From Macrostomum lignano (Eukaryota), in contig NIVC01000496.1 of assembly GCA_002269645.1 (NCBI GenBank), positions 1 through 64,000 of the forward strand: a DNA stretch of 64,000 bases. The letters run 5' to 3'. The number at the start of each line of letters is the position of its first letter. Within the stretch, counting starts at the first letter, position 1. The notes under the pieces were generated by a model. The model searched no databases, had not been told where the DNA came from, and was given only the letters and a program-made list of their open reading frames with translations. This document shows, one piece after another, positions 1 to 64,000 of this stretch. The position numbers and the translations under genes are program-made.

Positions 1-329
1 GAGACGAAGCTGGCTGAGACTGCTGTTGCAGCTGCCGCTGCTGCGGCAGCTGCACCGCCTTTGTGGAGGCTGCCGACTCTTCTTCGACACAACGCTTGGC
101 GGATTCGCTGCCTCCAGCGACGGCCAGCGGTCGGACACGGCGGCGGCTCGGACTGAGTGGAGGCCGTTCCTGTCGTCAGCGAAGGCCAGGCGCTTCTTGT
201 GCGACTTGTCACTCAGCCGCATCTCCTTCTTGAGTGCTGGTCGTCCGGGCTTTCTTGGGCTGTCGCTTCTGCCACTGCTGCCACCACTCCGCTAGGTGCA
301 GACTTTTTGTTAACAGGGTTCTCAGACAT
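1..329 (-). CDS. Possible coding fragment running off the window edge; unknown protein with a PP1-docking-like KKRLAF motif
   Basis: GC-rich block next to AT-rich DNA. The minus frame from 291 reads RSGG...PGRPALKKEMRLSDKSHKKRLAFADDRNGLHSVR and is open to position 1. It could follow a TAG acceptor at 292-294, or join ATG329 (MSENPVNKK...QES) with one extra base. The frame is ambiguous. Confidence 0.3.
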
Positions 330-3300
330 TGGCGCTAGAAATACGATTAGTGTGGCTGACATGAACACAAAACACAAAAAATGTTACTAAGATCTTAAAA
401 ACAGAAAATTTTAACATAATTTATGCAGCATTGATTGTTCTTTCATTGAATTTCTCAAGGTTTTAAAGTAATGAAAGCATCGAAAATTATTATTTATTTA
501 ATGAGTTTACTTTGAACTCGAATTAAATATCTAAAACATTTTAACTATTAACAAGGAATGTAAAGAGATAAGGAAGGATAGATACAAAGGAAGATAGATT
601 TAAATATATAAATTTAAATTTAAATTTAATTTAATTTAATTTAATTTAATTTAAATTTAATATATAAATTTAATGACGCACAAATAAGTATGGTCTAATA
701 GCTTAAATATCGAGGCAAAATTTAGCAATTTTTTAGAATCTTAACCCTTGAAATCTTCGTCAATGGAATTCTATCTATTAAAATTTATTAAAATTCTAAT
801 TAATGAACTCATACTTAATAGAATCCAGTTGGTGGAATCGTAGCCCATAAAATTGAAATTAATAAAATCTTATTCAGTAGAACCTGAGTAAAAGAAATCC
901 TATCAAATTCATTTTTTGTTGTTCAAAAAAGCAGTTTCTTAATCTGGAGATAAAGTATTCAAATTTTTATTAGTTAAGTTTCTGCTAATATTTAATATAT
1001 ATTAAATTATATTGCTACCAGCATGACACTAAAAAAGTATTTGTCTATTTACACTGCTGGCACAAGCAGATTGGGGGCATATGAAACAACTACTTTGGCA
1101 GAGGCTGGGACTAGAAGGGACTAGAAAATGGGACTAACAATTTTTTGGTAAAATACTATCTACTGTCTTATCACTATCTGCTCACTTTTTGGTCTTTACC
1201 CCCAGGGTCTGCCTCTGGGCTTGTGAAATTTCTGGTTGTACTCCCCATGTCTCCAATCCTCCCAACTACCTAGATGTTATTTAGAATATATGAAATTTCA
1301 ATGGAAATTTAATTATGATAAAATTTAATTTTTTCATTATATCTTTCTGTAAATTCATTATATCTTAACATCTTTCACACAAGCTAGTTCATATAATCTA
1401 ACTAAAGATCGAATCATATTTTTCTATATAATTTAAAATTTACTTTTCCTTTTTTTTTACCATAATACATTTGCTAGTTAGAAATCTGAAACTAGAATTT
1501 GTGCATTCTTGATTTAAAGTTGGATTTTGTGGTAAAAGTAAGAGATTATATAGTATTATTCTCAACAAAATTACTATGATATTAGATTAGAACACTACGA
1601 ATAAGGTCTAAGTATTCATAATCAGAATCCTTGTATTATATTTTGTAATTTTAATTTGATAAAGGATTGTAAAGACGAATGAACAACTTATAATAATCTA
1701 CAAATGAAAAGCTTCTAAAATTTTCAATAAATTGCAATAACATATACAATCATATGCATTGTTATTGCTATAGGCTGAAAGTAATATTATTACCAAGTGT
1801 TGTCCAGGCTATATTGTGTTCCATTCTGTTCGGCATTGTATCTAACAATTCTAGCAGGAGAGGGGCTTTTAGGTTTTAGTTTGATAGCGAGATATGAGTA
1901 GTTAGCAAATTATATGCATAATAAATATATTAAAATATGTCCACTACTAAATGGTCACATTTACAACTGGACTTGAAATTCTTTTTATTATCGCTGGTTT
2001 TAAATTTCCGCTTCAACAATTACACGAGCCGCGATACAACAAATGCATTAGAGGGATAATATTTTTTGTATCTATGTATTTTGTTTCGATTGCTCTGTGC
2101 ATTGGAAAAAAACTAAAAAAATATTCACAACTGACTCGTTTTAGCCTTGTTTCATCAACTAATTTAATCGTCATTCGTCATATTGTAACAAACACTAAGC
2201 GAATTTTGGTAATTGTGCTAATTAAAACTGCAAAGACGAACCATATGCTCCGGCCAGCACCAAGTTACTGGATTAAAAGCTTATAGTTATTATTAAATAA
2301 TGCACATTAAAAGTTATAGTTCATTGATCATGACGATCCACATTCTGATACTCAATTTAATTAGTAGTATGCCCTAAGCAATGTTGTGCAATCGTGCCCT
2401 TTTTGCTCTCGCACCAAGCCCCAACTCTTATAGTCGGCTTCAACCCTCCAGTTTTCTCAATCAGTGAATACACTGATCACGCCACCTCACCCCTCATTCA
2501 CCCTAACCGTACTGTAAATTTGCACTCAAATTAGAATTAAGAAGGCGCCCAACACAATAGATATTTTTAATTGGCAACATGTACGAGTAGATGTACGAGC
2601 TCGTACTAAATATAAAAACGCTCTTAAAGTGTACGTAGCTAGGACGCTTCATTCGGCTTTCTTAGAAATACATGTAAGCTGCTGGAGGATGGTCATTATA
2701 AGAACGTATGCATGACGTATTTAATATTCAACTCTCTACAACGCGATTTGCGAGTGTAGCGTCCAACTTCAGTTTATTTGCTCATGTCTCAGACTCGAAA
2801 ATCTATAGTGGGTTTTAGTCTCGGTCTAAACAATCTAAAACGCTAAAAAATGACAAAACTGCTACTCTGGATCTTTGCAGAGCCTCGATTTACGAAGTAA
2901 GCAGTTCATTTGGACCACTCATTTGCATTGCAGTAGCGTATGCTCTCTGTGTAAAATTTGCTCAAACGTGGAGAAAATTAATGTGTATTATTTTATTCTT
3001 ACAGTGTATATGGAGATATCATGAATGTGGAAACATCGCATTAAGGACTTAAGTCGACCTTAGTATATGCTTTGCTTGTGCACGTGCTTGTGTCGGGATT
3101 ATAAATATTTCACGTAGTGCATATGCATGCAGTAACATATTTAAAGTTGCTTTTCAGTGTTTTGTGGCAATTGGCAAATATGAGTAAAAACGAAATAAGA
3201 AGTATTAAGCGGCTATTAAGTTCATCGATAAAATTTGCACCAAGAAGTGCAATAATAGGCAAATAGGCAAATTTACGCACACTGAATTCCGTTCTTGCGA

Positions 3301-3621
3301 GCGATCGCTGCGAAGAGTACAGCTAGACCCTTAAAAAAAAATTTCCAACTAGCGATTTGCAACAGCATCAAGTTCTTACCGCTTAAAACTTTCCTAATGT
3401 TGATAGTCTAAATTTGTAGAGAGCGTCCATTTTCATTGCCTACACTCTGCACCGTGGACAGTGTAGAGTTACATGTACAGAGGACGGCTACAAAAACCAA
3501 GAGAAACCGACCATTGCAGTTAAGTAAGGTGCGCATTCAATCTTACAGCAAACCCAGACAAATAAAATCACAAGGACGAAAAGCTCCATTAATCCGCACG
3601 GTTCAGCCCAATGTCCAATGT

Positions 3622-4932
3622 TCAGCTTGCGGCTACTTGCTGCTGTTGCGGCTGCTGTGGCTGAGGCCGACGGCGCGTCGGTGCTGGTTCGTCTCTGGAC
3701 TTCGGAGTGAACACATCCCGGTTTGTGGTGGCGGCAGCCATAGGCTCCCGGGAGAGCTCCAGTTCACCCTTCGGCCTCACGGGTGCCGGCCGCTCGCCAC
3801 GCCGCGCTTCGAAGTCCTGCTGGGCGACAGTGCGGGCGGAAAAAGGCTCCGCTGTGCCTGAGTTGAGCTGCAGCTCACTGGCGTGTCGAATTGGTTCCCG
3901 CCGGGACTGCTGCCGGCTTGTCTGCGGTGCGAAGTCGCCCCTCTGGGTGGTCTCGGCTGCGAAGGCACCAGCAGGGATGCTGAGCTCCCGCGCGGCACAA
4001 TTGGTTGGCGCTTGGCAGCCACGGCGCCACCGACGCCAGCTGCGGCTCCATACTCGGCGTTGCTGCCGGCACCACGGTTCACCATGGGCTCGGTGGACAT
4101 TTGCAACTGGTCCGAGTGCCGCACTGGGCGGGCCCGCTCTGAGCCGGGAGCGGTGGTGGCAAAGTCACCAGCGTACGAGGAGCGCGCAGCAAACGGGACC
4201 TCAGGCGGCTGGTACTGCCTGTTGGGCTTGAAGCTGGCCGGCTTGGCGTCAGAAATCTGGGCTCGCTTGTAGCCAGGGAAGCTCTCCGTCTGCTCCGAGT
4301 GGCCTGCGAATGCAGCATTGGGATCTCGCAGTTGTCGGTGCTGCGACTCTGGCCGGATTGGCGGTAGGCGGACTCGGGGACCGCTGTTGGCGAACTCGTT
4401 GGAGTAGGTGGTGCGCAAGTCCATGCTACCCTCTGGCCTCTCGTAGGCGGGCTGTTGGTGTCGGTAGCGCGGCTGAGCCTGCCAGGCCTTGTAGGCATCA
4501 CGGCTGCTGGACTCGCCGTTGAACGGGCCTTCGGCGCGCTCGATCTCGTTCTTCGGCCGGATCGGCTGCTGCCGCTCTGTGGAGTGCAAGAGACGCAGAC
4601 TTTTACTAGAATCGTTTTTCACTATACATACTTCGTACCTATATAGCTTAGCTACCTAGCTAGTCGGATCAAGATTAGACAGAGCAATTTTCCCAGCCTT
4701 TTCCCCTACTAGTAAAATCCTGTGCCCTCTCAAGTCTTAAAAACATTCCTAAGGTGTAGGTGGATTTGTTTAAACTGAATTTCAGGTAGTCTAATTCCAT
4801 AGTCAAAAGTCTTTGGGACATCAAAATGCAGAAAAGCGACTTACCGCCTTGCTTGTATTGAAAGTCAGCACGGTTCACGGACTCCGATTGAAACGATTGA
4901 AACGGCTCGGTAGGTGGCGCAATCCAGGACAT
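3622..4932 (-). CDS. SAXO/MAP6 (STOP/Mn-motif) axonemal microtubule-stabilising protein, ~347 aa, 2 exons (4932-4845, 4576-3622), with a 1-nt frameshift near 3988
   Basis: Phase-1 GT-AG intron joins ...ADFQYKQG to ERQQPIRPKNE. Repeated units such as SSSRDAY, TTYSNEF, SSYAGDF, TTQRGDF, TVAQQDF and TTNRDVF, each preceded by P(I/V)RP/H..L, match SAXO-type repeats. Repeats continue in a second frame after PIVPRG (ELSIPAGAF...) to TGA 3622-3624. The start codon is uncertain. Confidence 0.75.
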
Positions 4933-5185
4933 TCTGGCGGGCAAACTGGGAAGATAAGCAGATCAATGTATCCACAGGATGGGTATTTCTACAGTCGCAG
5001 CAGATGCGCGGAATCCGTGAGTGGCGATTTATACATCCGAGACCCGCAGAGGGACTGTCTGTGCAGGCGGAAATATAAAACTCTCAGTGTCCTTCAAAGC
5101 GTCGCAAAGGACTGGGGGAGAGGGGAGAGCAATTGGGTGGAGGGAAGGGCAGGTCGGAGAGAAGCCATCGGCAGGAGCGCGCCCG

Positions 5186-5199
5186 GTTGCTATGGCAAC
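5186..5199. promoter_or_regulatory. RFX X-box
   Basis: GTTGCTATGGCAAC is a near-perfect match to the GTTGCCATGGCAAC consensus, ~250 bp upstream of the SAXO-like ATG. Confidence 0.7.
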
Positions 5200-5407
5200 T
5201 AGCAGAGAATTGGGGCGCGGGATACAGGGGAAGAGAAATCGATTTTCTCCTGAGTATAGAGAAAAGGGGGAAGGAGGGCGTCAGTAGGTACTCAGTTCCT
5301 GCTAAGCCGAGCGACTGCAGGGGGCGAGACAGGAAAATACAAAGCGCCGCTCCACACAATCAGCAGGAGGAGCGGGCGAGCTGGCAGTCAAGCAGGGACA
5401 GATTTCA

Positions 5408-5421
5408 GTAGCCATGGCAAC
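5408..5421. promoter_or_regulatory. Second RFX X-box
   Basis: GTAGCCATGGCAAC, ~480 bp upstream of the SAXO-like ATG in a GC-rich promoter-like region. Confidence 0.6.
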
Positions 5422-6398
5422 TGGCCAGGCCGTGTGGCACTGAAGGCGCGAGTGCGAGGAGGCGGAAGCGTGCGACTTGAGCAAATCCAATTAGAGCTGC
5501 TGAGAACAGTGAGAATCGGTCCCGGAACTGAGCACTGTCGCAAAAGAGAAATAACTAATGGCCAGCATAGCACCGTCAGGTGGAATTGATTGCGATAAAA
5601 CGCGGGCGCAGCGGCGCACGTTAAATGAAATCCGAAGCGAGGCGATTCGCAACGCAATATTGCAGCCAGTGTATTTGCGGGAAGCTTAAAAACAGGACAA
5701 AATGCAGGCCGCGCAAGGCGAAATGCAAGGGCAAACGGACCAGCGCGAGCACAATAGAAGGGCGCACAGCACAAAGAGCAAAGTTGCACGAAAATGAAGG
5801 GCAAAAGCAAGTAAAAATCAGGCAAGAACAAAGCGGGCTCAGCAGGTTCGATGCGGCATTCAAGTGGCAGATTAGCACAGGCAGGCTAAACAGGCCAGCA
5901 AGCGATAGAAAGAAGGGGATACCAAAAGCAGAAAAAGCACAGAAAATAATGCAGATAACTGTACTGGGAAAGGCTATAACAATATAAATGCTACTGACGG
6001 CAGTTCAGAACTGGCCAATGGGGCAAAGGCGGTGCAAAAACGCGAGTGGTGCTGCTCATCAATACAAAAAAAACAAACTCTTGGAAGCGAAACGAAGCGG
6101 AAGGAGGGAGCTGGCATGGAGAAATGTGGGCGAATCAAAATAATTTGGGTAGAATAATTTTTAATATAACAGGAATGCAGCCGCACGCCACAAAGGCGAA
6201 TGCAGCAGATGAAAGCGCATGAACTCACGAGCTCACAGAGCTAACAGACAGTCCCCAGATCTTATAAAAAATAAATGCGACTGCCAGGGGCCAGAAACTG
6301 ATTACTAACAGTAGTTAGTGCACAGAGCTGCATGTGAAACCCAAAATGTAAAAATACAAGCAAACTCAGAAGCAATATAAAAGCAAACTTGGCTCAGC

Positions 6399-8359
6399 TC
6401 AGCCCAGGTAAGAAAGAGAGTGGGCGTCTAGCAGGTCATAGCAGAGGCAGTGGAGCAGCCGCTGCAGGCTGAGCCTGCGCAGAGGGTCCGGATGCAGCAG
6501 CGCAGTGACGCACTGGTACAGCAGGGAGTCCATGTCGGCCGGTCGGTCCACTTCGCCGCGCTCTAGCAGCCGCAGCCGCGCCTCGCCATCACTGGGGCTG
6601 TCCGTGGACTCCGGCACGTGACCGCCCGCGGCCTCGAACACGCACAGACCCAGGGAGAAATTGTCCACCAGACGAGGGTCCGGGTGCCGTCCGAGGTCCA
6701 GGGCGTCCATTGGCATGAAGCGGCCGTTGCCGTCCTCCAGGTTCTCCAGGTCAGCCGTGTCCCTGGCATGGCCGAAGTCGCCCAGCTTGAAAAGCAGCCG
6801 CTCCCGGAGGTCAGGCATCATGGCAGCCAGCCTACCGTGCCGCTCCGACAGCGGCATCGCAGGTGGCAGGCTGGCCCTCGGTGCCCTGATGAGGATGTTG
6901 CTTGTGCTGCAGTCCAGATGGGCCAAGCCCTCAGAGTGCATGAAGGCCAGGGCGCTGCCGATGTCCCGCACCAGGTGGCGCAGGCGCTCGTCGGGCAGGC
7001 GGACGCGGCAGGCGAGGTACTGGCGCAGCGCCAGGCCGTTGCAGTACTCCAGTTGGATGTACAGTCGGTCGAACTGCACCCAACAACCGTAGTACTCCAC
7101 TATGTTGGGATGGCGCTCACTTAGCCCGGCCATCGCCCACACCTCCTAAAATTCGAGCGAGTTCGAATTGCATGCCACAGGGATAACTACCTGGCCTCCA
7201 CCATACCGCAGGGACCACCAGAATGCAACTCATGCCACAGGGATAACTACTTGGCCTCCACCATACCGCAGGGACCACCAGAATGCAACTCATGCCACAG
7301 GGATAACTACCTGGCCTCCACCATACCACAGGGACCACCAGAATGCAACTCATGCCACAGGGATAACTACTTGGCCTCCATCATACCGGTGACCACCAGC
7401 ATGCAAATCATGCCAATATGGGATAACTACCTGGCCTTCAGCGTGTCACAGACCTCCAGAAAACTTACCTGGATGCCCTCCTTGGCCTGAGCAGAGGCGC
7501 TGGGACCGTCACGAGTTTTTTGCGGCAGGGCGGTCTTGAGGCAGTACACCCGGCCGTCCAGCCGGTTGATGGCGGTGAACACGAAGCCAAAGGAGCCGCT
7601 GGCAACGGCCCTGGTGTTGTCCTCATCAGTGAGGTCGAACTCGGTGTAAAGCCGGTCGGAGTTCAGCAGCCGTTCGTCCATCAGCCGAGGCGCTTGGCCC
7701 GGCGTCAAGGCGAGTTTCCGCCTGCCTTCGGGGGTGCACCGGTTGATGTTGGAACCGGACAGGCAGCGGATGGCCTGGCAGTTCCTGTACATGTGGCTCT
7801 GCTCACTGCGCACACTCAGCAGCAACTCCGGTGCCTGCGGGCCCGACTGGCCAACTGGAGTAGCGGGCGGGGGCGGCTGCCGCTGCTCGGGGCTCGCAGA
7901 TGTTTCGCTAGCGTCATCGTCGAAGCGCAGCACCCGACAGACGTCGGCACCGAAGGCCAGCTTTGCCGGCGCTGTTCGCAGCAACTGCAGCTCCTTGCGC
8001 CGCGTAAACATGACCTCCTCCATCTGGACGGTCTCAAAGAACTCCTGCTCTTGCTCCTGCACAGCAGTCAGCTGCCATTGCTGCTGATGGCCGGCCAGCT
8101 GCTGAGGCACAGCCGAGTGAGCCAGGCCAGAGTCGCAGTACTCCACCTGCTCGACCGCGTTCGGTGACAAATCCAGGTCGGGATTCGAGCAAGAAGACGA
8201 GCTGAGGTATTCCGTCAGGTCCTGGCGAGGCGTTGAGGCACTCTTGGTCGGCTCAATGGAGTGGAACAGTGCCATGCAGGGCGGTTCGCCGCGGTCCTCG
8301 CAGCCCGAGGTGTCCATGAGACAGTTTTCAAATGACAAATCAGCCGGTCGTGACTCCAT
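6399..8359 (-). CDS. wee1-like: Divergent Wee1/Myt1-family protein kinase, 545 aa, 2 exons (8359-7469, 7145-6399)
   Basis: Phase-0 GT-AG intron joins AKEGIQ to EVWAM. Wee1-like motifs: DRLYTEF, ASGSFGFVF..INRLDGRVYCLK, HPNIVEYY..W, YIQLEYCNG, HLDCSTSN, FKLGDFGH, EDGNGRFM, DNFSLGL. Confidence 0.85.
7168..7400. repeat. 60-bp intronic tandem repeat, ~4 copies
   Basis: Unit ATGCCACAGGGATAACTACCTGGCCTCCACCATACCGCAGGGACCACCAGAATGCAACTC lies inside the Wee1-like intron. Confidence 0.9.
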
Positions 8360-11300
8360 TGCTTTCTGCAAGCAAGAATTGCTGGTTGGTGCAAGCAAGA
8401 GTTTACAAGTGAAACGAGAGTTTCAACCAAGTGTAATTTTAGCTGTACAGTGTTTTAAATCTATAAAGGCCTTAAAGAAGGGTTAAAAAACTTGATTTAA
8501 ATTTTAAAGCTAGTTGAAAGGTAAAATTCGATATAAAAGCATGCTAAGACGTCAAAGAAAACTGGTCATGCATGCAAAATAAAATTTTCAGTTTAAGCCA
8601 ACTGTCTTTAGTATCTTATAGTGAACAATAGGGTTGTTAAAAAGCCAGATGCCTAAAAAAGTCGATGAGGTAACAGTTGATATGCTAAGATAATGGTAGT
8701 AAGGCCTATGGGAAGTCTTAGTTAAAAGGCTAGGAATAATTTCTAAAACAAATATATTGTGTCTTATTATGCATTTATCCAAGTGTCTACAAAATAATGT
8801 ATTTTTCATATGCATAATACATATACTTGTACCAACAAAATTTTGCACAATTTTTAAAAGTAAAAGCATAATTATGATTGTTTAAAATTAAAAAAAAATT
8901 CGAAGCTTTGATAGAACAACCTGACCTTATAGTACTTTTCTGCTTATTCATTTTTAGGTATATTTTAAAATACCAAAAAGTATTTTGTCTACAAAAAAGC
9001 ACAAAAATGATATAGTGGTACAATGGTATAGCTAAGATAACAATAGGATTTCTTTAGTCTTGTAGTGGGATTTGTAGAGTTAAGATGTTTTAATTGCTTT
9101 ATAAGCTTTTTAGAATACACATAAGATAAATGAACAGGTTTGTAAGCTTGAATACAGTTTTATTTTTGCTTAACAATTTAGAAGTAAGGTCTGGTTATTA
9201 TACTAATAGCTATCAGCTCATCACCTTTGAAATATAGTTTAGTACAAAAGCAGCATTTTTTTTCTAGAAATAAGAAGCTATTTTTATATTTCTATGAACT
9301 ATAATTATTGCTACTTTTGTTAAGATAAATGTGGATAATCAGTAGTTATAAACTTTTATATCTATGTTTTGGTAGATATTTTCAAGGATATAAATTTATC
9401 TATCATTTCACTGTACATATTCTTAGGCATGACTTTTGGACTTATGGTAAGCATATATAGTACATTATAGAACTGAACTGTATGGAATCTGCCTTGTTTG
9501 TAAAAATGGACAAAAAAGGACAGCATCAGCTTTTCAAATTATTACATATTATTACAAATTATTATTACAATTGTTTCTAATGCAATTGCAATTGGTAAAA
9601 GTAGTTATTTTACTCAATAAACACTACTACTACAATATAGCAAAAAAAAACAACAAACAAGGAAGCTGAAGTCTAGGAAATATTCTAGATATTCTAGATG
9701 AATCTAGTTTTATATTTTTCAAGTTTTTCTATAGATATCTAAGAAGTCTGAGTGCATTCAATCAAAACTACTTTCACTACTTGTTGCTAGCTTATTGACT
9801 TACTATAAGTCTATAGTTGAGTTCCTACAACATTCGTTTAAACTTTTGTTTGCATTGCATGTTTTTTTAAAGATATTAAAGTTGATATAGAAATGAAAGT
9901 TGCAATTATAAATTTGTGTAAAATCCATACTTACAATGATGTCCTTTTGCCAGGAAAATTCTGATGCACAGAAGCCTTCTCAGGCTTCTCAGCACATGTG
10001 GCATAGATGGCATAGTTGCAACATAGTGGCATAACATAATGCAGACTGTGCAATATTTAAAATGTAGCATATCAAATATAAAAGAAAAAGCATATTTAAA
10101 TTAAAAATCTATGTATTAGACTATGTTGGAATATAGTTTAAATATTTTAATTTTAGAAAAAAATAAAGAGTTTACAATTTTTTTTTGTCTTTATCACCTT
10201 AAAATTTACATACTTTAGTAATTTCATTGGACAAATATAGCAATATAACTAAATATATATTTCAACAAATGTTAGCTTATAATAATATAGACTGGTGCAT
10301 ATCATCATCCTGTATCTATCTATTATTTTTTATCTATTCTGCTTTATATTACATAACTAAATAGGAAAAGTTTCTATGTATGTATATATATGAGCTATAT
10401 ATATAAGTATTGTATGTATATAATCAATTTTAAAAGATTTATCCAACCATTTTTTCAAGCTTGCACTTTTAATCAAAAATTCTTATGAATTAGTACAGTT
10501 CTCTTCGCTAAAAGATTGCTCCATTTTAAAGGGATTAAGTATAAAAAGCATGCCTTTTTGCAAAGGTCAAGTAGATTTTTTTCAAATTGAAATACATTAT
10601 AAGAATGTTGGAAAAAAAACTGACTGGCTAATTTTTTTTTCTAAAAAGATTGCATCCTAACTGGATTGTAACTTTAACTTAAATTGTGCTACTGTGTTGA
10701 AAACACAGTGTGGAAAGATAGCACAAGACTTGATTTAAATGGAGTAACACATTGTTAACTTCAATTGAGACTGATACCAACTTCTTGAGAAATTGATTGT
10801 CAACTGCTTTGTGTGATATATTCTTAGCTTTGAGTATTGAAAGTGTTGAATTATTTAGAATTATAAGCGCTACAAAGATAGCCCAAAGGTGAACAGGCTA
10901 AACTACTAATGTAGCAAAATGGGTTCAAATTTTTAGTCTAGAGTTTTTTATTAAAACTTCTTTACTGTCAAGAAACTAAAGAACACTTTAAAAGAAGCAT
11001 CATGTAAAACATTAAAAATGAATCAAGTAAAGCATAAAAGAAATGCCATGTAAAAACCTTATATATAATCTTATTTACACTATTGTATACATTTTAGTAT
11101 AGTGTACATCATTAGTATATACAACCTAGCACTTAAAGTCAACTTGAATGAAAAATGCACTTACACATTCAAATAATTATAAAAATGTAAATGGACCCAA
11201 GATAATTGACAATAAATATATTGATTTTAAGCTCCAAGCTCACTAACAATTAGGTATCTTTTCTTTAGCTTTAATGAGTCTAAGGTACACCTCATTTTCC

Positions 11301-12619
11301 TTGACTTTTTATGAATTCATAAAATCATAATAAACTCATACTTAATATATTTAATTTAATTTGAATTGTTGAAGCCAAGTATTACTAAGGTACATAATCA
11401 CTTAAACAGAAATGCTAGTGTGCAATGATTCTTGCACCAAAATGTGAGTATCTATGTTTAGAAGTTTGGAACAATTCAAATTGATAATGCATTTGTAAAG
11501 CCCAGCACAAAATACAACAATACCTTTAATATTGTAACTGTAGCTTTTGTAAGTTCTTCTTTTTAATGGATATTTAAAATTTATATCATATTAGCAATGT
11601 AGTGCCATCCTTTGGGGTGTTCAATAAGCAAGAAGCAAAAATTACTCATGCAAATCTATAAAGAAACATTTTCTTGAGAAACAACTTTTTTGGTTTTGGC
11701 TCATTCCATATAAGCATGGTCGTAACATGACAGGCTATTTTTACTTATAAAATGAAATATAATAATAGAATATACTAAACCAATATTTTAAATGAAAGAT
11801 AATTTTGTCAAAAATATTTTTATAGAGTTTCATGTAGATATCATCATTAGTATAGATGCTATTAAACCTTGAATGGCACTTATGGTCGTAACAACAGGAT
11901 TTTTGACATATAGAAACTAAAAGGTAAAAGTCTTATAACATTTTTATTTTTGATATTTTGCAATACATTTTTTAAAATTTGACTAAGAACATCTTTAGTA
12001 ATCATACTCTTTTTGTAGAATATATAAACTCAAAAAGGCAACAAAGATACAAAAGAAAAGGCAGCCTTATGGTCGTAACATTATGGTCGTAGCATATTTT
12101 TTTCTGTCAATTTAGTAACTTTGAGGTACCAATATATTAAAAATATAATAGATTATTTGGTCACCAATACTTTTATCTGATGATGCAAGTACTATACTTT
12201 TATCTATAGTTTGTTTCAACCTTCCAAAGCTTTCTATTTGTTTTTAAAAGGTACACAAACTTAATGATGTCTTTTGCTTAGAAAAATGTTTAAATTTTTA
12301 CAAAAATGACATTTTGCCACTTGATAGCATACTAATCTAACATTTTATCATTCATTTATTCTTAGATTGTAGATATTACACATAAAAAACATTTGGTAAA
12401 AAAATTGGCTGATAAGGCAATGGCAAGCAAAAATATTGACTTTTTTCTATTTTCCAAAAATGTCCATCTTATATGGAATGAGCCTTTTATAGATTATCTT
12501 ATTCAAGTAAAATTGTCATAGACAAAGATGTTTGCTAGGCCTATGAAACTTTTGTTATCTAAAAGTAAATAAGTATGCAACAAAATAAAGCCTTCAAAAA
12601 AATAATATATGTTCTCCCT

Positions 12620-13600
12620 AAGTTGAAAACATTCCCCAGATGGCAAATATCACCTAGATAGCAAGCAACCCCAGACAGCAAGTATCTACCGATAGCAAGC
12701 AACCCTAGAAAGCAATCATCCCCCAATAGTAAGTAAGCATTTCCTAATAGCAAGCAACCCCAGACAGTGAGACAACAAGTATCCTCTAATAGCAAGCAAT
12801 CCTAGATAGCAAGCATTCCCAGATAGGCCTAGCAAGGGTATAAGACCAAGATGGCCACACACAAAGATGGCCACAACATTGAATCTCTTTGTCTGTGCTG
12901 TCTTTTTATCATTAATTAGCAACATAGTAGCTATTGTTATATTAATTATTATGTTTAATCAATCATATTCATAAATATTGATGCAATAGGCCTAATAGAT
13001 TTGAAACTAATTACCTATAATACAAAAACTTTAATCTTTTTCTGTGTTTTTGCCCATTTATTCCCTATCATTACATCTATCAAATCTATCACTATCTGTT
13101 TATTAGGAAACTATTGCTACTAGTAATGCTAGGGGCCTATACAAAAATTAAGATGAATATACAAGGCAAGGTATTTATTTTGTGTTAGGCTACTTGCTTG
13201 GTGTAGTGAATAAATAATAAATATATATATAAGCTATAAGCTATAATAAAAGCTAAAGCCAAAGGAATGACTAAAAATATAATATAGGGGCCTAATATAA
13301 TACAATTCCAATATAGGCCTAGCATCTTTTTAGCATCTATTTCTCTAATTATTACCAATAGGAAATAAGTGAAATATATAGACCTGGGCTTATTATTATC
13401 TATTAAGACACTTAGAGCTGTGGCCATCTTGGTGTGTGGCCATCTTGGTCATGCGCCCTAGCCTAGCAAGCAACCCAAAAAGCAATCATCCTTCAGATAA
13501 TAAACATCCCCTAAAAGTAAGTACCTCAAACAACAAGCATCTCCCAATAGCAAACAACCCTAGATAGCAAGCATCCCTCGACAGCAAGCAACCCCAGACA
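12620..13600. repeat. Degenerate 17-bp minisatellite (GATAGCAAGCATCCCCA type) split by a TIR element
   Basis: GATAGCAAGC units occur at ~12620-12830 and ~13465-13600. The same family recurs at 20930-21965. Confidence 0.7.
12835..13459. mobile_element. Non-autonomous TIR element (MITE), ~625 bp
   Basis: Imperfect ~40-bp TIRs containing GACCAAGATGGCCACACAC(A/C)AAGATGGCCACA. Flanks GGCCTAGCA and AGCCTAGCA give a 9-bp TSD with 1 mismatch. Confidence 0.65.
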
Positions 13601-14351
13601 GTAAACAAACAAAATTATGCTTAGATTAGAAAAGCTGACATCCTATTTTAACTCTTTTTGCATGAATTGCAATATTTAACTATGAAAAATTAGCCTTACT
13701 AGCTATATAATAGCTATAGCCTATACTTTAATTTTTCTTCTCAAACAAAAAGCCATTTTGTCTGCTAGCAGACAAAAAGGTAGCAGACAAAATGACTACA
13801 ACTGTGTACCTTTTAGCATAGGCATTATATACATAGTCATACTCATAGCTATAAATGTTTTTTTACCTTAATACTATATGAATAATATATAGTATTATAT
13901 ATATAATTTAAGATAATTAGGTTAATTGAATAAGTTTGAAAACTCCTACAATTTTTTAAGTAAAGTAAATGTAGACTACAATAAAATTATGTGCTATGTT
14001 TTTTATGATTTACGCTATACTGATACATAATTTGTCTTGATTCCAAGAAAGACACTATAATATTTTTTGAATAGAATAATTTTCTATGCCATGTATATAA
14101 TTTTTTCTAGTTATATAATTTTTAAAAAAAATTACAAACTTATATAATATATAAAAATATACGCTTCTTTCTATAATTTGTTTTAATCTACATTTTTATG
14201 CTCAAAGTTTAATTGTGTGTGTGTGAGTAAAAAAATACTTCTTATATCATTACCGGTTTTTCAGTTCCAGTTCCCGATAAGATAAAAATAACGAAGAGAT
14301 CGATTTAGCAGAAAACACTTGAATGTAAAACGATTTTTTAGTCGAAACTCA

Positions 14352-15660
14352 AATTTACCATCTGAAATCTGTGTATATATAAAAAATCTGCTTCACAGAC
14401 CTTACTGTTGCTTCAGTGCAGGTCTCCAATCTTGCATAGCGTGATGTTGAAACGTCAGTAACTGCAGAATTTCGCATACAGGCCAAATCATTCTACCCCT
14501 AGAACTACGAAATACCCAACAACAGCTGATAACCAATTTTATTTTTGCAATTTACCATCTGAAATCTGTGTATATGTAAAAAATCAGCTTCACAGACCTT
14601 ACTGTTGCTTCAGTGCAGGTCTCCAATCTTGCATAGCGTGATGTTGAAACGTCAGTAACTGTACGATGTCGCATACAGGCCAAATCATTCTACCCCTAGA
14701 ACTACGAAATACCTAACAACAGCTGATAACCAATTTTATTTTTGCAATTTACCATCTGAAATCTGTGTATATATAAAAAATCAGCTTCACAGACCTTACT
14801 GTTGCTTCAGTGCAGGTCTCCAATCTTGCATAGCGTGATGTTGAAACGTCAGTAACTGCAGAATTTCGCATACAGGCCAAATCATTCTACCCCTAGAACT
14901 ACGAAATACCCAACAACAACTGATAACCAATTTTATTTTTTAAATTTACCATCTGAAATCTGTGTATATATAAAAAATCAGCTTCACAGACCTTACTGTT
15001 GCTTCAGTGCAGGTCTCCAATCTTGCATAGCGTGATGTTGAAACGTCAGTAACTGCAGAATTTCGCATACAGGCCAAATCATTCTACCCCTAGAACTACG
15101 AAATACCCAACAACAACTGATAACCAATTTTATTTTTTAAATTTACCATCTGAAATCTGTGTATATATAAAAAATCAGCTTCACAGACCTTACTGTTGCT
15201 TCAGTGCAGGTCTCCAATCTTGCATAGCGTGATGTTGAAACGTCAGTAACTGCAGAATTTCGCATACAGGCCAAATCATTCTACCCCTAGAACTACGAAA
15301 TACCCAACAACAACTGATAACCAATTTTATTTTTTAAATTTACCATCTGAAATCTGTGTATATATAAAAAATCAGCTTCACAGACCTTACTGTTGCTTCA
15401 GTGCAGGTCTCCAATCTTGCATAGCGTGATGTTGAAACGTCAGTAACTGCAGGATTTCGCATACAGGCTAAATAAATCTACCCCCGAAATTACGAAATAC
15501 CCAACAACAGCTGATAACCAATTTTATTTTTGCAATTTACCATCTGAAATCTGTGTATAAGTAAAAAAACAGCTTCACCGACCTTACTGTTGCTTCAGTG
15601 CAGGTCTCCAATCTTGCATAGCGTGATGTTGAAACGTCAGAAACTGTACGATTTCGTAAC
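14352..15660. repeat. 197-bp satellite-like tandem array, ~6.6 copies
   Basis: TTTACCATCT recurs at 14354, 14551, 14748, 14945, 15142, 15339 and 15536 (period 197), with near-identical units. Confidence 0.95.
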
Positions 15661-15789
15661 TAAGGATTTGTAACTTTGAATTTGTAAAATAACCAGCTTA
15701 TACTCGTAGGTAATTATAGAACAACAGCAACAAAAAATACGCAGTCGCCCCAGTAGTCAGTGGAGGGAGCGTCAGATGACATGTCGAAG

Positions 15790-17160
15790 CGCCAGCAGGC
15801 GAATAATCAATTGTCCGGCCCATTGATCGACAGTGTCGGGCGCCCCAACGTTGCTCAGGATGCAGTCCACGCAGCTATCTCTGTGTCCTCGGTCGCTTGA
15901 GCCCGCCTGAACTGTTCTAGCAAAGTGAGCGGCAGGATGTCCTGGAGAGGCTAGGGCAATAGCCCGGATCACGTAGCACCTGTGGAGTCGCCGTCTCGCT
16001 GCAGGATGGTACATCCTTGAACAGGACGCTTTTGTCAGCCTGAACGCATGGAGCAGCCCCGCGGGCCGAGTGATCAAATTGTTTAGCTGTTGCTCCAGCG
16101 TGACCGTTAACATCGGGACGCTAGAATTCGCGCGACTGGATTTCGCGCGATCTGGCATTCGAGCGACTGCATTTGCGCGACTGGAAATCGCACGACCTGG
16201 AATTGAAGCGCGCGACTTCTTTCTAGCGACTGGATTTCACACGACTGGATTTAAATCCAGTCGATCGAAATCCGGTTGGGCGAAATTCAGTCGCGCGAAA
16301 TCCAGTCGCACGAAATTCTACGTCGTGCGAAATCTAGTCGCTTGAAGTAAGTCGCGAGAAATGATGCAGTCGAATTCAATTTCAAGTCGCCTAAAATCAT
16401 CCGATTCGTGCAAAATCCTGGTGCGCAGAAGACAATTAGCGCAAAATCCAGTAGCGCGAATTCTAGATCTAGCGTCCGTTGAACATCCACGTCTCTGCAG
16501 CGTTGTCGAGCAACACGGTCTCAACAGCCGAGCCCTCTGACGATCGGGCAGCGCTTTGGACTGAAGGATGGCGCGAATCGACCGGTAGGCCGTCCAGGCA
16601 AGTCCTCTCGATCTAGATCTGCGTCGCCGAATTTCGTCCTCAACGTTGGGCATCAGACCGTCGAGGTGAACCGCTGACAGCGCGCGAGGTTGGTCGTCTG
16701 CCCGTCTGCGCCGCGGCATTACGCTGTGGTGACGGCAGACGGCTTGTCTGACCTGTCTGAAACTTCGTTTAGGAGTGCTACACAGAGCGACACATTCTGG
16801 CACCGTTCCTCTTCGTGCTGCTCCTGGCATGGATTGTGCAGCTTCGGAACGGACCCCCTTCAGCAGGCGACGGCTTCCTGCTGCGCAGACACATCGGTCG
16901 CCGCCACAACGAGAAGCGCCTGAGCGGTTCGGGCTACGCCGACGACCTCACACTCCTGTCCTCAACTGTTGATGGCGCACAGCGCTAGATTAAGGTTGGC
17001 GATCGAGGTGGCATCAAAGCGTCGGCCTATTTGTCGACACGCTGAAAGACCGAGGCGCTGGCATGACCAGCGAGCCGATATCCCAGCGGAGCTGACATAT
17101 CATCATACAGCGATATGATGGCGTCAACTACATGTAGCTGCTGGGGACTCGACAGGTTCG
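15790..17160 (+). mobile_element. Decayed non-LTR retrotransposon (LINE) RT fragment
   Basis: Frameshifted motifs GVL..DTLAPFLFVLLL..DGFLLRRHIGRRHNEKRLSGSGYADDLTLLSSTV at ~16780-16980. In-frame stops are present. Boundaries are approximate. Confidence 0.7.
16121..16466. mobile_element. 346-bp foldback/palindromic element built of ~15-bp GCGCGACTGGATTTC subunits, inserted in the LINE remnant
   Basis: Ends are CTAGAATTCGCGC and GCGCGAATTCTAG. The central palindrome is CGACTGGATTTAAATCCAGTCG (16242-16263). Subunit orientation inverts at the centre. Confidence 0.8.
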
Positions 17161-17238
17161 TAGGACAAAAGAAAGTGTTACTCTAAGCACTGAATCAAAT
17201 GCCATAATAATTAAAAACCCTAAAAAATGCCGAGTAAA

Positions 17239-17276
17239 GGCCGAGACCTTTCACAGAGTCGTGAAAGGTCTCGGCC
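17239..17276. other. Perfect 16-bp-stem hairpin
   Basis: GGCCGAGACCTTTCAC-AGAGTC-GTGAAAGGTCTCGGCC, followed by a small GGAGTT-GT-AACTCC hairpin. Confidence 0.85.
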
Positions 17277-20200
17277 CCTCGGAGTTGTAACTCCTTTAAT
17301 TTCCTATTTTTCCGAGGTTCAGCTTGTACATTGTTTCATTTTACGAAATTGTACCTTCAAATGCATAATCACATGCAAGGGCCCGCGTCACCGCGCGGGA
17401 CAGGGGCTGACATCGGGACAACTGTGCATGTCCCCCTGGTCTGAGTGAAAGCTATGAAAAAGCGAACAAAATGAGTGTCTGTTTGGCAATAAAATTGAGT
17501 GTTAAAAACACCGATATAAAAAATAATGTAGGAATTTCGTCACTTAGAATTCTTGACTTTGTCCCCCACCATAAAATCCATAGCGACGCGCTCACGCCCC
17601 TGATCATATGCAAGTTAAGAATTACATCTAATTGTGCAAAATATTTACATGTTTAATATTTGATCAATTAGATTTGTAAGGTCTGTAGAGAAATTACAAT
17701 TAATCAATTCAAGGTGCACTGTTGGATTAAATTACGTATTGTCTGTATTAAGTTATTGATAGAATTTTTACGACAATTACATGCATTCTTTTGGAGAAGT
17801 AACATCATAATCTTATAAATTACATGTATCCTACCAGGTATCTTATATTTTTATCTCAATATTTTTATTTCACATGAAATATTCAAAACCCATGTTTTAT
17901 AAGGACCTTTAACTTTTACAATTTTTTAGCGTCAATTGAAACCATTATTTGAATTGCTATTAGTTAATTTATTAATTTACCACAATATTTTTGAGTTCAA
18001 AGTAATTGTAGTTAATTTAATTGTAGTTAACTACTGTCTTTATCAAGTGTAAAAAGAACGAAACATTTTTTATAATTGTCTACTAGTTTCTTTGTTTATT
18101 CATCCTACATATTAATTTTTTATTTTTATCATATTTAGAAGAGTTCTTACTTCATATTGTTATCGTCACATTTATCACATACAACGATAATGATAGATCG
18201 AGTTGACTCCGAGATCGAACCGTGGTTTTTTGAATATTCGCCTCTATAATACTACTTGTTTCCACCAAAAAATATAAATAAAATAAAAAAACGTTTGAAT
18301 AATATTGTATTTTATTCATTTTTTTAAAAACATTAATGTCAACTTCATTCTAAAAGCAGTAAACCTTTGTTTTAATATGCATTGTAACATATTCCGTTAC
18401 GGCGGGATTTTAAAGTACGATTTGGGAACTGAAACTGAAAAACCGGTCATCTTATATCACGTACATATGCAGCGCAGCCGCCAGCCAGACTGACTAAAGG
18501 TCTAAATGAAGCATTGATGTCTATCTTAGCCAAAAAGTTCTTGTGCAAGTGGTGCATACTCTATGACAGATTTGTTATCTAGATATTACAATACTAGACT
18601 CTAGTAGGTATTCTAGGAATCTAGAGGCTACCAAATATAATATGGATAGCATTGACATGATAGACTGGCTTACCTAATATTAATAAAGAATAAAATTTCA
18701 TATGAAGTCCTACGAAGAAAAAAAGGCACCTGTATATTAGGGCTAGGGAGCAGAGCACTGGCTCAAACTATCTGCTAGGCCTATCTAAGACATATTTTAT
18801 CTAATGACTAATATAATAAATACTTTAACTGTAAACCTAAACTAAAAACAAAGTGCTTCAAAATTATATAGATGCCAATCTGATTTCAAACTCACTATCA
18901 TTAATGCTCTATACACAAATTCTAATCGTTTAGCTTTAACATAGTTTTTAGACCTAATTAGTGGTGGAGATCAAATTTTCTGGCATTCTTTTGATTCATG
19001 ATTATTTCAAACAGTGATAACCACCACTTAAAATAGTTGTAAGACATAAAAGCTGACAATAGTTTCAAATGAAAAGAAATCAAAAGTTGGCAAACTAACC
19101 TTGTTTATTTCAAAGGATAGTAAGATTATTGTAACTTATATATTGCTATTTTGCAGTCTATAATTACCTAAATATACATTTCCCATTAAAATGATTTTAA
19201 ACCAAAGCTAGCTATAGGAAAGACTATCAAATAGTCCCACATGTCATTGTCTGTCAAGTAGCAAGTTTGAGCTAGTAGCTTATAATATCATCTTTGGTTT
19301 ATAATTACTTCTACATACATACTTTACTAGAATTATTGCAAACTAAACTCTAAAGCTGGCAATATTACATTTACTCTAAGTACATATGCATTACATAGGC
19401 GGAATAGGCCTACAATATTATTGTTAACCTAGTTTTGACTTTGGTTCACGATCATTTTTTATGTGCATTACACATTCAAATGATCATATACTGATGATCA
19501 GATTAATGTACTAAAATGTACTTGTACCTATATGCAAAAATCTTTGTCAAAATAGAATATGATTTTGTTTCTTTTAAATTTCAAATCTGTGCATGCGCGT
19601 TACTCAAGGACAATTTTGGCCACAGACAGTCTGAATTGAAGTTCTTCTGTTTCAATAGAAAGGGACTTTGTTTGAATTGAATTTCCACAAGGGCTGTTAT
19701 TTCTTAAAGTGTTTAAATTGAAGTTTTGCTTGTTCTTTTTGAACAAGACTTTGTTCAAAATAGGAGGTAAAATGGTGTAATAGTAGTAAGAATTTAGCTT
19801 AGGCAATTAGCCTGGCATGTGCCACTGAGGTGGGGCGGAGAAAATTTAGAATTTCTTGGTTGCACACATTTTGCTGACACCAATGAGATGGGCAGATTCT
19901 GTGTCTGAATTGCCGCTGGCATTGAGTTCACACAAATTGAATCCAAAAAATTGTGCAGACAAATCACAACAAAATCTTTTTTCCTGTTTTACTCCGACTG
20001 CCAGGGTTCTTAATTCCAGGGAGGGTAGTCGTAATCATAGTAGAGCGGTCGTTAGAGTGGCACAGTTGTTCAGATGGTAGACACTGGAAATTCTGACACC
20101 ATAAATTACTGTGTCATTTTGTTGAGCTGATTACTAGCAGTAAGGTAGATGTTGCCACCACAGTAATTTACGTATTATGGAACGTTGAAGTCTCAAACTT

Positions 20201-20929
20201 TCTTTGAGTTGAGAACTTTGGGTTGTTTTATGCCCCATGGGCAAATGACTCAAAATAAAGCTATAGGTTAATATACGAACAGTTGATTATTAATTTGCTG
20301 TTTATTATTGCTATCAAACAAATAGCTAAAATATTAGAGAATGAATTGAGATGGCCTTGACTAATGGGTCCAGCATGCCAGATGCAGGACAACTAATTAA
20401 ATCTAATGTAAAGGAGGAAAAAAAAGAGCACATGAAAATACGGGCTCCAAACAGCAGTGTATAAATAATAATAAAATTACATCTTGCCAGAGGGCGGGAC
20501 ACCTGTGGATCCAGTGAATGGAAAACGATTTGCCATCTTGGAGATCTTTGACTGGCTGCTACGCAAAAATATTAGAAAAAAATTATTAAAAGGGAAATTG
20601 CATCACTTGGGGCAGTAATTGGGGCATAGCATGGAGGCCATTACATTTGATGGGGCAACGATTGGGGCATAGCATGGAGGCGATTATATTGGATGGGGAA
20701 GCGCCTAGGCCAACTAGTGGCGTGACGTCAGGAGCTCACAGTGGCAAATTTCACAAAAACTAAGCAAATTAACGCAAAATATTAATATTGACCTTAAGAA
20801 AATTATTTTCTATTAAATAATATTAAATAATTTTAATAATAATAATTTTAATTTTAATAATAATAATAATAATAATAATAATTAAATAATTTTAATAAAT
20901 AATTTTAAAAATATTAAAAACAAAACATC

Positions 20930-21965
20930 CCAAGATAGCAAACATTCCCAGACAGCATTCAAGCATCAATCCCTAAATAGCAAGCATCCCCCAGATAGCA
21001 AGCATCCCCCAGATAGCAAGCATCCCCTAGATAGCAAGGATCCCCAGATAGCAAGCATCCCCCAGATAGCAAGGATCCCTTAGCAGACCCTATTGGAATA
21101 AATGTTAAAAACCCGCAGACGCGCGCTTTAGAAAAGAGTCAAACTATTTTACCGTGCTTTAGGATTATTAGAGATGTTCCGAATGATCTGCAGTTTCGTC
21201 AAAATCAAAATTCGCTAACTTTCCAAAATCAAAATTGAAATTTCCCGAAATCATAATTCAGAAAAACAAAGTTTAGCATGATCAACACTCACTTTTTTAC
21301 TTTCAATTTACTGCTTAAGCAAAAAGTAATACATGTATATACAGTAGAAAGTAGTTTATTTTTAGTGACTTTTTAGACAACCAAAATTTTCACTTCTAAA
21401 TTTTTTTGAAATTGAAATTTGCTCTAAAAAATTCAAATTTTGGAAAATTGAAATTGAATTTTCAAAACATCTCTAAGCTTAATAAATTACAAGTGTATAA
21501 GCCCCTTCAACAGAGGTATTATACCCATTTCCATGTATATGTATTTGCTAGAGCAGCAGCCAGTAAGAAAGGGCAGCGTGCGTGAAAAAATTCAAAAGTG
21601 CACTAGACACCATCTGCGGTTTTACAACTTTTTCCTATAGGGCCCCCAGATAGCAAGCATCCCCCAGATAGCAAGGATCCCCTAGATAGCAAGCATCCCC
21701 CAGATAGCAAGCATCCCCCAGATAGCAAGCATCCCCCAGATAGCAAGCATCCCCCAGATAGCAAACATAACCTAGATAAAAAGACCTTATAGATATCTAG
21801 CAACCCCCTCTCAGATAGCAAGTACCCTCTACCCCCCAAGAGCAAGCATCTCCCAATAGCAGATAACCCCAGTAGCAAGCATCCCTCAGATAGCAAGCAT
21901 CCCTCAGAAAGCAAGCATCCCCCTAATAGCAAGTATCTATCCTTAAATAGCAAGCATCCACCAGA
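20930..21965. repeat. 17-bp minisatellite (CCCCAGATAGCAAGCAT) interrupted at ~21088-21642
   Basis: Tandem units occur at ~20930-21080 and ~21643-21965. Confidence 0.8.
21169..21475. mobile_element. Possible hAT-like MITE, ~307 bp
   Basis: TAGAGATGTT...AACATCTCTA termini. The 8-bp flanks AGGATTAT and AGCTTAAT match only partly. Confidence 0.4.
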
Positions 21966-22019
21966 GAACAAGTAGCTAGTGCAACAATTTCCTTAGCTTT
22001 ATAGTGGCTCCATTTTGTT

Positions 22020-22920
22020 TGGCATGACACTTCTTTTTATGTTTGAAACAGTGGCTTTTTTATGTTTGAAATGGTGGCTCTTCTATTTTTGACATGGTAG
22101 CTCTTTATTGTTGACATGGTGGCTCTTCTGTGTTTGACATGGTGTCTTTTTTATGTTTGACATGTTGGCTCCCCTTTGTGTGACATGGTGTCTCTTTTAT
22201 GTGTTTAACATTTGACATGAAGTCACCTAGAGGTTTGACATGGTGGCTATTTAATGTTTGACATGGAGTCACATATATGTTTGACATGGTGGCTCTTTAA
22301 TGTTCGACATGGTGGCTCTTAAATGGTTGACATGGTGGCTCTTTTATTTTTGACATGGTGCTCTTTTATGTCTTACTTGGTAGCATTTTTATGTTTGAAA
22401 TGGTGGCTCTTTTATGTTTGACATGGTGGCTCTTTAATGTTTGACATGGTAGCTCTTTAATGTTTGACATGGAGTCACATATATGTTTGACATGTTGGCT
22501 CTTTAATGTTCGACATAGTGGCTTTTAAATGGTTGAAATGGTGGCTCTTTTATTTTTGACATGGTGGCTCTTTTATGTCTTACTTGGTAGCATTTTTATG
22601 TTTGAAATGGTGGCTCTTTTATGTTTGACATGGTAGCTCTTTTATGCTTGACATGGTAGCTCTTTTATGCTTGACATGGTGGCTCTTTAATGTTTGAAAT
22701 GGTGACTCTAATATTTGACATGGTAGCTCTTTCATGTTTAAGATGGTGGCTCTTTAATGTTTGACATGGTGGCTCTTTAATGTTTGACATGGAGTCACAT
22801 ATATTTTTGACATGGTAGCTCTTTTTATGTTTGACATGGTGGCTCTATTATGTTTGACATATTGGCTCTTTTTATGTTTGACATGGTGGCTCTATTATGT
22901 TTGACATATTGGCTCTTTTA
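22020..22920. repeat. ~22-bp minisatellite (ATGTTTGACATGGTGGCTCTTT), ~40 copies
   Basis: Continuous degenerate tandem array. Confidence 0.9.
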
Positions 22921-24513
22921 TGTTTAGCATTTTTGTGTTTTTAAGGTGTTTTAATAAAAAAATTTTTTGCACTACTAAGATTCAAACCCAGGTTGCTAGA
23001 TTAGCAGTCCAGTCTGTTCACATCGAGGCTGTCTCTTTTCAATTGGAGAACATGATTTGTGGCCCTTATAATTCAATACTTACAGCAAGTCGGGTAGAGT
23101 AAAAAGTTATGACATAATCAATTTCTCAGTTAGCCAGTATCAGTCTCAATTAAAATTAGCAATATTGGTTATGCAATTTCAATCAAGTCTTGTGTGCATT
23201 TCTTTGGCACTGTTTTCACCTTGTTGTGATGCAATCTATTTCAGAATCAGAATTCAAAAAGTCAGTTTTTTCTCTAGCATTCTTACAATGTATTTCAAGT
23301 CAAAAATTTTGCTTGACCTTTGCAAAAAGCATGTTTTTCAAATATTTAATCCCTTTAACATTGAGCAATTTCTTAGCCAACATGCATATACCATCCCAGG
23401 AAAATTTCTGATTGAATGGTGCAAATTTGAAGAAAATTGATTTAGCAGTTTTTTCTGAAAATAATTGCATACCCATATACATACCTAGATAACTCATTTT
23501 TAATATATAGGAATTTTAATAAGTCCAAACTAAGCTAACTATGCATTTGACTTTGAAATGCATATATTTTAAAGGAACTAACAAGACTAACAATAGTCAC
23601 TTTTTGAACCATAGGCCACTTTGGTCTGCTTACCAAGTGAAATTAATAAATAAAAATTTTTGTTAATTTTAGATGATAAAAACTTGTTTAAGAATGATTA
23701 TTGATACTGGAACTATTATCTAGCTACAAAATTATTATTCTTTGCTATTGTTTGATATTAAGATAGTCATAATTAATAAATTAATAAATAAAAAGTTTAA
23801 AGTCAAAAGTAGTATAAGTAAAAGTATTTATTAATCAATATTAATTTGTCCTTAATAAGCTGGCTTATACTTTAACATCTATTAAACAAGGTCTTATTAG
23901 GCTATTTGCTAGTGTTCCACTATAAAGGGGGTTTATATATAGTAGCCATAGCTATAAGCAAAACTATGGCTTTTTCCAATTCTCTATATTATGTAGCCAT
24001 ATGGACCCCAATATTACTATATTCCCATAGTTCTCATAGCCACAGTTTTAACAAAAAGTCTAGGATATAAAGTAGTTTGAATTAGGAATTAGGTTTAACT
24101 TAATATTTAAACAATTAGAAACAAAGATAAAAGCTAAGTTTCTGAATCTATGATGCTATTTATAAAGTTAATAAGTTAATAAAGTTTATCATTTACACTA
24201 TAGTAGAGTTTGCAAAATCAATCAAGTATTAGTGCTGTCATTAGTTCTCCTAAGCCACAAGTTGAATTTATATTTATATTAATATAGTGAACAAGGTAGC
24301 TGAAATATCTGTGGTAAATTATTGGTTAGGATTGTCTATTGGGAAGAGCATTATGACTAACTGAAAAGTATAAGGCTGTATTGCTAAACATAAAATATGA
24401 TTGCTTATTTAATAGTTAAAAATTGTATTATTCTAAGCTAAGAATGTGTTGTCTATGCATGGTAATTTTGATAAAAACTGGAATATTATATCATATAATC
24501 TCCTCAAAATCAG

Positions 24514-25298
24514 GGGCCAATTTTATGAAGCACTGGTTAATAACTAGTAATAAAAAACCAAAAATAGCACCAGTGCTGATAATTTTGATTTTATGAAGCA
24601 TAGATAAAATCAGTCTAGATGCTAATAGTTAATCAACTAGTATGTAAATATTATAAATGTAAATTTTATTATATAAGCCTATATTTGGAAGTTGGCCCAT
24701 AGACACTAGAAAAAACTGTGTTAATCTTTCTATCTCCTTATGTAGTCTATCTTCTAAAAGACCAACATTAGGCTCAAGCCTTTCCTTAAGCATGAATCCT
24801 TAAATGAATCAGCTTGGACCCACCCTCTCCACTCCCTCTCTCTGGCTCTCTATCTTATCCACACTGTGTACATTGACTAGAGCATAGATGCAATCTGTGG
24901 CTTCAACTATTGAAACCTCAAAGTGCATTCTAAGCACTGAACAAAGTAGCCATCGTTGTCCATGAATGCTCTCTCAATATAAACAAGACCGGCGTCATTT
25001 GTCATTGACTTCCCACAATTGGAGCAGATCTATGCTCGAAATGCTAGTCTGTTATTAGTATAGTTGGCTTTTATCCTGCTTTGAAGGTGGATAAAATTTA
25101 TAAATTTTGATTTTATCTACAATTTTTTACCAGTGGTAGACTGATAAGAGCTTTGTAAAATTGGATTCAGCACCTCTGCCACAAAAAATTTATATGGTTG
25201 ATAGGTGGTAAAAAATCAGTGCTTTGTAAAATAGAGATAGAAAAATACCATTGGTTTGCTAGTAATTTACCAGTGGTAGTGCTTCATAAAATTGGTCC
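24514..25298. mobile_element. PIF/Harbinger-like MITE, 785 bp
   Basis: 21-bp TIRs GG(G/A)CCAATTTTATGAAGCACT with CAG flanking both ends (3-bp TSD). Confidence 0.75.
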
Positions 25299-26503
25299 CA
25301 GAGCAATCAAATTTCATATATGATTATGCCATTTAATTTATCATAGTCTATGGTTAGAATATCCTCAGTTGCAATCAATGGTCCTCAGCTCACTTTGCTC
25401 GCCCAAGGAATTCTAAATCTAGCAACTGGAATGACAACTGAAATAGCGGTGAAGACTTTTTTTATACAAGATGAGGCTTACTGCAATTGCCACAGACATA
25501 GGATTTGTTTTCCGTATCAACTTAGATTGCCACTAAGAAGAATCAGCTTCATTCACCTTATTTTGTCTTTGTCTTAAGAGTGACTTTCCTAAAGCCAAGT
25601 CTCTGCATCCTCTGCAAGATTTAGAATTCCTTGGCTTACCTTGTGACCATTAAATGGAGCCTCAAACATTGTATCATTTTGGAGGGCTTTTAGGGGTCTA
25701 CCAATGAAGCTAAATTGCTGCACATTTTAAATGTCTATGGCCAAACCACACTGAGAAAACACTTCAGCAAAAATCCAAGCAAGTCAGAATCTCAACTCAG
25801 TCAATAGGCCTGCGAAAAAAAGATAGCAAGCACGTAGTACACCTTCTGTTGAAGAATGGGTCATTTTGGTCCAAGTCAAAGTTCTTCAGTCAAAGTAGCA
25901 GCGTTACTTTTCCAAATCCTGTCTCCAAAGCACAGATGGTTTCACGGAGCCACCTGACTTGATGAACATTGGCGGTGGTGGCTTTGAATTGAAGATTGGC
26001 CTTTCCGAAATGTTGATCCTCAATGATATTGATTCCACAGACACGAAGTAGATAGCAGAATAGACCAGCTTGCAGGTGCAGGTGCATAAAACTGCCATTA
26101 ATCTTGCGTAAGCGTAGAAGAGTGTAGAAGATGCTCAATCCAGTGACTAGATGTTGAATATCGGCTGTCGCTGGATTGCAGAAGTAGCTCTTACTCGACA
26201 GAACCTCGCTAAACTTACAAAGCACCAATTTTCTTGCACTAGAACAGACTGGCATATTGCCCAATTGCATAGTATTTATTTTATTGATCTCAGTGGAGGA
26301 GCTTCAACTTCATCGGCATCCAATTGAATGATATCGTCAAGCATGCTGGGAACTAACTGGGAACTCAAAGCTCCAACAACGTCACCTTGCAACATGTTCA
26401 ATAGTCCAATACGAGTGCCGGTTGTTGAATCCAACATGAAAACCATATGCTTTTGGTCGCAGTCGCGCATTGAGCTTTAGCTAGCTATGAACCTTCTGCT
26501 ATA

Positions 26504-27087
26504 CTGTCCGTCAAAAGTTCCGGAACCCTTGCTACGATGTCTTCTAGCGGACATAATTTCAGTCCGTTTCAATTGTAACTTGATTCAAATGAAAGCTGCG
26601 GATCTCAGCTCCATGATGTGGTCAAGAAAAGTTTATTCGAAGGAGCGCGTGTGAACAGGCCAGTGTTATGTACATAAAGGTTAGAGAAAAAAAGTGAGGA
26701 AAAGACAGACAAGCAATTGACTCTCCCATGAAAGCTGACTGCACAAGAATCCATAAGAGCCTGTTGATTTCAACACAAGTTTTGGCCATATACTAATGTT
26801 AGCCAGGCTGAACACTGCGCGCAAACCGATTCCTTCCCATGTGTGTTTGCTCCATAGACTCAGCAACCATAGACAATTGCTTGTTTGTCTTTTCCTCACT
26901 TTTTCTCTAACCTTTATGTACATAACACTGGCCTGTTCACACGCGCTCCTTCGAATAAACTTTTTCTTGACCACATCATGGAGCTGAGATCCGCAGCTTT
27001 AATTTGAATCAAGTTACAATTGAAACGGACTGAAATTATGTCCGCTAAAAGACATCGTAGCAAGGGTTCCGGAACTTTGACGGACAG
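26504..27087. mobile_element. Tc1/mariner-type MITE, 584 bp, with ~215-bp TIRs
   Basis: Near-perfect inverted arms (~26504-26718 and ~26874-27087) starting CTGTCCGTCAAA, flanked by TA on both sides (26502-3, 27088-9). Confidence 0.9.
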
Positions 27088-27270
27088 TATATTTGACTTA
27101 CAACTAACAACTTCATGTCTACACTTTCTATTTTGGACCATAGATATTTTGAGCGTGCAGCATTAGCTCTCAGCATAGCTATATAATTGCTACTCTATGC
27201 TTTTCAATTGCTTAAATTTAGATACTTTAGATTAGATTCAGGACTCAGGTTCCAAAAAACAACTAGTTAA

Positions 27271-32139
<4,869 letters not shown>

Positions 32140-32993
32140 GTCGTCAGAGACGTCAGAGGATGCAAGCAGCGACGATATCAGGGGAATCAGGAGTTCAGCT
32201 GCTAAATGAATTGTATGCATGATTTCTAGTTCAGTTTCTGCTCTTGTTTTGCGATTTTGATCCCTCATTGCTGGTGCAATGCCCGCAGAAGTTAAACCTT
32301 GCTGGTCTGCGCTAATCCCAGGGCTGACGTTCAGTGTGCCATTTTTATTCATCGGTCAGTCATTCTGCTTCTTGCCCTGCGCACCTTCGGCGAGCACTTG
32401 GTTATCGAGCCGTGCCGGAGACACTTGAGATTCTGTAAGCCAAATTGGCTCTGCTATTCATTGCTTTACCATTACGCTTAGCGATTATGCTAATCAGTTA
32501 TTATGAGACACTGTGATTTCCGCTAATTCCCTTTTTGATTCCCCTATTTTGCTACTGTTAATCACTGACGTTATCTTGTTGCCCTGCGCAGTTGCTTCAC
32601 TTGGCTTCGAACTGTTATTTTAGTGTACATATCCTACAGGTAGATTGTAGCTTCGTTGGTGATCGCAGTTTACGACTAGTCTGCGTCTCAACTATTTTTA
32701 GCTTTGTTCTTTGTACGCCCACCAGAAAGGTTTTATATCTGCACTTTTATATCTTATATCTTCACAGAACACTTCGTTGTGCACAAATATTCTATTCCAG
32801 CTAAGTATTTCCCTTTGATTATTTTATCATTGCAAAGGTTTAAAAAAATAGACAGAATAGCGGAGTGCCATTCCGGCAACTCCTTCAGTTCAATAACTGA
32901 TTTGAGTCCTCTTCAGTCTTGCTTTATTTTCACTTAGTTTCATTTGGGCTTCGCAGGCGGTTCAGCTTAACTGCGGTGCAGAGGCAGGCATAC

Positions 32994-35060
32994 TCAGTCG
33001 AACTCGGCGCCCAGCGCGATGCTCACTTCGCCAGGCTCAACTTCTGTCTCGTGAATCCACTTTGACGTCTTTAAAGCAACTGAAAACATTGGTGGGAAAA
33101 TTTAGCCATGAACCTGGAAAACTGTAGCAGCCAACTAAATGTTGTAGCGACTCACTCATGTCCCCGGGTCTCAGCAAGACTTGATACACATGCTGGCAGG
33201 TATAGTAGCAATTCAGAGGCGGCCTCAGGCGCCACCGCTTGCTGCCCTGAATCTGCGCCTGCCACGTGTTGTAGTACACTGCGTCGATCTGCGTGGGGTT
33301 CAGGTTTTTTACGTTAGTTTTTGTACTTGGTTCGGTTTCTGGACTAGTTGGTTCAGGTTCGGTTTCTGGACTAGTTGGTTCAGGTTCGGTTTCTGGACTA
33401 GTTGGTTCAGGTTCGGTTCCGGGACTAGTTGGTTCAGGTTCGGTTCCGGGACTAGTTGGTTCAGGTTCGGTTTCTGGACTAGTTGGTTCAGGTTCGGTTT
33501 CTGAACTAGTTGGTTCAGGTTCGGTTCCGGGACTAGTTGGTTCAGGTTCGGTTCCGGGACTAGTTGGTTCAGGTTCGGTTTCTGGACTAGTTGGTTCAGG
33601 TTCGGTTTCTGAACTAGTTGGTTCAGGTTCGGTTCCGGGACTAGTTGGTTCAGGTTCGGTTCCGGGACTAGTTGGTTCAGGTTCGGTTTCTGGACTAGTT
33701 GGTTCAGGTTCGGTTTCTGGACTAGTTGGTTCAGGTTCGGTTACGGGACTAGTTGGTTCAGGTTCGGTTTCTGAACTAGTTGGTTCAGGTTCGGTTCCGG
33801 GACTAGTTGGTTCAGGTTCGGTTCCGGGACTAGTTGGTTCAGGTTCGGTTTCTGGACTAGTTGGTTCAGGTTCGGTTTCTGGACTAGTTGGTTCAGGTTC
33901 GGTTTCGGGACTAGTTGGTTCAGGTTCGGTTTCGGGACTAGTTGGTTCGGGTTTATTTCAGGACTAGTTGGTTCAGCTTCGGTTTCGTGCTGGCTGGTTC
34001 TGGCTTGGTTTGATTTCTGTTTAAAATGCGATATCTGTTCTTTCGAATGCATTAATAAATTTTGTCAGCTGCACAGAAATAAAAAGCCAAACATTTGAAA
34101 CTTTCCAAAGTAAATATCGATCGTAATTCCTATCACGGTTGTGTACCTAAGATCAATTTTAGGCTAAGAAAGGCGTTGAAAATATAATCGCCCTAAAGAC
34201 TCCAGAATAGCAGGTCTTTGTGCTCACATGGGCTGGCGCGCCCTTGCCGGGTCCGCCGACGAAAATCCACTCAGTGGCGCCGTGTTCGCTGTCGCTGGCC
34301 AGAAATCCCGGCCTTTTGTAGAGCCGCCTCAGCCTCCGAGCAACTCGCTGGTTGCAGACATTCCTGCAAGCGCGTGTTAGTGGCTGTTTGATGCTGACAA
34401 TTCTCAAGGCCTGCAGTTAATATGCGAGCACCTTGAAGTGCAAATGCAGTCGTGTCACTCACCAACCGACGTACCAGGAGTCACGGCTCAGATTTTCCGG
34501 CTCCTTGGACCAGCGGAAAAAGTGGCCAAGCGTTGGGAACTGGTTCTTGTAGTCGAACATCTGGCAGAGCACGCTGGCCCTCCACCGCCGCCCTCTGGGT
34601 GGCCTTCGTTGGTCCACCGGCCCCGCCGGGCCTCCCGATAGAGCCGGCGCAGCAGGTCGAGGTCGAGGCGCCTGGTCACCGCCGGCCAATCCGCTGCGCC
34701 ACCGCGGATGACAACAGGCACGTTCCGCTCCAGGAACTCCGACCGGAACCGGGCTGGGCTGATGGCCTCGGCGCCTGCCTGCAGCTCTGGCAGGCTGGTG
34801 AGGTTGGCGCAGTGGCCGCAGTCGGTGTCGGGCTGCAGTAGCATCTGCACCCAACCCGACTGCGCCGCCAGCAGACAGGGTGCGCTGTACGGGTCGCTGC
34901 CGGGGTTCGCCCGCCTCGCCCAGGCGGCCATGGCGGAGTCAAAAAGTTCGGCCGCCCATCCTGGCGACTCCGGCTCAGGAGGCCAGGCGTGGCGGCCGAA
35001 CAACAGCAGCAGCAGCAGAGCCAGCAGACCTCCGCCTACCTTTTTGGCAGTACCTGGCAT
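32994..35060 (-). CDS. JmjC/cupin-like putative Fe(II)/2-oxoglutarate oxygenase with N-terminal signal/TM anchor (JMJD8-like), ~317 aa, 4 exons (35060-34463, 34363-34228, 33288-33156, 33079-32994), 1-nt frameshift in exon 1
   Basis: Hydrophobic N-terminus LLALLLLLLF and the motif FLERNVPVVIRGGAADWP. Spliced WYVGW|NVC..LRRLYKRPGFL..EWIFVGGPGKGAPAH|IDAV..TWQAQIQGSKRWRL..PGDM|IALKTSKWIHET gives an H-x-D...H metal triad. Exon 1 is one base short of phase. Confidence 0.8.
33325..33965. repeat. 27-bp tandem array (~24 copies) in a JmjC intron
   Basis: Unit GGTTCGGTT(T/C)C(T/G)GGACTAGTTGGTTCA. Confidence 0.95.
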
Positions 35061-35754
35061 CGCATGAGTTGGCGCGGCTGCTTGCAGTCTTCCGCACAGA
35101 GTATTATTTATACCTTGAGTTCAGGTCGACCAGGCTGCATCACGCAACAGGCCAGTTTCCTGGAGCCGGTCAGAGTTCTGCTGGTCGCGTCAATCAGGTC
35201 TACCAGAAATCAGCGAATTTCCGCCGTTTGTGGCTTTCTGAAAGCCCACAGGCTGGGACTCGCCATGCTGGCATTTCCTAGCGTGCATGAACGGATAAGA
35301 AATGGCCTCACATTATTTGACTCTATTTTGCTTATCTGACGAATCGATGCCTTCAAATTGGCAAAGCTCGTGCTGTACAGATTAGATTTGGCTTTTAGCT
35401 TGATGATAAATGAACAAGGTGTTAGTATGCTCATATAGTGGTTTGAGGTGTAAAGGTTGTGTTGATATCGCTTGTGCATCTGTACTCATATATTCGTACT
35501 CATAATCGCCTATTGCACCTGCCCCTTCACGCCAGTGCCTTTATCGCCTCTACGAGCTATTCTGATGTGTTTAATTGTACATTGCAAGTAAGTCATTCAC
35601 CCTTAGCACCCCGCTAAAGCCTTGCGTCAAGCCCACTTTCTATTAAATTGAAAATCAAAAACCTGGCACACAAAGTACTTCCCCTTCTCTCCAGTTATGA
35701 AAAATAAATGCAGGTTTGGCTAAGCAGCAATCGGTCATGAGCCTCCACTACATA

Positions 35755-36265
35755 AAATCTCTGACGAGTCACAACAGTTCTCGAAATTTTCGCATGCCCA
35801 TGCCCATGTGATCATATTAGCTACCGTTACCTTACGTGAAATCTCTGACGAGTCACAACAGTTCTCGAAATTTTCGCATGCCCATGCCCATATGATCATA
35901 TTAGCTACCGTTACCTTACGTGAAATCTCTGACGAGTCACAACAGTTCTCGAAATTTTCGCATGCCCATGCCCATATGATCATATTAGCTACCGTTACCT
36001 TACGTGAAATCTCTGACGAGTCACAACAGTTCTCGAAATTTTCGCATGCCCATGCCCATATGATCATATTAGCTACCGTTACCTTACGTGAAATCTCTGA
36101 CGAGTCACAACAGTTCTCGAAATTTTCGCATGCCCATGCCCATATGATCATATTAGCTACCGTTACCTTACGTGAAATCTCTGACGAGTCACAACAGTTC
36201 TCGAAATTTTCGCATGCCCATGCCCATATGATCATATTAGCTACCGTTACCGTACATGAAATCTC
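35755..36265. repeat. 84-bp x6 near-identical tandem array between the divergent JmjC and polycystin genes
   Basis: Unit AAATCTCTGACGAGTCACAACAGTTCTCGAAATTTTCGCATGCCCATGCCCATATGATCATATTAGCTACCGTTACCTTACGTG, with starts at 35755, 35839 and onward. Confidence 0.95.
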
Positions 36266-36823
36266 TTCACGCGTCGGCCAAGCAACTGCATGCAGTGCTC
36301 TGTGATGAAGTTAAAAGAATTTAGTTTTTGCAGGCGAGTGCAAAACGAAGTTTTGAGTGCAGCATGGAGGAGCTCTGAGCACTTTCACGCCCAATTTCAG
36401 ACAAAATCCTTAGCAAGATTTTATCTGCCTTGTAACTCGTAAATAATTAATTTTCTCAAACCGCCTCGCCCGACATGAGCACTGCTAGTTGCCAAAGCAG
36501 TTGCTCAAAAACAAAGGAGCTGCACTTCCTTCGTAGCAATGGGTTGCCATGGTGTTGCTGAGCTTCGTGCGAGCCGCCAGACCGTTGCCAACGCAAAGCG
36601 CAGCGAGCAATGCCGTACCCGTTTTTGACTCCATTATTCATGAAGCTGGGACAGCTCAATTTGTCGTTTGAATCATTGATGAGGCGCCCAGTGTCACCTC
36701 AGAACCATTTAATACGGCGGAACGACCCCGCATCTCTCGCGCTCAAAGTTTCTTAAAGTCTTCGCCAGCAGGCTCTGATTTGTGAGATTCATTTCACAAG
36801 CACCAGCTTCAAGGACCTCAGTG

Positions 36824-39800
36824 ATGCTGCGGATTTTGCTGCTGCTGCTGCCGCTGCTTCTGCTGCAGCAGCTGCTTGGAGTCAGCGGCCAGGCGCAGGA
36901 AGGTGAGGCAATCGGCAAGATTTCCCCCGAGTAAAATCGCTAAAGCTTGCTTAATAATATGAGAACTTAGAGTTTCTCATCATAGGACAGTATCTCTCAC
37001 GAGCTCACAGCTTTAAATTAAAATCTGAAACTCTCGAACTAAGTGCCAGAGTCTTGAACTAGCTCTAACTCTCGAACTAAGTGCCAGAGTCTTGAACTAG
37101 CTCTAACTCTCGAACTAAGTGCCAGAGTCTTGAACTAGCTCTAACTCTCGAACTAAGTGCCAGAGTCTTGAACTAGCTCTAACTCTCGAACTAAGTGCCA
37201 GAGTCTTGAACTAGCTCTAACTCTCGAACTAAGTGTCAGAGTCTTGAACTAGCTCTAACTCTCGAACTAAGTGCCAGAGTCTTGAACTAGCTCTAACTCT
37301 CGAACTAAGTGTCAGAGTCTTGAACTAGCTCTAACTCTCGAACTAAGTGCCAGAGTCTTGAACTAGCTCTAACTCTCGAACTAAGTGCCAGAGTCTTGAA
37401 TGGAGGCAACCAGAATCGCAAAGTCTGCGACATCAAAGGTGAAGGTCCTGCTACTTGTCTTCTTTGATGCAAGGGACATGTGTCAAGCAGTATCTGGTGA
37501 ACAGCAATGTTACTTTGCTGGAGCAGTTTCCATCCAGGGATTTTTTCCTGAATCTCAGAGAGGGGGCGCAAAGGAACTCTTTTTCCCAACATAGATCATC
37601 AGGAGAGCCACAACGAAGGAACTTTGGAGTGTTCAGACCACATGCACACAGAACTTCTTAAGGAACGACCTGGGAGAGGTTTATAGAAATTATATGCACT
37701 ACTTTTTAAACTTTTCAGAGTCCTACACCTTGGTGATCAAGACTGGCAAAACGGGGACCACCAACAAGGTTTTCTTCAGCCTTAAGGGCCAGATGGGCGA
37801 TTCCCCACAGCAGAGCATCAACTTTGATGGCTCCGACAAGCCTATCACGAGCATGTTCACACCGGGAAAGTGAGTGCCTTCACTGGGCTAGGGGAGCATT
37901 CCCAAGAGCACAGCATGTTCACACCGGGAAAGTGAGTGCCTTCACTGGGCTAAGGGAGCATTCCCAAGAGCACACAGGATGTTCACACCGGGAAAGTGAG
38001 CCCAGTTCACTGGGCTAGGGGAGCATTCCCAAGAGCACACAGGATGTTCACACCGGGAAAGTGAGCCCAGTTCACTGGGCTAGGGGAGCATTCCCAAGAG
38101 CACACAGGATGTTCACACCGGGAAAGTGAGAGCCTTCACTGGGTTAGGGGAGCATTTCCCAAGAGAACATCTGCAACAGTCGCTGCCATTCTCTCTCGCA
38201 AGGGTGGATGTCATCGAAGGCAAATTTCGCGGAGCCCTGGGCTACATCAGCACAGTGAAGGTCAGCCAGGACTCTTACAATGGCTGGGAAATCGAAAGTG
38301 TAAGTTGTCTTGCACTCGCTTGTCTGCTTTAAGTAGTTATTTAGGAGTCGCAGTGCTATGCTCATACCCTTTGGCCCCTTTGGCCACTGAAAGTGCCAGA
38401 CTGGCGCGACCGAGTTCAGTTTTTGTTGTCTCTCTCAGTTAACAGCCACCTCATCAGTGGTATCGCTGATGTGCAAAGAACAACCGAAATCGGAAGGCCT
38501 TAGAATCCTGTTACACCGCGTTTTATGTTTCTGTTAGCGATGCATCATTATGTTTGCTGCAATTCCACGTGCCCTCTCAGATTGTGGTCTTCAGTGACAC
38601 CACCAGGGTGTCCAACAACGAGACCTACATTGTTCGGCAGCCCCAGGACATCAGCTTCAACGGTGAGCAGCGAATTGTCCTTGCTCCATGCTATGACATT
38701 CCCATGACCCATGTGAGCACCGACACTGTGCTTTCCTGCTCCATGCTATGACATTCCCATGACCCATGTGAGCACCGACACTGTGCTGTCCTTGCTCCAT
38801 GCTATGACATTCCCATGACCCATGTGAGCACCGACACTGTGCTTTCCTGCTCCATGCTATGACATTCCCATGACCCATGTGAGCACCGACACTGTGCTGT
38901 CCTTGCTCCATGCTATGACATTCTCATGAACCATGTGAGCACTGGAACTGAGCTGCCCTTGCACCCTGCTATGACATACCATAACCCAATGACTTACAGT
39001 GAACTGCGGCTGGAGCGCCTGGAGCAGCTGGATGACCTGCCAAGGCACCTGCGCCACAGGTGGGGTCCAGATGCGAATCCGCAACCCGAACAGCCCGCCC
39101 AGGATCAACTCTGGCAAAGCGTGCGAGGGCTCCGAGTTCGAGCAGCAGCCCTGCAAACTGGCAATGGACTGTCCGGGTAAGACTGGGCTTCGGGTGCTGG
39201 GTCCAGTAGCTAGGCATGCAACTGGGTAGCTGGGAATGCAACTGGATAGCTGGACATGCAACTGGATAGCTGGACATGCAACTGGATAGCTAGACATGCA
39301 ACTAGGTAGCTGGACATGCAACTGGGTAGCTGGACATGCAACTGGATAGCTGGACATGCAACTGGATAGCTGGGCATGCAACGGGGTAGCTTGGTAAGTG
39401 GTATTTAGTTTGCTTATCCGAGGTATGAAGCGGTGTCAAGAAGCCATATCGGGTATTATTAGGTCGAGTAAACTCAAGCTCAAACAGTAAACACCTGGCC
39501 AGGCCGAAACTTATTGAGGTAAAAATTGAGTCAGAATTTCACTACCAGCATGTACAGAGTCTATCGGCCACTCACTCCACCTGTCAATTTTTACACCCCA
39601 AATTCCACAGTGAATGGCAACTGGAGCGACTGGTCCCCCTGGAGCGCCTGCAGCGTCAGCTGCGCCCAAGGCAGCCGCAGCCGCAGCCGCACCTGTACGA
39701 ACCCGGCGCCCGCAAACGGCGGACTGGACTGTGTCGGCGCCGCCAGCGACACCGGAGTCTGCACCGAGTCGCCCTGCCCCAGTGCGTCCTCAGATCTTAC

Positions 39801-42800
39801 TCTGACTACTCTGAGTCGCTAGCAAATAACTCTGTAACTTGTATTGGAAACTTCTTATTATATCTGTCTGGCAGCTCAGACTCTTGTTACCTCATCTGGG
39901 ATTTCATCTCTGGCAATCACGGAAACCCTGATTTGATCAATCCGTTACTTCGCCGGCTGGCCCTGTGGGAAATATAGCTTACTATGTTAGACCAGGTGTC
40001 GGGTGCCAAAAAGCGGCCAATATTGCAGAAAGATCGACCCCAAGAGCTCCCCAAGCCAGCAGATCCGCACCCGCCCCGCAGTCGATGGCCAGTGGGGCAG
40101 CTGGTCCCCGTTCTCCGCCTGCAACGCCAGCTGCGGCCCCGGAGTCCAGACCCGAGCTCGCCTGTGCAACTCGCCAGAGCCGAAGTTCAACGGCAGGAAC
40201 TGCCAGGGCGACGGAATCGAGCTCAAGACCTGCGAGCTGACTCCATGTCCCAGTGAGTTGGGCTGGCTTCCATAGCAACCATCACCTACATAAACCTGTT
40301 GAGTCACGCTCCCGTAGCATTCACCGCAAAGTCACAGCCTCACAGCCCCATCCGTGCCCCAACCCGCTGAGTCCGTGGCGCACTCGAAGTGCTGGGGTGG
40401 GCGTTGCGTGCAGCAGCCGGAGTCGGGACGAGGCTTCAGCGCGGCCGTTTCCTCGGCAACTTGTCGCCAGGAATTGTCCGAGGTAAGGTGCCGAATTTAT
40501 CTCAGTAAATCTCTGTGTGCATGAATAGGCCTGCTTGAGCTGTGGTTGGATGAAAGCTTTCAAATTTATTCAGCGCAAACTCATTTTTACGATTTTTTAT
40601 AGCGTTAAAAAGACATATAGAATCGCTTCAACACTAAAGCTCGTATTTCACAAATCCTTTCTTCCATGAGCTGCTGGTCCTCAATGTGGACTGCAGCTCC
40701 AGTAGCTCTGGCACAAATCCTCACGCAATTCTGTCCATGAGCTGCTGGTCCTCAATGTGGACTGCAGCTTCAGTAGCTCTGGCACAAATCCTCACACAAT
40801 TCTGTCCATGATCTGCTGGCCCTCAATGTGGACTGCAGCTCCAGTAGCTCTGGCACAAATCCTCACGCAATTCTGTCCATGAGCTGCTGGCCCTCAATGT
40901 GGACTGCAGCTTCAGTAGCTCTGGCACAAATCCTCACGCAATTCTGTCCATGATCTGCTGGTCCTCAATGTGGACTGCAGCTTCAGTAGCTCTGGCACAA
41001 ATCCTCACGCAATTCTGTCCATGAGCTGCTGGTCCTCAATGTGGACTGCAGCTTCAGTAGCTCTGGCACAAATCCTCACGCAATTCTGTCCATGAGCTGC
41101 TGGCCCTCAATGTGGACTGCAGCTTCAGTAGCTCTGGCACAAATCCTCACGCAATTCTGTCCATGATCTGCTGGTCCTCAATGTGGACTGCAGCTTCAGT
41201 AGCTCTGGCACAAATCCTCACGCAATTCTGTCCATGAGCTGCTGGCCCTCAATGTGGACTGCAGCTTCAGTAGCTCTGGCACAAATCCTCACGCAATTCT
41301 GTCCATGATCTGCTGGTCCTCAATGTGGACTGCAGCTTCAGTAGCTCTGGCACAAATCCTCACGCAATTCTGTCCATGATCTGCTGGCCCTCAATGTGGA
41401 CTGCAGCTTCAGTAGCTCTGGCACAAATCCTCACGCAATTCTGTCCATGAGCTGCTGGCCCTCAATGTGGACTGCAGCTTCAGTAGCTCTGGCACAAATC
41501 CTCACGCAATTCTGTCCATGAGCTGCTGGCCCTCAATGTGGACTGCAGCTTCAGTAGCTCTGGCACAAATCCTCACGCAATTCTGTCCATTATCTGCTGG
41601 CCCTCAATGTGGACTGCAGCTTCAGTAGCTCTGGCACAAATCCTCACGCTTCACTTTAACAGTCATAAACAGAGCCGGAACGGCTGCACCAGGCTATGGC
41701 AGTCCCAACAAGAACTGCAACCCGACAGCCCGACATTCCAGACCAGCTTTACTTTATTGCTAATGGCTGGCGACTGAGATGCCCACTCCAGAGCCGTCTG
41801 CATCTCCAGATTCCCTCGCAATCGAACTCACAGGTTCACAAAGTTACACAGTTCTGTGGCATTCTGTTGGTGCATGGGTGCGTCTGAGAGCAACTCTGCG
41901 ATTTTAATTTGCATAAATTAAGCCTGGCTGCCACCTCAGATTCAAGAGACAAAATGCCATCTTGATACCAGATTGCTCTTCGCCATAAGTCAGTGGATCC
42001 TCAGCTGATGCCCATCAGTCAGAGGATCCTCAGCTGATGGCCCATCAGTCAGCGGATCCTAAGCTGATGGCCCATCAGTCAGTGGATCCTAAGCTGTAGG
42101 CCCATCAGTCAGCGGATCCTCAGCTGATGGCCCATCAGTCAGCGGATCCTCAGCTGATGGCCCATCAGTCAGCGGATCCCAGACAATAGCCAATGAGTTG
42201 TTTCCCATATCGCCCAAAGCAAATTCGATGAACATCCCGCAGTCGACGGCGGCTGGTCCAGCTGGGGCGAGTTCTCCAGCTGCTCGAGCTCGTGCGGCGA
42301 CGGCATCGAGATTCGAAACCGGCCCTGCACGAACCCGCCTCCCCAGTTCGGCGGGCGGCCTTGTCCGGGGAGCGCCAACGACTCGAGGTCATGCAATCTC
42401 AGGCCATGCCCGAGTGAGTGGCTAGGGGCTTCCCAGCAGTTTAATGGTGGTCGAATATCGGGATTTAATAAAAACTGCACGAGAGACCCGCAGAGACTCG
42501 AGATGTCCAATCCCGAACCCCTAAACCTTCCAGTTGACGGCCAATGGAGCGAGTGGTCCACCTTCTCTGGGTGCAGTCGCAGCTGTGGCTCCGGCAAGCA
42601 GTGGCGCGGCCGCCAGTGCGCCAGCCCGGTCCCGCAGTTTGGCGGTCTCGACTGCCCCGGCGGAGCCAACGAGACCCGCGAGTGCAACACCAACCCTTGT
42701 CCAGGTGGGTGCTTCGCGTGGAACCAGTTTCCTGATCGAAGACTTAAATCCAGAGAAAGTAGAGAGAATCATTCGAGTAAAAGGGTTGACCACGTGTCCA

Positions 42801-45800
42801 TTGGCAAGATAATATGACTTTTAGACTCTCTCAGCAGCCAGCCTCCCTGCATCCGACGCCATTTTCTTGAACTTCCCTGCAGTGGACGGCGGCTGGTCTG
42901 CCTGGTCCGCCTTTGCTGACTGCAGCGTCACCTGCGGCAACGGCAGCCACAGCCGCCAGCGCAGCTGCAGCAGCCCGGAGCCGCAGTTCGGAGGCCTCAA
43001 CTGTTCTGGCGAGGCGGTCGAATTCGGCAACTGTAACCCCCGACCTTGCCCGAGTGAGTGACAGCCGCTGCTCCCCCTGCCAGCCCCACCTGCCCGAGTG
43101 AGTGACAGCCGCTGCTCTCCCTGCCAGCCCCACCTGCCCGAGTGAGTGACAGCCGCTGCTCCCCCTGCCCATCCCCACCTGCCCGAGTGAGTGACAGCCG
43201 CTGCTCTCCCTGCCAGCCCCACCTGCCCGAGTGAGTGACAGCCGCTGCTCTCCCTGCCAGCCCCACCTGCCCGAGTGAGTGACAGCCGCTGCTCTCCCTG
43301 CCAGCCCCACCTGCCCGAGTGAGTGACAGCCGCTGCTCTCCCTGCCAGCCCCACCTGCCCGAGTGAGTGACAGCCGCTGCTCTCCCTGCCCAGCCCCACC
43401 TGCCCGAGTGAGTGACAGCCGCTGCTCCCCCTGCCCATCCCCACCCTGCCCGAGTGAGTGACAGCCGCTGCTCTCCCTGCCCACCCACCCTGCCCGAGTG
43501 AGTGACAGCCGCTGCTCCCCCTGCCTATCCTAGCCTTGCCCGAGTGAGACTACCGCTTGTCGGGGCTCGGGTCTGGCTGCTCACTTCTTCATCGTACAGC
43601 TCACCTCCTCACATATTTGACCTTTTAATTAGCTTTCGAATAGACCAGAATTTATTACGAGCATTGAGTGCATGGTCCGGATGCGCAGTAATTAATAAGC
43701 CGTGGCAGCACTGGACAACCCATGCACTCGCAATGGCAATTAAATCTCAGTGCTTCAAGCCAAGCCATGCCATGGAACTCTCCCGCAGTTGACGGAGCCT
43801 GGACCAGCTGGTCTGACTACTCGGCCTGCTCGCTCACCTGCGGCAGGGGTCGCCAGTGGAGCCAGCGGAGCTGCAGCGCTCCGGAGCCGCAGTTCGGCGG
43901 GAAAAACTGCCCAGGAAACTCCACCCGCGACCGAGCCTGCCTGGTCACTGAGTGCCCCGTGGACGGCCTCTGGGGATCCTGGGGCGCCTGGGAGAGCTGC
44001 AGCGTCACCTGCGGCAGCGGCACCGCCTGGAGGAGGCGGCACTGCGACTCCCCGGAGCCTCAGTTTGGCGGCAGCCGCTGCAGTGGTGCAGGCAACGAGA
44101 GCACGCCCTGCCATCCGGAGGACTGCCCCAGTGCGTGCTGCCGCATGGTCTTGCTTCCCGTTTCCCCTGTACTCAGCGCATTTGTGCTTGGGCCATTTTC
44201 GCCTATTCCCCGCCCCTGGTTTGTCAATCCAGCTGCACCTTGCAGACGCCGTCACCCGTTCACAGTCATCCCGCCGTTTCTTCCATATTATTTTTTTCAA
44301 TTCTCCGTCATCGCCCGAATTTCAGTAAACGGCGGCTGGTCGCCCTGGTCGGAATTCACCGCCTGCTCCAGGTCTTGTGGGGGCGGCCAGCGCAGCCGCA
44401 CTCGGCGGTGCGACTCCCCGCCGCCCCACGCCGGCGGCGCTGACTGCGTTGGCAGCGGAAGTGACGTCCAGGACTGCGGCACGGACCCTTGCCCAGGTCT
44501 GGCTTGTCTCCTACAAGACTATGCGATATGAGTTATGACCCCGCTGCCAACTATAGCAAGATTTTCCATCTATATTAAGCTGTTGCGTTTGTGTACGGTT
44601 GGGTTGCCAGACAGAAGAATGCCTGCAGGGCCATAGACTTCAGCAGGGGTGTAGCCAGTGAGACAAGGGTGCCGCTGATAAAACTCATGTCACCCCTTCG
44701 CAACTGATTTGGAGCCCATTCACGTCAGTTGTGGTGTCCCCTACCTGCTGATTTGGCCCCCTCACAGAAGGTGAGCCCTTGGTGCCCCTTGATGCTGGCG
44801 CCCCCTTGGTGCTAGAGCCCGTTGTTGATGGTGCTTTAGTGTCTCTGGGAGTATCTAATATTTTGACCGGGTTGAAATTGCTGTCGCCAAACCGATTGAG
44901 GTGTATCGTCCTTCCTGTCTCGTTTTTGTTTCTGGTCTGGAAAAAGCGCAAACTTGAAATCATGAGATGCTGAAGAGAATTCACAGATGCATTTTTTATA
45001 TCCGCCCTCACCCCAGTGAACGGAGGCTGGGCGCAGTGGAGCGCCTGGGGCAGCTGCTCCAGGAGCTGCGGCTCTGGCCTGGTGCAGCGCAGCCGCGGCT
45101 GCACCAACCCTGTGCCCGAATTTGGGGGCGACGACTGCGCTGGCGAGGCTGTCCAATCCACCGCCTGCGACATCCCCGTCTGCCCCGGTGAGGCCCGCCC
45201 TGCCCCAAACACCGCCTGCGACATCCCCGTCTGCCCCGGTGAGGCCCGCCCTGCCCCCAAACACCGCCTGCGACATCCCCGTCTGCCCCGGTGAGGCCCG
45301 CCCTGCCCCCAAACACCGCCTGCGACATCCCCGTCTGCCCCGGTGAGGCCCTCCCTGCTCTCTACCGGGTACTGCTCAGGATGACCCCTCAGCTCCCAGC
45401 TGACTTTTAAAGCTGATTAATCGGGTCGTCAGGCTGTTTAACGGCTCTGCAGCCCCGACCCACGAAGCCTTTCGAGAGTCAAAAAGTCACTGGAATCACA
45501 GAAATTCATGAGTTTTTTGTTCCATCTTTTTGTTAACTAGTTTGTTTCTTGATATTCTGTTTGACCTTTTCGTTCGCAAAGATTTACCTTTCTGCCAATC
45601 TGCCTTAAAAGCGAAGTGTAACTGAGCCGCCTGCCAATTCAATTCCATTCCCAATTCAATTCCAGTGAACGGAGGCTGGGGGGCATGGGGCCAGTGGGGC
45701 GACTGCAGCCTTAGCTGCGGTGGCGGCAACCAGCTGCGCTCTCGTCAGTGCGACTCGCCGAGACCGCAAAACGGCGGAGGAGCCTGCGTTGGCACCGCCA

Positions 45801-48800
45801 GTGACGGCAGGCAGTGCAACACGGACCCCTGCCCCAGTGAGTGCCCTCGTTTGTCCACACAAATTACTCATGTCTTCAGCACCACTCGACTGACTTCGGG
45901 CTTTCAACTTAGGGTTTTACCTGAAAGCAAGTCACACAGACATCCGCCCTCTCCGACTGCAGTTGACGGTGGCTGGTCAGCCTGGAGCGAGTGGTCCGGC
46001 TGCTCCACCAGCTGCGGTACCGGCAAGTCGACCAGGCAGCGCGGCTGCTCGAGCCCTGTGCCGCAGTTTGGTGGCCGGGGCTGCTCAGGCAGCGGCTCAG
46101 ACATTCGCGACTGCCAACAAGGGCCCTGTCCAGGTGCGTTTCCTTGACCACTGACGTGACTTGGTCTTTCATGAATATATCTATGTATGAAAATATTGTG
46201 GCATGGAATCGCTTCCGATTTTATGTGCTCATCAACAGTGCACGGAGGCTGGAGCGAGTGGACCGAGTTCTCGAACTGCTCCGTAACCTGCGGCAATGGA
46301 ACCCGTAGCCGGAGCCGCAGCTGCAGCAGCCCGGCCCCCCAGTACGGTGGCCGCTTTTGCCTGCCCTGCACCGCAAACCTTACCTATCCGGAGTCTGCCG
46401 ACAACGCCTCTGTCTCTTTGGCAACTGTTGTCAAGGACTACGTGAGCGTTGAGGACAATTGCTCCTACAAGGGAAACTACTATGAGGTGGACGGCGATCT
46501 CATAATTTGGGACGATGACGTTCAGTACGCGAACTGCAGCATGGAGCCCTGCATATGTGAGTCACCCCATCGTAGGTCCTTTGGTCTCCCTATAAATTAG
46601 CGATTGCACATTTACTTCGTACCTCAACCCTCTCAATACGCAGCGACCCTTGCTGACAAGGCCAACAGTTTCGTTGACGAATTCCTCAAAGGCCTGAACA
46701 ACTCAGGGACCAACAAATCCGTAAGTGCAGGAGAGCCCCTAGTTGCAATTTCGCTCAATTACTTTGCACCTATTTTGTAATTGCGGCTGCATCTTCTCTC
46801 TACGCTGGCCCGCAGGACTCGGAGTCCATGAAGGCCGCACAGGAGATGGTGAACAAGATTACAAACCTGTTGGCAGATCAGCTGAAGAACGCGGAGGTGG
46901 GTAAGCCTGTGATGATCGACGCCAAGGGCGTCTCCGTCGGCGTGTCGAAGGTGAACTCGTCCAACATGGCGGGCTCCGAGATGAAGTCCGGTGACAAGGG
47001 CGGCATCGTGCTGGGCGACGCAGAAGATACCGGGGTCGAGGGCCAGGACGCCAGTCTGAAGTTCTCAGCCCTGGACCCAAAGACCTTCTTCCCGGGCGCC
47101 GACAAGAAGGACCAGTCCGCGGCAGTTGTTTCCCTCAACCTGGCCCAGGGAACTGAAGTGAGTTGGGCTTTTCCCGGCCATCAGTGCTGAGCCAGAACCC
47201 AAAATGTCTCCTGGAAATCTGATTCATTTCATTATGGCAATTGATTTTAGGTGGTGAAGCCAAGCAACGCCTCAAAGGTGTCGCTAACGCTATCGCTGCC
47301 CAACCAGAACCAGGAGACCACCGAGAACCTGCTGCAGCCGGTGGCCATGAAGCGTGGCAAGCGGATGGTGCAGAAGTTCACGTTCGAGGCGGCGAACACT
47401 GCCATCAAGGTATGAGCAGCAGCGAGCCTCACTGCATTGTCTGAAAAATCGTGCTGTGAGACAGTGCGCAGAAAAGTTAACTGAGCTCCGATGAAGAAAT
47501 GAAGAAAAAACCGATAGCCGGGATGCATTAGCGGGACCTTTCAATGAATTTGTCGCCCCGCCCCTCAGGCGTCACTGGAGCTGCCATCTTCGGACTCCTA
47601 CCTGATGATGTTCCGAGGCGGCGTCCCGGCCAACTTCAGCAAGCAGGCGAACTTTACGGCTTGGGTGCACTCCAACGAAACCATGAAGATCGAGACGGAC
47701 GGCAGCCTGGAGGTCCGGCTGAAGTTCGACACCGCCTTGGCGGCTGCTCGGCGGCGACGGCGACGCGAGACAGCCTCGCCGGAGAAGCCGCTGACGCTGA
47801 GCGTGTTCATCCCCGGTGGCCAGATGGCGGCGGGCAGCGCCGTTTTCATGTCGCTGGAGCTCGCGGACAACGGGACGGCGGCGGCAGCCTCCGGCAGCAA
47901 CGTGACGACGGAGTCGGCCAACATGAGCCTGACGGTGGGGGTGGCGTCCATTACGCCGAGGGCGTGGAGCGACCTGCTGGGAGGCTGGGTGGACACGGAC
48001 GCAGAGGTGGCGGAGGAGTCCAGCATCGAAAAGATGGTGTTCAAGAGCAACTTCTTCGGCTCGTACTCGGGCAAGATGTTCATCGCGCCCAACACCATCA
48101 ATTTTGCCACCGTTTTCAACAACTTCGCGGGCAAGCTGGCTGAGAACTTTGTCACGCTGTTGGTGCTGTGTCTCATCATAGGCATCTACGTGGTCGTCTC
48201 CGTCTGGATGTGGCGACTGGACCGACAGGAGGCTGCCAATGTAAGTGCCAGCAGGCTGGGACTACGGCAAATTTGGATTACTTGCCACTGGGTCTCCGCA
48301 TGTATAGGCCTTATTAGGCAGTGTCGGTGTTACGTTGAACATATGTGGTACAGTCACACAGTATAAATTCCCTTAAGCTGTGCACAAAGGCTGCCTGAGC
48401 AATAATAAAGATCTAAGGATGATTTGGATTGCCAGAGTGAGCTAAGGGGACAGTGGCTAAGTGTTCTATTAACATATTTATTTGAGAGTTAACGCAAGCG
48501 CTAGTTCCTCTGAGATGGAAGAGTTTTGTTTTTACTGCAAGATTTATACTTTTTATTTCGAGGCTATGAGCTAAGTAGCCGATCTTTGTACACACTGCAT
48601 GCTTCAACAAATGGAATGATTGGCACAGCATGCGGTCTCAACCCAATCCACTCACTCAGCTGCGGTATGAGCCCCTGGAGGACAACGAGTTCGACAATGA
48701 CTACACCTTCATCATCAGCGTGTACACCGGGGACGAGTCCGGCGCCGACACCACCTCGAATGTGTTCATCAACCTTGCGGGCACCTGGGGCTCTTCTGGC

Positions 48801-51800
48801 AAGCGCCAGCTGTCTGACGGAGTGCGCCAGAACTTCTCCCGCGGCTCCGTCTGCAACTTCGCAATGACCACCAGGGCTCCTCTCGGCGAGTTGCGCGGCC
48901 TGAAGGTCTGGCACGACAACAGCGGCAAAAAGCCGGGCTGGTTCCTGGAGAAGATACTCATCGAGGACCTGCAGACCAAGAAGAAGTGAGTTTCTTCTTG
49001 TCTTTCTTCCTGTCTAGCTCGTGTTCAGCATGTCCGCCCTTTTGCCGCTTGGCTGGTTTGTTGCTTTTACATGTAACACTGTGTGGTGGCTTTCAAACTG
49101 GATCATCGTTTCAGATGTATCTGTATATGCTCATATTAGTCATGAGTCTCTCCTCGGAACACTGCGATTCCGGTGGAGGTTCATAGATTCGAGGAATGCA
49201 CAGGAACCCACTAAATGCCCACGAATTTCACTATTTCAGGAAACTTCACATCTTTAAAATGCTGGCCTATTTTCATAACTCTTAATTCTGGGCATATCAG
49301 GGTGTAAAGAAAGCAAAATTAGGGATAGAATTAGGGATAGAAGGTGGAAATTTTATTTGAATAGTACAAAGCCTAGCGATTTTTGCGCCTTCCACTAAGT
49401 TCATTGCTAAGTCTACGACAATGCGAAACATTTAGCCAATTTAGCACAAGACGTTCAATGTGCTACACAGTCTGAATCTGCAAATTCCTTGCCCAAACTC
49501 ACCTGCAGCTATGTCTTCATGTGCGATCAGTGGCTGGCTGAAAACAAGTTTGACAGCCGTACCATGCGGGTGCTGCCCGAGGTGAAGCAGGACCAGCGCT
49601 TCCAGGAGATGATGCTGCGGTACAAGGCGGGCGGGGTGGTCAACAAGCACGTGATCACGGCGCTTTTCCGCAAGACCGGCCAGTCTAACTACTCCCGGCT
49701 GCAGCGCACAGGTGTGGCCAACGCCATGTTCTTCCTCACAATGGTGTGCAATGCCATGTGGTACGGCAAGGGAGACGACCTGGATGCCGAGGCTAACTTC
49801 AGCATCGACCTCGGCCCGATTTCGGTCACCTGGTTCCAGCTGTACTCTGGCATTCTCTCCATGGCCATCACCTACCCCTGCATCTTCGCGGCGGCTGAAA
49901 TCTTCCGCCGAACAAAGAAATGGCAGCGTCGCTGGAGCGAGGACGATGTGGAGAGCAAGAAGAAGGAAATTCGGCTGCCCAAGGGCTTCCTGGTCATCGG
50001 CTGGGGCCTCCTGCTCCTGGGCGTAGGGCTGAGTTTCTTCTTCACCTTCCTTTACAGCATCGAATGGGGCAAGGAAAAGGCCAACGGCTGGCTCAAGAGC
50101 TTCTTCCTGGGAATCCTGCAGTTGGTGGTGGTCACAGATCCCATCTGCCTGCTTATCGTGTTCGTCGTGGCCAAGAAGATCTTCGGCCAGAAAGAGTCGG
50201 AGGAAAACGTCTTCGAGCTGGATGATCTCATTAATGATGATCTCAAGCAGGTGAGGAGCCGAAACGATATGTTAATTGGTGGTAGTTATAGATAATTTAG
50301 TTCCGTATCTCTATTCTTGTAGCTATCTTTGAAAAGCTACAGCAATAAATGCTATTTTGATGTATCTTCCTTCATGCGGCATTTGTCTGTCCTCGCTCCG
50401 ATCACAACAGTTGCTGCCATCTAAATGGTGCTTCCACAACTCATGCCACACCTTACACACTTTCAGGTCCTGGATGGCACTGAATACGCTCCCCCGGACC
50501 CGACTCGGATGGAGGAAATCCGAGCTGAGCGCCGAAACAACCAGAAGATGTCGCAGACATTCACGGACGTGATGTCCTATGTGGTGTACATGTTCCTCCT
50601 CGTCGCTCTGGCTTACGACTCACGTGACCAGGTCAGCTTCCGCCAGAACCAAAACTTAAAAGACCAATTCCTCACGGCCGCGCCAACCCGGTTCAATGAC
50701 TTTAAGCACGTTTTCGACTGGCTGAATGGCAGCATCGTGCCCAGACTGTACCGAACCACCGAATACAACGGCGAACCACTCACTGGAGACCTCAAAGATG
50801 CGATCGACACGTGTGACTGCATCAAGCAGGGACCATTCAGGCTGAGGCAGCTGAGGGTCAATCCACGTGAGTCTAGGCTTTCCTAGTTGAAAATATTTGG
50901 GACTTATAGGATCCACTGCTTCTGGGGTTGCCACTGGATGGATTTAGCAGGTGGCTGCAGCAACCAGCCCTATCTCCCACAGGCAAGTGCCCGGTAACGT
51001 GGCCGTTCAAGGCGTACCCCCAGAAATCGTGGATCTGCTCATCGGACTTCTCTCCCCAAGCGGCGGACCAGGCGGTTTACCGTCCGCTGTGGCTGCCCGA
51101 CAGCAACGGCTGGGTGCGGAATGCGTCATTGCAAATGCGGGCAAAGTCGCAGATCAAGCGAATGCGGCCGGATGAAATCGTTCTACAAGCCTTTTGGTAC
51201 CGTAGCGCTGACTCCATGATGAGCTTCCCGTTCGAGGGCGCCTTCACAACCTACCCGGGTGATGGCTATGCAGCCACGCTCGGGCTCAACAGTGCTGAGG
51301 CCATGTGAGTCCCAAACTCAAACGCTCACGCTGCTGAACGCTGTAGTTTTGTGAAAAGTGGCGGTGTGAAAAACTTGCAAAAAAGAAGCATATTCTCCCT
51401 GGTTTGAAGCGAAATGCATACAAACGCCTTAAAACTTTTTTCGTTTTTTTCCTATCGTGGACCCACAGGTGGATCATCAACCGGCTGCGGGCCACCAACT
51501 GGTTGGACGAGAAGACTCGAGCCATGTTCCTGGAGGGCACGGTGTACAACGCCAACACCAACCTGTTCACCACCATACAGATCCTGTTGGAGTTCCCGGC
51601 CGCAGGCGGAATTCTCACCTACAAGAACGGAGTCCGCACCTACCGCCTGTACAACTACACCGGCGGCAAAGGCATCATCCTCATGGCCATGCAGGGCCTG
51701 TTCGCCCTCATCTGCCTGTACCAGATCTATCGGGAGACGCGCAGCCTTCTCACGCTACGACTCAAGTACTTCGATGACCTGTGGAACAAGATCGAGTTCG

Positions 51801-54800
51801 TTAACATCCTGCTGTGCATCACAATCATGATCACGTACGGCATCCGCATCAAAATCACCATCGACTCCATCGAGCTGATGATGAACAATAGGGGTGAGGG
51901 GCGGTGCTCGATTTAGTGAATTTGTTGTGAATTCTATTCCTGGCTGCGTGGCGTTTAAAATTTTTGTTTTGCTAGGCGGAAAAACACGCTGTTGTCACAA
52001 TAACTCAACAGAAGTTCTAAAACAGCACAATTCCATCCCTTCAGCATGCTGTTGTTTCCCTGCGTCCCTTCAGTCCTCAGTTTAAGTTGTTGCCGTGTTT
52101 AATACACTAGTGCTTGGGAAAAAATGCTGGAGAACAACAGACAGCTGTATTAATTCCCTTTCCCACAGGAATGTACGTGGCTTTCGACAACGTTATTGAG
52201 TGGGTAGAGGCAACATGCGTGGCCATGGCTCTAAGTGTGTTCCTCACGATCTTCCGGGTGCTGAAGTTCTTGGGCTTCAACAAGCACATCGCCATCCTGC
52301 TCGCCACCGTGAAGCAGTGCGCCCGCCAGTTGTCCTCGTTCGGCGTCGCCTTCGTGCTGATCATGGCGGCCTTCCTGTCGGCTGGCACGATCCTGTTCTC
52401 GTTCACCGAGGCCAGCTTTGCCTCCGTGCTGTCCAGCTGCCGTTCGCTCTTCACCACCGCACTCGGCATTCAGGGTTACACGCAGATCTTCGTCAACAGC
52501 CAGGGCACGACTGCCAGCCTCATCTTTTTTGGCGGCTGGTCTTGCCTGGCGGTCTTTTTTCTGGTGTCAGTCTTCGTGTCCATCCTCACAGACACCTACA
52601 GCGTCGTGGTCAGCGACGGCCTCTATAGCTACGATGAGGAGTTTGTCAACCACATGTGGAGCAAGTGAGCAAAGTGGTCAAGTGCACCTACTCCCGAATG
52701 TGTTAAGTGTAGTTGGTAGGAACTGGTCTTCGAAGAGTTTTGGAGCACATGGAATGTTGTATGCTGGTGGTGTTCATGGATTAGTCCGGTCCATGTGTTA
52801 GTGTGCTATGCACTGGTCTGGCGTATTTGCGTGCCAATCTGTTGGGGCTTTAACTACATACTTGCAGCATGTGTCGCTAGGCTAACCAGCCTTGATCATT
52901 CATTTACCTCATATTGGAATCCAAAATGCACTATGCTGCAAAATCATGCTTTCGAAACTACAGATTCATGGGTACTATGGCCAGCATTACGTCAAAGAAG
53001 GACGAGCTGGGCGAGGCGCTGCAGAAGAGTGTCAGCGCTGTCAAGCGTCGAATGGGTGAGCCTAAGTTCAAGGATCAGATACATAACAATCCGTTGCTTT
53101 CACTGCTGCTAATTTCTTTTCGCAGTGACGGAGGACGACATCGAGATTCAGCTTAATGAGGACCGGCGCCAGGAGTCCGTTGGCGGGGCCGAGGAGAGCT
53201 CTGGCGGCAAAAAGGCAAAAGACAGTAAGCCTTGCTCAGTTCTTGGAGCCGGAGACTACTCGTATTTATGGATGTACTAATTAGACATAGCTCGTAAAAG
53301 TATCTCCAGCACAGCATGTTAAAAGTTCGCGTTTGCGGGTTCGCTCAAATTAGCAAGTATCCACAGAATGACACGTGCAAACATATAAAAAGTGCTCTCG
53401 AACATAAAGAGCATGTAACCCTACATCTCCCCTTCTCCCCTGGCCCGCAGTCAACCCGGGCTCAAGATGAAGCTAGCGGTGGTAAACAGGGACAAGCCGG
53501 AGACCGGAGAAAGCTACGTCTGGACGCCCAAAGAGACGGGAGATGAGGTGCTCGTTGACGCCGGTGAGCTGAGCGCCGTTGCCACAGAGGACGCGGAGCC
53601 GGGCTGGATCCCCAGGTTCAAGTCAACCGCACTGGACTTGCAGCCGCCAGGACTTGACGACAGCGGGGCGTCGGCTTTCCGCTTTGACCCGCTGGGCGAC
53701 AGCGCCAGGTCCGGCCTGCACCTTCTGTGTGTGTGTGTATTAACCTACGGCTCGGGTCCCAGCCCGCCGAGGAAGGTCGACTCCAGGAAGGTGGACGTCT
53801 CAATTGGGTTGTTCCAAAGGTCACTAGGGCAGAGCGGCGTCGGATAGACAGGGCAGTCGAAAAGATGGACCACCGTTTGGGGCTCCAGACCGCAATCAGG
53901 ACAGACCGCGGCGACGCCTGGTTTGATTCTCGACTGAAAATCTTGGAGAAGCGGGCAGAAACCGGAGCGGAGCTGCGCCAGTATGCACCGCATGCGGCGG
54001 GGGAGGCAAGTTTCGGAGCGATGGATCGCTGGCCGTTGTGTTTGAATAACACGGTTCTGTGGCAGGCTGTCCAGCATGGCCTGTACTGCCTGCGTATGCT
54101 GGGCCCGCCTGGCGCGATCCCAGGCAGCAGCGTCAAGGACGTCCGGGGCCGGAACCGGCGTCCAATCAGCATTAAAGTGTTCAGCCGTGAAGATGGAGGC
54201 TTTCATGAGTCTGCGCGGCGGCGGAAGGCCAGAAAGGTGGTGACAAGGGAGTTCAGGGCGTCTAGCGCGAAGCTTGAACTGGAGCGAAAGAAGTCGGTTG
54301 TGCTGGCGGACGGTAAGCAACTGGACTTCACTATGAAGATCCGCTTCAGAGGTAAGGGCAGTGCAGCCGGTGATGCCGCGAATCGCTGCATTCTGGACCG
54401 ATTGCAGCCGCGTCCAGGACGAGTTGGAGATGATAGGGCCCCAGACCGGAGCAGCATAGTCGAGCAGGCTTCTGCCTAACGCTTTGAAGGTGGTCAGCAA
54501 AAGTTCCTTGCAGCAGCCCCAGGAGGAGCCGGCGAGACAGCGTAGCAGGCAGTTCCTTTTCCGGGTTTTTTCCGCAAGAGTGGTAACGTGTCTAGCGAAG
54601 GAGAGCTTAGGGTCGAAAGTCACACCAAGAATTTTCGGATAGAGGGCTTGCGGTAGTAATGAGCCGTTGATGGACACGTTCAGTTGACGAGAGTACTCGC
54701 GCTGATCCGGACTGAACAGAGTGGAGGAGCACTTTGATGTAGAAATTTGGAGCTTGCGCGACTCAAGGAACGGAGCAAGGTCAGCGAGATAGCTGTTCAG

Positions 54801-56771
54801 TTGTTGTTCAATAGAATAACAGTTTGGGGATGAGGCGGCAACGGTAAGATCGTCAGCGTAACCAATTAGTTTAGTGGCCGGATTGGATGGCACAGGAGCT
54901 TTAGCCAAGTAAAAGGCAAAAAGAAGCGGGCTGATGGCGCTGCCCTGTGGAACTCCCATGCGAACCTGCCGCCACTTCGACTTAAAGTCTCGCATGACGG
55001 TCCGAGCTTGACGACCAAGAATGTAGTTGGCAAGCCAGGCCTTAACAGTGTTAGGAAGATCAGACTCGGCGAGATCAGAGAGTAATTCGTAGTGGTCAAC
55101 GCAGTCGAATGCCATCCGAAGGTCGATCGCGCTAACGCCGGTCCTGGCCGGCGGTTTTGGCAAACAAAAACCTGAGCAGATCTGCTCAACCAGTTGGCAG
55201 AGGGCGGTCACGGTGGAGTGATGCGGACGAAAGCCATGTTGCCAGGCCGGGAGCTGGAGGTGGTCAGTCAGTAGCGGAAGCAGGATCTTCTCCAGAATTT
55301 TGACGAGCGGCGAGAGAAAGGAGATAGGGCGATACGACGCACCATCGTCCTGCGGTTTACCATCCTTCAGAAGGGGACAGATTAAGGACTTCTTCCAGAC
55401 CGCCGGGATCTCATTGTAAGCGATTGAGCGATTGAAGAGGTTTCGGAGCACAGCCTTCGCCTTCGGACCAAAGTGCCTAATGACGAGCGGGCAGATTCCA
55501 TCAGGGCCGATGGCCTTGGAGGGTTTGGACCGCTTGATGGCCATTTCGATGTCGTCAGTCGAGAAGACAGGGGCGTCTTCAGCGGCACGAGCAAGGCCCT
55601 TAAGACGTCGACGAACGACGCGCATCTGCGGGTTGGAGCAGTGAAGGCGCGGCCTCGTGAACTGACAGTTGAGACGGTCCGCAGTTTCGGCACCAGAAAG
55701 GGCCTGTTTTCCGTTAAACTTTAAAATGACATTCTTATCCGCGTTAGGACGACCGGTCAGCTTTTTAAGAGTGGACCAGATTCTAGAGGACGGGGCAGGC
55801 TGGTTGCCATTCTCTAAGAGAAATTCGTTCCAGCGCACCCGTCTCTCCGCTTCCAGACTTGAGTTGATTTGTGCTTGAAGGTCCGCGATACCGGGGTCCG
55901 ACGGGTTGTTGGTGCGAAGAGCGTCGCGCGCAGATAAGAGTTGACTAATTTCCGGTGAGCAGGGATCCGGGCTCTGCTGTTTGAAACGACCCTCCGGGAT
56001 CGCAGTCTTCATGGCCGACAGGATCAGCTTACGGAAGGCAGCTTCTTGAGTATGAGCAGAACCGGTGCCGGTGAAGTTGTCCAGAGAGCTCTCGAGGGTA
56101 TTGGTGAAGAGCTCCCAGTCTGCCCTCCTAAAATTGATGAAGCATCTACGAGCCGCGGTGGTCGCCATACTGGACACACCCAACGAGATGATGATGGGCA
56201 GATGATCGCTAGAGAGTGTGTGAAGAATGTCGTAGTCGGCCTTCAGGAGTAAAGATTGATGGACAGCCGTAACGTCAGGGGTCGAGGGAGGTCCGTTGCT
56301 AGGCAGTCTGGATTGGGCTGGCGTGGATAGAAAGTCGAAAGGAGCTTGTTCGACCTGGAGGGCAAGCAGGTCCCCGCGCGTTCTGTCGTCGAAGCCTGCG
56401 GCTCTGCCACCACTGCAGGTGAGTTGCTTTGGTGTGCAAAAAGATAGCGCTCAGAGTCAAATACAGCTTCGAGCGCGTCCATGAGTGAATCCAATAAGGA
56501 TCACTAAGGAAAAAGCTCACAATAAGGATGATTAAGGATGATCTGGATGATTAAAATACGTGTACTTCAGCATATTCGTACTGCATTTATCCCAAAATTG
56601 CACTGTAGCTAAAAGTTCAGTAACTGGTCAAACTTGAATTTGCTCATGCGATCTCTGTCTCGACAGGCTGATGAAAAAAAAGCGAAAAAGAAATCCAAGA
56701 AGGACAAGCGGCAGCCTGGCTCAGGCTCTGGTACTGATGAGACGCCGAAGCAGCTAGACTCGGAGATTTAA
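36824..56771 (+). CDS. PKD1-like: Polycystin-1-like (PKD1L/PKDREJ class) 11-TM receptor-channel with TSP1-repeat ectodomain, ~2450 aa, 30 exons
   Basis: Signal peptide exon 36824-36902 ([22 protein letters not shown]). PLAT-like exons 37719-37869, 38203-38299, 38581-38662. TSP1 exons (WSxWSxCSxSCGxG..R.R.C) at 39000-39176, 39611-39781, 40082-40252, 42243-42413, 42534-42704, 42883-43053, 43789-44130 (x2), 44326-44496, 45017-45187, 45666-45836, 45963-46133, 46239-46556. GAIN/TM1 at 46644-46720, 46816-47157, 47251-47409, 47569-48240. PLAT at 48660-48985. TM/channel exons 49509-50250, 50467-50866, 50983-51304, 51469-51893, 52169-52664. Tail exons 52964-53055, 53126-53224, 53451-53728 plus 56387-56418, and 56667-56771. 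One phase mismatch at 53224/53451. Confidence 0.9.
37030..37399. repeat. 38-bp tandem array (~10 copies), polycystin intron 1
   Basis: Unit CTCTCGAACTAAGTGCCAGAGTCTTGAACTAGCTCTAA. Confidence 0.95.
37853..38160 (+). repeat. ~61-64-bp x5 repeat copying the exon 2 end plus donor site
   Basis: Unit ATGTTCACACCGGGAAA|GTGAG...CATTCCCAAGAGCAC. Confidence 0.9.
38680..38935. repeat. ~55-bp x5 intronic tandem repeat
   Basis: Unit CTCCATGCTATGACATTCCCATGACCCATGTGAGCACCGACACTGTGCT... Confidence 0.9.
39205..39390. repeat. 20-bp x~9 intronic tandem repeat
   Basis: Unit GGATAGCTGGACATGCAACT. Confidence 0.9.
40663..41650. repeat. 71-bp x~14 intronic tandem array
   Basis: Unit TCCATGA(G/T)CTGCTGG(T/C)CCTCAATGTGGACTGCAGCTTCAGTAGCTCTGGCACAAATCCTCACGCAATTCTG. 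Confidence 0.95.
41985..42180. repeat. 30-bp x~6 intronic tandem repeat
   Basis: Unit CCCATCAGTCAGCGGATCCTCAGCTGATGG. Confidence 0.9.
43045..43550 (+). repeat. ~43-44-bp x11 repeat copying a TSP1 exon end plus donor site
   Basis: Unit CCTGCCCGA|GTGAGTGACAGCCGCTGCTCTCCCTGCCAGCCCCA. Confidence 0.95.
45160..45348 (+). repeat. 51-52-bp x4 repeat copying a TSP1 exon end plus donor site
   Basis: Unit ACCGCCTGCGACATCCCCGTCTGCCCCG|GTGAGGCCCGCCCTGCCCC(C)AAAC. Confidence 0.95.
53729..56380 (-). mobile_element. 5'-truncated LINE (APE remnant, RT, C-terminal Cys/His motif, no RNase H; tentatively I-group/Ingi-Vingi-like) with uninterrupted ORF
   Basis: The minus frame is open from 56380 to stop 53745. 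It contains RGDLLA..., [31 protein letters not shown] and [15 protein letters not shown]. (AC)n 3' tail. TSD TTCTGT at 53723-53728 and 56381-56386. Confidence 0.92.
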
Positions 56772-58091
56772 AGTTCAGCTCACCCGAGATCAGAGATCTG
56801 ATGCACACACACACACACACCGAACAATGAGCCACGTTGACTCCATTCAAAACTGATTCAAACCGACGGAAATTGAAATACCCCAATTACACGAGACTTA
56901 TTTTCTCACCTTTTAATTCACATTCCTGGCATTAAGGATCCGTGTTACGCTTCGGTCTTTTTACTTTTGGCTTCCTACTCAAAGTAGAGGGTCGCGAATC
57001 GTGCTGTCAGTTTACAATGTAGAGTTCAATCCCAATGTAGCCCGAGCAGCGCACGCCTGCAAACCCCGATTGTGAACAGAGAAATTTTCAGGCGCCAAAA
57101 CAATATTCAGTTGTAGGAGCCTTAATGGTCCAGATTAAATTCTGCAGGGCCAATCGATTCCGCATTTCTGTCGAATCAATCATCGAGATCGTGACTCAGC
57201 AAACTCTGCACTGCCTTATTGTTTTAGCAGCTCCCAGTGGAGAAGAGGGTGAAATTGCTGACGGACTGACTCAGCAAGCACTGGGTGCAGTGACTGCAGC
57301 GCGGTGTGCGAAATTCCCCTAGCGAGATTCCAGTCTGCTTTTCGTCCCCCTAATAAAAGCCAAAAAGCATTACTGAGGACAGAAACACTGCAGCAATTCT
57401 TCAACACACAGTTCTGTCCACAGATACTCGTAAAAGCAGAAAAATTCTTAGATTTATTTTGTCACAGAAATCAGCGAATACTCGAGCGACTGGTCGAAGG
57501 GGTCAGGCATGGGAACGTCAAGAGACTGCATTAAAGCAAGAACTGGGAATAAATGAGAGGACAGAAGGAATGCATTGACCCAGGCAGCTTGGGCTCAGCT
57601 GGGCCAGGCACAACAAGAAACAAGAAAGCAGATAAAACTAACAAGTAAAAGAATACAATATCTCAAACACCAGTTGGCGGAAGCAGTCAAATCAAACAGT
57701 GAAGCCCCTATGGCGAGAATATGGCTGTCTCAGAAAAAACGACATAGAAGCACAGAAGCGTAGAGCAGCATTGGCTTGAGCTGTGCTCACTGCCAGCCCG
57801 TACAGCTAGAAGCTTGCGAGGAAGTGGGCAGAGAGAAATGAAGCCACACTGCGCCGTACAGTGGCTTGATGCCATCAAATTCGTGCCTGATATTAGAAGT
57901 TTATATTTGAAAATTCTGTTCTTTCCACAGGAATTTAGCAGACTTTCGTAGAGTTTGGAGGAAAAAGGAAGAGCGGGCAATGCGAGCGGCAGGCAGGCAA
58001 CTGTGAGCCCTGGAACTGTGCTTTGTCTGAACTGCAAAACTGAACAAGCAGAGCCGGTGCCGAACAGTTCGTTCAGGTGGAAAATTCACAA

Positions 58092-59670
<1,579 letters not shown>

Positions 59671-60285
59671 TCACTGGGCATTCAGACAGGCCAATAAAAA
59701 TACATAATAAACATGCACTGGTTGTCTAACTAATGAAATTTTCATTAAGGTTTGGCTTTACAAAATTCAAGTTGTTCAATGCAGTGCAATACAAAAAAAC
59801 CATACTCTACACTCTATGATAATTTCTGGAAATACTTTGGAATCAGGACTGCAAATCTCACAACCCACTATAGATTATTTTTATGTATATAATAATGTAG
59901 ATGTCCCAAAAAGGTCAAATTCGAATCCAAAACTGCACAAAACTTATCTACTCTTATTTCCTAGCAACTAAATATGCATGTTGTATATTGGATAATAACT
60001 ACACAATTAAGTAGCAACAGACACCTTTATTTGTTTTTTATTATGTTTTTCTCACTTATTTCTTATGCATTTTATTGATTTTTATCTCTTTTCATTCTAA
60101 TTGGCTATCTTTCTACCTCCCTATCTTTATTATTACACTTTGCCTTCTGGTTATATCTCCTACCTATTCCCCATTGCATATCCTGATTTGTTTTCCTTAT
60201 TATTTTCTATACTCCTTGTGCTTTCATGCTCCAATTATTTACCCCTCTTATGTCTTATTATGCAAATACCTCTCTCTAAGTCAAA

Positions 60286-63200
60286 TGTCATAAATATATA
60301 TATGCGCAATATCTTGACAAGACAAGATTCGAGACAAGATCCTGACATTTTTTCTTGTCTCAAGAAGTCTTAATGTGGCAAAGTGCCACTGGACTGATCT
60401 GAGGTTGCTTGGGGGTGTCGGGTTGCATGGGCACATTGATTTGTATATACACCTCATTGATTGCTCATCCTCGCGTGTACATATATCGGGTACTAATATA
60501 CGTTGTGCTTATTAAATATATATGTGCGTGCACTAACAAGCAGTCGCTCAAGTTTTCTTGAGAAGTTCTAACTTACTTAACCAGTGGAGTCCATGTGAGT
60601 TATTACAGTGGCAATGAGGAAATCTTAATGGCTTTTAAATTTGATGTTTTTGACATTGCTGTTGAATCCTGGCCTGAGTATCAGGAATGCCTTGAGCAAC
60701 ATTTCCTAGCCAATGACAACATTTCAACCCAAAGCTGTTAGAAATTGTGCAGCTGAGAGCTTCATGTTCTACAACTGCATTCGTCAGTTGGATGAGTCTG
60801 TGTCTGTGTACATAGCAGAGCTTAGGAAGCTGTCCAAGCACTCCAACTTTGGCACCATGCTGGACAACATGCTGTATGATACCCTTGTCTATGGCATAAA
60901 TGACCAGCAGATTCAGCACTAGCTTCTATCTTAGGCATCTCTGATGCTGCAGTCTACCACAGACATTGCACTCACTAACAAGTTGGCCGCGGGCTTCTGT
61001 AAGGTTCTCTGCGCGACTGGAGAGACAAATAGATAGCCGGATGATGCTGTGCAGCAGGTGCCTGTCATCTTGACACCTTCCTAGCCAATGTTCATTTCTA
61101 AACAGGCGCTGTTTCAACTGCAACAAGACTAGGCACGCAAGCAACTGCATCAGCCGCATCAGCAGCAGCATCAGCAATCTCACCAGGTCGAGGAAGGAAG
61201 CGATCAGGAGTTGCCAGAACTGCCTAATCCCTCTATCACATTGGCAATGCAAAGAAGCCAAGTAAAGTCCTGCACTACACAACTCGTCTGCTGATTGACG
61301 GGAAGGACTACAAGATAGAAATCAACACTAGCATCTCCATGTCATTGGTCTCCGAGCAAACATATTGCCAGAAGCTTTTGAGCGAACCTCAGCTGGAATC
61401 AACCAACATCCATCTCAACACATATTCAGGCCAAGCTGTCGAGATTCTAGGCAGACTGATTGTCAATGTCAAAGTAGCGGCACAAGACAGTCACTTGCAG
61501 CTGCCACTGCTAGTTGTGATGGGCAGCGGACCAAATCTCCTTAGCAGGGACTGGCTGCACAGCCTGCGCCTGGACTGGCAGTCAGTTCAATGACTGTCCT
61601 CAATGGCTTCCGACATCGAACAAGTGCAGCGCGTGTTCCCCGAGGTATTCAGGGAACTAGGGACATTCAACGGGGCCCCTCTATCCATTGCCATCAAGGA
61701 AGGAGTGTGTCCTTGGTTTTTCAAGGCCTGCACCATGCCTTTTGCATTGAAAGATAAGGTGGAGCAGCAACTATGCAAGGAGATCAGCCAGAGGATTCTG
61801 CAACTGGTAAAGTCATCCAACTAGGCATCGCCGATTGTCCCTGTGATAAAGTCTGACAGCAGGCTCTAGGTGTGCGCCAACTTCAAGCAGACTATGAACG
61901 CCACTGTAGAACTGGACAACTACCTGCTGCCAAATATTGACGAGCTCTTTTCACAACTATCAGGTAGGAAAAAGTTCTCGAAGATCGATCTCAGCCAGGC
62001 ATTTCAACAGCTTCTGTTGGACGAGGCTGCACAAAAGTTGTGCACTATCACTATCTCACTGGGGCTACTATGCTATACACAACTGCTGTTTGGGGTTTCA
62101 ATGACTCCTAGTATGTTCCAACGTGTCATGGACAGTCTATTCATTGGCATCAAGCACTGCGCAGCCTTCATGGACAACATTATTGTTACTGGTCAAGATG
62201 AAGCAAGTCATTTGAGGAACCTGCGAAAAGTCCTGACTGTGTTTAAGGACACGGGACTCACTTGTGACACAAAGAAGTGTACCTTTATGCAAAACTCAGT
62301 GGTCTGTCTACCTTGGCCATCTAATTGATGCTAAAGGCTTGCATCTTCTGCAAGATAAGGTGGAAGCAATCATCTCGGCACCACAGCTACAGAACTGTAT
62401 AGCTTTCTTGAACTAGTCAATTATTATAGCAAATTCTTTCCGCAGCTGTCTGACACTCTGGGGCTGTTGCACCTGCTGCTCAACAAGGACACTAAGTGGC
62501 ACTGGGACCAACCATAGGAGGAGGCGTTTGCCAAGTTTAAGTGTCTGCTGTCTGACCCTGGGGTCCTAGTGCACTACAACGCATCTCGCGAACTCTTCTT
62601 AGAATGTGATGCCTCCAAGTATGGCCTGGGTGCCGTCATCTTCTACCGCATTGACAACTTAAACAGACCTATTGCTTATGCTTCTAGAATGTTGAGCGCA
62701 GCCAAGTGCAACTACTGTTAGCTGGAGAAGGAGGCCCTAGCCCTGGTATTTGGGGTGAAGAAATTTCATCACTACTTGCTTGGCAGAGAGTTTGGGCTTC
62801 TCACCAACCACAGGCCTCTCCTAGGGCTGCTTGGCCAGGACAAGCTGATCCCAGCTCTGGTGTCTGGAAGAGTGCAACGCTGGGCGCTCCTGCTGTTGGC
62901 CTACTGCTACCACCTGGTTCACCAGAAGGGCTCTTCCCTGCTGAGAGCCAATGCTTTGAGCCGCCTACCGTTGCCCGAGTGCCTTGCTGCTATGCCCGTC
63001 ACTCCAGAGGTGGCTCTGGTAATAGACAACCTGGACTTCTCTCTTGTCTCCTCAGCTGACGTGCGTACATGGACTCAATGGGATCCGCAGCTGTCGCAGG
63101 TTGTCCACTTCTGCCTATCTGGACGCTGGCCGGAGCCAGTCCTGTCTGAGTTGTTGCCCTTCAGCATCAGGGCTCATGAACTGTTAGTGTATAATGGCTG

Positions 63201-63575
63201 TCTCCTTTGGGGTAGCTGCATAGTGATCCCTCTTACCAGCTGGCACCAGCTGCTGCAATGTCTCTATCAAGGCCTCCCAGACGCTAAGTGTATGAAGGCA
63301 CTTGCCAGGAGCAGCATCTAGTGGCCCAACATGGACAAGGAAATTGAGGGGTCAGCCACTGGCTGCATGGAGTGCCAGCAACTATATCTAGATCTGCCTG
63401 TGGTGCTGCTTCTGTCGTGGCCAGCCTCAGCCACACATTGGCAATGTGTCCATATGAACTTTGTCGGCCCTATAAACAACTGCATGCTATTTGTCATCAT
63501 GGATGCATTTTCAAAGTGGCTAGATATCCATGTCATGAATTCAACAACTTTGGCTGCTACTATTGACAAGTTGAT
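60286..63575 (+). mobile_element. Decayed Ty3/Gypsy LTR retrotransposon: putative 5' LTR 60286-60607, PBS-like, gag-PR-RT-RH, truncated integrase
   Basis: TG...CA LTR-like segment followed by GTGGCAATGAGG. Gag ESVSVYIAELRKL; RT FSKIDLSQAF..FQRVMD..FMDNI; RH ECDASKYGLGAV..EKEALALVFGVKKFHHYL; IN W..VH.NFVGP..DAFSKW. Many stops and frameshifts; no 3' LTR in the window. Confidence 0.9.
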
Positions 63576-64000
63576 ATATATATATATTATAAGTTACTTA
63601 GGCTCCACTTATAAGCTTAAGTTGATAGGCTTTTTATGCTAAAAACTGAAAACTTCTTATTTTATCATTATATATATACAAATAGAATGTTTCAAACTAT
63701 GCTTATGGCTAGCCTATAGACGGTATTTGATAACCAAGCATAAAAAATAACCACTGCCTTGGCTTTACACATTATTTTTTAATTTAGTTTTCTACAAAGC
63801 AACAACCTTTTAAAGTTTAAAATTCTAGTTTTATATTGATTGACCAATTAATTTGATACATTGATAATGATATGATTTCCTTATAGAAATTTAGATTGCC
63901 TAGAAATTTAAAATAAATGTGTTAGGCCTATAAAGATACTCAATTTAGTAGTATAAGCCTATTTTAACCATATTTTGATAAGTTTATGCAGCTACATTTT

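What the first reader, a model, noticed from the sequence alone, without database searches (positions are those of the whole stretch)
36824..56771. Polycystin-1-like receptor-channel with a 13x thrombospondin-1 ectodomain
The spliced sequence gives signal peptide, PLAT-like domain, 13 TSP1 repeats, GAIN, TM1, PLAT, then 10 more TMs with a polycystin (TOP/S1-S6) module. Vertebrate PKD1-family ectodomains use PKD, REJ and C-lectin domains. TSP1 + GAIN is the layout of BAI/ADGRB adhesion GPCRs. This protein therefore joins an adhesion-GPCR-like ectodomain to a polycystin channel and is a candidate ciliary mechano- or adhesion sensor (inference). I recall TSP1-bearing polycystins from some invertebrates, so novelty is not established.
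Basis: partly seen in the sequence, partly recalled or inferred. Interest (0 to 1): 0.75.

Follow-up and report, generated by a model that had tools for sequence, protein, structure and literature searches.

The report
Flatworm polycystin-1-like gene with thrombospondin repeats
This is a real 20-kb gene of the flatworm Macrostomum lignano for a polycystin-1-like channel subunit carrying 13 thrombospondin repeats. It is the counterpart of planarian pkd1L-2, a published flow and vibration sensor gene, so it is a good annotation rather than a new kind of protein.

Summary
A + strand gene runs from the ATG at 36824 to a stop at 56769-56771.

Architecture:
- Signal peptide and a weak N-terminal PLAT-like domain.
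- 13 TSP1 repeats.
- A roughly 340-residue stalk homologous to the GAIN/GPS region of PKD1-like proteins.
- TM1, a PLAT domain, TM2-5, a polycystin (TOP) domain and a PKD channel.

The window is Macrostomum lignano. The GenBank model BOX15_Mlig015709g1 uses the same splice junctions. It is cut off before the channel by a 1-bp C-run difference.

The closest relative anywhere is Schmidtea mediterranea PKD1L-2 (40% identity over 1,600 residues). It has the same layout with 4 TSP1 repeats. In planarians that gene marks ciliated mechanosensory neurons and is needed for flow and vibration sensing.

The resemblance to BAI adhesion GPCRs is superficial. GAIN is native to PKD1 proteins, and there is no 7TM or HormR domain.

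Modest new points:
- The GPS cleavage motif and its cysteines are replaced by FKSNFFGS in a spiralian clade.
- The TSP1 array and N-terminal PLAT-like domain occur only in the two flatworm proteins among the 150 closest relatives.
- In this haplotype a LINE insertion and a 1-bp indel disrupt the C-terminal tail exons.

The parts
36824..36902 (+). Exon 1: start codon and signal peptide ([22 protein letters not shown]|QAQ)
   Evidence: ORF and splice scan. Identical N-terminus in GenBank P0001. Hydrophobic segment at residues 2-20.
37719..38662 (+). Exons 2-4 (37719-37869, 38203-38299, 38581-38662): extracellular N-terminal PLAT-like beta-sandwich domain
   Evidence: Pfam PLAT 23.1 bits against a cut-off of 23.0. 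hhalign against a PLAT profile gives 62%, E 7e-5. Conserved in Smed PKD1L-2 residues 21-145 and in no other top-150 relative. No PDB sequence hit. Support is weak.
39000..46556 (+). Twelve exons encoding 13 TSP1 repeats. Exons: 39000-39176, 39611-39781, 40082-40252, 42243-42413, 42534-42704, 42883-43053, 43789-44130 (two repeats), 44326-44496, 45017-45187, 45666-45836, 45963-46133, 46239-46556. The last exon also holds a Cys-containing linker. All but the double exon are one repeat per exon with phase-1 introns.
   Evidence: Pfam TSP_1 with 13 stretches, E 2e-136. 11 repeats have 6 Cys and 2 have 5; all have WxxW and CxxS/TCxxG. Pairwise identity is 26-60%. Junctions match P0001.
46644..48240 (+). 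Exons 46644-46720, 46816-47157, 47251-47409, 47569-48240: stalk homologous to the GAIN/GPS region of PKD1-like proteins, then TM1
   Evidence: hhalign of the clade stalk profile against canonical C.C.HLT stalks gives 99.9%, E 5e-32 over 333 columns. No Pfam GPS/GAIN hit. No PDB profile hit. The AlphaFold model was unusable (pLDDT 31).
48040..48063 (+). Degenerate GPS motif FKSNFFGS, in register with canonical CxCNHL|TSFG. The His-Leu-Thr cleavage triad and all four GPS cysteines are absent.
   Evidence: Multiple alignment with 45 PKD1-like relatives. The same variant occurs in Smed, Owenia, Lingula, Argopecten and Haliotis proteins.
48148..48204 (+). TM1 ([19 protein letters not shown])
   Evidence: Hydropathy 2.95. 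Aligned to polycystin-1 TM1.
48660..49539 (+). Cytoplasmic PLAT domain (exon 48660-48985 plus the start of exon 49509-50250)
   Evidence: Pfam PLAT 65.5 bits. Aligned to the polycystin-1 PLAT in 6a70_B.
49540..50250 (+). TM2-TM5 region
   Evidence: Aligned to polycystin-1 6a70_B residues up to 332. Hydrophobic segments at residues 1565-1674. TM2 is assigned by homology only.
50467..51893 (+). Exons 50467-50866, 50983-51304, 51469-51893: TM6 (S1), extracellular polycystin/TOP domain, S2-S3
   Evidence: Pfam Polycystin_dom E 1.8e-34. PKD2L1 and PKD2 structures match at E 1e-32 to 1e-39.
51017..51021 (+). C5 run that keeps the frame here. The GenBank haplotype has C4, which truncates its annotated protein before the channel.
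   Evidence: Pairwise alignment of window and L001. P0001 goes out of frame after KAYP.
52169..52664 (+). Exon with S4, S5, pore loop (ALGIQGY at 52459-52479) and S6 (52522-52578)
   Evidence: Pfam PKD_channel E 4.3e-24 and Ion_trans E 7e-12. Pore alignment shows the PKD2 filter LGD replaced by LGI.
52964..53224 (+). Two small C-terminal tail exons (52964-53055, 53126-53224)
   Evidence: Splice scores. Codon-usage scores of 0.42 and 0.59 in frame. Both are in frame in the two haplotypes. There is no transcript evidence.
53451..53727 (+). Penultimate tail exon, 5' part. The frame is broken in this haplotype by a C3 run at 53455-53457 (C4 in the other haplotype).
   Evidence: Alignment with L001. 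Translations of both haplotypes. Coding score 0.42 in the ORF frame.
53728..56380 (-). Non-LTR retrotransposon (LINE) inserted into the penultimate exon, flanked by a TTCTG target-site duplication. It carries an 812-aa ORF at 53745-56183 with a reverse transcriptase domain. It is absent from the GenBank haplotype.
   Evidence: Pfam RVT_1 E 1e-29. Window against L001.
56381..56413 (+). Last 33 nt of the penultimate exon ([11 protein letters not shown]) before the donor CAG|GTGAGT
56667..56771 (+). Last coding exon ([34 protein letters not shown], then stop)
   Evidence: In frame with the upstream exons in the LINE-free haplotype, giving 2,450 aa in total. 98% identical between the haplotypes. 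Poly(A) signals at 57134 and 57352.

Best explanation
The locus is the Macrostomum lignano orthologue of planarian PKD1L-2, an 11-TM polycystin-1-family (PKD1-like) protein of about 2,450 residues.

Shown here:
- It is one gene with an intact reading frame through the channel.
- The domain order is signal peptide, PLAT-like domain, 13 TSRs, GAIN-homologous stalk, TM1, PLAT, TM2-5, TOP domain and S1-S6.
- It lacks the acidic pore-filter residue of PKD2-type subunits (LGI instead of LGD).
- It lacks every residue needed for GPS autoproteolysis.

Inferred from the orthologue and from solved PC1/PKD2 and PKD1L3/PKD2L1 complexes:
- It is made in ciliated mechanosensory neurons.
- It assembles as the single non-canonical subunit with three PKD2-like subunits. 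M. lignano has at least one, BOX15_Mlig009158g1.
- The complex transduces water flow or vibration into cation influx.

More speculative:
- The glycosylated TSR array (roughly 50-60 nm if extended) and the N-terminal PLAT-like domain may act as an extracellular tether or matrix-binding arm.
- Because the GPS cannot be cleaved, this arm stays covalently joined to the channel core.
- Force would then be passed directly, rather than by shedding of an N-terminal fragment.
For: Gene structure:
- Splice model and open frame.
- Junctions identical to GenBank P0001 across the TSP1, stalk, PLAT and TM2-5 exons.

Domains and family:
- Pfam domains.
- Solved polycystin-1, PKD2 and PKD2L1 matches at E 1e-32 to 1e-42.

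Orthology:
- Best hit of 1.84 billion representatives is Smed PKD1L-2 at 705 bits; the next scores 418 bits.
- End-to-end alignment is 40% identical over 1,616 columns, plus the N-terminal domain.
- Pfam gives the same architecture.
- It is sister to Smed PKD1L-2 in an NJ tree.

Stalk and pore:
- GPS motif alignment.
- Stalk homology 99.9%.
- Pore alignment.

Function of relatives:
- Smed pkd1L-2 is expressed in the rheosensory organ, is co-expressed with pkd2L-1 and pkd2-4, and its RNAi reduces mechanosensory behaviour (PMC11448475, PMC12626421).
- Polycystin 1/2 pairs occur in multiciliated sensory neurons of Schistosoma (PMC11349301).
- They also act in Platynereis hydrodynamic sensing (PMC6294549).
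Against: - There are no expression or functional data for the M. lignano gene.
- Exons 25-26 and the tail exons have no transcript support. They rest on homology, splice signals and codon usage.
- The GAIN fold was not confirmed by structure. The AlphaFold model failed and there was no Pfam or PDB hit.
- The N-terminal PLAT assignment is marginal.
- In this haplotype the C-terminal tail is disrupted by a 1-bp indel and a LINE. This copy may make a shortened tail or be impaired.
- The tether role of the TSRs is untested anywhere.
Confidence: 0.75

Rival explanations
1. This particular copy is a decaying or impaired allele. The LINE insertion and the 1-bp deletion in the tail exon truncate the cytoplasmic C-terminus. 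The protein would end about 130 residues early (...KAKDINPGSR) or read into LINE sequence. The functional gene would then be the other haplotype or homeologue.
For: - The window has C3 where L001 has C4 at 53455-53457, giving a stop six codons after the acceptor.
- The LINE has a target-site duplication and lies inside a coding-like exon.
- M. lignano carries several near-identical copies of many loci (background knowledge).
Against: - The 2,313 codons upstream are open and about 99.7% identical at protein level to the other copy.
- Single-base differences in C runs are typical long-read assembly errors. The other assembly has one too, at 51017.
- The tail is not conserved with the planarian protein, so its loss may be tolerated.
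Confidence: 0.15
2. The TSR ectodomain makes the protein mainly a ligand or matrix-binding (adhesion or chemosensory) receptor in the manner of BAI/ADGRB, rather than a mechanosensor. The channel would be gated by binding of an extracellular partner.
For: - TSRs are binding modules in BAI1, thrombospondin, UNC-5 and others (background knowledge).
- There are 13 well-formed repeats.
- Another planarian family member, pkd1L-1, has a chemosensory RNAi phenotype (PMC11448475).
Against: - The direct orthologue pkd1L-2 gives a mechanosensory, not chemosensory, phenotype (PMC11448475).
- There is no 7TM or HormR domain.
- The GPS is non-cleavable, so an adhesion-GPCR-type tethered-agonist release is unlikely.
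Confidence: 0.1
3. The TSP1 exons and the channel exons belong to two adjacent genes that were wrongly merged.
For: None was found. It is listed only because there is no RNA-seq for this window, and the GenBank model stops before the channel.
Against: - The GenBank stop is explained by a 1-bp indel.
- P0001 already joins the TSP1 repeats to TM1, PLAT, TM2-5 and the start of the polycystin domain.
- The planarian PKD1L-2 protein has the same continuous layout.
- Intron phases are compatible throughout.
Confidence: 0.02

Closest known systems
Schmidtea mediterranea PKD1L-2 (AKN21725.1, dd_Smed_v6_13975_0_1)
   Same: - The order is the same end to end: signal peptide, N-terminal PLAT-like domain, TSP1 repeats, stalk with FKSNF(F/L)G in place of the GPS site, TM1, PLAT, polycystin domain and PKD channel.
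- Identity is 40% over about 1,600 residues.
- The two are sisters in the tree.
   Different: - It has 4 TSP1 repeats against 13 here.
- Its pore loop is VAI rather than LGI.
- Its C-terminal tail is unrelated.
- Function is known only for the planarian gene.
Human polycystin-1 (PKD1) and PKD1L1-3/PKDREJ
   Same: - 11-TM core.
- PLAT after TM1.
- TOP/polycystin domain and a six-TM channel-like module.
- A GAIN-homologous stalk next to TM1.
   Different: - No LRR, WSC, PKD-Ig, C-lectin or REJ Pfam hit here.
- The ectodomain is TSP1 repeats plus a PLAT-like domain.
- The GPS lacks HL|T and its cysteines, so cis-autoproteolysis is not expected.
Spiralian PKD1-like clade (Owenia CAH1800511.1; Lingula XP_013397161.1 and paralogues; Argopecten XP_069131790.1; Haliotis XP_071110902.1). 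This may be the invertebrate 'PKD1-1' family of Platynereis (PMC6294549); that link was not tested.
   Same: - The same Cys-less (V/I)x[11 protein letters not shown] variant.
- The Owenia and Lingula members grouped in one clade in the channel-region tree; Argopecten and Haliotis were not in the tree.
   Different: Their N-terminal modules are PAN, CUB/fn3 or C-lectin, not TSP1. None has the N-terminal PLAT-like domain.
BAI/ADGRB adhesion GPCRs
   Same: TSP1 repeats followed by a GAIN-type stalk next to the membrane.
   Different: - No HormR domain and no secretin-like 7TM.
- The stalk is homologous to PKD1-family stalks.
- The GPS is not cleavable.
- The membrane part is an 11-TM polycystin.
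- The resemblance is in domain types only.

Membership tests
Polycystin-1 (PKD1-like) family | Cytoplasmic PLAT/LH2 domain directly after the first transmembrane helix | tested here: met
   Pfam PLAT 65.5 bits. Aligned to the PC1 PLAT in 6a70_B.
Polycystin-1 (PKD1-like) family | C-terminal six-TM polycystin channel module with an extracellular polycystin/TOP domain between S1 and S2 | tested here: met
   Polycystin_dom E 1.8e-34 and PKD_channel E 4.3e-24. PKD2, PKD2L1, PC1 and PKD1L3 structures match.
Polycystin-1 (PKD1-like) family | Eleven transmembrane helices | tested here: met
   Hydropathy finds TM1 and nine further segments. TM2 falls below the threshold but aligns to PC1 TM2.
Polycystin-1 (PKD1-like) family | GAIN domain with a GPS motif (CxC-HL|T) immediately before TM1 | tested here: inconclusive
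   The stalk is homologous to canonical PKD1-like stalks (hhalign 99.9%, E 5e-32). However, there is no Pfam GPS/GAIN hit, HL|T and the four Cys are replaced by FKSNFFGS, and the fold is not confirmed.
Flatworm PKD1L-2 orthology group | Closest relative is Smed PKD1L-2, with shared lineage-specific features (N-terminal PLAT-like domain, TSP1 array, GPS variant) | tested here: met
   A reciprocal search against a full M. lignano proteome could not be run.
Flatworm PKD1L-2 orthology group | Expression in ciliated mechanosensory neurons and a requirement for flow and vibration sensing | not testable with these tools
   Known only for the S. mediterranea gene (PMC11448475, PMC12626421).
Adhesion GPCR, BAI/ADGRB subfamily | Secretin-like seven-TM domain after the GAIN domain | tested here: not met
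   No 7tm_2 hit. The membrane part is PLAT plus a polycystin channel.
Adhesion GPCR, BAI/ADGRB subfamily | HormR domain between the TSP1 repeats and GAIN | tested here: not met
   No Pfam hit at E <= 0.1 in the stalk.
Thrombospondin type 1 repeat (TSR) | A module of about 55-60 residues with six cysteines, a WxxW layer and CSxTCG | tested here: met
   13 Pfam stretches. 11 repeats have 6 Cys and 2 have 5. All have WxxW and CxxS/TCxxG.
PLAT/LH2 domain (N-terminal, extracellular copy) | Significant match to the PLAT profile or fold | tested here: inconclusive
   Pfam 23.1 bits against a cut-off of 23.0. hhalign 62%, E 7e-5. No PDB hit.

The most novel reading that the evidence does not exclude
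Spiralians may have a distinct PKD1-like lineage in which the GAIN domain has permanently lost autoproteolysis. In flatworms this lineage acquired an extracellular PLAT-like head and a long TSR rod. The whole ectodomain would then work as a covalently attached gating tether linking the sensory cilium to extracellular matrix. If so, it would be a polycystin gated by direct pull rather than by stalk/tethered-agonist exposure. The change from 4 to 13 TSRs would tune tether length between species.
Probability: 0.2. Interest if true: 0.55.

Novelty: new member of a known kind. Interest (0 to 1): 0.3.

Why it matters
- It corrects a public annotation. The M. lignano protein in GenBank and UniProt is listed only as a PLAT-domain protein without its channel, because of one base in a C run.
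- It gives the full-length orthologue of a gene already used as the marker of planarian mechanosensory neurons, in a second, transgenic-capable flatworm model.
- It brings out two features of this protein group that the papers I read do not discuss: the thrombospondin-repeat ectodomain and a GPS that cannot be cleaved.
- These features bear on the open question of how polycystin-1-type ectodomains gate or regulate their channels. The PC1 stalk/tethered-agonist model depends on GPS cleavage, so a natural non-cleavable clade with a clear behavioural read-out is a useful comparison.
- It does not reveal a new kind of molecule.

Tried and rejected
- The word-indexed protein search with the stalk-to-channel half was swamped by multi-PLAT LOXHD1 proteins.
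- The same search with the channel half returned only PKD2-type proteins.
- The same search with a two-species stalk profile returned only another M. lignano fragment.
On the permitted 599-aa fragment P0235 with a three-row alignment it gave pLDDT 31. I therefore ran no fold search and make no structural claim.
- Profile searches of PDB sequences found nothing with the N-terminal domain or with the stalk.
- tblastn with the planarian C-terminal tail found no conserved tail exon.
- I considered a gene end at the in-frame stop at 53278. I rejected it because 53225-53277 scores as non-coding, the donor at 53224/53225 is usable, and the LINE-free haplotype gives a clean ORF to 56771.
- I considered an acceptor at 53308-type positions for exon 19. 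I corrected it to 47251 from P0001.
- A link to the M. lignano adhesive proteins, which are also TSP1-rich (PMC6410801), was not pursued. The membrane half is clearly a polycystin.
Full report
**What is in the sequence.** Stop-free segments on the + strand between 36.8 and 56.8 kb have the look of eukaryotic exons. A GT-AG splice scan that enforced reading-frame continuity gave one best chain of 26 exons from the ATG at 36824 to 52664. This chain translates without a stop into 2,248 residues. In-frame codon usage of every exon is clearly above the two other frames.

Pfam finds the following on the spliced protein:
- 13 TSP_1 stretches (E 2e-136).
- A marginal N-terminal PLAT (23.1 bits, cut-off 23.0).
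- A solid internal PLAT (65.5 bits).
- Polycystin_dom (E 1.8e-34).
- PKD_channel (E 4.3e-24).

Among solved structures, human polycystin-1 is the best sequence match (6a70_B, E 1.8e-42). PKD2L1, PKD2 and PKD1L3 follow. Hydropathy shows a signal peptide, TM1 and nine further strong segments. TM2 is recognisable by alignment to polycystin-1.

**Organism and public annotation.** The nearest database protein is BOX15_Mlig015709g1 of Macrostomum lignano (P0001, 1,912 aa). It differs from my translation at a handful of residues and uses exactly my junctions. The one exception was exon 19, whose acceptor I corrected to 47251.

Its contig, NIVC01002969.1 of assembly GCA_002269645.1 (fetched as locus L001), is collinear with the window at 97-99.5% identity, introns included. 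It is therefore another haplotype, homeologue or assembly of the same locus.

P0001 leaves the frame after KAYP and stops 65 codons later. The cause is one base: the window has TACCCCCAG at 51017-51021 and the GenBank contig has TA-CCCCAG. Homology to polycystins continues in the window's frame. As a result the public protein lacks the channel and is named only as a PLAT-domain protein.

Neither protein collection contained any protein more than 50% identical to the channel half.

**The 3' end.** After S6 there are two small exons (52964-53055 and 53126-53224), and then a strong acceptor at 53451.

In the GenBank haplotype the chain is open all the way:
- It runs 53224 to 53451, then to the donor CAG|GTGAGT, then to the acceptor at 56667.
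- It ends in ...[12 protein letters not shown]-stop.
- The total is 2,450 residues.

In the window two things differ:
- The C run just inside the exon is C3 instead of C4, which gives a stop six codons later.
- A 2,653-bp non-LTR retrotransposon on the minus strand sits at 53728-56380, 33 nt before the exon's donor. It carries an 812-aa ORF with RVT_1 (E 1e-29) and is flanked by a TTCTG duplication.

Each assembly thus carries one C-run frame break at a different place, which points to homopolymer errors. The LINE has a target-site duplication, so it is a real polymorphic insertion. At most it affects the poorly conserved cytoplasmic tail.

No transcript data were available. Exons 25-26 rest on homology, and the tail exons rest on splice signals, codon usage and haplotype comparison.

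**Relatives.** A full HMMER scan of 1.84 billion cluster representatives with the post-PLAT half gave 4,368 hits.
- The best is PKD1L-2 of the planarian Schmidtea mediterranea (AKN21725.1), at 705 bits and 44% identity.
- The second is an Owenia fusiformis protein at 418 bits.
- The planarian protein aligns from the signal peptide to S6, at 40% identity over 1,616 columns plus the N-terminal domain.
- Pfam gives it the same architecture with four TSP1 repeats.

An HMM built from the 13 repeats here found TSP1 in only that one protein among the 150 best relatives. The N-terminal PLAT-like domain is likewise found only in these two. Other close relatives carry PAN (Owenia), fn3/CUB plus a Death domain (Lingula), or a C-type lectin domain (Lingula).

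A rough neighbour-joining tree of the channel region has no support values. It puts the M. lignano and planarian proteins as sisters inside a clade with Owenia and six Lingula paralogues.

**The stalk and the GPS.** Pfam reports no GPS or GAIN domain. An alignment with 45 PKD1-like relatives shows why.
- The block that reads C..W.....W...GC.V...S....T.C.CNHLTSFG...F.VPPN.IDF in most of them reads P..W.....W.......V.....S.....[23 protein letters not shown] here.
- The two tryptophans and the post-cleavage stalk sequence are kept.
- The four cysteines and the His-Leu-Thr triad are gone.
- The same variant is present in the planarian, Owenia, Lingula, Argopecten and Haliotis proteins. All of these are spiralians. 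The variant members that were included in the tree (planarian, Owenia, Lingula) fall in one clade.

A profile of eight such stalks aligns to a profile of 40 canonical stalks with 99.9% probability (E 5e-32) over 333 columns ending at the membrane. That is the size and position of the GAIN domain in this family, according to established knowledge of PKD1 proteins and adhesion GPCRs.

I therefore call the region GAIN-homologous with a GPS that should not self-cleave.

**The repeats and the pore.** Eleven of the 13 TSRs have six cysteines and two have five. All have WxxW and CxxS/TCxxG. By established knowledge of TSRs these are the consensus sites for C-mannosylation and O-fucosylation.
- The repeats are 26-60% identical to each other and 30-58% identical to the planarian repeats. 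The array is therefore old, not a recent amplification.
- Eleven of the twelve TSR exons hold one repeat each, bounded by phase-1 introns. One exon holds two repeats.

In the pore loop the PKD2-type filter ILGDF becomes ALGIQ here and FVAIV in the planarian protein. An M. lignano PKD2-like protein (BOX15_Mlig009158g1) keeps ILGDF. This is the pattern of a PKD1-type subunit that needs PKD2-type partners.

**Function.** No data exist for the M. lignano gene. The evidence comes from relatives.
- Planarian pkd1L-2 is expressed almost only in the ciliated neurons of the rheosensory organ.
- It is co-expressed with pkd2L-1 and pkd2-4 and depends on soxB1-2 and pou4-2.
- It gives reduced mechanosensory behaviour on RNAi (PMC11448475, PMC12626421).
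- Polycystin 1/2 pairs also mark multiciliated sensory neurons in Schistosoma miracidia (PMC11349301).
- They mediate the hydrodynamic startle of Platynereis larvae, whose PKD1-1 was said to define a new invertebrate family (PMC6294549).

The most likely role is therefore the PKD1-type subunit of a ciliary mechanosensory channel. The idea that the uncleaved PLAT-TSR ectodomain acts as a tether is my inference.

The anatomy and the functional guess stand. The reading as an adhesion-GPCR ectodomain fused to a polycystin does not stand.
- The GAIN-type stalk belongs to the PKD1 family.
- There is no HormR or 7TM domain.
- The TSRs are one of several N-terminal modules used in this clade.

The planarian papers I read, and the paper that first listed the planarian pkd genes, do not mention thrombospondin repeats in their text. 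The ectodomain and the dead GPS therefore appear to be undiscussed.

**Verdict.** This is a real, correctly delimited gene, and a new member of a known kind. Its interest is modest. It offers a corrected full-length model, a 13-repeat TSR array, a flatworm-specific extracellular PLAT-like domain, and a spiralian clade with a non-cleavable GPS.

Noticed in passing
window 37853-38169, 38676-38988, 43039-43548, 45159-45358: Several introns of this gene begin with tandem arrays whose unit contains the end of the exon plus its GT donor. Examples are a 44-bp unit CCTGCCCGA|GTGAGTGAC x11.4 and a 52-bp unit x3.9 with donors at 45187, 45238 and 45290. Up to eleven copies of a 5' splice site follow one exon.
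   Followed up: no
window 53728-56380 (- strand): A non-LTR retrotransposon with an intact 812-aa reverse-transcriptase ORF and a TTCTG target-site duplication. It is present here and absent from the GenBank haplotype, so it is a recent polymorphic insertion into a coding exon.
   Followed up: partly
window 51017-51021 and 53455-53457; L001 about 25050 and 27487: The two assemblies each have one single-base difference in a C run that breaks the reading frame at a different exon. The one in GenBank removes the whole channel from the public protein model.
   Followed up: yes
window 40659-41649; also 37029-37400, 39207-39391, 41983-42179: Large intronic tandem arrays: 71 bp x14 at 97% identity, 38 bp x9.8, 20 bp x9.2 and 30 bp x6.6. 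The 71-bp array produces long spurious ORFs in all three frames.
   Followed up: no
window 35755-36266: An 84-bp tandem repeat, 6.1 copies at 99% identity, lies about 560 bp upstream of the start codon. It gives 165-aa repetitive ORFs on both strands.
   Followed up: no
window 46816 vs 46843: Two public M. lignano protein models differ by nine residues (DSESMKAAQ) at this exon start. P0001 uses the acceptor at 46816, and P0235 a downstream one. This is either alternative splicing or a prediction difference.
   Followed up: no
window 11694-12486 (- orientation) vs L001 31347-32139: About 790 bp downstream of the gene in the GenBank contig matches, at 98.5% and inverted, a place 45 kb away in the window. 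This is a dispersed repeat or a structural difference between haplotypes.
   Followed up: no
window 4001-8000 and 28001-30000: There are strong local composition shifts: GC 0.55-0.59 against 0.26-0.34 nearby, and GC skew -0.32 at 28-30 kb. They lie outside the finding and were not examined.
   Followed up: no

Follow-up and report, generated by a model that had tools for sequence, protein, structure and literature searches.

A young-looking, 5′-truncated LINE probably interrupts a C-terminal coding exon of a polycystin-1-like gene in Macrostomum lignano

A single-ORF LINE of the APE type has probably inserted, in antisense orientation, into a C-terminal coding exon of a PKD1L-2-like gene in the flatworm Macrostomum lignano. 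The locus lies within the window analysed here, a stretch of 64,000 nucleotides of contig NIVC01000496.1 (assembly GCA_002269645.1). What the insertion does to the host depends both on how the transcript is spliced and on what further copies of the gene this polyploid genome carries. A reverse transcriptase (RT) domain of the non-LTR type, a target-site duplication (TSD) and a simple-repeat tail identify the element as an APE-type non-LTR insertion. The copy spans 2,652 bp (53729-56380), with TTCTGT perfect at both ends, and comprises the following features.

53723-53728, no strand: left TSD copy TTCTGT, its final TGT matching the register of the (GT)n run in the element
53729-53747, minus strand: LINE 3′ end, with TAG (53745-53747), then GTTAAT, then (CA)5
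53748-56380, minus strand: ORF of the 5′-truncated LINE, 879 stop-free codons from 56384, including about one TSD codon
53853-53903, minus strand: C-terminal CCHC knuckle, its C, C, H and C unchanged across the relatives
54624-55340, minus strand: RT domain (Pfam RVT_1), with the YADD motif at 54849-54860
56181-56380, minus strand: remnant of the APE endonuclease, last ~68 residues only, closing motif at 56181-56210
56381-56386, no strand: right TSD copy TTCTGT

A sequence-only reading of this DNA had proposed both the TTCTGT duplication and the sharing of TG between the TSD and a (TG)n tail, and both proposals hold. With random placements, a 6-mer match abutting the element exactly is expected in 0.04% of cases, and in 3.1% when generous slack is allowed at both ends. 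Protein homology to LINEs starts 2 nt inside the right TSD and continues as far as the stop codon, beyond which a very short 3′ UTR (16 nt) closes in the microsatellite tail. A similar tail style is found in the relative L001, whose 3′ end consists of a stop, about 35 nt and (CAA)5. Together, the perfect TSD, the tail resembling that of a relative and the reach of the LINE homology show that a retrotransposition event took place. No significant RNA structure was detected in the last 122 nt of the LINE, where nothing exceeded shuffled controls, and no further copies of the element were found within the 64-kb window.

The copy had been described as intact, and this description does not stand. 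The element aligns only from about residue 330 of its relatives' ORF of ~1,180 aa, and its sequence begins within the APE domain, directly after the TSD. The N-terminal two thirds or so of the APE domain, the PHD-like finger and the 2A-like motif are missing, and the 5′ UTR/promoter is absent. Pfam recognizes RVT_1 (E = 1.3e-29) and gives no match for Exo_endo_phos in the copy. Judged by its sequence, the copy is dead on arrival and non-autonomous, since without the start of its ORF and most of its endonuclease it cannot move on its own. What has been retained is open throughout, as previously noted, in a single minus-strand frame. An open run of 879 codons has a probability of ~4e-13 in random sequence, and of at most 0.08 given at least 3% of accumulated neutral substitutions. 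The claim that the LINE keeps its CpGs is likewise supported, with a CpG observed/expected ratio of 1.00 in the copy, compared with 0.35 for an old remnant of a gypsy element and 0.25-0.43 for intergenic DNA. CpG retention is nevertheless a soft indicator of age, contingent on the cytosine methylation status of M. lignano. With the ORF, the CpGs, the (CA)5 tail and the TSD all undecayed, the insertion looks recent.

The family to which the copy belongs was characterized through 301 database matches, with domain content taken from the best 50. Related proteins of 1,000-1,230 aa are 38-43% identical to the copy and carry Exo_endo_phos (PF03372, PF14529) together with RVT_1; full-length relatives measure 1,060-1,230 aa. 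The domains of the latter follow the order 2A-like G(V/I)E(x)NPGP, Cys/His finger (a weak or faint Pfam PHD match), APE and RT, with one ORF per 3-4-kb contig. RNase H (PF00075) is absent from the copy and from the 50 best relatives, whereas the next-best database group (~29% identity) does carry it. Single-ORF APE-type elements with a 2A-like N-terminus followed by a PHD finger are represented by CR1-1/17/26_BF, Crack-17_BF and STR-24/25/34/35_SP (Odon et al. 2013, PMC3708506). The relatives of the window copy share with these elements the order of 2A-like sequence, finger, APE and RT, one long ORF, the lack of RNase H and a microsatellite tail; the window copy itself differs in having lost the entire N-terminal part. 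Ingi and L1Tc also possess 2A sequences, and Vingi elements have a single ORF without RNase H (PMC3708506, PMC5786205). The resemblance to the Ingi/Vingi group lies in the single ORF, in the 2A-like N-terminus of the relatives and in the lack of RNase H, a domain that the I and Ingi clades, like the next-best database group, do have. Vingi elements differ in being without the 2A-like sequence that the relatives carry, according to Odon et al. (PMC3708506). The absence of RNase H, the single ORF and the (CA)n/(CAA)n tails fit CR1/Crack/Rex1 (Jockey group) and Ingi/Vingi (I group) alike and therefore do not discriminate between clades.

The host had been recognized as a polycystin gene, and domain and homology searches confirm it as polycystin-1-like. 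Its parts, and the point at which its reading frame now ends, are listed below.

38888-52664, plus strand: upstream body of the gene, with TSP1 repeats, PLAT, 11-TM region, Polycystin_dom and PKD_channel
52964-53055, plus strand: exon B, coding-looking, continuing the phase of exon A (last base 52664, donor AA/GTGAGC)
53126-53224, plus strand: exon C, ending in phase 1 at A/GTAAGC and misfitting the exon D coding frame
53451-53728, plus strand: exon D, left part, after the acceptor ctggcccgcag, with codons at 53452+3k
53845-53847, plus strand: premature stop TAG of the host frame within the antisense LINE, 2.57 kb upstream of the D-E junction
56387-56418, plus strand: exon D, right part, followed by the donor CAG/GTGAGT at 56419
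56667-56771, plus strand: last coding exon E, 34 aa (ADEKK...PKQLDSEI), with TAA at 56769-56771

PLAT, Polycystin_dom and PKD_channel are matched by Pfam at E-values of 3e-14, 3e-16 and 1e-17, respectively. A profile-free search of 1.84 billion representatives returned 7,594 homologues of the host gene, among them polycystin-1-like protein 2 of Ptychodera flava. The best match is PKD1L-2 of Schmidtea mediterranea (AKN21725.1), with 45% identity over 927 aa, and the window is collinear with it over 38.9-52.7 kb. Both proteins share N-terminal TSP1 repeats, PLAT, the 11-TM region and a channel-like domain, but differ in the cytoplasmic tail beyond the channel domain, which is not alignable. In the GPS/REJ region, 46.7-48.4 kb, there is no Pfam match at E <= 0.1; the same stretch aligns to residues 411-756 of PKD1L-2. 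In S. mediterranea, PKD1L-2 is a polycystin-1-like protein of ciliated mechanosensory neurons (PMC11448475), and the sequence similarity suggests that the M. lignano gene copy is likely the orthologue of this planarian mechanosensory pkd1L-2. Neighbouring AMPK exons in the window match an M. lignano protein at 100%.

The insertion site bears the coding signature of the host. Exon D has a GC3 of 0.78, contains no stops and scores a codon-usage log-likelihood ratio (LLR) of +52.8 bits in one frame only. This signal is uniform over the exon and equals, per codon, that of the control exon A. Removal of the element together with one TSD copy, as had been proposed, rejoins one frame up to the donor at 56419 and on into exon E. 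The predicted contiguous empty site reads ...CACCTTCTGTCGTCGAAG..., and the rejoined 92-nt predicted site reads gctttgacc...caccTTCTGTcgtcgaagcc... Exon E is preceded by the acceptor cag/GCT and followed by AATAAA signals at 57352 and 57548. It is the sole open frame at its place, but has weak coding statistics. Its DSEI terminus stands as originally read, while its start and the host stop codon required correction to 56667 and 56769-56771. The splice motifs match the species consensus of GT[G/A]AG and CAG (PMC8629364), and exon D also holds a GTGAGC at 53564 that appears unused. No homologue of the tail exons was found in planarian PKD1L-2, nor in searches with the channel exon plus restored tail at E <= 0.001.

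In the filled allele, the frame of exon D continues into the antisense LINE and stops at the TAG listed above, so that the 45 C-terminal residues are replaced by 39, much as had been anticipated. Several routes by which splicing might restore the tail were considered and rejected. Instead of the GTRAG typical of the species, the (GT)n run yields only weak GTGTGT; GTRAG does occur within the antisense LINE, at 54313, 54352, 54844, 55416 and 55955, but in every case beyond the premature stop; and a transcript spliced from the GTGAGC at 53564 would not enter exon E in phase. Since the strong donors are all past the stop and those of the (GT)n run are weak, rescue of the tail by splicing appears unlikely. 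The distance of 2.57 kb between the stop and the last junction makes the mRNA of the filled allele a likely target of nonsense-mediated decay (NMD).

The connection between exon D and the upstream gene is complicated by exons B and C. These two exons, situated between the channel exon and exon D, match the host in codon usage (+9.3 and +20.2 bits), and the junction between them is in phase. Exon C ends in phase 1, but the only strong acceptor of exon D needs phase 2; the A-D junction is therefore in phase, whereas the path A-B-C-D is out of phase. Along this path, which uses the strongest sites, translation stops at 53469-53471, upstream of the insert. A micro-exon between C and D that would mend the phase was sought and rejected, there being no GTRAG donor and no open frame in that interval. 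Accordingly, three settings are conceivable for the interrupted frame, namely the main polycystin isoform, an isoform without B and C, or a separate ORF, and just ahead of the insert the assembly may contain a 1-nt error or the gene an alternative 3′ end.

The conflict could also be a genuine lesion. The gene copy would then be a decaying duplicate (an S, L1 or L2 homeologue) in which a real 1-nt frameshift and the LINE are both tolerated. Two independent defects within 500 bp of the 3′ end would suit such a history, as would a neopolyploid organism with three subgenomes and a redundant assembly (PMC10733133, PMC5730564). Yet the upstream 14 kb are collinear with PKD1L-2 and the matched exons are undisrupted, the subgenomes are only ~1.5% apart, which leaves little time for decay, and the frameshift may be an assembly error. 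We regard this explanation as unlikely.

Slightly less probable is a reading that accepts the insertion but places it within the 3′ UTR of the main mRNA of the polycystin gene. The A-B-C-D path would end at the TGA at 53469-53471 (..KKAKDINPGSR), 257 nt before the LINE, and the coding region would be intact. This accords with the codon usage of B and C, with their GTRAGC donors, and with their being in phase with A as well as mutually; moreover, the donor of C is the sole GTRAG in reach and the acceptor of D the sole strong one. It conflicts with exon D itself, where the +52.8 bits accumulate over 92 codons in another frame and the frame needed has five stops and a negative score. In the empty allele, this stop would also be separated from the last junction by 289 nt; located in the penultimate exon, it would itself invite NMD, and would therefore be odd as that of a main isoform. 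A 1-nt homopolymer error in the PacBio-based assembly would remove the conflict altogether, with A5, A4 (end of C) and CCCGGG (start of D) as candidate runs.

It is doubtful that exons D and E constitute a small gene of their own downstream of the polycystin gene (ATG at 53467, 133 aa), perhaps one that stands second in an operon and receives the spliced leader (SL) by trans-splicing at 53451. In such a case the polycystin gene would end in or just after exon C, and the small gene would be the one disrupted by the LINE. Such an arrangement would resolve the phase conflict, and the ATG stands 16 nt past the acceptor. In M. lignano, trans-splicing affects 30% of genes, and 15% are organized in operons with an intergenic spacing of ~100 bp (PMC8629364), and the D-E product is unlike the tail of planarian PKD1L-2. 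On the other hand, the strong donor of C sits where the coding potential drops and needs a cis acceptor, and the 133-aa protein has no homologue in the searches. The acceptor CCGCAG misfits the reported trans-splice motif [T/C]TNCAG, and the terminal ATG of the M. lignano spliced leader would not be in the frame of exon D (PMC8629364). An assembly chimera or a chance repeat, with the exon uninterrupted in the animal, is very improbable: although M. lignano assemblies are difficult, repeat-rich and redundant (PMC5730564) and the TSD is merely 6 bp, the repeats abut the element exactly, one next to the microsatellite tail, the other at a distance of 2 nt from where the protein homology ends, excision gives a continuous coding frame up to a canonical donor, and TSDs are not made by chimeric joins.

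Under the favoured reading of a LINE inserted antisense into a coding exon, the insertion would have proceeded by target-primed reverse transcription. The plus strand would be nicked after ...CACCTTCTGT, and the TGT at its 3′ end could pair with the ACA that ends the (CA)n tail of the RNA. Reverse transcription would then halt or detach ~70% of the way along the RNA, and a nick in the second strand 6 bp away would produce the TTCTGT duplication. As a result, the frame of exon D would enter the antisense LINE, and the native 45-residue lysine-rich tail with its DSEI end would give way to 39 foreign residues. De novo 5′-truncated LINE-1 insertions in coding exons are known, for instance from the classical human cases in factor VIII exon 14. 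The present case resembles these in target-primed reverse transcription, a dead 5′-truncated copy, a short TSD and a coding exon broken by a premature stop. It differs in that the window LINE is of another lineage, with a single ORF, a microsatellite instead of a poly(A) tail, a 16-nt 3′ UTR and antisense orientation, and in that the host is a neopolyploid flatworm, so that a phenotype may be masked.

The genome of M. lignano comprises three subgenomes ~1.4-1.6% apart, in a redundant assembly (PMC10733133, PMC5730564). Because these subgenomes are nearly identical, the loss is probably buffered by other gene copies. A protein search with the channel exon plus restored tail gave no match to an uninterrupted-tail allele or orthologue at E <= 0.001, and in the profile-free search of 1.84 billion representatives the closest protein was 45% identical, its tail not being alignable. 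The left flank had 0 exact matches among JGI metagenome contigs. P0292 lies on a scaffold of M. lignano that represents an AMPK paralogue, older and non-syntenic, and carries neither LINE nor polycystin sequence.

As an event, a dead-on-arrival LINE in an exon is an ordinary and well-known type of mutation. The copy nevertheless flags an M. lignano LINE family with recent activity, and the annotated 3′ end of this host gene copy will be wrong or truncated. The insertion offers a presence/absence marker by which the subgenomes (S, L1 and L2) or the lines DV1 and NL10 could be distinguished. Tentatively, it may be confined to a single subgenome, be it S, L1 or L2, or else to a single laboratory line. 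In that event, a 2A/PHD-type single-ORF LINE family would be currently active in M. lignano, and the PDZ-ligand-like DSEI tail would have been swapped for a LINE-antisense peptide or the copy silenced by NMD. The insertion would then represent a datable first step of homeologue loss or of C-terminal remodelling in a neopolyploid animal.

The gene carrying the insertion had been read as a polycystin gene. This label is right, since the gene encodes TSP1 repeats, PLAT, Polycystin_dom and PKD_channel domains, and its best relative among the 1.84 billion representatives searched is Schmidtea mediterranea PKD1L-2 (45% identity over 927 aa), making it polycystin-1-like. That protein maps collinearly onto the window from 38.9 kb to 52,662. 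Planarian pkd1L-2 is a marker of ciliated mechanosensory neurons, and both rheosensation and the sensing of vibration depend on it (PMC11448475). Within the TSP1-repeat part, two tandem arrays carry duplicated exon/intron boundaries: a 44-bp unit (x11, 43039-43548) contains a TSP1 exon end, a GTGAG donor and the acceptor-like CCCTGCCAG, and a 52-bp unit (x3.9, 45159-45358) contains a TSP1 exon end and a GTGAG donor. These duplicated boundaries could offer alternative splice sites.

Features of the host gene and the element
38.9-46.4 kb, plus strand: TSP1 repeats of the host gene (Pfam)
52964-53055, plus strand: exon B, host-like codon usage (+9.3 bits), strong splice sites
53126-53224, plus strand: exon C, host-like codon usage (+20.2 bits), strong splice sites
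53729-56380, minus strand: LINE copy, antisense to the host gene
54624-55340, minus strand: RVT_1, reverse transcriptase of the LINE (Pfam, E = 1.3e-29)

The LINE (53729-56380) holds a single reading frame, open for 879 codons on the minus strand and ending at a TAG (53745-47), downstream of which lie only GTTAAT and (CA)5. Pfam identified no domain in it besides RVT_1; it also has the YADD box and, C-terminally, a CCHC knuckle. As the sequence-only reading proposed, a target-site duplication brackets the element: perfect copies of TTCTGT occupy 53723-28 and 56381-86, with no one-base extension possible for either. Random placement of a 2,652-bp segment in the window gives an abutting 6-mer match in 0.04% of cases, or 3.1% with slack of ±3 and ±8 nt at the two ends. 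Protein homology extends to 2 nt from the right-hand TTCTGT and thus fixes the 5′ boundary, while the microsatellite tail fixes the 3′ boundary. No further copies of the LINE were found within the 64-kb window.

Searching 5.8 billion proteins with the LINE protein brought up 301 relatives. The best of them (38-43% identity over 99% of the query; 1,000-1,230 aa) carry Exo_endo_phos, Exo_endo_phos_2 and RVT_1 domains. When the window copy was aligned with five of these, its first residues proved to be the conserved D..RG of the endonuclease, at about residue 330 of ~1,180, so that no more than the final ~68 residues of the domain remain. Full-length relatives (P0001, P0005, P0007, P0009 and P0013), most of them from 3-4-kb ENA or Logan contigs, open with a 2A-like ribosome-skipping motif, ..G(V/I)E(x)NPGP. 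Next comes a PHD-like Cys/His finger, which Pfam matches to PHD weakly or faintly; both are missing from the window copy. Because this N-terminal part and most of the endonuclease are missing, the copy, judged by the alignment, is a 5′-truncated, dead-on-arrival product, representing ~70% of an element of roughly 3.7-4 kb, and the earlier description of it as intact does not hold. Among the CR1, Crack and Rex1 elements that amphioxus and sea urchin carry, some are described with the relatives' domain order, 2A-like, PHD, APE and RT in one ORF (PMC3708506). The absence of RNase H in the window LINE's family is compatible with the Ingi-related Vingi group, a reading that also fits the RNase H carried by the next-best group of database matches. 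The one relative's contig that was read (L001, element at 86-3460) ends in the same manner as the window copy, with a stop codon, ~35 nt and (CAA)5.

The exon interrupted by the LINE, exon D, resembles host coding sequence. Its left flank (53451-53728, codons 53452+3k) has a GC3 of 0.78 and no stops, against 4 and 5 stops in the other two frames; GC3 is 0.82-0.88 in the Pfam-supported exons. Scored by codon-usage log-likelihood, with 1,615 homology-supported host codons as the training set, this flank reaches +52.8 bits (0.57 per codon), equal per codon to control exon A, with the neighbouring intron strongly negative, and the signal stays above zero in all 12-codon windows. A strong acceptor, ctggcccgcag, directly precedes the exon. 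The coding signal is so strong that something must translate exon D. Removing the LINE with one TSD copy lets the frame go on for 11 codons to CAG/GTGAGT (56419) and pick up after the cag at 56667 for 34 codons to a TAA (56769-71; exon E), bearing out the proposal that excision restores an in-frame exon spliced to the last one. All four donors at the gene's 3′ end are GTRAGY and all acceptors cag, matching the published M. lignano motifs GT[G/A]AG and CAG (PMC8629364). The codon statistics of exon E are weak because it is lysine-rich, and neither a homologue nor a Pfam family was found for the host-gene tail.

The link between exon D and the gene is complicated by a phase conflict (52964-53471). 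Exon A, the channel exon, ends at 52664 (AA/GTGAGC) in phase 2, A, B and C join in phase, and coding potential falls exactly at the exon C donor (A/GTAAGC). Exon C ends in phase 1, whereas the exon D acceptor requires phase 2 for the coding frame. As assembled, C to D meets a TGA (53469-71, after ..KKAKDINPGSR) 257 nt upstream of the LINE, and a direct A to D join that leaves out the 191 nt of B and C keeps the frame. Neither a phase-2 GTRAG donor nor a plausible micro-exon was found between C and D, and phase 1 is served only by one weak acceptor, the tag at 53475/6. The conflict possibly reflects a 1-nt homopolymer error, the assembly being PacBio-based (PMC5730564); candidate runs are A5 and A4 at the end of exon C and CCCGGG at the start of exon D. 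This copy of the gene may instead carry a genuine frameshift, or the gene may have alternative 3′ ends. Exons D and E may possibly form a separate, trans-spliced ORF from ATG 53467, as 30% of M. lignano genes are trans-spliced (PMC8629364), but the exon D acceptor mismatches the YTNCAG trans-splice motif and the spliced leader's terminal ATG is out of frame. It is improbable that the LINE lies within the 3′ UTR of the main isoform. We consider it likely that the LINE lies in coding sequence.

In the filled state, the exon D frame runs through ...SGLHLL into LINE-antisense residues and stops at 53845-47, so that 39 foreign residues replace the native 45 (11 residues of exon D, then ADEKK...DSEI from exon E); this agrees with the antisense read-through to 53847 and loss of the last ~45 residues described before. 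The lost C-terminus, -DSEI (56757-56771, plus strand), resembles a class I PDZ ligand in its final -SEI. Should splicing still use the donor at 56419, the last junction would follow the stop by 2.57 kb, a classical nonsense-mediated decay configuration. Rescue of the tail by splicing looks unlikely, because GTGTGT is the only donor that the (GT)n run provides, all GTRAG sites of the antisense LINE lie downstream of the premature stop, and the GTGAGC at 53564 inside exon D is in phase 1, out of phase with exon E. This last site is perfectly donor-like, identical to the donors of exons A and B, and GTRAG is otherwise rare within supported exons of the gene. The site may serve as an alternative donor and may be favoured once the LINE swells exon D to nearly 3 kb. 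An ATTAAA is found at 54171 in the LINE region, where the transcript could end early.

Several observations point to a recent insertion. In composition-matched random sequence, an ORF of 879 codons would occur with P ~4e-13; with ~3.3% of possible substitutions being nonsense, neutral divergence of 1%, 3% and 5% would leave it open with probabilities of 0.42, 0.08 and 0.01, respectively, indels ignored. CpG o/e is 1.00, against 0.25-0.43 in intergenic DNA and 0.35 in a gypsy-like remnant (60.7-63.6 kb), which is an old element in contrast to the LINE. The two TSD copies are identical. The young look first ascribed to the stop-free, CpG-retaining ORF is thus upheld. The M. lignano subgenomes differ by ~1.4-1.6% (PMC10733133), and the evidence is compatible with insertion either before or after their split.

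Gypsy-like remnant and neighbouring features
60700-63640, plus strand: Ty3/gypsy-like pol remnant over several ORFs, CpG o/e 0.35
61870-62325, plus strand: RVT_1 of the remnant
62722-63318, plus strand: RT_RNaseH of the remnant
63322-63639, plus strand: integrase-like ORF of the remnant
27271-32140, plus strand: AMPK alpha catalytic subunit gene, kinase-domain exons at 27.3-28.2 kb
3777-4622, minus strand: GC-rich ORF, SAXO1-2-like match (E = 8e-7)
6399-7142, minus strand: GC-rich ORF, protein kinase domain (E = 4e-24)
14351-15646, 22035-22925, 28282-29437, 29921-30873, 33329-33986: minisatellite arrays
35755-36266, 37029-37400, 40659-41649, 58432-58946: further minisatellite arrays

In its kinase-domain exons the AMPK gene matches a Macrostomum lignano UniRef protein at 100% identity, which identifies the organism; its paralogue BOX15_Mlig019461g2 (80% aa identity) is found, without synteny, on scaffold NIVC01001792.1. 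Judging from the GC-rich ORFs, one or two more genes probably lie upstream. The minisatellites (units of 23-197 bp, up to ~27 copies) occupy introns and spacers, several yielding long spurious ORFs, in agreement with the high tandem-repeat content reported for the genome.

Overall, the observation is real and the sequence-only reading is largely right, with a 5′-truncated rather than intact LINE and a phase conflict in the link between exon D and the gene. Repeats make up more than half of the neopolyploid M. lignano genome, its assembly is redundant, and its three subgenomes (S, L1, L2) are almost identical (PMC10733133, PMC5730564), so the disrupted gene copy is likely buffered. The insertion is another instance of a familiar type of event, and its interest is local rather than general.
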